DNA from: a virus
Lineage: Duplodnaviria > Caudoviricetes
Reading direction: 5' to 3' (one strand)
IMG/VR virus record: IMGVR_UViG_3300026183_000006
Span: 1-54,659 of that record
DNA length: 54,659 bases
How positions within the stretch are numbered: the stretch's first letter is position 1; the number at the start of each line of letters is the position of its first letter. The position numbers were made by a program, and so were the translations under genes. This document shows positions 1 to 54,659 of this stretch, piece after piece. The notes beneath the pieces are model-generated. The model ran no database searches and had not been told where the DNA came from. It was given only the letters and a program-made list of their open reading frames with translations.

Positions 1-1
1 A

Positions 2-181
2 AGAAACTTCATCGGCTCACACTCGCACACGGTAGCTGAAGCCCTCGTGATTTGGTCACAACTGGAAGACTGCCCGCCATGCTTGAGGGGTAGGCTTGAT
101 TCTTTACGCAGCGAATTGAAGCACCTGCCGGAATTTTCTGAGTCGAACAGCTTCTCTCCAAACCACCAAAAAAAACTATGA
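2..181 (+). CDS. Partial hypothetical protein (5' end outside window)
   Basis: Open frame RNFIGSHSHTVAEALVIW...NHQKKL*; its stop overlaps the next ATG (ATGA at 178-181). Confidence 0.5.
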   Translation, partial: RNFIGSHSHTVAEALVIWSQLEDCPPCLRGRLDSLRSELKHLPEFSESNSFSPNHQKKL

Positions 182-288
182 GATACAAAGTGATCGAAAA
201 ACGGATGCTCGTTGTTGAATACGAGATCGAAGCAGAAACCGACAACTACGGGTATGACCTTGTGAGTTGTGAAGAAATTGAATATTAG
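178..288 (+). CDS. Small hypothetical early protein (36 aa)
   Basis: Manual translation MRYKVIEKRMLVVEYEIEAETDNYGYDLVSCEEIEY*; coupled to the upstream ORF and ends just before the first repeat. Confidence 0.55.
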   Translation: MRYKVIEKRMLVVEYEIEAETDNYGYDLVSCEEIEY

Positions 289-294
289 AGAGAA

Positions 295-314
295 AGGAAC
301 TCCAATATAATTAG
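295..314 (+). promoter_or_regulatory. Repeated promoter-like motif, copy 1 (AGGAACTCCAATATAATTAG)
   Basis: Near-identical to copies at 896, 1075 and 1257; contains TATAAT; upstream of ATG 322. Confidence 0.75.
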
Positions 315-321
315 ATTGTAA

Positions 322-576
322 ATGAAACAAATGGTTAAATCGCGGTATGGAGCTAATAGACTGTTCTATTGGCAAGATTCAAAATGGTATGTCGATCTTA
401 AAGAAACTCACTTTGTAAGATTTACTGGTGGGGTGGATGAATGTGAGGCAATCGATCCGGATGGTGGTCCCTATATCGCTATAGGTGATAAGCTTAGTAG
501 TATATCTACCTTCCTTCCTGACATTACAATCACTAAGCTTAAGAGAATTAAAGCTGGAGTCTACCAATTGACATAA
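322..576 (+). CDS. Hypothetical early protein (84 aa)
   Basis: ORF directly after the repeat motif; contains IDPDGGPYI; no family recognised. Confidence 0.75.
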   Translation: MKQMVKSRYGANRLFYWQDSKWYVDLKETHFVRFTGGVDECEAIDPDGGPYIAIGDKLSSISTFLPDITITKLKRIKAGVYQLT

Positions 577-612
577 GGACCCTTTTTTTTTGTTCAAGTG
601 AACACCATAAAG

Positions 613-686
613 CTGTAATACAACTTAAAAAAATGCGGTTTATAGCAAAAAAGTATTTACATTAGCCAATTTTTAAGTTAGAATAT
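613..686 (+). promoter_or_regulatory. Sigma70-type early promoter within a ~75 bp duplicated block, copy 1
   Basis: TTTACA (656-661), 17 nt, TAGAAT (679-684) with upstream A-tracts; block recurs at 3334-3409. Confidence 0.8.
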
Positions 687-693
687 ATCCATA

Positions 694-894
694 ATGAACC
701 AAGAAACTATGAAGAAAAAGTTTTCAGAAATCTCAGTAGGAGTTGAATTTGTCACCAAAGATGGTGTGTTCAAAAAGGAGGGTAAAACTACAGCGCTGTG
801 CCTTGTTTCGACGAACTTCCCGCAACATGAGGGCAAAGTTGTAGGTGGATTCGCTAAAAACAACAACATCCTTGTTAAGCCGATAGAAGGCTAA
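694..894 (+). CDS. Hypothetical early protein (66 aa)
   Basis: ORF immediately after the sigma70 promoter; stop abuts repeat copy 2. Confidence 0.75.
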   Translation: MNQETMKKKFSEISVGVEFVTKDGVFKKEGKTTALCLVSTNFPQHEGKVVGGFAKNNNILVKPIEG

Positions 895-895
895 A

Positions 896-915
896 AGGAA
901 CTCCGATATAATTAG
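896..915 (+). promoter_or_regulatory. Repeated promoter-like motif, copy 2 (AGGAACTCCGATATAATTAG)
   Basis: TATAAT at 907-912, ATG at 918. Confidence 0.75.
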
Positions 916-917
916 GT

Positions 918-1073
918 ATGAGCAAGATTACGCGCGACGACTACTGTAGGATGTGGGACGCCCTCCTCGCCGGCAAAATCACAGAGCAAGAATGGCGCAC
1001 CTTTTGTGACGCACTTTTCGTTCAGACTCTTGAAGAGAATAAAGATGTGCTGGTTCGTCTTAAGAACCGCTAA
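918..1073 (+). CDS. Small hypothetical early protein (51 aa, not in ORF track)
   Basis: MSKITRDDYCRMWDALLAGKITEQEWRTFCDALFVQTLEENKDVLVRLKNR* fills the space between repeat copies 2 and 3. Confidence 0.8.
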   Translation: MSKITRDDYCRMWDALLAGKITEQEWRTFCDALFVQTLEENKDVLVRLKNR

Positions 1074-1074
1074 T

Positions 1075-1094
1075 AGGAACTCCGATATAATTAG
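1075..1094 (+). promoter_or_regulatory. Repeated promoter-like motif, copy 3
   Basis: Identical to copy 2 through ...TTAGGTATGAG; ATG at 1097. Confidence 0.75.
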
Positions 1095-1096
1095 GT

Positions 1097-1258
1097 ATGA
1101 GAGAGAAGGAAATAGATGATGTGCTACAGCAACTGAAAGATAAAGAAGAAGAGTGTCAAGAGCTGATTGAGCTTATCCATCACAAGGATGAACTCATCAA
1201 AGATCTCAAGAGACTTTTAAAATCAGCAGCTAAGCAAGTGCCTGGCATTGAGTATTAG
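1097..1258 (+). CDS. Small coiled-coil hypothetical protein (53 aa, not in ORF track)
   Basis: MREKEIDDVLQQLKDKEEECQELIELIHHKDELIKDLKRLLKSAAKQVPGIEY* fills the space between copies 3 and 4. Confidence 0.8.
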   Translation: MREKEIDDVLQQLKDKEEECQELIELIHHKDELIKDLKRLLKSAAKQVPGIEY

Positions 1259-1275
1259 GAACTTCAATATAATAG
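1257..1275 (+). promoter_or_regulatory. Repeated promoter-like motif, copy 4 (AGGAACTTCAATATAATAG)
   Basis: TATAAT at 1268-1273, ATG at 1279. Confidence 0.7.
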
Positions 1276-1278
1276 ATT

Positions 1279-1557
1279 ATGGTAAAAAAAGATAGAGACA
1301 TTTACCGTGTACAAAAAGGCGAGAACTACTCTCTTTATACAAAGAACGGTAAAAAACATAACCTAAATGGTCCTGCTTTAGTAATAGGTGAAGACGAGCA
1401 CTTCTATGTAGAAGGGAAAAAGTATACACAAACACAATGGACTGATTATGTATCTGCGTATACTGCTTATGAAAAGAGCCCTTCCGTAGAGAAAGATTGC
1501 TTCATGAATGCAATTGATTCCCCTGATGGAATCTATGTGGAAATGAATAAATATTAA
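1279..1557 (+). CDS. Hypothetical phage protein with an 'H-x-x-D/N-GPA' repeat unit
   Basis: NGKKHNLNGPALVIGEDEHFYVEGKKY resembles the LHREDGPA-type motif common in large-virus hypotheticals. Confidence 0.7.
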   Translation: MVKKDRDIYRVQKGENYSLYTKNGKKHNLNGPALVIGEDEHFYVEGKKYTQTQWTDYVSAYTAYEKSPSVEKDCFMNAIDSPDGIYVEMNKY

Positions 1558-1559
1558 AA

Positions 1560-1646
1560 ATGGATAAGAATGAATTCTTTATATTGTTAATAGTTATTCT
1601 AATATTTATTTATTTAAGTTATATTGGAATGTTTGATTTACTTTAA
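1560..1646 (+). CDS. Small single-pass membrane peptide (28 aa)
   Basis: MDKNEFFILLIVILIFIYLSYIGMFDLL*; stop overlaps next start (TAATG). Confidence 0.45.
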   Translation: MDKNEFFILLIVILIFIYLSYIGMFDLL

Positions 1647-1828
1647 TGATGTATCAAGTTGTTTATAACTGTAAAGTCATCAAGGAGTTTGATGATAGAC
1701 AGGAAGCTATTATGTACGTTGATAGCTTCTTCAAGTGTGGTGACTATGATGGAAGTAGTGCAAATGTCGACATCTACTTAGATGATAGAAAGTTATATTC
1801 TGCTTATTTAAATATAGCTTACAGATAA
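1646..1828 (+). CDS. Hypothetical protein (60 aa)
   Basis: ORF track; tight packing with neighbours. Confidence 0.65.
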   Translation: MMYQVVYNCKVIKEFDDRQEAIMYVDSFFKCGDYDGSSANVDIYLDDRKLYSAYLNIAYR

Positions 1829-1847
1829 ACGAAGAATAAATACCATT

Positions 1848-2966
1848 ATGAAAAAGAAAAGTGTAGAAGATATCATACTTGACATCGAAAATAATATTAT
1901 GCAATTGAAAGAAGCCACTGGCTTTGGTTTAGATAAAAAACAAAAATATCCATCAAATATTGATTGGCCAATATTTAAATATCTTGGAGGAGAGGTCCAA
2001 GGGAATTTAACTAAAACTCGCTCTATTGCAATGGATGATTCTGGTTTTATCCATTCACTGGGTTATAAGTCAGATATGCATATCGTAACTGATACTTGTA
2101 CAGACCTTGTTAATAGAAAAGAAGTTGGATTTAAAGGTTTTATTGGTAATGTTGTAGCATCTAATGGAAAAACATATTACTTACCAGCGTATTCGACTTC
2201 TATTGGTATTCTCGATAGAAAATCTGGAGAAATATCATTAGAGAATAAATGGAATCACACACCTCAGGTACGCTCAGGAGCAGAAGGTGCGAATGGTATT
2301 ATCTATATGCCGTCATATACTAAAACTTTAAGAATTTATACGTACAATACTAAGACTGGTGAGGCAAGTTCATTTAAACCACCTCAACCAGGATTCTTTG
2401 GTCATATCTGGGGAGCAGCAGCAGATAAAGAAGGCAATATTTATATGCCTCCAGCTCTAAGTAATAAGATTTTAAAAATTAGTAAAAACGGTGTTGCTCA
2501 TTTATTAGAAGGTGATCCTGTTACGTCTGGAGTACGTGGATTTGATGTAAAGTATGTTGGAGCTACTTATGTAGAAAGCGTGAATAAAGTATTCTGTTTA
2601 CCTAGATGTGGTAAAAAGATTTTGATTATTAATTGCGCTGATGACAGTTACGAAGAAATTGATTTGCCTGCAGATTATCTTGCAGTAGCAAATAAAAATA
2701 AAAACTTCCATGGATATCTTGCACCTAATGGATGGCTTTATAGTACATTTTGGGCAGACACAAAATTATTTAAAATAAATCCTGAAACGTATGAGATTGA
2801 TTGGAAAGATTATGAATATGAATTCATGGATAGTCAACCTACACCAGAAAAAGGATCTGGTATTATGAATATTGGTACAGGTTATTCTACTTGTGCTTTG
2901 GTGAAAGATAAAGATGTTTATCTTGGATTAGCTGGAACTACAAAATCAATTAAATTAGAATTTTAA
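1848..2966 (+). CDS. Beta-propeller repeat protein (Vgb/NHL-like)
   Basis: Repeated blades ASNGKTYYLP, GANGIIYMPS, DKEGNIYMPP, APNGWLYS; late-like AATAAATA at 1835-1842. Confidence 0.7.
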   Translation: MKKKSVEDIILDIENNIMQLKEATGFGLDKKQKYPSNIDWPIFKYLGGEVQGNLTKTRSIAMDDSGFIHSLGYKSDMHIVTDTCTDLVNRKEVGFKGFIGNVVASNGKTYYLPAYSTSIGILDRKSGEISLENKWNHTPQVRSGAEGANGIIYMPSYTKTLRIYTYNTKTGEASSFKPPQPGFFGHIWGAAADKEGNIYMPPALSNKILKISKNGVAHLLEGDPVTSGVRGFDVKYVGATYVESVNKVFCLPRCGKKILIINCADDSYEEIDLPADYLAVANKNKNFHGYLAPNGWLYSTFWADTKLFKINPETYEIDWKDYEYEFMDSQPTPEKGSGIMNIGTGYSTCALVKDKDVYLGLAGTTKSIKLEF

Positions 2967-3181
2967 TGAAAGGCTTCGAGCAGATTCATATAATAGCAAA
3001 AGATAGAGGTTTTAAATACGAACCCATAGCAAATACACCAAAATTCTATAACGAAAATGATGCTCTCAAGTATTGGGAGAATAATAAATTCGAAATATTA
3101 GATTCTAATTTCTATAATGATCCCATTGTCATTATAAGAAAGGAAATTAGCAACACAAAAACACAAGATTTATATGGCTGA
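2966..3181 (+). CDS. Hypothetical protein (71 aa)
   Basis: TAATG coupling to the upstream gene. Confidence 0.65.
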   Translation: MKGFEQIHIIAKDRGFKYEPIANTPKFYNENDALKYWENNKFEILDSNFYNDPIVIIRKEISNTKTQDLYG

Positions 3182-3323
3182 AAATATGCATTTTGATGAA
3201 CTCCACAGAGTTATCTACAAAATAGTCAGAAAGAGTGGATATACTGAAGAATGGTGGTTCAAATACGATAGTCAAGGAAATAGGACCGTTATCAAGAATA
3301 TTAAGGAAAAAAAGCCCTTTTGA
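3174..3323 (+). CDS. Small hypothetical protein (49 aa, not in ORF track)
   Basis: MAENMHFDELHRVIYKIVRKSGYTEEWWFKYDSQGNRTVIKNIKEKKPF*; overlaps the previous stop. Confidence 0.55.
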   Translation: MAENMHFDELHRVIYKIVRKSGYTEEWWFKYDSQGNRTVIKNIKEKKPF

Positions 3324-3328
3324 GGGCT
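3307..3328. terminator. Hairpin AGCCCT-TTTG-AGGGCT, probable intrinsic terminator
   Basis: 6-bp stem preceded by an A-run, so the U-tail reads on the minus strand. Confidence 0.5.
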
Positions 3329-3333
3329 AAAAT

Positions 3334-3409
3334 CTGTATTACAACTTAAAAAAAGTGCTATTTTTTGTAAAAAAAGTATTCACATTAGCCAATTTTTGAG
3401 TTAGAATAT
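3334..3409 (+). promoter_or_regulatory. Sigma70-type early promoter within the duplicated block, copy 2
   Basis: TTCACA (3379-3384), 17 nt, TAGAAT (3402-3407); homologous to 613-686. Confidence 0.8.
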
Positions 3410-4079
3410 GCTCATGACGAAAACAATATTGTTCATTGCAACTTTATCATCGATTGTCGGGGTTTGTCTTTATGAAAAAGAATCCCCTGAAATTGAAACT
3501 GTCAGAGAAGTAGTGGACAATAAAGTCGAAACAAAATCCGATTTTAACAAGCCTATTCTTGTTAGACCTAATGTTGTATTTGTGCAACAAATCAGTTACG
3601 TCGATAAGTCAGTTTCTCTAAAAATCGAAAACCTTAATTGGGAGCAGGAAATGCTTAAAGGTGTTAAGTTTTTTGAAGGGTTCAGATCAAAACCTTATTT
3701 CTGTTGCGCCGGCGTGAAGACAATCGGGTATGGTTGTACCGATAAAAACATTGTTTCTCGTGGTGTAATTAGTGAGAATAAAGCTTCTGACATTCTCCAT
3801 AAAAACCTAAAAATTATTCAGGGTAAAGTTTTAGAAGAAGTTAACGTTCCTCTTAGTGATTCTCAATTGTGTGCCCTTACGAGTTTTGCATATAATGTAG
3901 GTATATCAAATCTTAAAAAACTTATCAATGGTCCTAATCGCCTCAATGAAGGTAATTACGAAAGTGTAGAAAATATTATGCCAAAATACCGTATAGCCGG
4001 TGGAAAGGTAAGAAAAGGTCTTGAAAAAAGACGAGCATGGGAAGTTTCTCTTTGGAAAGGAGAACCAGAAATTTTATAA
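3408..4079 (+). CDS. GH24 (phage lysozyme) muramidase with N-terminal signal anchor; likely start 3414
   Basis: FEGFRSKPYFCCAGVKTIGYG (E-x8-C-x5-T), ALTSFAYNVG, GLEKRRAWE; hydrophobic N-terminus. Confidence 0.9.
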   Translation: MLMTKTILFIATLSSIVGVCLYEKESPEIETVREVVDNKVETKSDFNKPILVRPNVVFVQQISYVDKSVSLKIENLNWEQEMLKGVKFFEGFRSKPYFCCAGVKTIGYGCTDKNIVSRGVISENKASDILHKNLKIIQGKVLEEVNVPLSDSQLCALTSFAYNVGISNLKKLINGPNRLNEGNYESVENIMPKYRIAGGKVRKGLEKRRAWEVSLWKGEPEIL

Positions 4080-4082
4080 ATA
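4075..4082 (+). promoter_or_regulatory. T4-type late promoter
   Basis: TATAAATA, 8 nt before ATG 4091. Confidence 0.8.
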
Positions 4083-4090
4083 CAAATACG

Positions 4091-4723
4091 ATGAAATTTA
4101 AAGGTAAAGAAAACATTGTCAAAGAAGTTCAAGGTAAACTCGGATTATCGGCTGATGGAATTGATGGACCTAATACATGGAAAATGATTTGGGAACAATT
4201 AGTTCATGACGGAAAAGGTGCACCAGAAAAACCAGAACCTCCAGTTCAAGAACTTAAAGATGATTATCCAGAAGTTTATAAGGCTTCTCCAAACCAATCA
4301 GGTACTATTAAGCCTAAATATGTTATCCTTCACCATAGTAGTGGTAGCCATGATGGTACTCGTTCATGGATTTTAAACTCTGCGTCACAGGTGAGTTACC
4401 ACTATCTTATTGCAGCTGATGGTTCCCGTACACAATTTGTCCATGACACTAAACGAGCATGGCATGCTGGTAAATCAAAGTGGAATGGTATTACTGGATT
4501 AAACGGACACAGCGTTGGTATTTCATTCTATGGAAATACAAATTCTAGAACTCCAAGTTCAGCAGAAATTGATTCTGCAGCTAAAAAGTGCAAATACCTT
4601 ATGGATAAATTCGGATTTGGTATTGAGAACATCTTAACACATAAGATGATTGCTCCTGGCCGGAAAGATGATCCTTCAGATGCAACTTACCAATTGGTTA
4701 TTAATAGAATCAAAGAGCTCTAA
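4091..4723 (+). CDS. Endolysin: peptidoglycan-binding domain plus Amidase_2 (AmpD-like) N-acetylmuramoyl-L-alanine amidase
   Basis: ADGIDGPNTW PG-binding motif, Pro-rich linker, VILHHS, SYHYLI, RAWHAG, NGHSVGI, LTHKMIAPGRKDDP. Start moved from 4037 to the ATG after the late promoter. Confidence 0.9.
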   Translation: MKFKGKENIVKEVQGKLGLSADGIDGPNTWKMIWEQLVHDGKGAPEKPEPPVQELKDDYPEVYKASPNQSGTIKPKYVILHHSSGSHDGTRSWILNSASQVSYHYLIAADGSRTQFVHDTKRAWHAGKSKWNGITGLNGHSVGISFYGNTNSRTPSSAEIDSAAKKCKYLMDKFGFGIENILTHKMIAPGRKDDPSDATYQLVINRIKEL

Positions 4724-4944
4724 GTTTGAGCATCCCAAAAGGTCTTATTGATCTCATTGGGAACAGAATCCTGGGTCGGGCGAAGAGTCTTATGGCGGCA
4801 GTTCATATAGATTTCATCGCCCGACTCATTTGTTCTAATGCCTGCAGTTCCTGTTTCCCAAAGCGCGGTGAGGGCCCCACCTGGATCTGGTGGTGCATTA
4901 TCGTATTCCCATGTGGTATTATTAGTTATTGTTACCCATGCCAT
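4720..4944 (-). CDS. Hypothetical late protein (74 aa)
   Basis: Own late promoter (TATTTATA on + strand, 4950-4957) 5 nt from the ATG. Confidence 0.75.
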   Translation of the reverse strand: MAWVTITNNTTWEYDNAPPDPGGALTALWETGTAGIRTNESGDEIYMNCRHKTLRPTQDSVPNEINKTFWDAQT

Positions 4945-4976
4945 ACTACTATTTATAATATTAGGTAGTTGGAGAT

Positions 4977-5006
4977 AAAAAAAAGCCGAGGTTTTCCTCG
5001 GCTTTT
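4977..5006. terminator. Intrinsic terminator (possibly bidirectional)
   Basis: AAAAGCCGAGG-TTTT-CCTCGGCTTTT directly after the stop of 5012..5254 (-). Confidence 0.85.
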
Positions 5007-5011
5007 GAACA

Positions 5012-5254
5012 TTACTCAGAAAAATAAATCTTCCTTTCTAATTCCCTGTAACGTTTATCTGAATGCCAAATTTCTTCTAATTGAGGAGAATATTGACCTT
5101 CTTTAGTTTGAATCGTCGTTCCTGGGGTCAATGTTATTGTAGAAGGCTGATATATGTTTAAGGTGTCGTTTTTCAGCGAGGAGCTGGTCCCGCAAGAGAT
5201 CAGCACGCTCGGTAGCAGCAGAAGTACGCTTACTGCGAAGTTCTTCAATTTCAT
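5012..5254 (-). CDS. Lipoprotein, candidate o-spanin (Rz1-like)
   Basis: Signal peptide with lipobox L-I-S-C; overlaps the upstream coiled-coil gene in another frame; next to endolysins. Confidence 0.65.
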   Translation of the reverse strand: MKLKNFAVSVLLLLPSVLISCGTSSSLKNDTLNIYQPSTITLTPGTTIQTKEGQYSPQLEEIWHSDKRYRELERKIYFSE

Positions 5255-5369
5255 TAATAAGTTTAAGTTGTTTTTCTCTAGACTTCTCTGTAATATCGTA
5301 ATAAAATGTCTTATTTCTTAATTGTAAATAAGCATTTACTGTCGACAATACTGTTTTAATCAAGCCCAT
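5103..5369 (-). CDS. Coiled-coil protein, candidate i-spanin (Rz-like)
   Basis: Heptad-rich body, overlapped by the lipoprotein gene; no convincing TM helix. Confidence 0.5.
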   Translation of the reverse strand: MGLIKTVLSTVNAYLQLRNKTFYYDITEKSREKQLKLINEIEELRSKRTSAATERADLLRDQLLAEKRHLKHISAFYNNIDPRNDDSN

Positions 5370-5381
5370 TTTATTAAAAAA

Positions 5382-5576
5382 TTATCGTTTGCCGCCTTTT
5401 TCCTTCGCTTTACCAATGTTAAGCGCTAGCAAATCAATAACACCATATACTTTGGCGAGTACTGATCCTTTAGCTGGAGTAGGTGTAATAGCAGCAATGG
5501 ATGATGCAAGAGCAACAGCCGCAGCTAATACTCCAAACCATGGCTGATCTTGAATGAATGTAATTAGGAATTCCAT
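5382..5576 (-). CDS. Small membrane protein, candidate holin
   Basis: TM segment WFGVLAAAVALASSIAAITP, second amphipathic helix, basic C-tail; late promoter at 5627-5634 (-). Confidence 0.6.
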   Translation of the reverse strand: MEFLITFIQDQPWFGVLAAAVALASSIAAITPTPAKGSVLAKVYGVIDLLALNIGKAKEKGGKR

Positions 5577-5626
5577 ATTTCTTTTATTTGAGTTAATGAG
5601 ACAACTAATTTAATTGTCTACGAATT

Positions 5627-5670
5627 TATTTATACTTAAATGGGTTTTAAATACATCATTTTTATAAATA
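5627..5670. promoter_or_regulatory. Divergent pair of T4-type late promoters
   Basis: TATTTATA 5627-5634 (minus) and TATAAATA 5663-5670 (plus). Confidence 0.8.
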
Positions 5671-5683
5671 CTATCACAAGCCA

Positions 5684-6562
5684 ATGGCTACCTTTATACC
5701 ACATCCGCAAGGTGATGATGATAATCGCCTTGAATTAACACTTGAGCAGGCTCGCGATTTCGCAGAAAGATTCTGTCAACCTAAAGATAACACTTTAGTA
5801 GAAGATTTCGACGAAACAGCACGCGAAGCTGCTTGGCGTTTATTGCAGGCACTTGAATTACACCAACATAATGAAGGTCATATTTGTGAAAAATGCCAAG
5901 CTGCAGAGGAAGAGAAAGAATCAATAGAAGAAAAGGTAGAAGAAAATGTTGAAACCATTTCAGATAATACTACTATTGATAAATTGACTGAAATTGCTGA
6001 AAACAATAAAGAAATTCTTAAGAAAGCTGCAGCCGTAGGAGCTGTAGCTGCAACAACTCAAGCAGCTGAGGCTGCTACAGTGGAAGTTGCTAAAACAGGC
6101 ATCAAAGCATCTATCAGTATGTTTATTCAAGAAACCACAGCAAAAACAGCGGCTATCGGCACAGCTGGGTTGATGTCAATAGGCAGCGGTGCATATTTTC
6201 AAGCAAAAACTGTTAAAAATGAAGGAATTGAAGTTGCTGTTGTGACAGAACAAGAATATGGTGTATTTTCGTCAATGAACGAATTTAGTGAATCTATTTT
6301 TGGTGTGTCACCCTTTGGAAGTATAGAGGAATATGCTGAAAAAGGATATGGAGACATTGAGGGAACTGGACTGGAGGGTGGAGGAGAAAATGGAGATGGT
6401 GGTAGCGGGAATGGAGGGGAAGATTTAATAGACGAAGAACAATCGAAAAGATTTAAAGAAGCGGCCGAGAAGAAGAAAGAGTTAGAAGAAAAGGGAATTC
6501 TTCCGAAAATCGAAGAAGAATTAGAAAAAGACAAATCCGTAACGCCTGTAGGCAATGAGTAA
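5684..6562 (+). CDS. Acidic, Ala/Gly-rich hypothetical protein, possibly membrane-associated
   Basis: 292 aa; H-x-CEKC motif, Ala-rich stretch, weakly hydrophobic AAIGTAGLMSIGSGAYF, Gly-rich linker. Confidence 0.75.
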   Translation: MATFIPHPQGDDDNRLELTLEQARDFAERFCQPKDNTLVEDFDETAREAAWRLLQALELHQHNEGHICEKCQAAEEEKESIEEKVEENVETISDNTTIDKLTEIAENNKEILKKAAAVGAVAATTQAAEAATVEVAKTGIKASISMFIQETTAKTAAIGTAGLMSIGSGAYFQAKTVKNEGIEVAVVTEQEYGVFSSMNEFSESIFGVSPFGSIEEYAEKGYGDIEGTGLEGGGENGDGGSGNGGEDLIDEEQSKRFKEAAEKKKELEEKGILPKIEEELEKDKSVTPVGNE

Positions 6563-6756
6563 TGGAAGAAATATTTGATAAAATTTTAGGCCCTTATATG
6601 AATTCAATGCCAGAATTGACTATTTCTATTATTGGTTTACTTGGAACACTTTCTTATATTATACCAGAAAACAGTAAATTAGGCAGAATTCTTGCCAAAT
6701 TGACTGGAAATTTAAGAAAAATTAAGGACTACCTACTCAAAAAAAGAAATAAATGA
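6562..6756 (+). CDS. Small membrane protein (holin-like architecture)
   Basis: TM segment LTISIIGLLGTLSYIIP followed by a basic amphipathic tail. Confidence 0.7.
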   Translation: MEEIFDKILGPYMNSMPELTISIIGLLGTLSYIIPENSKLGRILAKLTGNLRKIKDYLLKKRNK

Positions 6757-7478
6757 AAAAACTAATATCACTGATAATATCACTATTATTCGCAACTTCT
6801 TTATCGAAGGCTGCTATTGTCACCTTTACTGGAGGAACTGCAAATCTTGCAAATGGCGAAATCGTCATCACTGATGCACAATCTTATAACGATGGCGTGA
6901 TGAGCTATCAAGAAGGAGATGTCATCCTAGACTATTTGTCCCCTAATGAAGATTGGAGCTTTCAAACCGTAGGAAATTACTACGGTGCTGGAGATGACGT
7001 AATTCATGGCCATTGGAGCGCAATCTCATCTATTGAGATTTACCGTGAGGGAAACACTCCTTTTGATCTTCAGTTCTTCCATTTAACATCTAACACTGAA
7101 ATTGGTGGAGGAGCAGCAACTGGAGACGAAATCATTGCTATTCAAGGGTGGTTAGATGGAGCAGCAGTTACTGAAGAGTTTCAATTGCCAAGTGAAGATT
7201 GGGGTGGGGAATACCAAGATATTTTTCTCCCCTCTTCGTTCGATAACGTTGACAAAGTCGTTATTCGCGATTTGTCTCAATGGACAACAGGAGAGTACAT
7301 ACAAGGCGAATGGTCAGCATTCTGTTTTGGAATGGATAACTTTGTATTTGACGAGGTTGTTCCCCAAGAACTGATTATAGGGAATTCAAATGAGCTTGAA
7401 GTAGTTCCAGTACCTGAAATTGGAACTTCGTTACTTTCTTGCTTAAGTGTATTAATGCTTTTTAGAAAAAGGAGGTAA
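6753..7478 (+). CDS. PEP-CTERM-type sorted surface protein
   Basis: Signal peptide ending SKA-AIV; acidic beta-rich body; C-terminus VPVPE + hydrophobic helix + RKRR. Confidence 0.85.
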   Translation: MKKLISLIISLLFATSLSKAAIVTFTGGTANLANGEIVITDAQSYNDGVMSYQEGDVILDYLSPNEDWSFQTVGNYYGAGDDVIHGHWSAISSIEIYREGNTPFDLQFFHLTSNTEIGGGAATGDEIIAIQGWLDGAAVTEEFQLPSEDWGGEYQDIFLPSSFDNVDKVVIRDLSQWTTGEYIQGEWSAFCFGMDNFVFDEVVPQELIIGNSNELEVVPVPEIGTSLLSCLSVLMLFRKRR

Positions 7479-7516
7479 AATTAGAAAACTTTACTTATTT
7501 TAAGTAGAGCAATAAC

Positions 7517-7568
7517 AAAAAGGATATATCCGAACCCTAAAAATAGGGATAGGAATATCCTTTTTTTT
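7517..7568 (+). terminator. Intrinsic terminator with interrupted long stem
   Basis: AAAAAGGATAT...CCCTA-AAAA-TAGGG...ATATCC followed by T8. Confidence 0.75.
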
Positions 7569-7671
7569 CTTTTCAATCTTTGGTATTCACGATTAGCGGG
7601 GAAAGAAGACCTGAGAGGTCTCTCAAATAATGCTCTTTTGAATTTTAGATTCTTTTTCATGACTTTTTTTA

Positions 7672-7699
7672 TTTACAATCAGTCAATACCTGGTATAAT
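7672..7699 (+). promoter_or_regulatory. Sigma70-type promoter with extended -10
   Basis: TTTACA, 16 nt, TG-G-TATAAT; ATG 6 nt downstream. Confidence 0.8.
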
Positions 7700-7705
7700 A
7701 ATATC

Positions 7706-8866
7706 ATGAAAGCAAAAAAGTCTAAGAAGTTTCTTAAATCCGGCCGTGTTGCTGCACCAGATTATAAATTTACTGGTGATGAACCGACTTGGCATAATAT
7801 GTCTGAAGAAAAATATGAACGCATTCTTAGCAAATGTCTAACATTCTATAATTACTATCTTGATAGGGATGATTATATTTATATCATTCAAGAGTTTATG
7901 AAGAAGAATTCATACGGGATTAAAGATATCAAGGCAATTGAGTATGTTCCAAAAACAAGCTATGTTTTTAACATTACAGGCAAACTATGCCGTTGCTATA
8001 ATATGGGTATGCCAAAATTTGGAAAATACTTTGACACAGTTATACAAAATATTAAAGAGTTAATTTCTGACGCTAAATCAGAAATGCTTAATAAGAAATT
8101 TAAATCTGTCGAAAAGGTGGATGCTCCTAAAAAACCAAATGTTCATGCAATTATGACCGAGAAAGTTCGGACTTCTGTATTATGTGAACTTGAAGGCATG
8201 TTAGATGAATGGACAGACCCTAAAGCAAAGATTAAAAAATTTAATATTGCCTCAATACTTCGAGGAGAGAATATACCTATTGCATTCTTAGGCCCAATTG
8301 TTGAATGGCTTGAAAGACATAAGAATGATTATACTGACGCTTACGAGAAGAGGTGTCCTGATATGGTTGAAGGTTTTTCATATCTTTCAAAACCACAACT
8401 TCGAAACCGCATTAAAGCTCTTGATGATATGCTTAATGAGATTATCCTTTACAAAGCTTCAAAGAAATCTTCTCGTAAACCACGAATTAAAAAGGCTAAA
8501 TCTGCTGATAAGCAAGTAGAACGTTTGAATTATCTCAATGAATCTAAAGAATATTCAATTCAATCGTGCGATCCAACAAGAATAATTTCTGCACAATTGT
8601 TATTTACATTTAACACAAAATATCGTATAATGACCATGTACAAAGCAGAGAATCGAGACGGTTTTACAGTATCTGGTAGCACACTCAAAGGGTTTGATCC
8701 TAAAACATCCATATCATTCACGCTGCGTAAGCCTAAAGATTTTCTACCAATTGTTGCATCAAAAACACAAAAACAAATTGAAAAGGAGCTATCTAAGATA
8801 AAGACAAAACCAAAATCACCAAATGGACGAATCAACAAAAACACTATACTAATTAGAACTCTATGA
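7706..8866 (+). CDS. Conserved T4-like-phage hypothetical protein upstream of gp33
   Basis: 386 aa basic protein; EGFSYL, FNTKYR, GSTLKGFD, TLRKP, NGRINKNTILIR resemble a family found here in marine T4-like phages. Confidence 0.75.
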   Translation: MKAKKSKKFLKSGRVAAPDYKFTGDEPTWHNMSEEKYERILSKCLTFYNYYLDRDDYIYIIQEFMKKNSYGIKDIKAIEYVPKTSYVFNITGKLCRCYNMGMPKFGKYFDTVIQNIKELISDAKSEMLNKKFKSVEKVDAPKKPNVHAIMTEKVRTSVLCELEGMLDEWTDPKAKIKKFNIASILRGENIPIAFLGPIVEWLERHKNDYTDAYEKRCPDMVEGFSYLSKPQLRNRIKALDDMLNEIILYKASKKSSRKPRIKKAKSADKQVERLNYLNESKEYSIQSCDPTRIISAQLLFTFNTKYRIMTMYKAENRDGFTVSGSTLKGFDPKTSISFTLRKPKDFLPIVASKTQKQIEKELSKIKTKPKSPNGRINKNTILIRTL

Positions 8867-9114
8867 GCGAAGAAAAAGATAAAAAGGTTATTATTAAACC
8901 AGCAATCACAAAAGAACAACTAAGATTAGAAGTAGAAAAACTCGTCCATGGGGATGGTTTGTCATACACCGAGTCGATTATTGAAGTTTGTAATAGAAAA
9001 GAAATTGATCCTGAAGATATGGCTAAGCTTGTCAAAGGACCTCTTAAAAGCAAACTCGAGGTTGAAGCAATGGATAGAAATATAATCAAAAGAACAACAT
9101 CAACATTATTTTAA
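8863..9114 (+). CDS. 33: Late transcription coactivator gp33
   Basis: LSYTESIIEVC...IDPEDMAKLVKGPLKSKLEVEA; synteny with 59 and 32. Confidence 0.9.
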   Translation: MSEEKDKKVIIKPAITKEQLRLEVEKLVHGDGLSYTESIIEVCNRKEIDPEDMAKLVKGPLKSKLEVEAMDRNIIKRTTSTLF

Positions 9115-9117
9115 ATC

Positions 9118-9246
9118 ATGAAAAAAATAGGACAATACGAACCAAAGAAAAAAATACGCCGTAAAGGCGTGCACGCTAAATCAAAAACATCTAAAATCAA
9201 AGGATCAACCAATTACAAAAAACCATATAATGGTCAGGGACGATGA
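9118..9246 (+). CDS. Small very basic protein (42 aa, not in ORF track)
   Basis: MKKIGQYEPKKKIRRKGVHAKSKTSKIKGSTNYKKPYNGQGR*; ATGA overlap with the next gene. Confidence 0.75.
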   Translation: MKKIGQYEPKKKIRRKGVHAKSKTSKIKGSTNYKKPYNGQGR

Positions 9247-9614
9247 GTGCAATTGAAGTGATTAAAAGCGCTGAAGAACATTGGTATCAAATAAGATGGA
9301 ATGCTGTTGTTGAATACAAAGATGAGAAGTATGTCATTTGCGTAGAGGAAACACCTAAATGGGGAGAGCGGGATTTATATTATTATGATGATACGAAAAA
9401 ATTGGATGTAGGTGATAGAGTCAATGATACTGAAATTTATGAAGCAATTATCGAAAGACTCAGTGATTCAGGATGTTTGACACAAAGTGAATTATATAAA
9501 GGGGAATGCTTCTTTGAAGATGAAGACGATGAAGCACCATCCTTTAATGTTCCTGAATTCAGTAAGCCTAGTACTGAAATTCCAGTCTTTGATCATGTTC
9601 CAAAGGAATTTTAA
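9243..9614 (+). CDS. Acidic hypothetical protein (123 aa)
   Basis: ORF tightly packed between neighbours. Confidence 0.7.
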   Translation: MSAIEVIKSAEEHWYQIRWNAVVEYKDEKYVICVEETPKWGERDLYYYDDTKKLDVGDRVNDTEIYEAIIERLSDSGCLTQSELYKGECFFEDEDDEAPSFNVPEFSKPSTEIPVFDHVPKEF

Positions 9615-9616
9615 TA

Positions 9617-10210
9617 ATGAATGGGTATCTTGCATATCAAATCTATCAATCTCTTAAGCTGCATTTCACTAGCGATTATGATGCAGTAAAATATAATTAT
9701 AAGACTGCAGTAAAAAGAAACACATTTGAAAAACGAAGAGATCGTTATTTCTTTGAAAAGCTATCTCGTCGATTCAACAGAGAACAGCTTATTGATTATT
9801 TTACATCTAACCTAATCGAAAATCCAAACGTTTGGATTGGAGATATGAGTGATGATGTTTATAAAGCCTATATAGCAAGATACGACAAATTGACTTATAT
9901 GTTTGAGCAAGATATGAAATCTCTTTCAAATAAGGGTTATACCTTTGATGATATTTGCTCATCAACACCAGACTTTTCCCAGAGTCCTATCTTAGAGGCT
10001 CTCAGAAGTGGCCAGATTAACGTTGAAAGTGTTATCCTATTAGACATACTCGTTAATTTTTTAAGGCGCCTGAAGAGCATTCTGAGTGATCCTTTGGGAA
10101 TAAATAAAGATATGATTGATATGCTAATTAGCTATAAATCAATCATGCTGCAGAAGCCATTACCAAGAAATAAAATTAAGGATAAAGCACTTTTAGTATT
10201 TACAACTTAA
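9617..10210 (+). CDS. 59: Helicase loader gp59
   Basis: YQSLKLHFTSDYDAVKYN, FEKRRDRYFFEKLS, WIGDM. Confidence 0.92.
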   Translation: MNGYLAYQIYQSLKLHFTSDYDAVKYNYKTAVKRNTFEKRRDRYFFEKLSRRFNREQLIDYFTSNLIENPNVWIGDMSDDVYKAYIARYDKLTYMFEQDMKSLSNKGYTFDDICSSTPDFSQSPILEALRSGQINVESVILLDILVNFLRRLKSILSDPLGINKDMIDMLISYKSIMLQKPLPRNKIKDKALLVFTT

Positions 10211-10227
10211 CAAATTTATGGTAGTAT
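10199..10227 (+). promoter_or_regulatory. Sigma70-type promoter for gene 32
   Basis: TTTACA, 17 nt, TG-G-TAGTAT. Confidence 0.6.
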
Positions 10228-10281
10228 AGACTCTGTCAGGAAAAAACAAAATATACACTGCAAATACAAAATAAAAATACT

Positions 10282-11178
10282 ATGTCATTCGAAAAACTAA
10301 AACAAAATCGTGAAAGCGCAATCTCAAAGTTAGTCTCAGCCGCTGATACAAACACAGAAAAAAAGACTTATGGCGATGATCGCTTATGGAAACCAACTGT
10401 GGATAAAGCAGGTAATGGCTATGCCGTTATTCGTTTTCTCCCAGCTGGTGCTGGTGAAGATCTTCCATGGGTTCGCTATTGGGATCATGGATTCAAAGGG
10501 CCTACCGGCCGTTGGTACATTGAGCGTTCTTTGACTTCAATTGGTCAACAAGATCCTGTCTCTGAACTTAATTCGCAACTTTGGAATACAGGTCGTGATG
10601 AAGATAAAGAACTTGCGCGTCAACGTAAACGTCGACTGCATCATGTTTCTAATATCTTGGTTATCTCTGATTCAGCTAATCCTGAAAACGAAGGAAAGGT
10701 TTTCCTTTATGAGTATGGAAAGAAAATCATGGACAAAATCATGGATGTAATGCAACCACAGTTCCAAGATGAAACACCTGTTAATCCATTCGATTTTTGG
10801 TCTGGTGCTAACTTTAAGCTTAAGATTCGTAATGTAGAAGGCTATCGCAACTACGACAAATCTGAGTTTGACGCACCAACAAGTTTGTTTGATGGAGATG
10901 AAACTCGCCTTGAAGAAACTTATAATAAGCTATACACTCTTGGCGAATTTACTGATCCGGAAAACTACAAATCCTATTCAGATCTTAAACGTAAAATGTT
11001 TGAGGTCCTTGGCGAAGCTGAAGTAGCATCAACAATGTCTACTGAACAGCAAGTTGAAATGAATACGACGAAAGAAGAACCTTCTTTCAAAAGTGTTGAT
11101 ACTGAAGACACAAATGTGAGTAACGATGATTCTGATGAAGATACTCTTAGTTACTTCGCAAAACTAGCATCTAGCTAA
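10282..11178 (+). CDS. 32: Single-stranded DNA-binding protein gp32
   Basis: DDRLWKPTVDKAGNGYAVIRFLPA, NPFDFWSGANFKLKIR, NYDKSEF, acidic tail ending YFAKLA. Confidence 0.97.
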   Translation: MSFEKLKQNRESAISKLVSAADTNTEKKTYGDDRLWKPTVDKAGNGYAVIRFLPAGAGEDLPWVRYWDHGFKGPTGRWYIERSLTSIGQQDPVSELNSQLWNTGRDEDKELARQRKRRLHHVSNILVISDSANPENEGKVFLYEYGKKIMDKIMDVMQPQFQDETPVNPFDFWSGANFKLKIRNVEGYRNYDKSEFDAPTSLFDGDETRLEETYNKLYTLGEFTDPENYKSYSDLKRKMFEVLGEAEVASTMSTEQQVEMNTTKEEPSFKSVDTEDTNVSNDDSDEDTLSYFAKLASS

Positions 11179-11198
11179 AATAATAAATATATACGAAT

Positions 11199-11522
11199 AT
11201 GAATAAACTAATTGTTGTACTATCATCGTTTGTCATGGCTCTTTCAGCTATTGCTGATGAGAAAAAGGATAAGAAGCCAGTAAAAAAGCTTCCACCTGCT
11301 ATGGCTAAATTTGATAAGAACAAAGACGGTAAGCTTTGTCCTAAGGAAAGAGCTGAAGCTAAGAAGGCTTTTTTAGCAAAGTACGATAAGAATAAAGATG
11401 GTAAGCTCTGTGAAAAAGAGCGCAAAGCCGTTGCAGCTGATCGTGCCAAAGCAGCTAAAGCTCGTAAGGCTCGTAAGGCCCGTAAGCTACCTAAAGGTTC
11501 TAAGGGTAAAGTACAAAAATAA
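11199..11522 (+). CDS. Secreted basic EF-hand protein
   Basis: Signal peptide (AIA-DE); two 12-residue loops DKNKDGKLCPKE and DKNKDGKLCEKE; KAR tandem repeat. Confidence 0.85.
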   Translation: MNKLIVVLSSFVMALSAIADEKKDKKPVKKLPPAMAKFDKNKDGKLCPKERAEAKKAFLAKYDKNKDGKLCEKERKAVAADRAKAAKARKARKARKLPKGSKGKVQK

Positions 11523-11544
11523 ACATAACTAATAATACATAGTT

Positions 11545-11576
11545 AAGGGGGATGGTCTTTTGGCCATCCCCTTTTT
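11545..11576. terminator. Intrinsic terminator between convergent units
   Basis: AGGGGGATGGTC-TTTT-GGCCATCCCCTT followed by a T-run. Confidence 0.85.
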
Positions 11577-13029
11577 AGCTTCCGGCTGCAGATAACGCAT
11601 CTCCTGCGATACTATTTCCGTTTTGAACGATATATGTCACGTTGTTAGTTGTGTTAATTGATGCATTAGAGTCTCCAGTACTAATACCACCAGTGTTTGA
11701 TTTTGCCCTTTCCTCTTCAAGTTTTAGTTTTTTCTCGAGCTCATCTTTCTTTTTAAGCTCTGCTTTCATATCCTTAATATTAGATATTTCAGCATCAACA
11801 TTATTTTTTAATATCCGTGTACCTTCATTTAAATCATCGATAAACTTTATAGCAGATTTTTTTAAAAAGAAATCAGGTATTTTATCAAGTAAACTTGCAA
11901 TACCTTGTTGTAAGAATAAAAAGAAACTTTGAATTGTTAGACCAATTTGTTTTAAAGTTAATTTCATTCTTTCAAATGTAGAACCACCAAAAACATCTGT
12001 GACAAGAGCTTTAATAGTATTAAACGGGATCATCACTACATTAACAATAGAATTCCATACTTTAGTAAGTCCTTCCATTATTTTTTCAGTGTCCCACATA
12101 AAAATGCCTTTGACTAAATCAACAATTCCACCAAATGCATCCTTAATACTTTCAATGATTACTTCTGTATTTTCCGTGATTTGATTAGCTAGTTCTTCAA
12201 ATCCTAACCATTCTGCGATTTTAGATGGTATCATAGTCAACAATCTTAAAAGACCTCCTACTAATCCATCAAATAGACTATTAAATCCTTCTTTTATACC
12301 TCCTATGATACCATCTTCGCTATAGCCTCTCATGAAGCCTTTAACAAAATCAAAGATTCCTATTAAGATTGTTAAAGGTAAAAATACTTTTCCTAATATT
12401 CTTCCTATATTTCTGAAAATACCGAATATCTTATTGTACTTTCTTGCAGCTTTGACCAGCGATTTAAAGAAATTTCCTATTTTTTTGAAAATACCAAAAA
12501 CTGTGTTTCCTGCTGCTCTTAATTTTTTAAGACCAATCGCTTTGATAGTTTTCCCGATTTTTCTGAAAAATTCGCCAATGGCCTTGATCCGATCAATGAC
12601 ATACTTGACCACACGCATTTTACCCAATTTCTTAAAACTTAAGAAATTAAGAATTTTTCCAAAAGTTTTAAATGCCTTAACAGTTTTTCTGAATGTACTA
12701 ACAGCAGCATCAAATACACCTACAATACCAGCAAAGAGTAAGAATGCCTTAATAATTTTAAAAATAAAACTAAAAATTGACTTTGGAGATTTCAATAACC
12801 CTTTACTAAAACTAAATAGACCTTTAAGTAACGTAGGAACGATATTAGTAATAACTTTTAATAAGTTATCGTACTTCTTTGCAGAATCAACCTTTTCTTC
12901 AAGCCTTTTTAATGCATCTTTCTTTTGTTCATCAATAAGAGGGTCGGAAAGAGCTCGAGAGTTCTCAATCACCACCTTTTGAGTGATATTACTAAAATCC
13001 TTTTTAGTGATGTATGGTTCGTTAGCCAT
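11575..13029 (-). CDS. Tail tape measure protein (gp29-like)
   Basis: 484 aa helical protein with amphipathic F/I-K repeats, hydrophobic segments and a T/N-rich C-terminus; downstream of the gp26-like gene. Confidence 0.7.
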   Translation of the reverse strand: MANEPYITKKDFSNITQKVVIENSRALSDPLIDEQKKDALKRLEEKVDSAKKYDNLLKVITNIVPTLLKGLFSFSKGLLKSPKSIFSFIFKIIKAFLLFAGIVGVFDAAVSTFRKTVKAFKTFGKILNFLSFKKLGKMRVVKYVIDRIKAIGEFFRKIGKTIKAIGLKKLRAAGNTVFGIFKKIGNFFKSLVKAARKYNKIFGIFRNIGRILGKVFLPLTILIGIFDFVKGFMRGYSEDGIIGGIKEGFNSLFDGLVGGLLRLLTMIPSKIAEWLGFEELANQITENTEVIIESIKDAFGGIVDLVKGIFMWDTEKIMEGLTKVWNSIVNVVMIPFNTIKALVTDVFGGSTFERMKLTLKQIGLTIQSFFLFLQQGIASLLDKIPDFFLKKSAIKFIDDLNEGTRILKNNVDAEISNIKDMKAELKKKDELEKKLKLEEERAKSNTGGISTGDSNASINTTNNVTYIVQNGNSIAGDALSAAGS

Positions 13030-13207
13030 TATTTTGTTTTTGTTTTAATTCTTCTTCTTCAATATGGTCTTTTAAAAGTGTAATATAAATCTCCCTTTCC
13101 CATGGAATCATGCTATCTAATTCTGATAAACTATATTTGTGGTGTTGTACTAAAGAAAATTGAACATGATAATAGTTTTCAAGTGAATTATGAGAAAGGG
13201 CTAGGTG
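13022..13207 (-). CDS. Start-less ORF (gp51-like annotation in marine T4-like phages), probable -1 frameshift extension of the upstream gene
   Basis: HLALSHNSLENYYHVQFSLVQHHKYSLSELDSMIPWEREIYITLLKDHIEEEELKQKQNNG*; first in-frame ATG only at residue 33. Confidence 0.8.
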   Translation of the reverse strand, partial: HLALSHNSLENYYHVQFSLVQHHKYSLSELDSMIPWEREIYITLLKDHIEEEELKQKQNNG

Positions 13208-13902
13208 AAAAAATCACCTAAACCACTTAAAACTTTTTTGTTTTTATAACCCGTTGGTCCTTCAAATTCAATTTCATATTTAAGAGAAGGTGCTGAATCA
13301 AGCCATTTCTTAATTTCTTCTACTTGTTCTGTGTTTAGAGAATCAATGAAGTTTTCAATGTCTTTTGGGGTTGCTTCTGAAAATGGGTATACAGTATCAT
13401 TATCATATACACTTTCAATTACACTCGAAAGTGCTTGAATAATTGGATTTGTCTTGTTTCTTCCTCTGGCAGCACGTTCAGCATCTTTTAAACCAGGAGA
13501 TCGAAGAATAATTCCGACATCATCTGTAAGTTTAATGTTATTATCAATAGCTTCTCCCTTTGTTATTTTAACTTCTGAGAGGTCAATTGGTACTTCAACA
13601 AACTCACCGCTTTCATCGCATTTTACACGTATTTCTGTTGTTTCACCTACACTTTTTGCTCTAATTTGCAATAAAATATATTCCAAATCGCTCATTGTGA
13701 GTGAATATAAATCGAGTTTATTAAATGTGCAAGCTTTAATAATGTCTTTCATAGCAGCAATCATACTTGCATCTGTTCCTGCTTCTTGTGCAATCATTAA
13801 TACTTTTTCCTCTTTTACGAGGAATGGGCGGAATTCAACCATCTCATCACTTGAAGGGATAGTTAAAAAATATTTGGGTGTTTCAATTTTTGGTAATGTC
13901 AT
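13201..13902 (-). CDS. Baseplate hub assembly protein (gp26-like), probable tail assembly chaperone
   Basis: LPKIETPKY, FRPFLVKEEKVL, DLEYILLQIRAKSVGE, C-terminal GLGDFF. Confidence 0.88.
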   Translation of the reverse strand: MTLPKIETPKYFLTIPSSDEMVEFRPFLVKEEKVLMIAQEAGTDASMIAAMKDIIKACTFNKLDLYSLTMSDLEYILLQIRAKSVGETTEIRVKCDESGEFVEVPIDLSEVKITKGEAIDNNIKLTDDVGIILRSPGLKDAERAARGRNKTNPIIQALSSVIESVYDNDTVYPFSEATPKDIENFIDSLNTEQVEEIKKWLDSAPSLKYEIEFEGPTGYKNKKVLSGLGDFFT

Positions 13903-13919
13903 AATAATTTAATTATAAT

Positions 13920-14576
13920 TTATATAAGTCGTTTGAATACGTCAAGCTTGCTGCTTGTACTATTTATGATCGAACGAAGACGTGTTTCAGTCACAAATCT
14001 ATTGTAAGTCATATTTACTGATATTTGTATTTTAGCATCAGTGTTTTCATTTGAAAGGCTAATACTATTAACGGACGTTGGATAAGAGTCGATTAAACGT
14101 ACACCGTAGATAGTAGCATTATTTTTATCTAATAATTGGATGTGGGTATCAGTTTTATAATCACTATCGTAAGAAACTAAATGTGATTCAGGATCAATAA
14201 TACTTTCCATCCATTTATCAAACATTTTTTTAATATAAACATCATTTGTTAATGTGAATACAAACTCAACATCTTCTTCGATAATAGTCTGTGGATACTT
14301 CCTTGGATTTCTACCGAAGGCATCGTATTCACCAGTTTGAATAAGACGTCCGGGCAAAAAACACGAATCGCAAAGTATGCTTATATCTCTTGGATCATTA
14401 ACGATAGGACCTTGTCCAAATAAACCACCTAAGTTTAATAATGTTTCTGTAGGAGGAAGTATTGTAACTGAAAATCTATTTGACGCAGCTAAACCTCTTC
14501 TTTTACCAATTGTTGATTTAAAATCATCAATTTTAGAAGGATTAAGAGCATTATTAATATCGTTTTGGAATGACAT
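13920..14576 (-). CDS. Tail tube initiator (gp54/gp19-like fold)
   Basis: GLAASNRFSV, ILCDSCFLPGR, FDKWMESI, LIDSYPTSV. Start placed at MSFQN, just past the gp2 stop (track gives 14609). Confidence 0.75.
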   Translation of the reverse strand: MSFQNDINNALNPSKIDDFKSTIGKRRGLAASNRFSVTILPPTETLLNLGGLFGQGPIVNDPRDISILCDSCFLPGRLIQTGEYDAFGRNPRKYPQTIIEEDVEFVFTLTNDVYIKKMFDKWMESIIDPESHLVSYDSDYKTDTHIQLLDKNNATIYGVRLIDSYPTSVNSISLSNENTDAKIQISVNMTYNRFVTETRLRSIINSTSSKLDVFKRLI

Positions 14577-14578
14577 AA

Positions 14579-15169
14579 TTAGGTGAATTGTTTTCTTGAT
14601 TGTTGCCATACACCTTTCGCTTTAATCCTTATAAACTGCTCTGACGGTAAGAAGAGTACAGTCTCCCAATGCTGGGCAGGGATTTCCACGATTCGTGATC
14701 TAATGTGGTCGGTAAGATAATGTTTAAAGCAAGGAGCGAAATATCGTAGTCTTGCATTAGATTTTAAAAAATTGTATTTTAATTTCAACTTAGTAGTGCT
14801 ATTATATTTCTTATTGTTTGTATATTCTGTAAGTTGATCAAAAAAGATGGCTCTATAGCCTGGTGAAAGGTAATGAAGGTTGAGGCCGTAGAATCCACCT
14901 TCTGCTTTGTCAACTAAGAATATAAGAGGAAATCTGTCATAGTATGGTAATGTCTTCTTATGCTTTGGATCATAAGTGTACATAAACATACGACCAACGA
15001 GTGGCGTAGTTCTATATTCAAAGTTTTCATCAGATAAAAGTTTTTTACGACTTGGTATTGTACTTAGAAGCTCAATCTCGTTTCTAAACCATTCAAGCGA
15101 TTCCTTTGTATTACGCTCGATGCCAGAAACAGTTGCTCTATCTTCAAGTCTATTAATAAACGTTGCCAT
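14579..15169 (-). CDS. 2: DNA end protector protein gp2
   Basis: YDPKHKKTLPYYDRFPL, GLNLHYL, PCFKHYL, FLPSEQF; late promoter at 15177-15184 (-). Confidence 0.93.
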   Translation of the reverse strand: MATFINRLEDRATVSGIERNTKESLEWFRNEIELLSTIPSRKKLLSDENFEYRTTPLVGRMFMYTYDPKHKKTLPYYDRFPLIFLVDKAEGGFYGLNLHYLSPGYRAIFFDQLTEYTNNKKYNSTTKLKLKYNFLKSNARLRYFAPCFKHYLTDHIRSRIVEIPAQHWETVLFLPSEQFIRIKAKGVWQQSRKQFT

Positions 15170-15179
15170 CTACATCTAT

Positions 15180-15617
15180 TTATAAAATTTTTATACCAAA
15201 CGAACGCAATGTTTCTTCAGTCCAAATTTCAAATATCATATCGTGTTTATATGCAAATGCTTTCGCTGCTTCCCATTTAGACTCATTTTTAATGTATGTC
15301 ATTACCTCAGTTAGGTATCTTTTTGTTTTACGAGAAGGTTGTTTAGGAGGTTGTGTTTGTTTTTTAGGCTTTATCTCAATAATGTAAACACTATCCTTTG
15401 TACGTACAAACAAATCTACGAAATAACGATGGATTTTATTATCCGTTTTACAGCGATACGGAATCACTACTTCTTCTGAGTTCCAACCAATTATATCTGG
15501 ATTACTATCCAACCATTTAAACGCCTGTCTTTCCCACAATGAACGATATTTAACATTTTTAAAATCTCCTTCGTATTTCTTAGGATTCTTTACCTTATAA
15601 CGTCCAGAATATGCCAT
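15180..15617 (-). CDS. 4: Head completion protein gp4 (TnsA-like nuclease fold)
   Basis: NPKKYEGD, YRSLWE, WNSEEVVIPY, HRYFVD, IEIKP, NESKWEAA. Confidence 0.93.
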   Translation of the reverse strand: MAYSGRYKVKNPKKYEGDFKNVKYRSLWERQAFKWLDSNPDIIGWNSEEVVIPYRCKTDNKIHRYFVDLFVRTKDSVYIIEIKPKKQTQPPKQPSRKTKRYLTEVMTYIKNESKWEAAKAFAYKHDMIFEIWTEETLRSFGIKIL

Positions 15618-15625
15618 GATTTTAT

Positions 15626-15653
15626 TATAAATAATACCAAAGAAGTATTTATA
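15626..15653. promoter_or_regulatory. Face-to-face late promoters driving the two divergent structural operons
   Basis: TATAAATA 15626-15633 (plus) and TATTTATA 15646-15653 (minus). Confidence 0.8.
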
Positions 15654-16651
15654 TGGCTATTAATATACCAAATGCAACTGAGTTTATACCACATGCAATT
15701 CCTTTTAAATCCAAAAATGCATCAACCGGAGGTGTATTAAAGTTTCCAGAAAACATTGGTGATTTAAATAGACCTTACGTATGGTTTAGATGTAAGACTA
15801 AACCTGGAGAAGCTCCCTTAAACATATATTTTCCGTGTCCTCAAGGATTGGCGTTTAATGATGGAGCAGCGTATAATACAATTGACATGGGAATGATTGA
15901 TACGATAGGTGAAATTGCTAATGCATCTATTAATGCATTTCAAGGAAAGGATAAATTACAGGCCTCCCTTAATGCTGCGCTAGAAGGCGGGCAACGCATT
16001 ATGAAAGAACTAGAATCTGCTGGAGGTTTAGGTGCTGGTATATTAGCAGCTAGAAAGCTTGGAGCAGATAGGGTAGCTACATCTTTAGAACTTAGAGGAC
16101 AGATAATACAAAATCCCAAAACAAATACTGCATTTAGTGGAAACACTGTAAGATCTTTTCAATTTGATTTCAAAATGATTGGTAGAAGTGAAAATGAAGT
16201 TAAAATCATCGATAAGATACAAAATGAATTTCGAAATCAAGTATATGCTAAACGGCTAAATGATGGAAATATTATGTTAAAATATCCCAATCAATGGGAA
16301 ATTAGATTTATTGATCCTAGAAATGGGCAAGAGTTAAACTATGTTCCTAAGATTTATTCATGTTATTTACTTGCATCAAATACTATCATAAATAGCACTT
16401 CGAATACTTATAGAAAAGATATGTCTCCTTATGAAGTTGATATGTCATTACAATTTCAAGAAACAAAAGTTCTTACTCGGGATGAAATTGAATCTTTAGA
16501 AAATAATGGTGATAGGACAAGTTCGGCTAAAGAAGCTGCTGAAAGCATCCTTGGCCAAGCCGAAACGTTGACTAATAGTGTAATAAATAAGGCAGCTCAA
16601 GAATATACTAAGGCAGCTGAAGCGCTCAATCCCGAAAATAATAAAGAATAA
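15653..16651 (+). CDS. 48: Baseplate tail tube cap gp48
   Basis: NPKTNTAFSGNTVRSFQFDFKMIGRSENE, LKYPNQWEI, MSLQFQETKVLTR. Confidence 0.85.
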   Translation: MAINIPNATEFIPHAIPFKSKNASTGGVLKFPENIGDLNRPYVWFRCKTKPGEAPLNIYFPCPQGLAFNDGAAYNTIDMGMIDTIGEIANASINAFQGKDKLQASLNAALEGGQRIMKELESAGGLGAGILAARKLGADRVATSLELRGQIIQNPKTNTAFSGNTVRSFQFDFKMIGRSENEVKIIDKIQNEFRNQVYAKRLNDGNIMLKYPNQWEIRFIDPRNGQELNYVPKIYSCYLLASNTIINSTSNTYRKDMSPYEVDMSLQFQETKVLTRDEIESLENNGDRTSSAKEAAESILGQAETLTNSVINKAAQEYTKAAEALNPENNKE

Positions 16652-16664
16652 GATTAGTTAAATT

Positions 16665-17663
16665 ATGTTTTTTAAACAATTCCCCAAAACGCAATATAGT
16701 ATTGAAAATGATGCTATATTAACAAATGTCACTGATTATTTTCGATACGTAGATATTGTTGAAAGGTTAGCTAATAACCTATATGCGTATAAAAAAGTTC
16801 AAATTGGACATGGTGAAAGGCCTGATGTTTTATCACAAAGGTTGTATGGAACTCCTGATTATTATTGGACATTTTTTATATGCAATGATTCGTTAAAAGA
16901 AGGTTTATCAGTATGGCCTAAGAGTGATCCAGAGATTAAAAATCATATAGCAAACCAGTTCAAAAACATATCTGCATTTAGATTTCCATTATCTGAAGAA
17001 GATACGAATGGTTCACGATACACCCCTTTAGGTATTCCTATTCTCAATAAAAAGTATTTACCTTATTTGAAATTGTGTAGACCTATTGCTGTTCGTGTAT
17101 GGGCCGAAGCTAAAATCGTTGATTACGATCCTAACAAATCACTTATTTGGATTGACAATTCAACTATTGGTTGGTATTCAGATGATTCGACGATAAATGC
17201 TAATAACGGAAATGGCGGAGAAATTGATACACAATATTCGAATAGCGCAAAGAATAAGTTATTTTATACTTCTGCATCTGCTCAAGACTTTACAGTTCAG
17301 TTTAGAGAAAATGGAAACTTATCTGATAAGATTGAATTCCAAAGGGAAGTTCAATTAGCTGCAATTCGATTTAAGCCAAATGTAGGATACGATACATTTC
17401 CGCTATTTTCAATTGATAAGTACTATACAATTCGATCGACACAGTATTGGAAAGATGGATCGTTAGCGCCTGCGTATTATTATGATTCAAATAATATTGA
17501 AGAAGAAATTAGCGAATACGAGGCTGGAGAGGAAGCAACAAATTATAAATCTATATATGACGATATGCTTGAAGACAATGAAGCTTTAAAAGAGATTAAA
17601 GTTGTTTCTCCAAGTTATATTGAATCGTTTGCAAGAGAATACAAAAAACTGCTAAATGAGTGA
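16665..17663 (+). CDS. 53: Baseplate wedge protein gp53 (LysM-like)
   Basis: FFKQFPK, GERPDVLSQRLYGTPDYYWTFFICN, WP, C-terminal NEALKEIKV. Confidence 0.88.
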   Translation: MFFKQFPKTQYSIENDAILTNVTDYFRYVDIVERLANNLYAYKKVQIGHGERPDVLSQRLYGTPDYYWTFFICNDSLKEGLSVWPKSDPEIKNHIANQFKNISAFRFPLSEEDTNGSRYTPLGIPILNKKYLPYLKLCRPIAVRVWAEAKIVDYDPNKSLIWIDNSTIGWYSDDSTINANNGNGGEIDTQYSNSAKNKLFYTSASAQDFTVQFRENGNLSDKIEFQREVQLAAIRFKPNVGYDTFPLFSIDKYYTIRSTQYWKDGSLAPAYYYDSNNIEEEISEYEAGEEATNYKSIYDDMLEDNEALKEIKVVSPSYIESFAREYKKLLNE

Positions 17664-19002
17664 TAAATTTAATAGATCATTTGTTGATGAGAAAGGTAAT
17701 TCTTTTAATGAATCATCTTATCAATTAACAAATTGTATTATTACTAATAATGATGGCCAAGTTGCAGACATTCGCAACATGGTCGGATTTATAAAAATCC
17801 ACGAAAGTCTTTTTGCAGCATCTCTCGTGGTTGAAATTGGTATTCGCGACGAAGTTAACTTTCTAGAAGATTTTGGTATTGTTGGTAACGAAAAAATTAA
17901 ACTGTCGATTGAAACAAAGGTATTAGATATCGAAAAAAACATAGATTTATCTCTTCGTACACAAAAATACCACGACTATGCTCGATCTGCAGATGATAAT
18001 CAGACACAAGCATACGTTCTTATTGCAGTGTCTGAGCACGCATATATTGCACCACTTAAGTTGATATCACGTACAGTTTATGGTAGCCATGATAAATTGA
18101 TTGGAGATATATTCAGAGGTGATCTTTTTACGCCACTTGTTGTAAATGGTAAAATGAATACGAAATTCAGAGGGAATATTAATATTCAAAATCCAATTAA
18201 GGCATGCCAAAAGATCTTAGAATCTGCTGCTGATGTAAATCAGACTCCGTATTTTTTGTATCAAGATTTGTCTACGAATATTTACCTTTCACCTCTCAGT
18301 TTTATTAATGACCGAGAGGAAAATCCAGTCTATCGAACATATAAGAATGATAAGCAATTAAGATCTTCTTCTGATTCGAAGGCTAATTATATCGAGAGGT
18401 CGTCACAGATTCTTAAAATATCTTCGAATATTGGTCTTTCACCATCATTGCAGGCGAAGAAAGGTGCCTTTGCATCTGAGCATCGTTATATTAATATCAA
18501 TAAAAAGACATCATACGATGTTAAATTTGAATACGAAACTCAGATTGATCCAAATAATACTACATCAAAATTGTTACCTCGAATAAGTGGTGCAAATACA
18601 AATGATCCGGATGTCGAAGAACCTTTGAATAAGATAAGAGAGTCGAATGTCGAATATCATTTCGTTAATGAAAATGCGTATCAAACAAACAATGGAGAAT
18701 CATTAACGATTGGACAGATGAATTATGAGCAAAAGCATATATCTGATGCTTATATTGCAAATTATGATGCATGTTCACATAAGTTTGAGGTGATGGGTGA
18801 TACATTATTGAATCCTGGCCGAACGATACAGATATTATTTCCAAAATCAACGTCACCTGAAGTAGCAGGAACTGATAATTATGATCGTCTATTGTCAGGT
18901 GATTATCTTATTTTTAGTACATTACATACATTTATGGATGGAACACACACGACAGAAGTCGTAGCAAAGACTGATTCTATCCGACCTACAGAAACATTAT
19001 GA
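17656..19002 (+). CDS. Baseplate hub protein (gp27-like / late control D-like)
   Basis: IHESLFAASL, IVGNEKI, YFLYQD, GDTLLNPG, LLSGDYLI; between 53 and 5. Confidence 0.7.
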   Translation: MSDKFNRSFVDEKGNSFNESSYQLTNCIITNNDGQVADIRNMVGFIKIHESLFAASLVVEIGIRDEVNFLEDFGIVGNEKIKLSIETKVLDIEKNIDLSLRTQKYHDYARSADDNQTQAYVLIAVSEHAYIAPLKLISRTVYGSHDKLIGDIFRGDLFTPLVVNGKMNTKFRGNINIQNPIKACQKILESAADVNQTPYFLYQDLSTNIYLSPLSFINDREENPVYRTYKNDKQLRSSSDSKANYIERSSQILKISSNIGLSPSLQAKKGAFASEHRYININKKTSYDVKFEYETQIDPNNTTSKLLPRISGANTNDPDVEEPLNKIRESNVEYHFVNENAYQTNNGESLTIGQMNYEQKHISDAYIANYDACSHKFEVMGDTLLNPGRTIQILFPKSTSPEVAGTDNYDRLLSGDYLIFSTLHTFMDGTHTTEVVAKTDSIRPTETL

Positions 19003-20309
19003 TAACGAATCCACAATTTTTTATTGGTGTCGTCGAAGATATTAGCGATCCATTACAATTAAACAGAGTCAAAGTTCGTATATATGGCAAACACTCGTCT
19101 GATTTAAATCAAATGCCGACAGAAAACTTGCCATGGTCAAGTGTTGTTATGCCGGTCACATCTGCTTCTGTATCTGGTGTCGGATCTTCGCTTGGTCTCG
19201 TAAATGGTAGCTGGGTATTCGGTGCATATATTGATGGCAGTGACGAACAAGAATCACTTATCATGGGATCAATACCGGGTGAATCTACACCTCCACTTAA
19301 TAATACACAACCAGCAGGATTCCAAGATCCAGAAGGCCAATATCCAAAAAAAGTTGGAATCGATACACCTCATGCAGCAACAAAAAAGAATTCAAAATCA
19401 TTCATAAACAGAAAATCTAATACAGTTAGAGATATACCACTAGCAACTCGACCCCAACTATCTAGTCTTACGGATGACAAAAAACCCGAAGACGAAGCAA
19501 TATCAATTCCCGAAACAGAAACCTGGCACAATCCACAATATCCATACAATAATGTCACTCAAACCGAAGCAGGACACATAATTGAATACGACGATACAGC
19601 CGGATTTGAAAGAATATCACAAACACACTCATCTGGTACTACATCTGATATAATTAATGATGGATCTAAGATAGATACTATAGTAGGAGATGGCTATACC
19701 GTATATAACAAAAATAACACAGTCTATATAGTTGGAAATTGCAATATTACCGCGAACGGAGACATAAATGTTAAATGTGAGGGCAATTATGTCTTAGACG
19801 TAGAGGGAGATCTGATATATAACGTGAACGGTAAGATAATTACAAAGACGAACAGTGACTCTATCACAGAGATCTTAGGCAAAAGAGAAATAAACATCGG
19901 CAGCACAGATCTATTAAAGGTGAAAGACAGTCAAACAATCGAGGTAGGGGATGATATGCTCTTAACGGTGAAGAACGATCTAGGGCAGACTATTAATGGT
20001 AAAAGCGAGATAGCACACCTCGGCGATACTAATATTAACTATGGTACAACACTTGATACGACTGTGAATTCAAATCATACTGATATGGTGATGGGATCTA
20101 AAACAATTACATCTGTTAGTAATATGAAACTTAACTGTACTGAAAAGATCCATATAAATACTCCAATACAAAGGAATAGTGGAGATGTTATAGCTGGTGG
20201 CGGTGGTGTTTCCCTTATAACACACTTACATACACAAAAGAATGGTAATGATAATGGTGGTGGAATAGATACTACGGCATCGATTGCAGGAACAGGAGCA
20301 GGATCATAA
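18999..20309 (+). CDS. 5: Central spike gp5 (OB fold + beta-helix), no lysozyme domain
   Basis: FIGVVEDISDPLQLNRVKVRIYGKH, YPYNNVTQTEAGHIIEYDDT, VxG repeats, C-terminal SLITHLH. Confidence 0.9.
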   Translation: MITNPQFFIGVVEDISDPLQLNRVKVRIYGKHSSDLNQMPTENLPWSSVVMPVTSASVSGVGSSLGLVNGSWVFGAYIDGSDEQESLIMGSIPGESTPPLNNTQPAGFQDPEGQYPKKVGIDTPHAATKKNSKSFINRKSNTVRDIPLATRPQLSSLTDDKKPEDEAISIPETETWHNPQYPYNNVTQTEAGHIIEYDDTAGFERISQTHSSGTTSDIINDGSKIDTIVGDGYTVYNKNNTVYIVGNCNITANGDINVKCEGNYVLDVEGDLIYNVNGKIITKTNSDSITEILGKREINIGSTDLLKVKDSQTIEVGDDMLLTVKNDLGQTINGKSEIAHLGDTNINYGTTLDTTVNSNHTDMVMGSKTITSVSNMKLNCTEKIHINTPIQRNSGDVIAGGGGVSLITHLHTQKNGNDNGGGIDTTASIAGTGAGS

Positions 20310-20322
20310 CTGAATTTTTTTA

Positions 20323-20351
20323 TTTACAGTAGTTATAACTTTTGATATAAT
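20323..20351 (+). promoter_or_regulatory. Sigma70-type promoter inside the late structural block
   Basis: TTTACA, 17 nt, TG-A-TATAAT. Confidence 0.7.
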
Positions 20352-20405
20352 ATTCTAAGAATAACAAAAACACCTCTATATATTACTTTATAACTTTAAT
20401 TATCA

Positions 20406-23105
20406 ATGGCAACAACAATAAATTATCCATATCAGATAACAACACTCAGTGCTAAAGGATCAGCTGAGGTTATTGCTCGTGGTATTACTAATGACTATAT
20501 AACAGAATGGTCTTATAATACTAATACTATCGGATCATGGGACCGTGTTGCAGACTTTCCTACTGTCGTACGTACTGGTAATTTTGTTTGGTGTTGGTAT
20601 CGGGAATATATCGATAGAGCAATATATGTGCTAATCGATGTAGTACCAGACCCTCAGGTAGAATACCAATTAGGTAATAATATTGCATATCCAGCATTAT
20701 TGAATGGAAGTGTAGGTGAAATAACGTATGCAGTGACTCCAGCGAATATTAAAACCATTAATACCGGTAGTATTCCAGGCCCAGATAATAGTCCAGATTT
20801 AAATACAATAACCGATGGACCATACTATAAATTAGCTGTAGGAAATAAATATGTGCACGTAACTGGTACGACTGCTGGTTATAAGGCAGGTTTTTATAAC
20901 TCTGACAGAAGCTATAAAGAAATCGTTGCAGATAAATGGGGAAGAACACCAAATGTATGGGGAGGTTTTGCCACAGCGAACGCCACATATGTTCCATGGG
21001 TAATTGGTTGGGGCACATCTCAAAGCTTATTAACAAGCAGCAATACTGACGATGGAGATACAATCTATGGTATATTTGCACCATTTGCGACTTATGAACA
21101 ATTCCAAACATTATATGGTGCAGAAAAAGATTGGATCTATTCTACATCAGGATCCTCATATAAAACATTATTTGGACCGACATATAACACATCAAACAAC
21201 GCAGGCATACAATATACTAATACATCTGATATAGAAAACGACTATCCGTTTACTGTTGAAGAAATGCAACCACAAACAAATTATAGAGATATACCCGGTG
21301 ATACAAACCAAGACGGAATTGACGATAGTACAAGCTTCGAAGATGCATTAGCAACTTATGCTACAGCAGCAAGTATATTCCCCGGATTAGATATAACAAA
21401 GTGTGGTAACCTTGCAGACCTATCAATCAAATTACCGGGTATCGATCTCCCATCAATCAATGAACTCAAGAATACCGTAAAGGCCGGGATCGATACAGCA
21501 GTATCCTCAACAGGCCTTTTGGAATTGGGGAAAAAGCTCGAGGGGTTTAAGGCTGGTTTAAAAGACAAGCTTCCAAAGGTACCTGTAATCGAAAATCTGG
21601 CTAAGGATATATCTGAGTTGAAGGATGCGACCGAGGATACATTTGAGAAGTTGAAGAAGAAGTGGGAGGGAGCTGTTGATGATATCGAGAGTATTATTGA
21701 TAATGTCCGTAATCTTGGTGGTTTTGATGTATGTCAGTTTGTTACTGATAAGGCGAAGACTGATGAGGATGGTAATTTGGTGAAGAAAAATGACGCTCCT
21801 AGTCCTCCAGATATTGATATGGTTGAGTCATCGACTGGTGGATTTTCTCCTTATAAAGAAGATTACGTTACAGCTCCTGCAGCATTGAATATCGGTTGGA
21901 ATGATGGTGATTATCTCAAATATCGTGCAATGCTTACTTCTAAGATGGATGTTACGAGGACTGCAGATTTAAGAGCTAAGTATCCATGGGCCCAATATTC
22001 TTATGATTTTCCTATTATTACTAGTAACCTCGAAGAATTCCTTAAATCACCTTTAGCGCAGAAAGTTAGAAAGTTAAAAAATAATAAATCACCGGTCCCT
22101 CCTAGTGATTTGCAAGAATACAATCGAATAGGTACTCCTCTTGTCCTTGAATTTAAGAGAGCACTACTTGTCAATAACCTACATCAACAAATCAGCGTGT
22201 TTGTTTCTAATGCATTATCGCATGTTGGAAAGCGAATAATAAAAGACTATTCTCCAATTCCAGTCGGAGGCGATGTTTCGAAACTATGGTACGGCCTCGA
22301 AGAAAGAGGGTACTATAAAGATTACCCTATTGGAGGTAACGTCGGTGATCCCGACGGTACGCCAGTTATATGGAGAAAGGAAGACGATGATGTTATTCAA
22401 AAATTTGTAAAAGAATACGAGAAATATATATCTGAAAATATATTAACAAAAGAAATAATTGAAGAAGGCGAATTTAATCATGTCGGCTTTACTGCACATT
22501 ACGAAGAACCAACAGGTGAGCCGGTCGCCCGCCGTGTATTTGAAAGATTAAATGTAAGTGGAGTAGATCCAGGTCCTGATATATCTACACCTCCTCCTCC
22601 TCGCGAGTTTATTAAATCGAATTCAGGTAAGGTATTCTATACAAAAGGTTTTAAATCAAAAATCCGCAATCAGCCTATTAGGGCAGATTTATTCGGCATG
22701 CTTGAAGCGACTGCATCAGAACTCGGATGCTCGTTTGAAATAACTTCCGGAGGCCAGCCGGTTAATGGTATCCTTGGGAAATATGGCGGAGGCGGCAGGA
22801 CTGGTTCCCATCGACATGATAATGGATACGCCGCTGATGTTAAGATTCGTAACAAAAACGGCCGGCTATTAGGTGCAAAAAATGCTAATGTGAATGCTCG
22901 AGATAGAAAAGAATTAAGCGATATAATCGTATCACTATTAAAGAATGGTATTACATCAGTCGGAGCAGGGACAGTATATATGGGAGGTACTGCTGTCCAC
23001 CTTGATATTACCCCATCTAATATTTCACCTGCCGCAGTTTGGGGTAATAATGATTCCCGCAGCGGTGCACCAGGATGGCTAATAAGTTTATACGACGCGA
23101 ATTAA
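20406..23105 (+). CDS. Multidomain protein with C-terminal M15-like zinc peptidase
   Basis: ITSGGQ...TGSHRHDNGYAADV (H-x6-D)...VHLDI; helical Cys-containing middle region. Confidence 0.7.
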   Translation: MATTINYPYQITTLSAKGSAEVIARGITNDYITEWSYNTNTIGSWDRVADFPTVVRTGNFVWCWYREYIDRAIYVLIDVVPDPQVEYQLGNNIAYPALLNGSVGEITYAVTPANIKTINTGSIPGPDNSPDLNTITDGPYYKLAVGNKYVHVTGTTAGYKAGFYNSDRSYKEIVADKWGRTPNVWGGFATANATYVPWVIGWGTSQSLLTSSNTDDGDTIYGIFAPFATYEQFQTLYGAEKDWIYSTSGSSYKTLFGPTYNTSNNAGIQYTNTSDIENDYPFTVEEMQPQTNYRDIPGDTNQDGIDDSTSFEDALATYATAASIFPGLDITKCGNLADLSIKLPGIDLPSINELKNTVKAGIDTAVSSTGLLELGKKLEGFKAGLKDKLPKVPVIENLAKDISELKDATEDTFEKLKKKWEGAVDDIESIIDNVRNLGGFDVCQFVTDKAKTDEDGNLVKKNDAPSPPDIDMVESSTGGFSPYKEDYVTAPAALNIGWNDGDYLKYRAMLTSKMDVTRTADLRAKYPWAQYSYDFPIITSNLEEFLKSPLAQKVRKLKNNKSPVPPSDLQEYNRIGTPLVLEFKRALLVNNLHQQISVFVSNALSHVGKRIIKDYSPIPVGGDVSKLWYGLEERGYYKDYPIGGNVGDPDGTPVIWRKEDDDVIQKFVKEYEKYISENILTKEIIEEGEFNHVGFTAHYEEPTGEPVARRVFERLNVSGVDPGPDISTPPPPREFIKSNSGKVFYTKGFKSKIRNQPIRADLFGMLEATASELGCSFEITSGGQPVNGILGKYGGGGRTGSHRHDNGYAADVKIRNKNGRLLGAKNANVNARDRKELSDIIVSLLKNGITSVGAGTVYMGGTAVHLDITPSNISPAAVWGNNDSRSGAPGWLISLYDAN

Positions 23106-23130
23106 ATTAAACATATCGAATAATTATTAT

Positions 23131-23556
23131 ATGAAATCAATCTATCTTAAACCAGACGTGAATGGCATTGTTCGCGAAAAATTTCTTCGAAAAGAAATTG
23201 AAGAAGTCGTCCGTACTTCGAAGCTTAACAAATACGTTCCTGGAAATGCCACAACACTTAAAGTTAATGGAGGTCATCCTGAAGAATATGCAAACTACTT
23301 TATATCTCTTATGAAGAAGTCATCAAAACTTAATGCAAACTTCGAGACAACCGTAAGAACCTATTCCTCAACAGGCAATTTGGTAGAAGTCAAACGCGTT
23401 GGCCTGTTTAGTATCAATCCATTGACCTGCCCTGGAATTAATCCTCAAAAGCTTTTTGATCCAAAGGTAAACGTGAAAGAAGGTATTCGTCTTTATGAAG
23501 AATTAATATTAAGAGAAGGTAACCTTCCTGCAATTAGTGGTGTGATTTTGATATAA
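23131..23556 (+). CDS. SLT/lytic transglycosylase-like protein, apparently lacking the catalytic Glu
   Basis: LMKKSSKLNAN, GLFSINP, LFDPKVNVKEGIRLY align by eye to SLT motifs. Confidence 0.55.
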   Translation: MKSIYLKPDVNGIVREKFLRKEIEEVVRTSKLNKYVPGNATTLKVNGGHPEEYANYFISLMKKSSKLNANFETTVRTYSSTGNLVEVKRVGLFSINPLTCPGINPQKLFDPKVNVKEGIRLYEELILREGNLPAISGVILI

Positions 23557-23559
23557 ATA
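23552..23559 (+). promoter_or_regulatory. T4-type late promoter
   Basis: TATAAATA 5 nt before the gp25 ATG. Confidence 0.8.
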
Positions 23560-23564
23560 GTATT

Positions 23565-24008
23565 ATGGCGTTGAGATCAGACTATAATGTTAACGAAAAA
23601 GCACCAAGTGTTTTTGCAGGCGATCCGTCTGGTCTTTTTGCAGACTTACCTTTAGATTTTATTGCCCATCCAAATACAAAAGATATCAGACCTATTACGG
23701 ACGTCCAAGCAATCCGCCAGGCCGTTAAAGTACTTGTTTTAAGTAATTTTTCTGATAGACCATTTCACCCTGAACTTGGATGTAATGTAACATTCTATCT
23801 TTTCGAAAATGCTGACCAATTTACTGCTCTTGCTATTCGTGAAGAAATCCTTCGAGTTATCAAAGATCACGAACCTCGGGTGATAAATCCGAATGTCGAA
23901 ATCGAACTCGATCAAGAATACAATCGACTTCTTGCAACAATCGTTTTTCAAATTAGGAACACAAACACAAACACCGAGGTATCATTCTACCTTGACAGAA
24001 TCAGATAA
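23565..24008 (+). CDS. 25: Baseplate wedge / sheath initiator gp25
   Basis: AIRQAVKVLVLSNFSDRPFHPELGC, HEPRV, YLDRIR. Confidence 0.93.
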   Translation: MALRSDYNVNEKAPSVFAGDPSGLFADLPLDFIAHPNTKDIRPITDVQAIRQAVKVLVLSNFSDRPFHPELGCNVTFYLFENADQFTALAIREEILRVIKDHEPRVINPNVEIELDQEYNRLLATIVFQIRNTNTNTEVSFYLDRIR

Positions 24009-24014
24009 AAGACC

Positions 24015-25826
24015 ATGGCTCTTAAACAAATTAATATCGCAGAACTTGATTTCGATGCAATTAAAGACGAAATCAAAGAATACTATAAACGTACCGAGGG
24101 TCCATTTAAAGATTTTGATTTTGATGGTTCAGGTCTTAATTTAATTCTTGATATCCTTGCACACAATACACACTATAATGCTGTACTTGCGCACCTTGCT
24201 GCTAACGAAACATTCATCTCTTCAGCTCAGCTTCGTAAGAATGTTGTCGCCCGGGCAAAATCATTAGGATATACACCAAAGAGTGTTTCTGCCGCTTCTG
24301 TCACTTTAGAATTATCTAACTTAGGTGATGTTACTACCATTCCGGAAGGTACAACATTTACAAGTACCGACACTTTAAACAACGAAAAATATACCTTTGT
24401 TACATTTGAAGAAGCATCCGATCCTGAAAAATTTACTGTATATCAAGGTACGATCAAAACTAAAGAATACCTCTTTGATGATAAAGTAACAAATCTTAAG
24501 TTTGAAATTCCAGATGCTTCCGTTGATCGTTCAAAGATTGTTGTAAGTGTATTTGATTCTGTTTCGTCGACACAAAAAGAAATCTATACTCAATTTTCTG
24601 AACTTCCTGGGATTGACGGTAACTCAACACTTTACTTCATTAACGAAAATCCAAATGGTCGCTTTGAAATCTCTTTCGGTGATGGTGTACTTGGTAAGAA
24701 ACCACTTCCAGGTGCACTTGTTCAAATCAAATATCTTTCGACAAAAGGTGCTGCAGCAAACGGACTATCAGTATTTACTACAAGTGATACATTGTTTAAT
24801 GCTTCATCTCCTACGATTACTACTGAAAATTCTTCATCATCTTCAGGTGGAGGTAGTAAAGAAACAATGGAAAGCATTCGATCAAATGCTCCTCTCCAAT
24901 TTCTTTCACAAAACAGAGCTGTTACAACTGATGACTATAAAACATTAGTTCGTTCAAACTCAACTGCAGAATCGATATCTGTTTGGGGAGGTGAAGATAA
25001 TGATCCTCCTGAATATGGAAAGGTGTTTATCTCAGCTAAACCAAACAATGCAAATACTCTAACACAAGAAGAAAAAGATAAACTGCTTCCTATCTTAGAT
25101 GCAAAAGGTATTCTTACAGTCAGACCAAAAATTATAGATCCTGAATTTACGTATTTGTATTTTGAAGTATTTGTCAATTACAATTCTGCTCTTACAAATA
25201 GAGCTTCCGGTGGAATTTCATCTTTAGTAGAAAGCGGCGTATCAAGCTTTAGCGATGATTATCTTGAAACTTTTGATGGTGTGTTCCGTTATTCACAATT
25301 TTTAGAATATATAACAGATCTAGATCCTGCGATTATTAGTACATATGCTCGTGTCTATTGTCTTAAGAAATTTACCGCAACAACGAATAATACTACGACA
25401 TATAAGTTGGAATTTAATTTCCCACTTGAAACACCCGCTGATCCAACAGAATCTCTTATCTCAACAAGCGGTTTTGTTTATGACGGTATCACATACTACT
25501 TAAAGGATGAAGAATCGTCAACAGCCAATATTAGAAATATCTATCGATACACACTGAGTAGCAATGGTATTGAAATTGTCGATGAGAGAAATGTAGGAAC
25601 TGTCAATACCTCAACAGGTATTATTGAAATTTACGATTTCGACATTAGTTCTAATACTACTATCTCAGTGTTTGCACGACCAGACTCAAATGATATTGCT
25701 CCGAAAAGAAATCAAATTATTGAAATCGATTTAATTAACACTAAAATCACTTCAACAATTGATACAGTCGCAACCCGCGGGTCTGCAGGAGCAAGCAATT
25801 ATGTAACAACACCTCGTGAGAAATAA
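24015..25826 (+). CDS. 6: Baseplate wedge protein gp6
   Basis: ELDFDAIK, DFDFDGSGL, LAHNTHYNA, FGDGVLGK, QNRAVTTDDY, WGGEDNDPPEYGKV. Confidence 0.95.
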   Translation: MALKQINIAELDFDAIKDEIKEYYKRTEGPFKDFDFDGSGLNLILDILAHNTHYNAVLAHLAANETFISSAQLRKNVVARAKSLGYTPKSVSAASVTLELSNLGDVTTIPEGTTFTSTDTLNNEKYTFVTFEEASDPEKFTVYQGTIKTKEYLFDDKVTNLKFEIPDASVDRSKIVVSVFDSVSSTQKEIYTQFSELPGIDGNSTLYFINENPNGRFEISFGDGVLGKKPLPGALVQIKYLSTKGAAANGLSVFTTSDTLFNASSPTITTENSSSSSGGGSKETMESIRSNAPLQFLSQNRAVTTDDYKTLVRSNSTAESISVWGGEDNDPPEYGKVFISAKPNNANTLTQEEKDKLLPILDAKGILTVRPKIIDPEFTYLYFEVFVNYNSALTNRASGGISSLVESGVSSFSDDYLETFDGVFRYSQFLEYITDLDPAIISTYARVYCLKKFTATTNNTTTYKLEFNFPLETPADPTESLISTSGFVYDGITYYLKDEESSTANIRNIYRYTLSSNGIEIVDERNVGTVNTSTGIIEIYDFDISSNTTISVFARPDSNDIAPKRNQIIEIDLINTKITSTIDTVATRGSAGASNYVTTPREK

Positions 25827-26902
25827 TGCATACGTCAATAGCCAATTATAGACCTCCTAATCACGAAAGAGAAAAGGTAAGAGAATTAGTTCCGCAATAT
25901 CTTCGTGATTCTGCAGCAAATCTTATTTCCTTCATGGAGGAATATTATGGTTATTTAAATCGCGAAGGTTATGCATCGTATGAGATTAATCACATCATTG
26001 ATGAGAATGATATTGATGTAACATCTGAAAAATACTTAGATGCTATTCAAGGTGAAATTGCTAAAATTGTTCCTAATTCAAATGTTATTGATAGAAATAT
26101 ATTATATAAAAGAATTATTCATTATTATCGAATAAAAGGTACACCAGAAAGTGTTAGTGTATTCTTTCAAATAATGTTTAATTCATTAATTGATGTATAC
26201 TACCCTGGTGATAATCTATTAAAACTTTCAGCAGGAACTTATAGCGAAGAGTCTTCTGATTACACAAAGTCTTCGGGGTTTCTTTCAGGTAGTGATAAAA
26301 TACAAGATTCAGATTTTTGGCAAGATTTCAGTTATCAAATTAGAACTACTGTTGAAGCTTCAAAGTGGGAAAACTCGTTCTCCCGATTAGTTCATCCTGC
26401 AGGAATGAAGTTTTTTGCATTAGTAAGTATAACATCAATTTCGCGAAGTCGATGGGATCGACTTGAAACATATGAACAAACGCCTGATGATAGCGAAGCG
26501 TGGTTTGCATCTTTAAGACCTCCTAGACTTCGTGGGATCGATTCATATGAAGGATCACACACACCAAAATACCAGCCTGGTTGGTTATCGACATATATTA
26601 ATGAGCTTATCATTTCAGTTGCTGAAAATTATTATGATACTCCGAGCGAACCTAATGAATCGACATTAGATCGCGTAATTAATATTAAAACGAAGTTGCA
26701 ATCTGTGACGACAAATTGGTCAAATCAGATTAACGCTGAACAATATTATGAACGAGGTTTTTGGGATGATCCAGCAGAACTTTCTAATTTGAATATTCTT
26801 CAGGAACCTCTTTCAGTGCTCATCAATGAATATCAACAAGAATACGAAGCAAATAGACTTGAAGCTGAAGAAGCTCCTCAACCTGCTACTATTATTGACT
26901 AA
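25826..26902 (+). CDS. 7: Baseplate wedge initiator, compact gp7-like
   Basis: FMEEYYGYL, YYRIKGT, KIQDSDFWQDFSYQI, LVHPAGMKFF; between 6 and 8. Confidence 0.75.
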   Translation: MHTSIANYRPPNHEREKVRELVPQYLRDSAANLISFMEEYYGYLNREGYASYEINHIIDENDIDVTSEKYLDAIQGEIAKIVPNSNVIDRNILYKRIIHYYRIKGTPESVSVFFQIMFNSLIDVYYPGDNLLKLSAGTYSEESSDYTKSSGFLSGSDKIQDSDFWQDFSYQIRTTVEASKWENSFSRLVHPAGMKFFALVSITSISRSRWDRLETYEQTPDDSEAWFASLRPPRLRGIDSYEGSHTPKYQPGWLSTYINELIISVAENYYDTPSEPNESTLDRVINIKTKLQSVTTNWSNQINAEQYYERGFWDDPAELSNLNILQEPLSVLINEYQQEYEANRLEAEEAPQPATIID

Positions 26903-26926
26903 TTAAAAAATACTGTTAAAAAACAT

Positions 26927-26934
26927 TATAAATA
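26927..26934 (+). promoter_or_regulatory. T4-type late promoter
   Basis: TATAAATA upstream of gp8. Confidence 0.75.
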
Positions 26935-26953
26935 ACTTTAAAGAAAAACAATT

Positions 26954-28513
26954 ATGCCTGCAATTATTACAGACGATTTTCGAAGAAATCAAGCGAAACT
27001 TTTAGTAAACGATATTAAAGCATCAGCTGATTCTAATTTTGATTCACCACCTGGAAACTCAAACGAGAGTACCTGGCCATTTAGAGGTAACAATCGTTAT
27101 TCCATTGGTTTAGGTAAGTCTGATCCGTGGGAAGATAATAGTGGAGGTGCTAGTGAAGGAGATAGCGGATTTGTTGTTCCAACTCCACAGGGAACTATCA
27201 AAGAAGACCATGATGTGATTTCTAACCTTTCAACATTAAAAGATGTTCCACAAAATGGAGTTAAACAACTTATCGCAAAAAACCCTTGGACTTCTGGCAG
27301 AAAATATAAAGTTTACGATGAAGCTGATGATGATATGTTTTATACTACAGGAGAGTTTTATCCTTGTGCAGTAACGTATAACAATAAAGTTTATCTTTGT
27401 CTTTCTAATACTGCAACTTCTGCAGATTTTACTTCAGTCGCTGCTTCAACCACAGCTCCATCTGCTGCTAATAATTACGGAATTAGTTCTAGTGGTGATG
27501 CTCAAGGGTATGTCTGGGCTCATGTTGCTGACATCGATTCAAATGATCCTCTTACAACTAATCAATTTGTTCCTATTAATGGTTCACCCACAGTGTCTGA
27601 TTCTGAGAAACAAAGAACTGGAGGGCTTATTAGCCATATTGGTATCGTTGATGGTGGAAGCGGATATACTTCTGCTCCGTCAGTATCATTAATAGCAGTT
27701 AAATATGACGGAACTCAAGCAGTTACAGCGTTTAATGTTATAGCTAGAGCTATTGTAGAAGGAGGCGTTGTTACACGTATCGACCTTGAAAATGCTGGTG
27801 AAAATCCGGATACTCTTGGATCAGAGAGTTATTGGTCAACTGATGCTAGTGATTATTTAACATCAACTGTAAATGAGCGTATTAAATATGTGACAGTTTC
27901 ATTTAGTGGTGGTGGAGGAAGTGGAGCAAAAGCTTACACAACAGTTGCTCCTGTCGATGGTTTTGCCGCTAATGCAATTAACATTCTTCCAACTTGGTTT
28001 GTTGGTATAAATGTTAATTTTGAAAATTCAGAAAGCGATAATGATTCTGCAATTGTTGATTTTAGACAAGTATCTCTTTTGAAGAACTTCGACCGAGAAG
28101 CCGATAGCGGAGATACTACTCTTGGTGTTTTAGATGCTCTTAAGTATGTTGTTCTAACATCACCAAATACATCAAACATTAATAATCTTTCTCAAGGTGA
28201 TGTTCTTACATGTGGGTCATCAAAATTTTATTTTGATTATTATGATTCCTCTTCTAATAAACTTTACTATCATCAAAATTCTAATGCTGATGTAAACTTT
28301 ATAAATCCTCCTGCTTCGACTGCAGTCACTGAAGCATCTAATGCTATTGGTACTACTGATTCCACAGGTTATAATAGACCTGAGTACAATGCATATGATT
28401 CTCCACCATCTGGTAGTATAACGAACGGAGAAGTTATTTTCCACGAAAATAGAACACCATTTTCTCGAGGTTCTTCACAAACTGAAGAGGTGAAGATCAT
28501 CATTCAATTATAA
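26954..28513 (+). CDS. 8: Baseplate wedge protein gp8
   Basis: MPAIITDDFR, VYLCLSN, GYVW, DFRQVSLL, GEVIFHENR...QTEEVKIIIQL. Confidence 0.88.
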   Translation: MPAIITDDFRRNQAKLLVNDIKASADSNFDSPPGNSNESTWPFRGNNRYSIGLGKSDPWEDNSGGASEGDSGFVVPTPQGTIKEDHDVISNLSTLKDVPQNGVKQLIAKNPWTSGRKYKVYDEADDDMFYTTGEFYPCAVTYNNKVYLCLSNTATSADFTSVAASTTAPSAANNYGISSSGDAQGYVWAHVADIDSNDPLTTNQFVPINGSPTVSDSEKQRTGGLISHIGIVDGGSGYTSAPSVSLIAVKYDGTQAVTAFNVIARAIVEGGVVTRIDLENAGENPDTLGSESYWSTDASDYLTSTVNERIKYVTVSFSGGGGSGAKAYTTVAPVDGFAANAINILPTWFVGINVNFENSESDNDSAIVDFRQVSLLKNFDREADSGDTTLGVLDALKYVVLTSPNTSNINNLSQGDVLTCGSSKFYFDYYDSSSNKLYYHQNSNADVNFINPPASTAVTEASNAIGTTDSTGYNRPEYNAYDSPPSGSITNGEVIFHENRTPFSRGSSQTEEVKIIIQL

Positions 28514-28525
28514 TAAATAAACTTT

Positions 28526-31500
28526 ATGGCAATCACCACATATTCTGACGCTCCGTATTTTGATGATTTCGATCAAGACGATAAGTATTTGCGTATCTTA
28601 TTTCGTCCAGGTAGGAGCGTTCAAGTAAGAGAACTTAATCAGCTTCAATCTAATATTCAAGATCAGATTGATAAGTTTGGCCGTCATGTGTTTAAAGAAG
28701 GTGACCGTGTTTTAGGAGGTTATACGACATATGATTCAAGTATTAGAAGTATTGGTGTTGATCTTGGTTCAACGTCAGTAACTTCAACAGAACTTTCTGC
28801 ATTAGCTGGTAAAGAAATCAATAATGGAAGTAACTGGAGAGCTAAGATTCTAAAAGTAGAATCTGTAGGAGATCCAATTACCGGTTATCGTTTTTATGTT
28901 AAGATTATTGGCGGAGACAGTTTTGATAGTATTGCAGATGAAGATACTTTCGTTCTTTCAGCTGGTGAAGATAGTGTAACAATTGCAGGATCTACAATTT
29001 CAGCTGGAGCTCAATTAGGATCATATGAAACTGATGTTGATGAACTTGCTTACGTTGGCGGTATTTTTCAGGATGAAGGTGTATTCTTTATTAAAGGGCA
29101 TTTTGTTCATACTGATGCGGCGACGGCATTCTATGAGAAAGCAACTTCAACAACTAAATTAACCGGATCTGCTATTTTTGATGTTGTAGAAAGCATTATA
29201 ACAAGTTCCTCAGATTCTTCACTTAATGATAACGCGAATGGTGAGCCAAATGTTAATGCTCCTGGTGCAGATCGTTATAAGATATCTTTAGATCTTAAGT
29301 TTATTCCTTCAGATGATACTAACGTAGCATCTAATCAAAAAAGAATTAAACTTCTAGATGTTAAGGAAGATAAAGTTGTCAATCCTGCCCGCACTGAATA
29401 TAGCGAGCTTGGTAAAGCACTTGCAGAAAGAACACAAGAAGAAAGCGGTTCATACGTTGTCAACCCATTTAAAAACGAAGTTCGTGAATACTTCAACGAT
29501 GAATCCGGTAATCGTGGTAAATATACTGACGATGAAATTTTTAACTCTCCCGGAACTCCTCTTATCTCAGGTGTTACTGATACTGCAACTGCTGAAACTG
29601 AAGGTAAGAAAAGGTATATTGTAGGTGTTGAACCCGGAGTTGCATACGTTCAAGGATATCGCGTAGAGCTTGAAGATAAGCAAGATGTTGTTTGCGATAA
29701 AGGAAGAGAATCTTCCGATGAAGGAACTAAATCTAATTATAAACTTTCAGTCAATCGTGGGCAATTCATTGAAGGATCATTTACTGATTCAGATACTGAT
29801 TTAGAAATCGCAGATGTCGATAGTTTTCTTTTTGCGCCAGATGAGGAGTATAAACTTTTTGCTGATTATAATTCTTCAACCTTAATCGGAACTTGCCGAA
29901 TTCATGCAATTGAAAATACAGGTATCGATAATATTTCTGGTAATTCAACACCAGATGAAACTCAAGCTACTAAAAAACTTTATATTTTTGATATAAAGTT
30001 AGAAGCTGGTAAAAAGATTAACAATGCAAAAGCCCTTGCATTAGATGCATCTGCTACTGACGCTACCTCTAATACAGTTTTACATAATAGTAGTGGCTTT
30101 GAACTTAAAGAAATAACAGAAAACGCTTCTCGCATGGTATATCCACTTGGAGGATATGATATAAAAACTGTTGATGTTTCTAATGCAAAGCGTATCGTTC
30201 AAAAGCGTTATTCAGATGCTACATCGACGACTGCTGGAACTATTACTATTACTGCTGCAGGAAATGATAATTTTACAAGTACAGATCCAGAAGATTACGT
30301 AATTATTCAGAATAACGCCGGAACTGATAGTGCAGATGGAGAAACATTTGCAAAAGATGTTTCAATTGCTGGAAAGGTTGCTACAATTAAACTTCGGCGT
30401 GCAGATGGGGATGAACCGACAGCTGCAAATGTTAATAAAGTTGTTGTGCTTGCTCCTGTTGAAGTACCTACTACACTCGGTATTAAAACGCAAACATCTA
30501 CAACATACACAGAAGCAAGAACATTAGGCCATGGTGATATTATCACTTTAGATAAAATTGATGTTTATAATATAACAGGTGTAACACATAATAGTGTTTC
30601 ATTACCTATTTCAGATTTTGAATTGATTACAGGCCAGAGTGATACTCACTATGGATATTCTCAAGTTATTTACAAAGGATCATCAAGTTTAAAATCTGCA
30701 GATTTGGTTGTTAGTTTTGATCATTATGCCCATACAACTTCTGGGGTGTTTGCAGCTAATTCTTATACAACTGATGGTACGACACTTGTTGATTTGGAAG
30801 ACATTCCACGTTATGAAAATCTCAAACTATCAAATTGTTTAGACTTTAGACAATCAATTGAGATTTCAGTTGAAGGTGGAGAGACCAAACCAAATTCAGT
30901 TTCTGACATCGATTTCACATATTATAAACCTCGCCGTGATATTATTGCATTATCTCAATTAGGTGAACTTAAATATGTAAAAGGTAGTGCGTCTGAAAAT
31001 CCAGTTTATCCTCAAACGCCTTCCGATTCTTTAACACTTTACAAGATCGATAAGCCGGGATATTTGTATTCGCTTAACGATTTAAATATTGAAGCACTCA
31101 ATAATCGTAGATATACGATGAGCGATATTGGAGATCTTGAACAGCGTATTCAAAATCTTGAATATTATACAGCATTATCGCAATTAGAATCTGAAGCTGC
31201 TGAAACGCAGATTAATGACGGTGACGGCCTCCCAAGATTTAAAGGTGGTATTATAACTGATTCATTCAGAGGCCACGGCGTTGGAGATACTAATAGTGCT
31301 GGTTATCGTGCTGCAATTGACCGCGATAACTTTACAGCCCGTCCAATGTATCTTTCTGATAATGCTCGTTGGAGTTATATTAGCGGAATGGGTGCAAATG
31401 GTCTCAGTGTTACTTCTTGGAACGGAGGAAGTATTTCATCAACTACAGCTTATTCCGGAAAACGCAAAAACTCTCTCACACTTGACTTTATTGAAAAGGT

Positions 31501-34159
31501 ATTGGTTGATCAACCATTTGCATCGAATCATATTAGTGTTAACCCATACGATGTTGCAACATGGAGCGGTAACCTTGAACTTTCACCATCTAGTGATGAA
31601 TGGAAAGATGTTAATAATGCTCCTGAAATTATTACTAATATTGATGGTGATAATAGCGCTCTTCTTCAAGAGATTGCCAATAATCCAAATATATTAGGTA
31701 CTGAATGGAACGAATGGGAAAGCCAATGGGCACCAGGCCGCAGAGGCTTAAGCAATACATTTAGTGAAGATGAGCGTATTTCAAGAACACGCGCTCTACG
31801 TAGAACATTCCGTCGAGAGCTTCGCGAAGGTATTCAAACATCTCTTGTGGAAAACTTCCAAAGGGAAGTAATAGATGACAAAGTATTAAATGTCACCTTT
31901 GTTCCATTTATTCGCTCACGTAAAGTATACTTTAAAGCAAGTATGCTTAAGCCGAATACTACATTCTATCTCTATTTTGATGATGTTAACATTACATCTT
32001 ACGCTACTGACGATGAAGCATTTGTTCAATTCGGAGGTGGTGTTGCAGCTGCTGGAGGAACAGACGTAGCAAGATACGAAGGTAAGCAAGGAAGCGATGT
32101 TATGTCACCAAGTGCTTCACCCGCAATTGTATCAGGTATAGTTTCAAACGCTGCTGGTGAAGTTGATGGTTGGTTTGTTATTCCTAATAACGACACTCTT
32201 AGGTTCCGTACAGGTTCACGGCAGGTTAGACTTACCGACAATTCAAACAATAATAGAGTCTTGGAACTTTCTTCTGCTGAAAGTACTTACCATGCAAAAG
32301 GATTGTTAGAAACTCGTCAACAAACAATTCTTTCAACCCGGCAGCTTGTCTTAGAAAGAACACGAGCTCAGGAGAGTAGGAACGTTTTAGTGAGTGAACG
32401 TGTTGTCCGCAGAGATCCTATCGCACAAACGTTTATGATTGGAAATGAGCCAACAGGTATTTTCCTTTCTTCAGTTGATATTTTCTTCCAAGCGAAAGAC
32501 CCAAATCTCCCTGTTGAACTGAGTATTGTCTCTGTTGAGAACGGAATTCCTACGCAAAAGACAATTCCATTTTCAAAGGTAACTAAACTTCCTGCTGACA
32601 TCTGGCCTTCAGGTGTTACTGCAAATGCTACTGCTGCGGTCGAAACAAAGTTCATGTTCGATACACCAATTTACTTACAACCTGGTGTTGAATATGCGAT
32701 TGTTCTTCTTTCGAATAGTGCAAGGTATCGTGTATGGCACGCTGAAGTCGGTGGTACAGATGTTGGAACAAACGCTGAAACTATTAATAAGAATGTCAAT
32801 ATGGGTGTTCTTCTTAAGAGTCAGAATGCTTCAACATGGACACCTGATCAAAATAAAGATCTTAAGTTTACACTAAATCGTGCTGATTTTAAAACAACTT
32901 CTCAGACAGGATTGTTTACTGGACTTTCACCACAAAGAGGCCAAGTTACATACATTAACGTTAGTGACGGAGGTTCTGGTTATATTGCTGGTCCTCCTGC
33001 AATAACTATTGGAGGAGTAACAAGCGGCGGCGCTTCAACACAAGCAACCGCTAAAGCCTTTGTTAAAAAAGGAGGTGTTATTGAATATATCGAAGTTATA
33101 ACAAACGGTGTTGGTTATACAGGGGTTCCTGATGTTGCTATTGCTGCTCCTAGTGAAATCAGTATCCCAGCGCGGGAAACCGAAGATGATGGAGGATGGG
33201 TTGACACGGGAAATAGCCGCATTATCTTACCAAGTCATGTGCTTGAAGCAGCTAATGGCCAACAGTTTACATATAAAAACAATGGAGGAAATACCATTAC
33301 TGGTTTGACGAATAATACAACGTACTTCGCGAAAACTGTTGATTCCAATGGTATTGAAGTTTCACATAGTAGAATAATTGAGCTAAGTACAGCACTGAAT
33401 GGAACTAAGATTACTTTCACAACCGGAGGCTATGGTGGATCAGCACAAACCCTTCTTCCAGTTTCAACAGCTACTGCAACTGCTGAAAAAGATGTTTGGA
33501 AAGCCTCTGCATATCTTCCCATTATTCAAGATATGCTTCTTCCAGAATCAAACGTTGATTACACGTTGAACGATAGTGCAACTGATGCATACACAGTATT
33601 TCCTGGAGAATTAATTTATACAGGTAAGCGTGTTACGCATGATTCTACTAGTGCTCATAATGGTTCTGGTGCAGACCAGTTAAAACTTCAGGCTGAACTA
33701 TCGACAACAGATTCTAGGATTTCTCCTATAGTTGATTTAGATCGTATTTCACTTGTCACATTTGATAACATTGTTAATGATTCAAGCGAGTTTGAAACGA
33801 CAGAAGACGATGGTCAGTGTGCTGCAAGATATATTACAAAAAGTGTAAAACTTGAAACTGCATCTGATCAGGTTGATGTTTACTTTGACGCTGTCCGACC
33901 AAACGAATCTACATCGATTGAAGTTTATGCTAGATTTGGTAATAGAACTTCTGATAATTCTTTCAATGCTATTCCATGGACTAAGATTGAAACAAACAGC
34001 GAAGTTCCAATAAGTTCAAACTATCAATTTGGTGAAGTACATTACGAAGGTTCAGTAGATGAAGAATTTGATCAAGTTGCTATTAAGATTTTGTTTAAGT
34101 CTTCAAACCGAGCATTTGTTCCTGAAATTAAAAACCTTAGAATTATTGCATCGTTATAA
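28526..34159 (+). CDS. Large virion structural protein (DUF4815 / VrlC-like)
   Basis: PYFDDFD, ILFRPGRSVQVRELNQLQS, APGADRYKI, NRRYTMSDIGDLEQRIQNLEYYT, DPIAQTF, KSQNASTW. Confidence 0.85.
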   Translation: MAITTYSDAPYFDDFDQDDKYLRILFRPGRSVQVRELNQLQSNIQDQIDKFGRHVFKEGDRVLGGYTTYDSSIRSIGVDLGSTSVTSTELSALAGKEINNGSNWRAKILKVESVGDPITGYRFYVKIIGGDSFDSIADEDTFVLSAGEDSVTIAGSTISAGAQLGSYETDVDELAYVGGIFQDEGVFFIKGHFVHTDAATAFYEKATSTTKLTGSAIFDVVESIITSSSDSSLNDNANGEPNVNAPGADRYKISLDLKFIPSDDTNVASNQKRIKLLDVKEDKVVNPARTEYSELGKALAERTQEESGSYVVNPFKNEVREYFNDESGNRGKYTDDEIFNSPGTPLISGVTDTATAETEGKKRYIVGVEPGVAYVQGYRVELEDKQDVVCDKGRESSDEGTKSNYKLSVNRGQFIEGSFTDSDTDLEIADVDSFLFAPDEEYKLFADYNSSTLIGTCRIHAIENTGIDNISGNSTPDETQATKKLYIFDIKLEAGKKINNAKALALDASATDATSNTVLHNSSGFELKEITENASRMVYPLGGYDIKTVDVSNAKRIVQKRYSDATSTTAGTITITAAGNDNFTSTDPEDYVIIQNNAGTDSADGETFAKDVSIAGKVATIKLRRADGDEPTAANVNKVVVLAPVEVPTTLGIKTQTSTTYTEARTLGHGDIITLDKIDVYNITGVTHNSVSLPISDFELITGQSDTHYGYSQVIYKGSSSLKSADLVVSFDHYAHTTSGVFAANSYTTDGTTLVDLEDIPRYENLKLSNCLDFRQSIEISVEGGETKPNSVSDIDFTYYKPRRDIIALSQLGELKYVKGSASENPVYPQTPSDSLTLYKIDKPGYLYSLNDLNIEALNNRRYTMSDIGDLEQRIQNLEYYTALSQLESEAAETQINDGDGLPRFKGGIITDSFRGHGVGDTNSAGYRAAIDRDNFTARPMYLSDNARWSYISGMGANGLSVTSWNGGSISSTTAYSGKRKNSLTLDFIEKVLVDQPFASNHISVNPYDVATWSGNLELSPSSDEWKDVNNAPEIITNIDGDNSALLQEIANNPNILGTEWNEWESQWAPGRRGLSNTFSEDERISRTRALRRTFRRELREGIQTSLVENFQREVIDDKVLNVTFVPFIRSRKVYFKASMLKPNTTFYLYFDDVNITSYATDDEAFVQFGGGVAAAGGTDVARYEGKQGSDVMSPSASPAIVSGIVSNAAGEVDGWFVIPNNDTLRFRTGSRQVRLTDNSNNNRVLELSSAESTYHAKGLLETRQQTILSTRQLVLERTRAQESRNVLVSERVVRRDPIAQTFMIGNEPTGIFLSSVDIFFQAKDPNLPVELSIVSVENGIPTQKTIPFSKVTKLPADIWPSGVTANATAAVETKFMFDTPIYLQPGVEYAIVLLSNSARYRVWHAEVGGTDVGTNAETINKNVNMGVLLKSQNASTWTPDQNKDLKFTLNRADFKTTSQTGLFTGLSPQRGQVTYINVSDGGSGYIAGPPAITIGGVTSGGASTQATAKAFVKKGGVIEYIEVITNGVGYTGVPDVAIAAPSEISIPARETEDDGGWVDTGNSRIILPSHVLEAANGQQFTYKNNGGNTITGLTNNTTYFAKTVDSNGIEVSHSRIIELSTALNGTKITFTTGGYGGSAQTLLPVSTATATAEKDVWKASAYLPIIQDMLLPESNVDYTLNDSATDAYTVFPGELIYTGKRVTHDSTSAHNGSGADQLKLQAELSTTDSRISPIVDLDRISLVTFDNIVNDSSEFETTEDDGQCAARYITKSVKLETASDQVDVYFDAVRPNESTSIEVYARFGNRTSDNSFNAIPWTKIETNSEVPISSNYQFGEVHYEGSVDEEFDQVAIKILFKSSNRAFVPEIKNLRIIASL

Positions 34160-34347
34160 TGGATAAAAAATATGTTAGAAAATCTCCCGGTATAATTATT
34201 AACAAAGACCGAGCAGGTTATAATGCAAGAATGGTGGCAAAGAAAAATATTAAAAATCAGCAATCCCAAAGTAAAGAAATTAAATCATTAATGTCTGAAA
34301 TAGAAGAGCTGAAACAATTAGTTAACAAATTAATATTAGATAAATAG
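34159..34347 (+). CDS. Small coiled-coil protein
   Basis: GIIINKD...EIEELKQLVNKL; coupled to the large structural gene. Confidence 0.8.
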   Translation: MDKKYVRKSPGIIINKDRAGYNARMVAKKNIKNQQSQSKEIKSLMSEIEELKQLVNKLILDK

Positions 34348-34352
34348 TAATT

Positions 34353-35270
34353 ATGGCAATGGACTCAACAAATTTCGATACCTTTGATTCACCAGCTGGT
34401 GGTGTAGAGCTTAGTGATAATTTAAACGATTGGCGTAAAAAGACCAATGGTATTATTCAGAAAATTACAGCTCTTCAAGCAGAAGTCGATTCTGGTGATA
34501 TCGATGATAATGCTGTTGTTCTAGGAAAGCTTGAACAAATAGCAAATTTAAAGGTATTAGGAAATATATCTGGTTCTTCTGCAGATGTGAGTGAGGTTTC
34601 TATTCTTGATGAAGATACCTTTTCAAGTAATAGTGCGACTGCATTGGCTACACAACAAAGTATTAAAGCATACGTTGATAGCATTAAGCTCTCTAAAACA
34701 TATAGAATAATTTCTGCGAATGTTGATCGATCTACAACTGGAAATCAATCAGCTGATGAGATCGCGGGTTGTGTTACTTCTACTAGTATTCTGTCACCAG
34801 AGCCCAAGTTTACGGCCGCAGGAATATATGATAGTGATAGTACAAGTGATCCATCATCATTAGACTGGTCAGACATTCTTCCAATGACGTTTGCTTCCAA
34901 TGTAGAAAAAACGATTATTAGAGCACGATGGAATTGGGACGGAGCTGGCGGCAGTGAAGAAATGAGTAACGGAACAATTGTTATTGATTGGGAAAATAGT
35001 AAAATCTTTGGATCTGTTATTACAAATTATGAAAATGAAATTCACATCGTTTTACCACAGACAACAATTTCATCTTCAGCTACTAATTATGACTTTCAAG
35101 ATTATGTTGTAACAGGATTCTCACCGGATATGAGAATCGGTATTACTGGATCAACAAAAACAATTACTAAGCTACCGTGGTTTACACTTTCAAATTCTAC
35201 CAATACTTCAGTTGATGCAAAAAGCCCCGATGAAGCTCAATACGAAATAGAAAACCACATCCGCGGATAA
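34353..35270 (+). CDS. Tail fibre/appendage-like structural protein
   Basis: N-terminal DNLNDWRKKTN, SNSATALATQQSIKAYVD shaft motif. Confidence 0.7.
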   Translation: MAMDSTNFDTFDSPAGGVELSDNLNDWRKKTNGIIQKITALQAEVDSGDIDDNAVVLGKLEQIANLKVLGNISGSSADVSEVSILDEDTFSSNSATALATQQSIKAYVDSIKLSKTYRIISANVDRSTTGNQSADEIAGCVTSTSILSPEPKFTAAGIYDSDSTSDPSSLDWSDILPMTFASNVEKTIIRARWNWDGAGGSEEMSNGTIVIDWENSKIFGSVITNYENEIHIVLPQTTISSSATNYDFQDYVVTGFSPDMRIGITGSTKTITKLPWFTLSNSTNTSVDAKSPDEAQYEIENHIRG

Positions 35271-35274
35271 TTAT

Positions 35275-35625
35275 ATGGCAACGTATTCAAACATATTTAT
35301 TGATCAAGGATCAAACTTTAATACTTCAATCGACCTTTCAGATTCGACTGATCTTAATTTGACGAATTATACTGCAGCCGGAACTGTTGCTAAGTCGTAT
35401 GATGGTACAACAAAGGCGACATTTTCAACTAATATAGATTCTGAATCTTCTACAGTAAGTATTTTCTTAAACGCGTCACAAACTGCAGGTTTGAAACCAG
35501 GCCGTTATGTTTATGATGTAATCATTGTATCGCCCGATAGTCCAGCCATTGTAACAAGAATTCTAGAGGGTCAGATTGATGTAACACCTGGAGTCACTTT
35601 CGACTCATCTGCCCCAGAATCATAA
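35275..35625 (+). CDS. Fibre-associated adaptor (BppU-like beta sandwich)
   Basis: NIFIDQGSNF, LKPGRYVYDV, RILEGQIDVTPGVT. Confidence 0.7.
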   Translation: MATYSNIFIDQGSNFNTSIDLSDSTDLNLTNYTAAGTVAKSYDGTTKATFSTNIDSESSTVSIFLNASQTAGLKPGRYVYDVIIVSPDSPAIVTRILEGQIDVTPGVTFDSSAPES

Positions 35626-35626
35626 T

Positions 35627-36010
35627 ATGTCAATAAGAGCCAAGGTAGTCACACAGAATACAATCAATGCTCAGGTAAATCCTGATAAAAAGATTGTACC
35701 TAAACAAGTTTCTTCTGGTGGTGGAGGTGCCGCATTGACTGATGGTGATGGGATTTCAGATCTAAATTATAATGGAGCTTCTCCAAAAACAATTTCTGTT
35801 GATGATACTGTCCTTAGGACAACTGATAACACGGTTGTAAAAACAACAGGAGATCAAACAATTGAAGGAACAAAAACTTTCACTGACACTGGATTAAATC
35901 AGCTTAGTGACGTAACAATTACAAGCGTCGGAGATGATGATCTAATAAAATATGATGGAAGCTCATCAAAATTTATTAATACTAATATTATGGACGGTGG
36001 AAACTTCTAA
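35627..36010 (+). CDS. Short fibre-like structural protein
   Basis: GDQTIEGTKTF, LNQLSDVTIT, C-terminal DGGNF. Confidence 0.7.
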   Translation: MSIRAKVVTQNTINAQVNPDKKIVPKQVSSGGGGAALTDGDGISDLNYNGASPKTISVDDTVLRTTDNTVVKTTGDQTIEGTKTFTDTGLNQLSDVTITSVGDDDLIKYDGSSSKFINTNIMDGGNF

Positions 36011-36013
36011 ATA

Positions 36014-36021
36014 TATAAATA
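36014..36021 (+). promoter_or_regulatory. T4-type late promoter
   Basis: TATAAATA upstream of ATG 36052. Confidence 0.75.
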
Positions 36022-36051
36022 GAAAAAAGTTAACTTAAATAGAAACATTTC

Positions 36052-37875
36052 ATGGCTAATACAATTAGAATTAAAAGAAGATCATCATCTGGATCTAACG
36101 GTGCACCATCTTCATTGAAGAATGGTGAATTAGCATATAACGAATCAGATAATACTTTGTATTATGGTTACGGTGATGACGGTAGTGGTAATGCAACATC
36201 TATTCCAGCAATTGCTGGTGGAGGAAATTATGTTACACTAACTACTAATCAAACTATTAGCGGTAGTAAGGATTTTACTGGAACATTTTCTTTAAATGGT
36301 ACAGCGGTAACAGCTTCAGCAGCTGAACTTAATCAACTTGATAATGTAACATTAGGAAATGTTGTAACACTAAATGTTGGTATTTCTGATACGAATCTTC
36401 TGCAAGCTGATAGTACAGTAGCCGATAATGACTTTTTAAGAATTAACGGTACAAAGGTTGAAGGACGTTCTGCAGCCGAAGTTAAAGCAGATCTTGACCT
36501 TGAGATTGGTACCGATGTTCAAGCACAAGACGAACTTTTGCAAGATATCGCAGATATTAGCGGCACTGCGACCGGAGCAAACCAATTTATTGTATCTACT
36601 GGTGTTGGTACGTTTCAACTTGAAAGTGGTGCTACAGTACGAACAAGCATTGGCCTTGGAACTACTAATTCACCAACATTTACTGGTTTAACTCTTAGTG
36701 GAGATCTTAATGTTGATGGTGGTGATATAACATCAAATTCTAGCACATTTAATTTCCTTACTGATAATGCTTCTGTTGAAACACTTAATATCGGTGACTC
36801 TGGTGGTAATTTAGCAACAACATTTCCAGGTCTTGTAGATATTGATAGCGGCTTAAATGTAGGTGCTAGTGATGAGTTTAGTGTTGATGCATCTGGAAAT
36901 ATTTCTACTTCAGGAACACTTGCAGCTAGCTTTGCTGCAGCTACTACAGATACAGATGCATTCTTAGTTAGCGATAGTGGTACTGTTAAAACGAGAACAG
37001 GAGCACAGGTTCTTAGCGATATCGGAGCTCAAGCTTCAAATGCTCTTTTAACAGATATTTCAGGTCTTACTATTGCTGATGGTACATTCCTTGTTGGTAA
37101 TGCTTCTGGTGATATTGTAGCTGAAAGTGGTGCTACAGCACGGGCTTCTCTTGGTGTCGATCCATCAGGAACAGACAACTCAACAGATGTTACACTGGCC
37201 GGTACTCCTGATTATATTACTATTAGTGGTCAAGTAATTACAAGAAATCAGATTGATCTTACAACTGATGTAACAGAAATTCTTCCAGCAGCAAATGTTG
37301 GAAACCTTCCTGCATCCAAGATCACAAGTGGAACGTTTGCTGATGATCGAATTAAAGCTACTAACGTTACTCAGCACCAAGATAGTATTTCAAGCGTTGG
37401 TACTCTTGATGATCTCGCTGTTACGGGTGATGTTACTGTTTCAACTGGAGACGTTGTAATTACAGCTGGTAATTTAGTTGGTCCTTCAACATTCTATATT
37501 GATCCTGCTCCTAATGATTCTCCACATAACAATTCCCCAGATAGCCCAGCTCCTACTGGAACGGTTGTTATTCGAGGAGACCTTCAAGTTGATGGTACGA
37601 CAACAACAATTAATTCAACTGAGATTTCTATCAATGACAAGAACATGGTTCTTGCAGACGATCAAACAAGTTATACTGGTATTGATGGTGCTGGTTTATT
37701 GTTTGGTGATACCGGAACGCCCGGCCAGGGCCTTATTGAATTCCAATATGTCAATGCTACAGATAATGCAGACAAGCGTATGGAACTTACTGGTGCAGGT
37801 GGAGCTGGGATTGATATTGGCCTCCATATTTCAGGAGGTCTTTATAACACTGTCGTTGATGGTGGCACGTTCTAA
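36052..37875 (+). CDS. Tail fibre protein
   Basis: N-terminal IRIKR...LKNGELAYN anchor, G/T/D-rich shaft, GDLQVDGTTTTINST, C-terminal DGGTF. Confidence 0.85.
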   Translation: MANTIRIKRRSSSGSNGAPSSLKNGELAYNESDNTLYYGYGDDGSGNATSIPAIAGGGNYVTLTTNQTISGSKDFTGTFSLNGTAVTASAAELNQLDNVTLGNVVTLNVGISDTNLLQADSTVADNDFLRINGTKVEGRSAAEVKADLDLEIGTDVQAQDELLQDIADISGTATGANQFIVSTGVGTFQLESGATVRTSIGLGTTNSPTFTGLTLSGDLNVDGGDITSNSSTFNFLTDNASVETLNIGDSGGNLATTFPGLVDIDSGLNVGASDEFSVDASGNISTSGTLAASFAAATTDTDAFLVSDSGTVKTRTGAQVLSDIGAQASNALLTDISGLTIADGTFLVGNASGDIVAESGATARASLGVDPSGTDNSTDVTLAGTPDYITISGQVITRNQIDLTTDVTEILPAANVGNLPASKITSGTFADDRIKATNVTQHQDSISSVGTLDDLAVTGDVTVSTGDVVITAGNLVGPSTFYIDPAPNDSPHNNSPDSPAPTGTVVIRGDLQVDGTTTTINSTEISINDKNMVLADDQTSYTGIDGAGLLFGDTGTPGQGLIEFQYVNATDNADKRMELTGAGGAGIDIGLHISGGLYNTVVDGGTF

Positions 37876-37895
37876 AAAATACACTATACATAACG

Positions 37896-37983
37896 TATAA
37901 ATAGATATCGTAGGGTGGTAAATCCTACGATATTTTATTATATACTCTGAGCTCTATAGCTCTTCTTTACCGATTCTATAATC
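37896..37983 (+). promoter_or_regulatory. Late promoter plus structured 5' leader
   Basis: TATAAATA 37896-37903; 10-bp stem 37905-37914/37924-37933; second hairpin 37949-37962. Confidence 0.7.
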
Positions 37984-40900
37984 ATGTCAAATACAATTAT
38001 TCTTAAGAAGTCAGGCGTATTAGGAAAAGCGCCTCTTACTTCAAATCTTTCTCTTGGTGAAATCGCAATTAACTATAAAGATGGTTATTTATTTTATCGC
38101 GATAATGAATCATCTCCCGCTGTTCATAAAATTAATGCTGGTGATGCAGATACTGTTGATGGCTTCCATTTGAACCAAAACGTTCTTACGACTTCAACTC
38201 CTACCTTTGATAAGGTACGCCTCACAAATGGAAGTGACGCAAGCCTAAGTAGTACTGATCACGCTTTTCAGGTAGGTGCATCAAGTGGACTGAATCTTAT
38301 TATTGATAACAACGAGATTCTGTCCCGCAGCAATGGTAGTGCTGCCGTATTATATTTTCAGAATGATGGTGGCGATGTTAGGATTGGTTCAAATGGAGGG
38401 ACATCTAGATTCTATGTTCAAGACGGATCCGCGGCCGCTCCAGCAATTACATTTAACAATGATGCTAACACTGGAATTTATAGAATAGCGGCTGATGAGT
38501 TAGGTATAACTTCTGGAGGCACACTAAGAGCGCGATTTAATTCAACTGGTATTGTATCATCTGCAAATGTTTATACTGCTAGTGGTAGTGATTTTAGAAA
38601 TTATGGCGGTATATGGAAAGCTTCTACTGGCTTAACTGGTAACGGATTTCGATTTAGTAACACTGTAGACGGTACAGCTTTAACTATTAGTTCGACTGGT
38701 GATACAGTTGCTTCAGGTTCAGTCACTGCCACATCACTTGTCAAATCAGGGGGAAGCTCTTCAGAATTCCTTAAGGCGGACGGTAGCATAGATAGTAATA
38801 CTTATCTTACTACCAGTTCTGCGTCTTCCACTTACTTACCACTAGCAGGTGGTACGTTGACTGGTGGGTTATCTGGAACAACGGCGTCATTTAGTGGTAA
38901 TGTCGGAATAATTGGGACAGGAAATTTAAGCGTAAGAAATACATCTAGCGCAGGTAGTGGGATACAGTTTTTAGATGCTACTTGGTCAGCGGGTATTGAG
39001 CATAACAACGGGAAGCTATTCTTTAGATCTGGTGGTCAAAATGACAGGATGACTATCCATAGCGGCGGTAACGTTGGTATAGGAACAACGAGTCCTGAGA
39101 CTAAGTTGCATATTCTAACGTCTAACGAAGGCGTGAAGACTACTTATGCAGACGTTGCAATAGAAGCAGTAGATGCACAATTAGATTTGACCAGCAGCTC
39201 TTCGGGTAGTTGGGGATCGGCAATAAATTTTGTTGAAGGAGCAAGCGTTTCCGCTAATACAGATGTCTGGTCTATTGCTCGTCAAACCACAGGAGGGAAT
39301 GGAGATTCTTCATTGCGTTTTAATTTTGGCACTTCTAATCAACATGACAACGCTCACAAGGTTACATTTGCGTCTTCTGGCAACGTTGGTATAGGAACTA
39401 CTTCACCAAACCATTTATTGGAGATTGATGGAGGGACGGAAAACGCATTTATTCAATTAACCACTCCCAATAGTAGATATGGCGGTATAGCTTTTGGTGA
39501 CCCTCAAAGTGCAATAGCGGGTAGAATACAATACTATCATGGAGATGATAGTTTCCAATTTGATACTGATGGTAAGTTTACTTTTGAGGGTGGCAACGTT
39601 GGTATAGGAACAACGAGTCCAAATGCTTTATTAGAATTAAGTAAAAATGGTGGTGGTTCAAGCACAACTTTATTAAATGTAGGAGGCACTGGAAATGGAC
39701 GCATGTTGGTGAGGCACATAGATGGAAAGCTACATACATCTGATGCCACAGATGACCTATATTTAAATTACTTAAGTTCTGGCCATATCTCTATGGTTAA
39801 TGGGGGAGGAAATGTTGGTATAGGAACAACGAGTCCGTCACAAAAACTACATGTAGTAGGAAACACAACAACTACTGGAGTATCGTATACAGATATTGTT
39901 CAGACATATAGTGGTTCATCTATTGACTTTAGACATCAAGATGCATCTGTTGTTATGCGTGTTGATACAGCTAATGCGAGAATTGGTATAGGAACAACGA
40001 GTCCAGCAAAGAAGCTAGAAGTAAATGTTGGAGGCACATCTTCAGATGGGATTTTAGTTGTTGGTAGTTTAAACCCACATATTGAAGCTAAAGATTCTAC
40101 AAACTCTGTAAGAACAGTAATAGCATCAGAAGATAGCCTTGGCAAAGTTGGAACAATTTCCAGCACAGATTTAAAAATTGTCACAAGTAACACTGAACGC
40201 ATACGAGTTGATACCTCTGGCAATGTTGGTATAGGAGACACAACACCAGCTTATAAATTAGACGTTATTGGAACATTAAGAACAACAAGTGCGGCATATT
40301 TTAATAATGATGTAGTAGTTACTAATAACCTTACGTTAACAGGCGCACATAAACCAACGTTCACTACTCCTGACGATACAGTTTACACGCCATCTTATAA
40401 TTGGGTTACAGCGACCCCTTTTAATGCTGCATGGCATGACTTAATAGCCTTTGATAGAAACTATACAACCACTCAAGAGATTTCTACAGATGGGACAAAC
40501 TTCTCTTCTGATACTTTAGAGCTTGGGTTGTTTGATCAGAAAGATAAAACTAAATATGAAGTTGTAGGTAATGGAGAAAGAGCTGTTAGGTGGACTTGGA
40601 CGGGAGTAGCTTATAGTGTGGGGAGATATTTCCATATAGCTGCGGGATATTCTTCTCCTTCACCGTCTTGTACGGTAAAAATTGAAACAAGCTCTGATGG
40701 CTCGACATGGACGGAGATACACTCAAGCTCAGGGATACCCTTCAGCGCAATTAATAGGTTTTATTATGTAGACCCTTATGTTGGTGATGGTGGTGATAAC
40801 TATGTAAGGCTAACGATTGACAAAGGAAATACTGATACTAAGACGATTAATCTTACTAGCATTAAAATGCTAACCCAAAGATTGGCTGATCAAGGTCAAG

Positions 40901-43900
40901 GTAGAGAAGATGAATTACCTTTTTACTATGACAAAAACCAAAATATTGGTATAGGAGTAGCGGCTCCTGACGGCCCACTTCATGTTCAATATAATGATAG
41001 TACAGCTAGATCTTCTGTTATAGACAATACTACAGTAGGTTTAAGAGTAGAGAATACTAATTCTAATGGGGTGTCTCAAATACATTTGAGAGCTGGTGAT
41101 GCTGATGCACATATTTTAGTTGAGGATGTAGGTTCTAATGCTGCTGATATGTTCTTTTCTGTGGATGGAACGGAACCAGCGATGGTAATAAAAAATGATG
41201 GCAACGTTGGTATAGGAACAAATGATCCAGATACAAAGTTGCATATTGCACTTGCAGGTGGAAGCGCTCAGTTAACTCTTGAAAGAACAGGCGGTAGTGC
41301 AGGAAAAGCAGTACTTGCTGGCGCAGCAGAAGGCCTTATAGTGTATGACGATGCTTTTGGACCTAAGATGTATGTGGGTACGTCTGGAACATACAATGGC
41401 AAAGTTGGTATAGGAACAACTAGTCCATCTCAAAAGTTAACTGTTGCAGCTGGTCACATATTATTAGATAATAATCAACAAATCAGATTTAAAGATTCAG
41501 GTGGAACAGAAAGGACTATTGTTCAGCTTTCTTCATCCAATGATTTATTTATTGGAGGTAGTTACGCTGGTGCTTTAAAATTCATGGGTGGAGGTTCCTA
41601 TACGGAACAGATGAGGATTCATGACGACGGGAACGTTGGTATAGGAACAACTAGTCCTAGCAATGCCTTAGAAATTTCTAATGCATCTTTCGCTAATCAA
41701 TTAAGAGTATTAAGACCGCAGAATACAGAGGGTGGTATCGCAGGAATAATTAATATAGCAGGTTTCAATTCAGCTTCCGTAGTTAAAGATTATGCGAGAA
41801 TTGGAGTAATCATAGATGATAATACTAACGCAACAGAAGACGGATCTTTAGTATTACAAACTATTACAAATGGAACTAATACTGAAAAAGTTCGTATTAA
41901 TGCATCTGGTAACGTTGGTATAGGAACAACGAGTCCAGCAGAGAAACTACACGTAGGTGGGGACATCAGAGTAGGTAATGGCGGCTCTAGCGAATATAAT
42001 CACGTTAATTTTACTAGAGCAGGTGGCTCTAACGTAGGAGCTATTGGTTGGCATAGTGACAATAATTTTTATGTAGGAGGTCATCCTTCTTATGGGCCAA
42101 CTGCTGGCAACATAGTAAGAGTTTATGGGTTCGGTAGTGATATACGTTTAGGGGATAACACAAATGGAGATGTATTAACTGTAGACGCTACTAACGGCAA
42201 CGTTGGTATAGGAGATACAACACCATCTTATAAGTTGGATGTTGCTGGTGATATTAGAGCGACTGGAGATCTTAGAGCAGACGATGATATATTTATTGCA
42301 GGTAATACATTAAGGTTCACGAATGATGCGGCATCTGCTTACATTCAATCTGTAGATACACTATACATAGAAGCTGATTCAAATATCAACGATACAGGTG
42401 GTAAGCCGATCATCTTTAGAACTGCCGGCACAACAAAGATGACGATTGCTGGAGATGGTGATGTTACAATCGACAACGACTTAATCGTATCAGGCGACCT
42501 TACAGTCAACGGAACCACGACAACTATCAACAGCACAACTGTTCAAGTTGACGATAAAAACATTGAGCTAGGTAGTGTCGCTTCTCCTACTGACACTACC
42601 GCTGATGGTGGTGGTATCACACTGAAAGGTGCTACAGACAAAACAATCAATTGGGTCAACTCAACTAGCTCTTGGACATCTAATCAAACTTTCTCAGCAC
42701 CGAACTTAACATTAACAAACTTATCAACATATAGTGGATCAGATATCACTGCTTTAATGATTTCTGGTGGTAATATTGTTGGTAAGAGAGCTTTAGGGAC
42801 TGCTGCGTTTAGTGCTACAAGTGATTTCGCTACAGCATCTCATAACCATACTCTTGATTCTCTTAGTAATACGACTATCACTTCGAACACTTCTGGCGAG
42901 ATTCTCAAATGGAATGGTTCAGCATGGATTAACAATACCCTTGCTGAAGCGGGTATCGCTGCGGCAGGTGACGAAAACATCATTGATGGTGCAACATCTA
43001 TTTGGAATGCTGATGGCGATGGCGATGTATTTACTTACAATGATTCAAACCCAACACATAATAGTAAAGGTACTGGAGCTGTAATTTATATTCGTGGTGA
43101 TGGGTCTAATGATGGTGGGCTTGTAAGAGCAGGTATATTCACATCCGATCATGTTTCTACTGCTAATGGTTATTATGTTGGAACCCTTTTGGGGACAACT
43201 AATTCTACGACTACTCAGGTAATCAATAATTCTGGTGAGTGGACAGGGGCTGTAATATCTTCAGCAAAACTTGATGCTGATACAGCTCATCTTTCTGGAA
43301 CTCAAACATTTAGTGGGGCTAAGACATTTTCTGTTAATCCTAAAATATCGCATACTGGTAATATTTCTTTTGCGATGGATAAGAGTGATGCTACTACGAC
43401 TACAAATTTAGTATCTTATGTTAGTTTCCAAGCTGGTGGTTCGGAAGTAGGTTGGTTTGGTTTTGGGAGTAATGGCTCTTCAGATCTTACATTAAGAAAT
43501 ACAAATGGAAAGGTCGTTCTTAATGGTTCGTCTGGGTCTGATTTAGGCACAGTTGTTTCTGGAACATGGAATGGTAGCGTTATTGCTTCTGCTTACTTAG
43601 ATTCAGATACCGCACACCTTTCTGGAACTCAGACGTTTAGCGGGGCTAAGACATTTAGTAGTGCATCAAAGTTTGCTAGTTTATGGAGTAGTTCTACTAT
43701 AGAATCAAACTCTTTTTATGTTCAAAACAGCACAGATGGTTTCGCTTTTGGTGTAGGTACTAGTATTTCAACTTGGTTTAGTTGGGATAATAATGCTGGA
43801 TTAAAAAGAGCAATAGATGTTTGGAATGATGGTAGTAAAATTCTTTTGGGGAATGGTGGCCATGATGTAGAAGTATCAAATGATTTACTTGTATCGCAAT

Positions 43901-44979
43901 ACATATCTCATACTGGTGATACAGATACATTTATTAGATTCCAACCTAATGATGTTAACTTAACTGCTGCGGGGCAAAACCTACTTCGTGTTGATGGAAA
44001 TTCAACACAAAAGACTGTTGTAGTTAACGAGGTTGGGATTGATGCAGATTTTAGAGTTGAGTCTAGTGGAGAAGCTAATGCGCTGTTCGTAAGAGGTTCT
44101 GACGGCAACGTTGGTATAGGAACAACTAATCCTGCTGCTAAACTACACGTATACAACAGCGCAGGAGGGGACGCAACCGACAAAGCGGGGATGTTATCAG
44201 AGGCGGTAATGAAACTGCAACCTCATGCTAGCAATTCAACCAATATGCTATTCGCTCAAGTTAATAGCGGAAATGGTATTGGTATACAGGTCACCAATGG
44301 TCCTGCGACTGCAAACTGGGATATAGCATTGAGTCCCTTTGGAGGCAACGTTGGTATAGGAGATACATCACCATCTTATAAACTAGACGTTGCTGGTACA
44401 TTTAGGTCAACTGGTATAGCAAATTTGAATTCAGGTGCTATTGTTACAAGCGGTGGTATTTCAATTAATAGTGGTGATCTTACTGTTTCATCTGGAGATG
44501 TGGTTATTACTGATGGTGTTTTACAAGGACCTTCGCGATTCATCATTGATCCATCTCCGTATGAATCTCCTTATACTTCTCCACTCAATAATTCTCCACA
44601 ATCAACAGGAGAGATTATTATTCGAGGAGATCTTGAAGTTGAAGGTCACCTTGCAGCTACAACTAAATCGTTTTTAGTAGACAACCCCAGAACTGGAGGA
44701 AAGCTTCAGTATGGTGTGGTTGAGAGTGATGAACATGGTGTATATGTTCGAGGAAAGACAGATCAAAATATGGTTGAACTCCCAGAGGAATGGGAATGGC
44801 TAGTTGATGAAGATAGTGTTACTGTTCAACTTACATCAATTGGTCAAATGCAAAATCTGTTTGTTATTGAACAAAATAACAAATATATAACAGTAGGTGG
44901 ATTAGCTCATAATGGTCAATATAATTATGTAATATATGGAACTCGTAAAGATGTTGATCCACTTGAAAAACATTTATAA
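37984..44979 (+). CDS. Long modular tail fibre (2331 aa) with GNVGIGTT repeats and C-terminal chaperone-like domain
   Basis: IILKKS...GEIAINY anchor; about 14 GNVGIG units; C-terminal TKSFLVDNP...VYVRG...YGTRKDV. Confidence 0.9.
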   Translation: MSNTIILKKSGVLGKAPLTSNLSLGEIAINYKDGYLFYRDNESSPAVHKINAGDADTVDGFHLNQNVLTTSTPTFDKVRLTNGSDASLSSTDHAFQVGASSGLNLIIDNNEILSRSNGSAAVLYFQNDGGDVRIGSNGGTSRFYVQDGSAAAPAITFNNDANTGIYRIAADELGITSGGTLRARFNSTGIVSSANVYTASGSDFRNYGGIWKASTGLTGNGFRFSNTVDGTALTISSTGDTVASGSVTATSLVKSGGSSSEFLKADGSIDSNTYLTTSSASSTYLPLAGGTLTGGLSGTTASFSGNVGIIGTGNLSVRNTSSAGSGIQFLDATWSAGIEHNNGKLFFRSGGQNDRMTIHSGGNVGIGTTSPETKLHILTSNEGVKTTYADVAIEAVDAQLDLTSSSSGSWGSAINFVEGASVSANTDVWSIARQTTGGNGDSSLRFNFGTSNQHDNAHKVTFASSGNVGIGTTSPNHLLEIDGGTENAFIQLTTPNSRYGGIAFGDPQSAIAGRIQYYHGDDSFQFDTDGKFTFEGGNVGIGTTSPNALLELSKNGGGSSTTLLNVGGTGNGRMLVRHIDGKLHTSDATDDLYLNYLSSGHISMVNGGGNVGIGTTSPSQKLHVVGNTTTTGVSYTDIVQTYSGSSIDFRHQDASVVMRVDTANARIGIGTTSPAKKLEVNVGGTSSDGILVVGSLNPHIEAKDSTNSVRTVIASEDSLGKVGTISSTDLKIVTSNTERIRVDTSGNVGIGDTTPAYKLDVIGTLRTTSAAYFNNDVVVTNNLTLTGAHKPTFTTPDDTVYTPSYNWVTATPFNAAWHDLIAFDRNYTTTQEISTDGTNFSSDTLELGLFDQKDKTKYEVVGNGERAVRWTWTGVAYSVGRYFHIAAGYSSPSPSCTVKIETSSDGSTWTEIHSSSGIPFSAINRFYYVDPYVGDGGDNYVRLTIDKGNTDTKTINLTSIKMLTQRLADQGQGREDELPFYYDKNQNIGIGVAAPDGPLHVQYNDSTARSSVIDNTTVGLRVENTNSNGVSQIHLRAGDADAHILVEDVGSNAADMFFSVDGTEPAMVIKNDGNVGIGTNDPDTKLHIALAGGSAQLTLERTGGSAGKAVLAGAAEGLIVYDDAFGPKMYVGTSGTYNGKVGIGTTSPSQKLTVAAGHILLDNNQQIRFKDSGGTERTIVQLSSSNDLFIGGSYAGALKFMGGGSYTEQMRIHDDGNVGIGTTSPSNALEISNASFANQLRVLRPQNTEGGIAGIINIAGFNSASVVKDYARIGVIIDDNTNATEDGSLVLQTITNGTNTEKVRINASGNVGIGTTSPAEKLHVGGDIRVGNGGSSEYNHVNFTRAGGSNVGAIGWHSDNNFYVGGHPSYGPTAGNIVRVYGFGSDIRLGDNTNGDVLTVDATNGNVGIGDTTPSYKLDVAGDIRATGDLRADDDIFIAGNTLRFTNDAASAYIQSVDTLYIEADSNINDTGGKPIIFRTAGTTKMTIAGDGDVTIDNDLIVSGDLTVNGTTTTINSTTVQVDDKNIELGSVASPTDTTADGGGITLKGATDKTINWVNSTSSWTSNQTFSAPNLTLTNLSTYSGSDITALMISGGNIVGKRALGTAAFSATSDFATASHNHTLDSLSNTTITSNTSGEILKWNGSAWINNTLAEAGIAAAGDENIIDGATSIWNADGDGDVFTYNDSNPTHNSKGTGAVIYIRGDGSNDGGLVRAGIFTSDHVSTANGYYVGTLLGTTNSTTTQVINNSGEWTGAVISSAKLDADTAHLSGTQTFSGAKTFSVNPKISHTGNISFAMDKSDATTTTNLVSYVSFQAGGSEVGWFGFGSNGSSDLTLRNTNGKVVLNGSSGSDLGTVVSGTWNGSVIASAYLDSDTAHLSGTQTFSGAKTFSSASKFASLWSSSTIESNSFYVQNSTDGFAFGVGTSISTWFSWDNNAGLKRAIDVWNDGSKILLGNGGHDVEVSNDLLVSQYISHTGDTDTFIRFQPNDVNLTAAGQNLLRVDGNSTQKTVVVNEVGIDADFRVESSGEANALFVRGSDGNVGIGTTNPAAKLHVYNSAGGDATDKAGMLSEAVMKLQPHASNSTNMLFAQVNSGNGIGIQVTNGPATANWDIALSPFGGNVGIGDTSPSYKLDVAGTFRSTGIANLNSGAIVTSGGISINSGDLTVSSGDVVITDGVLQGPSRFIIDPSPYESPYTSPLNNSPQSTGEIIIRGDLEVEGHLAATTKSFLVDNPRTGGKLQYGVVESDEHGVYVRGKTDQNMVELPEEWEWLVDEDSVTVQLTSIGQMQNLFVIEQNNKYITVGGLAHNGQYNYVIYGTRKDVDPLEKHL
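42682..42770 (+). repeat. 89-bp exact direct repeat, copy 1
   Basis: Identical to 53375-53463. Confidence 0.9.
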
Positions 44980-44986
44980 TAAAATT

Positions 44987-45241
44987 ATGTTCGAAAATAG
45001 AAGTTATTTAATCTTTAATATGTCGGAAGTCGATTCGATTGACTTTAATAACGTGCTGGAAACGTCAACGGAAACGCTGCGCTTATCAGTAGATGAAACA
45101 AAATCGTTTGTAAAATGGGAGGGTGAAACTCCATCTTTTGTTTCTGATTTGACAGATACTGAAGGGCCATACTCCCACAGTCAAATCCTTGAGATTCTTT
45201 CTGAAGAAGCGTGGACTCCTACAGGTCAAATGGAAGAATAG
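44987..45241 (+). CDS. Acidic fibre-associated hypothetical protein
   Basis: MFENRSYLIF...VLETSTETLRLSVDETKSFVKWEG; start moved from 44936 to the ATG after the upstream stop. Confidence 0.75.
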   Translation: MFENRSYLIFNMSEVDSIDFNNVLETSTETLRLSVDETKSFVKWEGETPSFVSDLTDTEGPYSHSQILEILSEEAWTPTGQMEE

Positions 45242-45244
45242 ATT

Positions 45245-45964
45245 ATGGCATTATCCCACTCACCAAAAATTGTAACTGATGGTTTGGTTCTCTGCTTAGA
45301 CGCAGGGGATGGTAAGTCGTATTCTGGTAGTGGGACGACTTGGACGGATAGGAGTGGGAATGGCTATAATGGTACTCTAACAAATGGACCTACTTTTGAT
45401 TCTGCAAATGGTGGAGGTTTAACTTTTGATGAAACCAATGATTATATAAACTTTGGTGATGCTACAGATACTAATTTTGGTAGTGATAATTTTACGATAG
45501 AGTGCGTAGCTTACATAGACCCCAATGTTAGTAATAATACTTATAAAGGCATAGTGGTAAAAAAAGGAGCAGGAGCTGCAAATGCTGGCTACGGTATTTA
45601 TTACAATACTTCCCAAGAAAAGTTTTTGTGGTCAACCGCTGACGGGTCTTCCTATTCAGAACGCTTCTCAACAAATACATGGTCAAGTATAGAAAATAGT
45701 TACGCTAACATTGTAATGGTCAGGGATAGTGCAGCAACAAACAATGGTCATTTTTATATAAATGGTGTATATGAATCTTTAGCTTCTACCGCTAGTGTGC
45801 TAGACGTAGACAATACGTCTAATTTGGTAGTTGGTGCATCTAGTACTCTTTATTCTCCATATTACCTTAAAGGTAAGGTTTCACAGGTAAAATTATATAA
45901 TAGAGCTTTAACAGCCTCAGAAGTCCTCCAAAACTATAACGCCACAAAAGGTAGATTCTCATAA
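45245..45964 (+). CDS. LamG/concanavalin A-like lectin protein, paralog 1
   Basis: IVTDGLVLCLDAG, NFTIEC, FYINGV, YNRALTASEVLQNYNATKGRF. Confidence 0.88.
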   Translation: MALSHSPKIVTDGLVLCLDAGDGKSYSGSGTTWTDRSGNGYNGTLTNGPTFDSANGGGLTFDETNDYINFGDATDTNFGSDNFTIECVAYIDPNVSNNTYKGIVVKKGAGAANAGYGIYYNTSQEKFLWSTADGSSYSERFSTNTWSSIENSYANIVMVRDSAATNNGHFYINGVYESLASTASVLDVDNTSNLVVGASSTLYSPYYLKGKVSQVKLYNRALTASEVLQNYNATKGRFS

Positions 45965-45966
45965 TT

Positions 45967-46629
45967 ATGGCTACATCATATTCACCAAAAATAATAACAG
46001 ATGGGTTGGTTCTTTGCTTAGATGCGGGGGATAGTAAGTCGTATGGGGGTAGTGGGACAACTTGGACAGATAGGAGCGGGCAAGGTAATAATGGAACATT
46101 AACGAATGGTCCTACTTTTAATAGTGGTAATGGAGGTTATATTACTTTTGCAGGAGATGATGATCATATACCTTTTACCTGTGATGATTTCGGAACAGAT
46201 AATACTGTAGAGATGTGGGCTAGATGGCATGGTACGGGGAATCGTATGTTTTGTGCTTGGAGTTCTTGTTACGACATTTGGACTATAGATGGTGATTTAG
46301 GTTTTAATACTTGCGGTGGAGATATTTATGGATTTAGTGCATCTAGTCTAGCTAATATTTGGCATCATTTTGTGTTTGTATTTAAACAACAAATACAAGA
46401 TAATAGTATCTATATTAATGGTGTATCTCAAACATTGAGTAAAAAAAGAGGCAATACAAACTTAACCTCAAATAGATCTTTTAGCACAAATTTCCGTCTT
46501 GGGGGTTGGACAGGTGGTAGTTACTATTACGATGGAGATATGGCGATAGCTAAAGTATATGATAGAGCCTTAACAGCAGCAGAAGTCCTTCAAAACTATA
46601 ACGCAACGAAAGGAAGATTCGGACTATGA
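45967..46629 (+). CDS. LamG/concanavalin A-like lectin protein, paralog 2
   Basis: IITDGLVLCLDAG, WHHFVFV, IYINGV, YDRALTAAEVLQNYNATKGRF. Confidence 0.88.
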   Translation: MATSYSPKIITDGLVLCLDAGDSKSYGGSGTTWTDRSGQGNNGTLTNGPTFNSGNGGYITFAGDDDHIPFTCDDFGTDNTVEMWARWHGTGNRMFCAWSSCYDIWTIDGDLGFNTCGGDIYGFSASSLANIWHHFVFVFKQQIQDNSIYINGVSQTLSKKRGNTNLTSNRSFSTNFRLGGWTGGSYYYDGDMAIAKVYDRALTAAEVLQNYNATKGRFGL

Positions 46630-47894
46630 GTGCACATGCAAACCCAGATATTGTTACAAATGGTTTAGTATTCGGCTTTGATACGGGGTATCCTTTTGTA
46701 TCTGAAAGCCATGAAACTTTTAGATATAATAGAGGAGAGCCAACTACTACATTTGATATCGGTACAATGGTACCTACTAGTCTAAATACTTACTTTACTA
46801 GTAATTCTGTTTATCAAAATAATTTGCATGGAACTGCCTGGGATTGGTCCTATTATCCTAATTCTAATATAAGTACTGAAGGAGGAATGGAGTGGGTCCC
46901 TAACTACGAGGGCCCCGGGTTTACAGGAGCCTGGAAAATGAAAAAGAGAGCTGGTGGAAATAGTGAAAGTAATTTTTCAGGAATAGCACCAGGAACTATA
47001 GATAGCAGCAAAACTTATACAGTTTCGGTATGGTGTAAAACTGATCAGGCTACTATGGCTAGAATACATCTCAATACTACCAAAAGTGGTTCAAGCTATT
47101 GGGGTTATGCAAGCGGCTATCATTCAGGAGGTGGAGATTGGGAAAGATTATCTGTAACAATACCTGCAGGAGCAGGAAACACATCTCTCAACACAATAAG
47201 ATGTCAATGTTTGGGTACTAATACTAATGCAGATGCATATTGGAGAGATTATCAAGTGGAAGAAAGAGGCCATGCAACTCCTTTCATATTAGGTGGAACC
47301 AGATCGTCTACAGGTTCACTTATAGATCTAACTGGAACAAATGATATAGATGTATCAGACGTATCATTTGACAGTAATGCACAAATGACTTTTGATGGGA
47401 CGGATGATTATGTTAGTGCTGCATCATTCGATATGGGAACCCCTACTGCGATAACATTAGAATGTATTATTAGATTTAACGGCTCTTTAGATAGTGCTGA
47501 TAGGAAGGTGATGCATTATAATAAATCAGGAGGAACCAACGCCGTTTTTCAACTAAGAAAAGGCTACTCTGCTTCTAGATTAATGTACCAAGCTCATAAC
47601 GGGAGTCAGTGGTATACGATGACAGATACTGACGCTATAGAATCTGATACTTGGGCGCATTTTATAATCACACATTCTGGGACATCTGCTATAATGTATA
47701 AAAATGGAGTTCAGTCAGCAACAGCGACAATGGGTAATTTGGAATGGACGAATGCTAATAATCTCTTAATAGGGTATAGGGCTAACTCTGAATATTGGAA
47801 AGGGGATATTCCTACTATGAAAATATATAACAGAGCCTTAACAGCAGCAGAAGTTCGACAAAACTACAACGCAACAAAATCGAGGTTCGTATAA
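46626..47894 (+). CDS. Lectin protein, paralog 3 (CBM-like insert plus LamG)
   Basis: IVTNGLVFGFD, TYTVSVWCK...WERLSVT...QVEE, FDGTDDYV, YNRALTAAEVRQNYNATKSRF. Confidence 0.85.
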   Translation: MSAHANPDIVTNGLVFGFDTGYPFVSESHETFRYNRGEPTTTFDIGTMVPTSLNTYFTSNSVYQNNLHGTAWDWSYYPNSNISTEGGMEWVPNYEGPGFTGAWKMKKRAGGNSESNFSGIAPGTIDSSKTYTVSVWCKTDQATMARIHLNTTKSGSSYWGYASGYHSGGGDWERLSVTIPAGAGNTSLNTIRCQCLGTNTNADAYWRDYQVEERGHATPFILGGTRSSTGSLIDLTGTNDIDVSDVSFDSNAQMTFDGTDDYVSAASFDMGTPTAITLECIIRFNGSLDSADRKVMHYNKSGGTNAVFQLRKGYSASRLMYQAHNGSQWYTMTDTDAIESDTWAHFIITHSGTSAIMYKNGVQSATATMGNLEWTNANNLLIGYRANSEYWKGDIPTMKIYNRALTAAEVRQNYNATKSRFV

Positions 47895-47913
47895 TTGTAA
47901 TATTCAATAAAAG

Positions 47914-47921
47914 TATAAATA
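47914..47921 (+). promoter_or_regulatory. T4-type late promoter
   Basis: TATAAATA 6 nt before ATG 47928. Confidence 0.8.
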
Positions 47922-47927
47922 ACAAAA

Positions 47928-50900
47928 ATGGCTAATATATTAACACACCCAACAAACGGAGCAATTTATTTTGATGACAGCGCCGCGGGTAGTACAACTA
48001 TACCTGCATTAACTGGAGATGCTGTTAGTTTGAATTACGACGGAAGTGCAGGATTAAACATTACTAGCTATAATACAACTTCAACAGATAGGTTCAGTAT
48101 CGATGGAGAAAGCGGAAGGTTGTTTAGTGTTAATGATAGTTTAACGGGTACAATTTTTAGTGTTAATGATGCTGCAGGATTACCTGTTATTGAAGTTGAA
48201 AGTACTTCATCTACTGATACTATTACAATGGGAACGTACGCTTCCAATGCTTTAGTGGTTGCAGGTGATAGAGTTGGTATCGGAACAGCTTCTCCAAGTT
48301 CTTCATACAAACTCGATGTTGTAGGATCAATTCAAGCATCTTCTAATATTCACGCAAATGGTAATATTTCTGCTACTGGTAATTTTGAATCATTCGGATC
48401 TTTTAGTATTACTACTATTGATGCAGCTACTGGTGACTTAGATAAATTTTTAGTTAGTGATGGAGGAACTATTAAGTATAGGACAGGAGCGCAAGTTCTT
48501 AGCGATATTGGAGCGCTTTCTTCAGAAACAGTCACGAGTTTAGCGTTAACTTCTGGCTCTTTGGTTTATACTGATGAAAATGGCACAGATACTTCAATTT
48601 CCCTTGCAGCTTATTTAGATGAAGATTCTAGATCTATTGCTTCTGGTTCTTTGAATAGCTCTACAGGAATTGTTACATTTACAAGAGACGATTCAACTAC
48701 ATTTACGTTAGATCTTGGGCCTCTCCTTGATGATACTAACCTTGTTACTTCGGTAGCAGGAAAAAGCGGAGTTGTAACTTTAGTCAAAGGTGACGTTGGT
48801 TTAGGTAATGTTACCAATGAAAGTAAGGCTACGATGTTCACTAGCCCTAGCTTTACAGGTGATGTTGTCATTACAGATGACACTTTTCCTTTCATAAAGT
48901 CTTCAACTAATGCAGTAGGTGCTGGAATTAAATTTAGTGATCAAACGTCAGGTTACACGCAACAAGGAACCTTAACATTCCGACATTCCGACTCTCAATC
49001 TTATGGTTCTGGCGCTTCGTTTGAGTTCGCTACAACAGAAGGCACATGTACTATTCTTGCTGATGGTAAGTTGATGTATGGTGAGGGAATCTACTCTAAA
49101 CCTGCATCTGGAACAGGGGCTGGAACAAGAAAAGATTCTAATTGGGATACAGCTTATAGCCACGTTTCAACTACCAACAATCCTCATAGTGTTACGGCAT
49201 CGCAAGTTGGAGCATATACTTCTGGTCAAACGGATACTTTGTTGGCTGGTAAGTCTCCTACTGCTGGTTCAACTAGCCTCACCACCGCTGGGGTATTAAC
49301 TGTTGATCAGTTAAACATGAGAGATGCAGGTGACTATATTACCTTTTATGGAGACGACAGTGCATACCACGCGATTGGAGCTAGAAATTCCGCAGCTGGT
49401 GCTGCTGATGATATCCGAATTAATAGCTACGGAGCTGTTTATGTTAACTTAGATAGTAATAGTAATAATGGTGGAGGGGCGAACTTCCAAATTGGAAGAC
49501 ATGGAGGACAAATTAACAGTGGAACTATTAGTGATTGGCTATTTACAGTTGATGGTGAAAATGGCAACGTTGGTATAGGAACAACTAGTCCATCGCACAA
49601 GTTAGAAGTAGGGTTAACTAGCTCTGTTGCTTTAGCTAATCAGCCCGCAGAACCTTTATTTGTTAGTAATGACGGTAATAGCGTAGATGGTAGAGTATTT
49701 ATATCAGTAAAACATGATGCAGTTAATACTGCTTCAGCTGTAGGAGCTGGATTCAAAATGACAGCGGCAGCGGTTACTAGTGGGACTGCATCTTACGATG
49801 ATTCATTAATATTTTTAAGGTCAGCGGGTACAAGTAATGTTACTGTTCACTCTGCTCCAAGAAACATTCAATTTTACGTAGATAACCACGATACAAATGC
49901 TGGTAGTGGAGCCAATTATAATGATTTAGGTGATCTCGCATTGACGATAGGAGAAGATACTAACGCAACTTTTGCAGGTAAGATAACATCTGGCAATGAT
50001 ATTGTTAATGCAACAGCTGGAGTTTATACTTGGGTTGGAGATACAGATACTTATATACAACGATCTGCTGGCAATGAAATAACTATTAAAACAGGAGCTT
50101 CAAATGCACTTGTTTTGGATTCTAGTCAGAATGCGACATTTGGAGGTAATATTATAGCTAGCGGTGCTGTTTACCCTGCTACAAATGCAGCAGCTAGTTT
50201 GGGTTTAAGTAATAAGCAATGGGCTGGGTTAGACTTAAGTTCTAGTTCTGCTATTACTTGGGGAAATGGAGATGCTGAAATAATAGAAGGAGAGACTAAC
50301 AATTATAGTTTAACATTTAAAACTTATGACGGAAGTAGTAACTCAGCCGCTTTAAGATTAGATGGAGACAATACGGCAACTTTCACAGGTAGTATAATAG
50401 TTTCTGGGACAGTAGATGGTCGTGATGTAGCTGCAGACGGTACTAAACTAGATGGTATTTCAGCTGGTGCTAATAATTACTCACACCCAACACATGCTGG
50501 TGATGATATTAGTATCGATACTGGAGCACTTACGGGTGCGACAGTTATCTCTGACCTTGATTTCAATATTACAACTAATACATTAGGCCACGTTACTGAT
50601 GCCAACGGAACTGTTTCAACACGGACATTAACCGCAGCAAACCTTGGTATCTCTGCACCGAATGCTCCAACAAGTGTAAGCGCATCTATTGTCGGAGAAA
50701 CAATTGATCTTACCTTTAATGCTTCAAGTACATCTAATATTGATGCTTATCTTGTTTATAGTTCTGTTGATGGTAGTGATTATGGATTGATTCAGATTAT
50801 TCCTCCTGATGACTTCTCTGCAACAATGAGTGTTATTGATAGCGCATTTACTGTCACAGGTACTCAAGCATATCGTGTATATGCAATGAAGTATGGCATT

Positions 50901-51197
50901 CTTTCAAGTGCTGGTACAGCGAGTGTTTCATACACAGTAAGTTCTGCGGAACCCACTGATATGAGTGTAGTTAATTTAAATAATGCTTATTTTGTTCAAT
51001 GGAATCCTCCAAGCGCAAATGAGAGATTCGTTAGTGCATACAATGTATACAAACATGAAGCGGCTACAAGCGGATCTCTTTCACGTTCTTCAGCATCATT
51101 AATTTACTCTGGACTTAATACAAACTTTATGTATCAAATTAGCGGAAATAATAATAGCAATTACCATCAATTCTGGGTAGAAACAACAATAGCATAA
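47928..51197 (+). CDS. Tail fibre protein with C-terminal fibronectin-III-like domains
   Basis: VTSVAGKSGVVTL, GNVGIGTTSP, VDGRDVAADGTKLD, APNAPTSVSAS...YRVYA, VQWNPP. Confidence 0.85.
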   Translation: MANILTHPTNGAIYFDDSAAGSTTIPALTGDAVSLNYDGSAGLNITSYNTTSTDRFSIDGESGRLFSVNDSLTGTIFSVNDAAGLPVIEVESTSSTDTITMGTYASNALVVAGDRVGIGTASPSSSYKLDVVGSIQASSNIHANGNISATGNFESFGSFSITTIDAATGDLDKFLVSDGGTIKYRTGAQVLSDIGALSSETVTSLALTSGSLVYTDENGTDTSISLAAYLDEDSRSIASGSLNSSTGIVTFTRDDSTTFTLDLGPLLDDTNLVTSVAGKSGVVTLVKGDVGLGNVTNESKATMFTSPSFTGDVVITDDTFPFIKSSTNAVGAGIKFSDQTSGYTQQGTLTFRHSDSQSYGSGASFEFATTEGTCTILADGKLMYGEGIYSKPASGTGAGTRKDSNWDTAYSHVSTTNNPHSVTASQVGAYTSGQTDTLLAGKSPTAGSTSLTTAGVLTVDQLNMRDAGDYITFYGDDSAYHAIGARNSAAGAADDIRINSYGAVYVNLDSNSNNGGGANFQIGRHGGQINSGTISDWLFTVDGENGNVGIGTTSPSHKLEVGLTSSVALANQPAEPLFVSNDGNSVDGRVFISVKHDAVNTASAVGAGFKMTAAAVTSGTASYDDSLIFLRSAGTSNVTVHSAPRNIQFYVDNHDTNAGSGANYNDLGDLALTIGEDTNATFAGKITSGNDIVNATAGVYTWVGDTDTYIQRSAGNEITIKTGASNALVLDSSQNATFGGNIIASGAVYPATNAAASLGLSNKQWAGLDLSSSSAITWGNGDAEIIEGETNNYSLTFKTYDGSSNSAALRLDGDNTATFTGSIIVSGTVDGRDVAADGTKLDGISAGANNYSHPTHAGDDISIDTGALTGATVISDLDFNITTNTLGHVTDANGTVSTRTLTAANLGISAPNAPTSVSASIVGETIDLTFNASSTSNIDAYLVYSSVDGSDYGLIQIIPPDDFSATMSVIDSAFTVTGTQAYRVYAMKYGILSSAGTASVSYTVSSAEPTDMSVVNLNNAYFVQWNPPSANERFVSAYNVYKHEAATSGSLSRSSASLIYSGLNTNFMYQISGNNNSNYHQFWVETTIA

Positions 51198-51198
51198 T

Positions 51199-51357
51199 AT
51201 GGACGAAGATTTAGAACATTGGGAATGGATCAGAGATCAAAGGACTGAAGATTTAGCTCTTGAAATGGAGAGAGGTGAGGATGATGCGCTTATCAAAATT
51301 TTAAAAGAAAATTTAGAAGAGGCTAGTTTAAAAGTAGAAGAATTGACTAATGAGTAG
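51199..51357 (+). CDS. Small acidic protein (52 aa, not in ORF track)
   Basis: MDEDLEHWEWIRDQRTEDLALEMERGEDDALIKILKENLEEASLKVEELTNE* fills the gap between its neighbours. Confidence 0.7.
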   Translation: MDEDLEHWEWIRDQRTEDLALEMERGEDDALIKILKENLEEASLKVEELTNE

Positions 51358-53092
51358 TTTAAAGCAACAAACCTTAGCGAGGAGTAAAATTCTATCTATT
51401 ACTGGTGCATCAATGACAGATAGCTCAAGCAATTCAAAATGGGGATTATATCCCGTTTTTAAAGGAGGAGTATCCAATGTAACTGTAAGAAGCGGTAGTG
51501 GAGACTATGATGGTGGTGATCGTGTAATTGGTTATCCTAGTGGTTATGAAGTTGATGGAGATCTTTTGTTTACTGCAGGTTGGGGTGATGGCTTTGCAGT
51601 TAGACGTTTAAATAACGATGGAACGCTAAGTAGGATTTATTATGAAAGCCAATTTTTATACAGAGATACTGGCAGCACATATAACCATATGATGAATGTT
51701 GCTATCGATACTACGAATAAGTTAGGGGTAGTAATGACTTATAATGTCGATGGTTATACGACATTTGATTATAGCGGATGTGTAGATGGTGGGACAACAT
51801 TTGTTAAAGACGCAAGACCAACACACACCAATCCTCAGAGGTTTATTCAGGCAGAAGGTTTAAATATTTCTAGCGCGGGTTTATACTATCAATCTGGTAT
51901 GGTAGCTGCTGGTGAATGGATTTATGTTGGAGAATATGATGCCCGTCATTATAAGAGAGTCGTTAGAAGGAACTTAAATACAGATGCAGAAGAGGTTATT
52001 GGCAATAGCTCTGGAACGGCTGATCTATATTCTGGTAGCGCTACAATTGATAGAAGCGGTTATCGGTATACTCTTCATTATGATGAGATCAATGATAGAG
52101 TTTTCTATTTCTCTTATTATAATGGCAATTTTATTGTAGTTTTAGATGCCAGCACATCTACTCCTGAATTACTTTGGTGCGATATTGCTGATGCTGGTAA
52201 TGGAGATGACGGGTATGATATGGGATTATTTATTCCAGATCCTACGAATAGCCCTAATAGAATGTGGGTTACTGGATCAAATAGATTTTTGGATGTTGAT
52301 ATTACTCCATGTTTTACAGGTTCTGCCCCTACTATTCATAATAGGGTTTTCCCTTCAGATTCGTTTCATTACGACGCTCTTTGGAGAATGGGTACTAAAT
52401 ATCAAAAAACATCAGGCGTACCTATGGATAAATTACCATCTTATCCTAATTTTATTCCTACAAACGCAGATCGTGATAGAAATAGACAAGGTGGTTGGAT
52501 AGATACGACTAATAATCTTATGGTAGGGATGGAGTATCCCTATGATTATACTGAGGATACATCAACTGGAAGTAGAGGTCGTAGCTTTAACCATGGTTAT
52601 GGTTGCCCAATGGTTCTTATGGAATCTGCAAATGGTACAAGATACTGGGTGAAAATGGGGTATGGTGGTAGCGATGGTCACTTATTTATGACTTGGACTG
52701 AAGACAAATATCCTAATCAATTAATAGGAAACTGGGAAGTAGTTTTTGGTACATTCACACTTGATAATAATGCAAATATTGATCAGGTAAATTTACCAAC
52801 CGTGTCTAACTTTAAAATACCTTCATCGTGTTCTTTAACAGTTTATGTTTCAAATAATAATGGAACATCTTGGGAAACTTACGATAAAGACACAGAAGAC
52901 AGTCATACATTCTCAACCACTGGATATCAATTGCGTATAAAAATATCTGCAAGCGGCCAACCAGATAAATCGCCTTATTATAATGGAAAAGATGGAGGTG
53001 AATTATATGTTTTTTATAGTTCACTTCATGAAGCCGCAAAAGATTCCAATATTAAATACAAAGTTAACAGAAAACGTCTTGGAAGACAATAA
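51350..53092 (+). CDS. Beta-rich, probably propeller-containing structural / receptor-binding protein
   Basis: 580 aa Y/W/G/D-rich; C-terminal YVSNNNGTSWE...LRIKI. Confidence 0.65.
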   Translation: MSSLKQQTLARSKILSITGASMTDSSSNSKWGLYPVFKGGVSNVTVRSGSGDYDGGDRVIGYPSGYEVDGDLLFTAGWGDGFAVRRLNNDGTLSRIYYESQFLYRDTGSTYNHMMNVAIDTTNKLGVVMTYNVDGYTTFDYSGCVDGGTTFVKDARPTHTNPQRFIQAEGLNISSAGLYYQSGMVAAGEWIYVGEYDARHYKRVVRRNLNTDAEEVIGNSSGTADLYSGSATIDRSGYRYTLHYDEINDRVFYFSYYNGNFIVVLDASTSTPELLWCDIADAGNGDDGYDMGLFIPDPTNSPNRMWVTGSNRFLDVDITPCFTGSAPTIHNRVFPSDSFHYDALWRMGTKYQKTSGVPMDKLPSYPNFIPTNADRDRNRQGGWIDTTNNLMVGMEYPYDYTEDTSTGSRGRSFNHGYGCPMVLMESANGTRYWVKMGYGGSDGHLFMTWTEDKYPNQLIGNWEVVFGTFTLDNNANIDQVNLPTVSNFKIPSSCSLTVYVSNNNGTSWETYDKDTEDSHTFSTTGYQLRIKISASGQPDKSPYYNGKDGGELYVFYSSLHEAAKDSNIKYKVNRKRLGRQ

Positions 53093-53104
53093 TAAATAGA
53101 TATT

Positions 53105-54659
53105 ATGGCAACAGTAGCAGGTTCACAGCGACAATTAACACATACATCTAATACTTATGAAAGTAATGGTGATGTAACTATTGGCGGTAATTTAAATATT
53201 AATGGTACTACTACAACCATTGATACAGCTAATCTATTAGTTGAAGATAAAAACATTGTCATAGGTGATGTATCATCTCCTAGTGATACTACGGCAGATG
53301 GCGGTGGTATTACCTTGAAAGGTGCTAGTGATAAGACAATTAATTGGATTAATTCTACTAGTTCGTGGACATCCAATCAAACTTTCTCAGCACCGAACTT
53401 AACATTAACAAACTTATCAACATATAGTGGATCAGATATCACTGCTTTAATGATTTCTGGTGGCAATATTGTTGGTAAAAGAGAATTGGGGACTAACGCC
53501 TTTAATAGCACTGCGTTTTTAACTAGTTATACTGAAACAGACACGCTAGCTACTGTAACAGCTAGAGGGAATGTTACCTCACAATCTATTAGTATTAGTA
53601 ATACGCTTAGTACTACTAACACCATTTTTGCTAGAAAAGACAATGTAAGTAATTATGCAAATGCACAAGTTAGATTAGATTCGTTTGGCGGTTCAAGTAG
53701 TTTAGTAGGACTTGGATTTCATATTAGCGGTAGCGTTGGTAAAATGCTGTTTACTAATTCTTCCGGCGATCTTTTCTGGGATAGCACTAATTCTAAAATC
53801 TGGCATGCAGGTAACGATGGATCTGGTTCTGGCTTAGATGCTGACACCCTTGATGGATATAATGCAGAAGAGGGAGCTGTAAATAATAGTATCGTAAAAA
53901 GAGATGGTACAGCATCGATTAAAGCTTATGGATTATCTTTATTGAGGCAATCAACGGCAAGAACTGGAATCACTTGGTATAATGAAGCATACTATAACTG
54001 GCAAGATTATATGGCTTCTGCTGGGACAACAGGATGCGGTCCAAATGGAAACTTAACAGCTCCTACTGGATTAGCTGGAGTCACGTCTTGGGCATTACGT
54101 TCAAGGATGGAAGGTGTAGCCACTTATGGTTGGAACTGGGAAACTGGTGGTAGCGCTGGCGGAGGAGCAACTGCTACATCAAAAATGTCTTTGAATGCTA
54201 CGACTGGTAACTTAGAGATAGCAGGAACATTCAAAAGTAATTCCATTAACGCAGCTACATCAGATACTGATAAATTCTTGGTTAGTGATGGAGGAACTAT
54301 TAAGTATAGAACCGGGGCACAAGTTCTTAGTGATATTGGGGCTGCGGCTTCAAGCCATACTCATACTAAATTAGAAGGATTCTCTAACCAAACAGAATAT
54401 GATTTAATTAGGGCGGGTAATATCAATGGTCTCTATATGAAGGCTCGTTGGGATTCAGCAACAACCAACCGCTATTGGGACATGGGTTATGTGGATGGCA
54501 ATGGTACGTTCTACACTGGTCTAAAAGTTATAAACGGTGGTGACATTACTTACAAAGGTAATGAAATGTGGCATGCAGGTAACGACGGCTCTGGTTCTGG
54601 CTTAGATGCTGATTTACTTGATGGTATTCAAGGTACATCATTCTTAAGAAGCGATGCGA
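53105..54659 (+). CDS. Tail fibre protein, truncated by the window end (not in ORF track)
   Basis: MATVAGSQRQLTHTS...GNLNINGTTTTID...ADGGGITLKGA...; two WHAGNDGSGSGLDAD units; late-like AATAAATA at 53091-53098. Confidence 0.88.
   Translation, partial: MATVAGSQRQLTHTSNTYESNGDVTIGGNLNINGTTTTIDTANLLVEDKNIVIGDVSSPSDTTADGGGITLKGASDKTINWINSTSSWTSNQTFSAPNLTLTNLSTYSGSDITALMISGGNIVGKRELGTNAFNSTAFLTSYTETDTLATVTARGNVTSQSISISNTLSTTNTIFARKDNVSNYANAQVRLDSFGGSSSLVGLGFHISGSVGKMLFTNSSGDLFWDSTNSKIWHAGNDGSGSGLDADTLDGYNAEEGAVNNSIVKRDGTASIKAYGLSLLRQSTARTGITWYNEAYYNWQDYMASAGTTGCGPNGNLTAPTGLAGVTSWALRSRMEGVATYGWNWETGGSAGGGATATSKMSLNATTGNLEIAGTFKSNSINAATSDTDKFLVSDGGTIKYRTGAQVLSDIGAAASSHTHTKLEGFSNQTEYDLIRAGNINGLYMKARWDSATTNRYWDMGYVDGNGTFYTGLKVINGGDITYKGNEMWHAGNDGSGSGLDADLLDGIQGTSFLRSDA
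53375..53463 (+). repeat. 89-bp exact direct repeat, copy 2
   Basis: Identical to 42682-42770. Confidence 0.9.

Follow-up and report, generated by a model that had tools for sequence, protein, structure and literature searches.

The two tail-fibre genes in the phage DNA described here are chains of unlike protein modules that are joined by one short, identical DNA linker. The linker is supported as a recombination point for the swapping of fibre parts, since modules of the window recur in relatives in another order, or in other genes, with the joins falling inside the linker. The pattern as a whole is probably best explained by short-homology exchange between linker copies, carried out by T4-type machinery, through which the uniformity of the linker would be maintained.

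The fibre genes and their modules

The window, that is the whole stretch of 54,659 nt that was analysed, comes from an uncultured marine T4-like phage and represents about 32% of one genome. Both the window and the related loci (given as L numbers) are metagenome assemblies built from short reads. The first fibre gene (fibre 1, 37984..44979, + strand), defined by its open reading frame and translation, encodes 2331 aa, and the second (fibre 2, 47928..51197, + strand), an ORF of 1089 aa, holds one canonical linker and one drifted unit; its positional counterpart in L142, L139 and L141 is their second fibre ORF. In fibre 1 the N-terminal part and the C-terminal domain are conserved; between them lie 14 linkers, which bound 13 internal modules, and a long stretch free of repeats. 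Eleven of the intervals between its units measure 56-104 aa and two are longer (240 and 636 aa), which agrees with the sizes given in the first-pass annotation (mostly about 50-105 aa, two longer). Fibre 1 is matched by the PHROG tail fibre families phrog_18345 (2.5e-40) and phrog_9942 (5.8e-30) and by no Pfam family; fibre 2 finds no family in either Pfam or PHROG. Neither fibre of the window matches the gp37/gp38 family (Pfam, PHROG), and the S74 domain was not found in them with Pfam.

What kind of structure would such modules build? The motif can be aligned with Bdellovibrio fibre proteins of known structure (PDB 8OND, Bd2133, E 1e-06; 8OML, 3.4e-04), for which the available text of Caulton et al. 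2024 (PMC10769870) reports intertwined beta-helix domains, trimeric and set off by capping loops with a related consensus. Folded in three copies, residues 590-770 score 0.95 (best of three controls 0.00) against a mark calibrated on two copies, not three (21 of 30 proteins solved as one-chain pairs reach it, and 0 of 23 single-chain proteins), a pass that may reflect likeness, like complexes being already solved; contacts agree between the runs to at least 98%, with a pLDDT of at least 94. Both ends of fibre 1, the N- and the C-terminal part, are conserved in relatives, and what is exchanged may therefore be units of the shaft rather than receptor-binding tips.

Codon fixation in the linker

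The motif TTGGTATAGGA is found 15 times in the window, always on the + strand, where 0.08 copies are expected (100 shuffles, largest count 1). As the first-pass annotation had recorded, 14 copies lie in the ORF of fibre 1 (starts 39074, 39386, 39599, 39815, 39983, 40226, 40946, 41207, 41405, 41636, 41915, 42203, 44111 and 44351) and one in that of fibre 2 (49570), and the shared codons it described hold for every copy, all 15 being in frame as (G/A)TT GGT ATA GGA (GTT 13, ATT 2). The 26-nt form AACGTTGGTATAGGAACAAC(G/T)AGTCC, to which the linker was said to extend often, does exist, but at 5 of the 15 sites, or one third (39070, 39595, 41632, 41911 and 49566). Identity between two linker copies of the window has a median of 17 nt, a minimum of 11 and a maximum of 29. 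The peptide encoded is Gly-Asn-Val-Gly-Ile-Gly-Thr-Thr-Ser-Pro, with codon identity spanning about 27-30 nt, and the core, the 12-mer GTTGGTATAGGA, is common across the marine T4-like group.

The fixation at the DNA level is confined to the linker. In the 36 other ORFs of the window ATA is used at 22.2% and ATT at 58.6%, a preference for ATT that had been suspected earlier, with GTT at 47.5%, GGT at 46.0% and GGA at 35.3%. Against this preference, ATA is present in 15 of the 16 xGIG units of the window, together with GTT (14/14), GGT (16/16) and GGA (16/16); upstream, the modal codons are GGC for Gly(-2) (9/13, background 0.116) and AAC (10/13, background 0.263), and downstream they are ACA (11/12) and AGT (8/11, background 0.215). 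In these units the modal codons are in strong excess over the whole span between Gly(-2) and Ser(+6), and conservation fades step by step away from the core. Codon identity is gone 3-4 codons downstream of the linker, though the Leu there is equally conserved: Leu(+11), kept in 15 of the 16 units, is written TTG 4, TTA 5, CTA 5 and CTT 1 times, and Lys(+10) is AAG in six and AAA in five. Because this conserved Leu next door uses four codons about evenly, the repeats are taken to be old, with only the linker held at the DNA level. With neighbouring synonymous sites randomised and the linker fixed, neither general codon bias nor recent duplication explains the pattern; background usage and the Leu(+11)/Lys(+10) control likewise dispose of local codon bias, which the first reading had named as a possible explanation.

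From relatives, 177 distinct units were retrieved by their peptides, not by the DNA motif. They carry GTT in 153/165, GGT in 163/177, ATA in 159/177, GGA in 153/177, ACA in 133/148 and AAC in 101/119; the exact 12-mer is present in 116 of the 177, and Leu(+11) is spread over six codons (59/36/28/13/10/6). The linker peptide does not need these particular codons, as had been argued from the window. A codon-agnostic pattern gave 343 matches in viral contigs, with every synonymous choice present: units of L051 use GTC GGT ATC GGG in 9 of 11 and those of L120 use GTA GGT ATT GGT in 13 of 35, the fibre of L031 is heterogeneous (13 units, no 12-mer repeated among those listed) and that of L056 is also mixed. 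A second linker "dialect" pool was not demonstrable, the L051 20-mer occurring in 95 viral stretches and nearly always once per stretch. Within the window, the divergent GTT GGT ATC GGA unit noticed at the outset lies at 48267..48296 (+ strand), in the N-terminal, conserved part of fibre 2 and at no module junction, and in three comparisons its synonymous sites vary among orthologues (GTT GGT ATT GGC in L145/L013, GTA GGT ATA GGA in L144).

Shared modules and their breakpoints in relatives

Single modules are found in related metagenome contigs at 83-99.6% nucleotide identity to the window, and at either end of the module the identity drops to background within the linker. Linker-bounded matches of this kind exist for 8 of the 13 internal modules of fibre 1 (m2, m3, m4, m6, m9, m10, m11 and m13), all linkers lying on the + strand. 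Module m2 starts at linker 2 (39379..39408), with an 87.4% match to L196 over 39376-39621. The left breakpoint of m3 is linker 3 (39592..39621, full 26-nt form) and its right breakpoint is linker 4 (39808..39837), with matches in L139 (99.6%), L142 (96.2%) and L067 (91.1%). From linker 4, m4 continues to linker 5 (39976..40005, first codon ATT), matching L142 (97.5%), L196 (92.0%), L231 (89.7%) and L216 (89.6%). The 240-aa module m6 is bounded by linker 6 (40219..40248) and linker 7 (40939..40968), which reads Gln-Asn-Ile-Gly-Ile-Gly and in which matches stop at 40956-40962 (L137 92.8%, L011 85.4%, L009 84.7%). Linkers 9 (41398..41427), 10 (41629..41658, full 26-nt form) and 11 (41908..41937, full 26-nt form) are the left breakpoints of m9 (L185 83.0%), m10 (L206 95.7%, L175 93.2%) and m11 (L014 98.8%, L142 98.4%, L256 83.5%), the last ending in linker 12 (42196..42225). 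Module m13 (L158 85.4%) starts at linker 13 (44104..44133), where L010 and L139 matches stop (44121, 44144), and ends in linker 14 (44344..44373), upstream of the stretch into the conserved C-terminal domain. Linkers 1 (39067..39096, full 26-nt form) and 8 (41200..41229) are placed by the motif count, and linker 15 (49563..49592, full 26-nt form) lies in fibre 2.

In these assemblies near-identical modules occur in differing contexts, with breakpoints inside the linker. For instance, window positions 39591-39836 are 99.6% identical to L139 over 246 nt and unrelated sequence starts inside the linkers at both ends; base-level identity of m11 and m4 to L142 is likewise lost inside linkers. Module m3 belongs to fibre 1 in the window, yet to the second fibre ORF in L139 and L142. 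In L142 the window's m11 is joined straight to its m4, at linker 12, in L196 m4 lies upstream of m2, and the module order 22-23-24 of L141 is 23-24..22 in L142. An insertion or deletion of one module, bounded by linkers, is seen at linker 15, where L141 has an extra 77-aa module between two 26-nt linker copies and fibre 2 of the window has a single linker. Linker number varies widely among syntenic relatives: fibre 1 of the window has 14, that of L139 has 6 and that of L141 has 11, while L158 and L137 reach at least 19 and at least 25; for fibre 2 the numbers are 2 in the window and at least 16 in L142. Breakpoints inside the motif, reordered modules and a clean one-module indel bear out the earlier suggestion that identity at the DNA level is linked with recurrent in-frame recombination.

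A match end was counted as being at a linker when it lay no more than 25 nt from the linker centre, with 2000 shifts as the null. At 90% identity or above, 12 of 30 ends are at linkers (null 2.6, sd 1.5, largest 9), and at 80% or above 22 of 84 (null 7.7, sd 2.8, largest 18); the loosest set (at least 70%, at least 60 nt) gives a weak excess of 30 of 187 (null 17.1, sd 3.9, largest 34). Breakpoints are thus non-random with respect to the motif. Many also lie elsewhere (38714-38730, 42456/42677, 43557, 44628-44644 and gene boundaries), and junctions are therefore not restricted to the linker. Among 22 pairs of shared internal modules (84-100% identity) both 120-nt flanks are at 0.50-0.62 in 18, one pair has flanks of 0.68 and 0.58, and three have just one flank in common; the background from 282 random pairs has a mean of 0.574 and a 95th percentile of 0.62.

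Mechanism and rival explanations

How would such an exchange proceed? Both fibre genes would be made of self-contained modules of a trimeric beta-helix fibre, each opened by the loop motif. Since the spelling of the motif is constant throughout the phage group, the linker would be the sole DNA homology between otherwise unrelated modules. Exchange between its copies, in co-infecting relatives, between the two fibre genes or within one gene, would replace, insert or delete whole modules in frame, and these exchanges, with heteroduplex repair inside the linker, would keep the linker uniform; canonical copies would keep recombining and spread, and drifted copies would become locked. Linker uniformity may be the cause of recombination, its consequence, or both, and module exchange may matter for adsorption or host range, or for fibre length. 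The enzyme is most likely the phage's own T4-type homologous recombination, acting on short homology and not site-specifically. The window encodes a T4-type gp59 helicase loader (9617-10210, + strand, PF08993 9.4e-21) and a gp32 single-strand-binding protein (10282-11178, + strand, PF08804 8.2e-40), a pair (9617..11178) that belongs to the T4-type recombination-dependent replication apparatus; UvsX/UvsY and a gp46/47 recombinase were not found within this 32% of the genome. A median identity of 17 nt is at or below the lengths for efficient homologous recombination; rare events and selection for viable in-frame products may do much of the work.

Could selection then be all that is needed, with joins occurring anywhere, only those at capping loops working, and the identity of the linker having another cause and guiding nothing? 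The short identity and the breakpoints at other places fit this, and in-frame capping-loop joins would be tolerable if modules fold alone (PMC10769870, in the text available). It is nevertheless unlikely, as it leaves unexplained a linker-confined synonymous fixation common to the 177 pool units, the unit away from junctions varies among orthologues, and the breakpoints of the most recent exchanges fall within identical letters, not merely nearby. Translational selection, in which non-preferred codons slow the ribosome at each loop for trimer folding and recombination is incidental, would account for the modal use in the linker of minority background codons (ATA 0.222, GGC 0.116, AAC 0.263, ACG 0.104). 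Yet three linker codons (GTT, GGT and ACA) belong to the preferred ones, the unit away from junctions has drifted, and the same peptide is found elsewhere with other or no set codons (L051, L120, L031, L056), which makes this quite unlikely.

A site-specific recombinase or nuclease that recognises the linker, in shufflon-like or homing-like fashion, might be encoded outside the window, which covers only about a third of the genome; the sharply conserved core of 11-12 nt and a weak dyad in the canonical linker (5-bp arms, 9-nt centre) would suit it. Such an enzyme is very unlikely, given that all 15 copies are direct, with no inverted copy in the window and no inverted repeat of at least 30 nt in 36000-54659, that no recombinase, invertase or reverse transcriptase is among the 33 ORF products scanned, that the gradual decay from the core fits homology and not a fixed site, that the dyad has no compensatory changes beyond controls, and that a nuclease cutting its own genome 15 times would be costly. 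No diversity-generating (DGR-type) template/variable repeat pair was found in the window, the only long repeat (300 nt, 82%) having 55 mismatches of every type, 36 of them in the third position of a codon. The first-pass annotation was right that no invertase or DGR is in view, but the shuffling "system" that it envisaged need not be a dedicated one, and nothing points to a site-specific enzyme. It is highly improbable that assemblers joined different phages at the repeated linker to give false mosaics. All loci, like the window, are short-read assemblies and Logan contigs frequently stop at linkers, but linker copies in the window are identical over 29 nt at most and assembler word sizes for final contigs exceed this; moreover, one module is found in differing contexts across many separate assemblies, Logan contigs from other studies' runs span linkers 6-9 as in the window (X4 40088-41661, X7 40207-41221), and a chimera at a shared 200-700-nt module itself needs the module in two contexts. 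Least probable of all is that one module was recently amplified in tandem and then diverged very fast everywhere but in the motif, a reading for which the common origin and tandem layout of the units would speak; it is contradicted by the randomised Leu and Lys codons beside the linker and by the window modules, no two of which reach 80% nucleotide identity and which match other phages far better than one another.

Relation to known systems

Module exchange between linker copies shares features with several known systems. Diversity-generating retroelements also target diversification to phage receptor-binding proteins, but searches of the window gave neither a reverse transcriptase nor a template/variable repeat pair. 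Invertase and shufflon systems (Gin/Cin/Min, Rci), which switch fibre or pilus tips, similarly use short repeats inside a tip gene to recombine alternative C-terminal segments. They rely on inverted sites and a site-specific recombinase for a switch within one genome, whereas every site here is direct, the window shows no recombinase and the exchange would be between genomes.

Ongoing shuffling of protein fragments, especially in fibres, is described in the available text on receptor-binding-protein mosaicism by Smug et al. 2023 (PMC10684548), a protein-level survey whose main text, so far as available, has 0 occurrences of "breakpoint", "linker" or "microhomology", whereas a defined nucleotide junction is seen here. 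Botstein's modular theory, as cited in the text available of PMC3157838, is likewise a protein-level precedent for the shuffling of fibre fragments. The Bdellovibrio trimer and S74-type beta-helix fibres share a sequence similarity in which the motif takes part, capping loops at the limits of their domains and, according to the sections available of Caulton et al. 2024 (PMC10769870), "tip swapping" in evolution; they differ in being bacterial surface proteins rather than the product of a phage gene, in the S74 domain, which was not found here, and in that those sections mention neither a linker at the DNA level nor an exchange of single modules.

Of the known systems, recombination at motifs in the fibre and adhesin genes of T-even phages comes closest. 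The motifs of T-even fibres are called "His boxes". As the available text of Trojet et al. 2011 (PMC3157838) has it, citing Tetart et al. 1996 and 1998 for motif-mediated recombination in T-even distal tail-fibre and adhesin genes, short conserved motifs separate variable fibre or adhesin segments in these T4-type phages, and chimeric fibres arise whose parts come from a library shared by the whole population; so much is common to both. The motif and protein of the window are different, with no gp37/gp38 family match, and the fixation of linker synonymous sites across the gene pool is not in that text. Compared with the T-even system, the window group has 14 to at least 25 linkers per gene, and whole, self-contained shaft modules are exchanged, added and lost, also across the two fibre genes.

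The linker and its synonymous codons

The 11-mer TTGGTATAGGA is present in 15 copies in the window, against 0.08 expected, and 14 of these fall in the ORF of fibre 1 (37984-44979, 2331 aa) and one in that of fibre 2 (47928-51197, 1089 aa). All 15 copies are read as (G/A)TT GGT ATA GGA within units that encode Gly-Asn-Val-Gly-Ile-Gly-Thr-Thr-Ser-Pro, and this repeated junction, numbered 1 to 14 in fibre 1 and 15 in fibre 2 (49563-49592), is referred to here as the linker. The first-pass annotation described a 26-nt extension as frequent; the extension exists, but at 5 of the 15 sites. Its account of the modules between successive linkers (numbered up to m13 in fibre 1) holds, in that 11 intervals measure 56-104 aa, with two longer at 240 and 636 aa, and the modules align poorly with one another outside the motif.

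In the 36 other ORFs of the window ATT (0.586) is favoured over ATA (0.222), as had been claimed, and GTT, GGT and GGA stand at 0.475, 0.460 and 0.353, respectively. Among the window's units, that is the occurrences of the xGIG motif, the core codons are GTT in 14/14, GGT in 16/16, ATA in 15/16 and GGA in 16/16, preceded by GGC at Gly(-2) (9/13, background 0.116) and AAC for Asn (10/13, background 0.263) and followed by ACA (11/12) and AGT (8/11). A test internal to the 16 units is stronger than this comparison with codon usage: modal codons are over-represented from Gly(-2) to Ser(+6), and the Leu four codons downstream, which is conserved in 15/16 units like the motif, is spelled TTG in 4, TTA in 5, CTA in 5 and CTT in 1, with the Lys preceding it being AAG in 6 and AAA in 5. 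Synonymous sites have thus had time to scramble since the units arose, with about 27-30 nt alone held at the DNA level, and the presence of scrambled Leu and Lys codons beside fixed linker codons rules out local codon bias as the explanation. Between the linker copies of the window, exact identity extends over 11-29 nt (median 17 nt, 105 pairs). The divergent unit reported earlier was found at 48267, in the conserved N-terminal part of fibre 2 and outside the module junctions, where it uses ATC, and two other synonymous spellings are seen in 3 aligned orthologous loci.

Is this uniformity a property of the peptide or of the genes that carry it? In relatives selected by peptide (177 distinct units) the same codons predominate, with GTT in 153/165, GGT in 163/177, ATA in 159/177, GGA in 153/177, ACA in 133/148 and AAC in 101/119, and the exact linker 12-mer in 116/177 units; at Leu(+11) six codons are in use in this set. 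The window's 20-mer occurs in 101 viral stretches, many of them multi-copy. A scan of viral contigs for the DNA pattern of the peptide, made irrespective of codon choice, recovered at least 120 stretches, in which all synonymous codons occur and their use varies with GC content (343 matches among those listed). Spellings can be mixed inside a single fibre, as in the compared loci L031 (13 units; six listed 12-mers once each), L056 and L046, or dominated by one form, such as GTC GGT ATC GGG in 9/11 units of L051, GTA GGT ATT GGT in 13/35 of L120, GTT GGT ATA GGT in 6/14 of L091, and the window's own spelling in 11/13 of L067. Thus the uniformity belongs to some gene pools, which spell it differently, and not to the peptide. 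A second 'dialect' pool was sought through the L051 20-mer and did not emerge, as this is found in 95 viral stretches but nearly always as a single copy, so that the idea of dialects comes down to within-gene uniformity at a few loci.

The Ser(+6) codon is AGT nearly throughout, including unrelated fibres whose codons are otherwise mixed (L031, L120, L051 and L091; in L031, 11 AGT and 1 AGC, n=12). This probably reflects the two mutational steps that separate the Ser codon families, and the position is weaker evidence of DNA-level constraint than the others. The window's 20-nt linker is also present in four contigs named as giant-virus bins (L184, L191, L201 and L208), which may be phage contigs binned wrongly.

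Module boundaries and exchange

Relatives were fetched by the fibre 1 peptides and not by the motif, which gave 8 viral and 31 metagenome loci, and in every one of them collinearity with fibre 1 of the window is at most partial. Instead, BLASTN against these and earlier loci returned single modules at high identity, with matches that start and end at linkers. For instance, m3 is shared with L139 (39591-39836, 99.6%), L142 (39592-39856, 96.2%) and L067 (39591-39861, 91.1%), m4 with L142 (39808-40004, 97.5%), and m6 with L137 (40220-40958, 92.8%), L009 (40219-40956, 84.7%) and L011 (40183-40962, 85.4%), followed by m11 with L142 (41893-42213, 98.4%) and L014 (41910-42081, 98.8%, cut by the locus end) and m13 with L158 (44100-44360, 85.4%). 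Linker 12 is the start of an L141 match (42202-42677), linker 13 the end of matches to L010 (43557-44121) and L139 (43557-44144), and at linker 15 the matches to L139, L141 and L159 end and those to L141 (98.3%) and L154 begin. Loci from the 20-mer scan add linker-bounded matches for m2 (L196, 87.4%), m4 (L196, 92.0%; L231, 89.7%; L216, 89.6%), m9 (L185, 83.0%), m10 (L206, 95.7%; L175, 93.2%) and m11 (L256, 83.5%), so that 8 of the 13 internal fibre 1 modules have such a match in the combined searches.

The placement of these ends was assessed by a shift test, in which match lengths were kept and the matches moved within the fibre genes (2000 shifts), counting ends no more than 25 nt from a linker centre; loci from the 20-mer scan, being chosen by motif, were left out. 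At an identity of at least 90%, 12/30 ends are at linkers (null mean 2.6, sd 1.5, largest 9), and at 80% or more 22/84 (null mean 7.7, sd 2.8, largest 18); for matches of at least 70% and at least 60 nt the figure of 30/187 is not clearly beyond chance (null 17.1, sd 3.9, largest 34). High-identity match ends thus cluster in or near the motif and are not random with respect to it. At base level, identity rises from background to 99-100% inside a linker and falls back inside the next.

Many matches also start or end at sites other than linkers (38527, 38714-38730, 38861-38865, 42456, 42677-42682, 43557 and 44628-44644), and the segments 38527-38730 and 42456-42677, which are 3.7 kb apart in the window, are adjacent and in reverse order in L139, L142, L151, L152 and L150. 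Junction types besides the xGIG linkers are present in the fibre.

The modules change gene, order and number. Module m3, part of fibre 1 in the window, lies in the ORF at the fibre 2 position in L139 (9726-9971, ORF 8917-10842) and in L142 (9401-9665, ORF 8351-13141). In L142 the window's m11 is joined straight to m4, with the overlap in the linker at L142 915-932, in L196 m4 is upstream of m2, and among the relatives themselves module clusters run 22-23-24 in L141 versus 23-24..22 in L142. A set of 22 internal shared-module pairs was assembled (clusters 2, 9-15 and 18-24), excluding N- and C-terminal clusters and duplicate contigs; in 18 of these both 120-nt flanks score 0.50-0.62, in one 0.68 and 0.58, and in three one side only is in common, and 282 random pairs scored in the same way provide the background (mean 0.574, 95th percentile 0.62). 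Across 554 internal modules from 128 fibre ORFs, 20 pairs share at least 85% identity over 85% of their length, 15 of them without any shared examinable neighbour. Fibre 2 of L141 has an extra 77-aa module, with the same ten linker residues on both sides, where the window has a single linker, the two sequences being 81% identical to the left and 98.3% to the right, and syntenic genes differ in linker number, fibre 1 having between 6 and at least 25 copies and fibre 2 between 2 and at least 16. The earlier proposal that modules are added, lost and swapped at the motif is borne out by these new orders, by the move to the other gene and by the L141 insertion/deletion. Within the assemblies that supply the evidence for exchange throughout, these arrangements show recombination occurring at the linker.

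Some further signals were considered. Loose contig ends lie no more than 25 nt from a linker in 10 of the 24 listed (with 375 further), which is a hint only. Joints between linkers in the Logan contigs were rejected as deletion variants, with sides of just 20-34 nt, about the linker itself. In the contigs of run X1, the bins 39344-39804 (m3) and 41649-42109 (m11) have summed depths of 52.5 and 63.3 versus about 24 in their neighbours, where depth is not copy number, and the excess would fit the presence of these modules in further co-occurring genomes.

Mechanism and alternative explanations

The window, a virus record fragment estimated to be 32% complete and with a GC content of 36.7%, carries T4-type genes for gp59, gp32, lysozyme, baseplate proteins, the gp5 OB domain and baseplate wedge PHROGs, with family matches to PF12322, PF11246, PF06714, PF08993, PF08804, phrog_219 and phrog_438. 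The gp6 homologue shares at most 37% identity with that of the Methylophilales phage Melnitz and 35-36% with those of pelagimyophages. Samples of estuary and salt-marsh type contain this phage. In the simplest reading, linker copies would recombine via the phage's own T4-type machinery, of which gp32 and gp59 are encoded here, with the recombinase outside view because two thirds of the genome are missing. Exchanges that end in a linker would also homogenise it, and copies that had drifted would stop exchanging, as the drifted unit at 48267 suggests. We infer that homology guides recombination at the linker and that this explains the fixed letters. A joint reading, in which the linker would be a maintained recombination signal, kept letter-perfect by a marine myovirus population for a shared module library and with group 'dialects' that limit exchange, seems rather unlikely, and its further extension, a dedicated enzyme that acts on the linker, still less so.

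Were selection simply to filter the products of joining, the fixed synonymous sites would be left unexplained, and codon-specific translational pausing at the linker conflicts with the different spellings used by other fibres. Recent amplification of modules is contradicted both by the scrambled Leu and Lys codons and by the module comparison. Against a site-specific enzyme, every site is direct, with no inverted orientation, the region 36000-54659 contains 0 inverted repeat pairs of 30 nt or longer, the 33 scanned ORF products of a window that is about 32% of the genome include neither a recombinase nor a reverse transcriptase, and conservation falls off gradually from the core. Chimeras joined at the linker during assembly would produce mosaics of the kind described, but identity between linkers never exceeds 29 nt, the mosaics are seen again in many assemblies, and assembled Logan contigs from other studies, X4 (40088-41661) and X7 (40207-41221), bridge linkers 6-9 in the window arrangement. 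Recombination guided by homology between linker copies is the most likely reading.

A linker hairpin was also considered and rejected. The canonical form has 5-bp dyad arms, which other spellings seemingly kept; the folds of the linker do not improve on those of shuffled sequences (z -0.60 to +0.05), third-base complementarity between Val and the first Thr (99/228) equals the within-locus shuffle (99.5), non-pairing control positions have an equal excess over a global shuffle, and when each locus contributes a single unit the odds ratio comes to 2.1 (median p 0.26) versus 2.8 for a non-pairing control. No Rfam family reaches its gathering score in 37500-51300. A 145-aa ORF among the baseplate genes (15180-15617, - strand) has a TnsA-like endonuclease N-terminal domain (PF08722, 1.1e-16) and may be a homing-type nuclease; no link between it and the linkers was seen.

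Fibre proteins, their setting and known systems

Neither fibre matches a Pfam family, including the C-terminal S74 chaperone-protease, and two tail fibre PHROGs were recovered for fibre 1. Among solved structures, it is similar to the Bdellovibrio fibre proteins 8OND (E 1e-06) and 8OML (3.4e-04) in alignments that include the motif. Sections of PMC10769870 describe Bdellovibrio fibres as having intertwined trimeric beta-helix domains, edge capping loops with a related consensus, and tips that were swapped in evolution, and the linker motif would correspond to such a capping loop. A predicted three-copy fold of fibre 1 residues 590-770 scores 0.95 (best of 3 controls 0.00) on a scale calibrated on two copies, which, since like complexes have already been solved, shows likeness, perhaps to solved fibres, and is no proof. 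The score mark was reached in calibration by 21/30 proteins solved as one-chain pairs and 0/23 solved single chains, and between runs at least 98% of contacts agree with pLDDT of at least 94. If each module were a self-contained trimeric beta-helix starting from the loop, joins there would give well-formed chimeras in any order.

Both ends of fibre 1 are conserved. Over 36001-38721, which covers the upstream ORF and the fibre start, identity to L138 is 94.6%, the C-terminal domain (cluster 1) is 78-99% identical among 11 loci, and at the nucleotide level the last ~115 aa (44628-44979) keep 70-85% identity across more than 20 loci, irrespective of the sequence before them; the last 105 aa match PHROGs of unknown function alone (phrog_17490 and phrog_28536). 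The swapped units may therefore be shaft modules rather than the tip, and may set length or side-binding properties; the change of host range proposed earlier would be a possible consequence of exchange. Just upstream of the conserved C-terminal stretch a 42-nt piece (repeat D12, 44605-44646) is repeated at 37555-37596, near the end of the upstream 607-aa ORF.

The fibres follow an 1877-aa protein (phrog_358), a position like that of the pelagimyophage host recognition cluster, placed downstream of VrlC in sections of PMC7029224. Between the fibres are three tandem concanavalin-like lectin paralogues (Laminin_G_3, 45245-47894), and the order of fibre 1, three lectin-like genes and fibre 2 is kept in L142, L139 and L141. 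Each paralogue has a conserved 97-nt stretch at its C-terminus (repeat D8), and many matches or contig ends stop at 45242-45245, 45442-45448, 46655-46672 and 47411-47417, which are probably further exchange points of candidate adhesins.

Tail fibres decide the cells to which a phage attaches and, as marine phages of this kind are uncultured, little is known of how their fibres diversify. In the present case the exchange junctions can be read at base resolution through one connector of 17-29 nt, with 14 to at least 25 copies per gene, which occurs in both fibre genes and in many relatives. The result turns the general idea that fibres are mosaics into a testable rule, namely that modules move as cassettes between identical connectors. 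The linker could serve as a marker with which to follow recombining phage populations through metagenomes, as a natural design for fibres of chosen length or composition in laboratory phage-bacterium systems, and as a warning for assemblers and gene-sharing networks, because it is modules that are shared and not genes. With its synonymous sites fixed beside scrambled codons of conserved neighbours, it also represents an unusually clean case of concerted evolution in a few codons.

How does this compare with known systems? The linker and its peptide strings were not found described in published literature, which gave general precedents only, and a query of an annotated phage collection with the fibre gene gave short matches alone (1-2% of the query), hence no named close relative. 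Fragment shuffling in receptor-binding proteins in general is documented in sections of PMC10684548. The closest precedent is T-even motif-mediated recombination, in which, as stated in part of Trojet et al. 2011 (PMC3157838, citing Tetart et al. 1996, 1998), fibre and adhesin genes recombine within or near conserved motifs. The window resembles it in having fibre genes of a T4-type phage, short conserved motifs between variable segments and exchange breakpoints in or near those motifs, and differs in that neither fibre has a Pfam match, hence no homology to gp37/gp38, the PHROG matches are to generic tail fibre families, and the motif is another one. The earlier statement that neither an invertase nor a DGR is in view stands, with no site-specific recombinase or reverse transcriptase among the 33 ORF products scanned in this ~32% of the genome. 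Unlike an invertase or shufflon, the system lacks inverted crossover sites, 15/15 copies being on the + strand. The repeat D3 (42508-42807 and 53201-53500; 300 nt, 82%) was rejected as a DGR pair, since its mismatches are not adenine-specific (12/55 from A, every mismatch type present) and 36/55 are at third codon positions; it is an ordinary paralogous segment common to fibre 1 and the open-ended ORF 53105-54658. What is new relative to these precedents is how heavily the linker is used within a gene, the movement of single modules as cassettes, even between two genes, their gain and loss between linker copies in direct orientation and, across a gene pool, a synonymous fixation that is limited to the linker.
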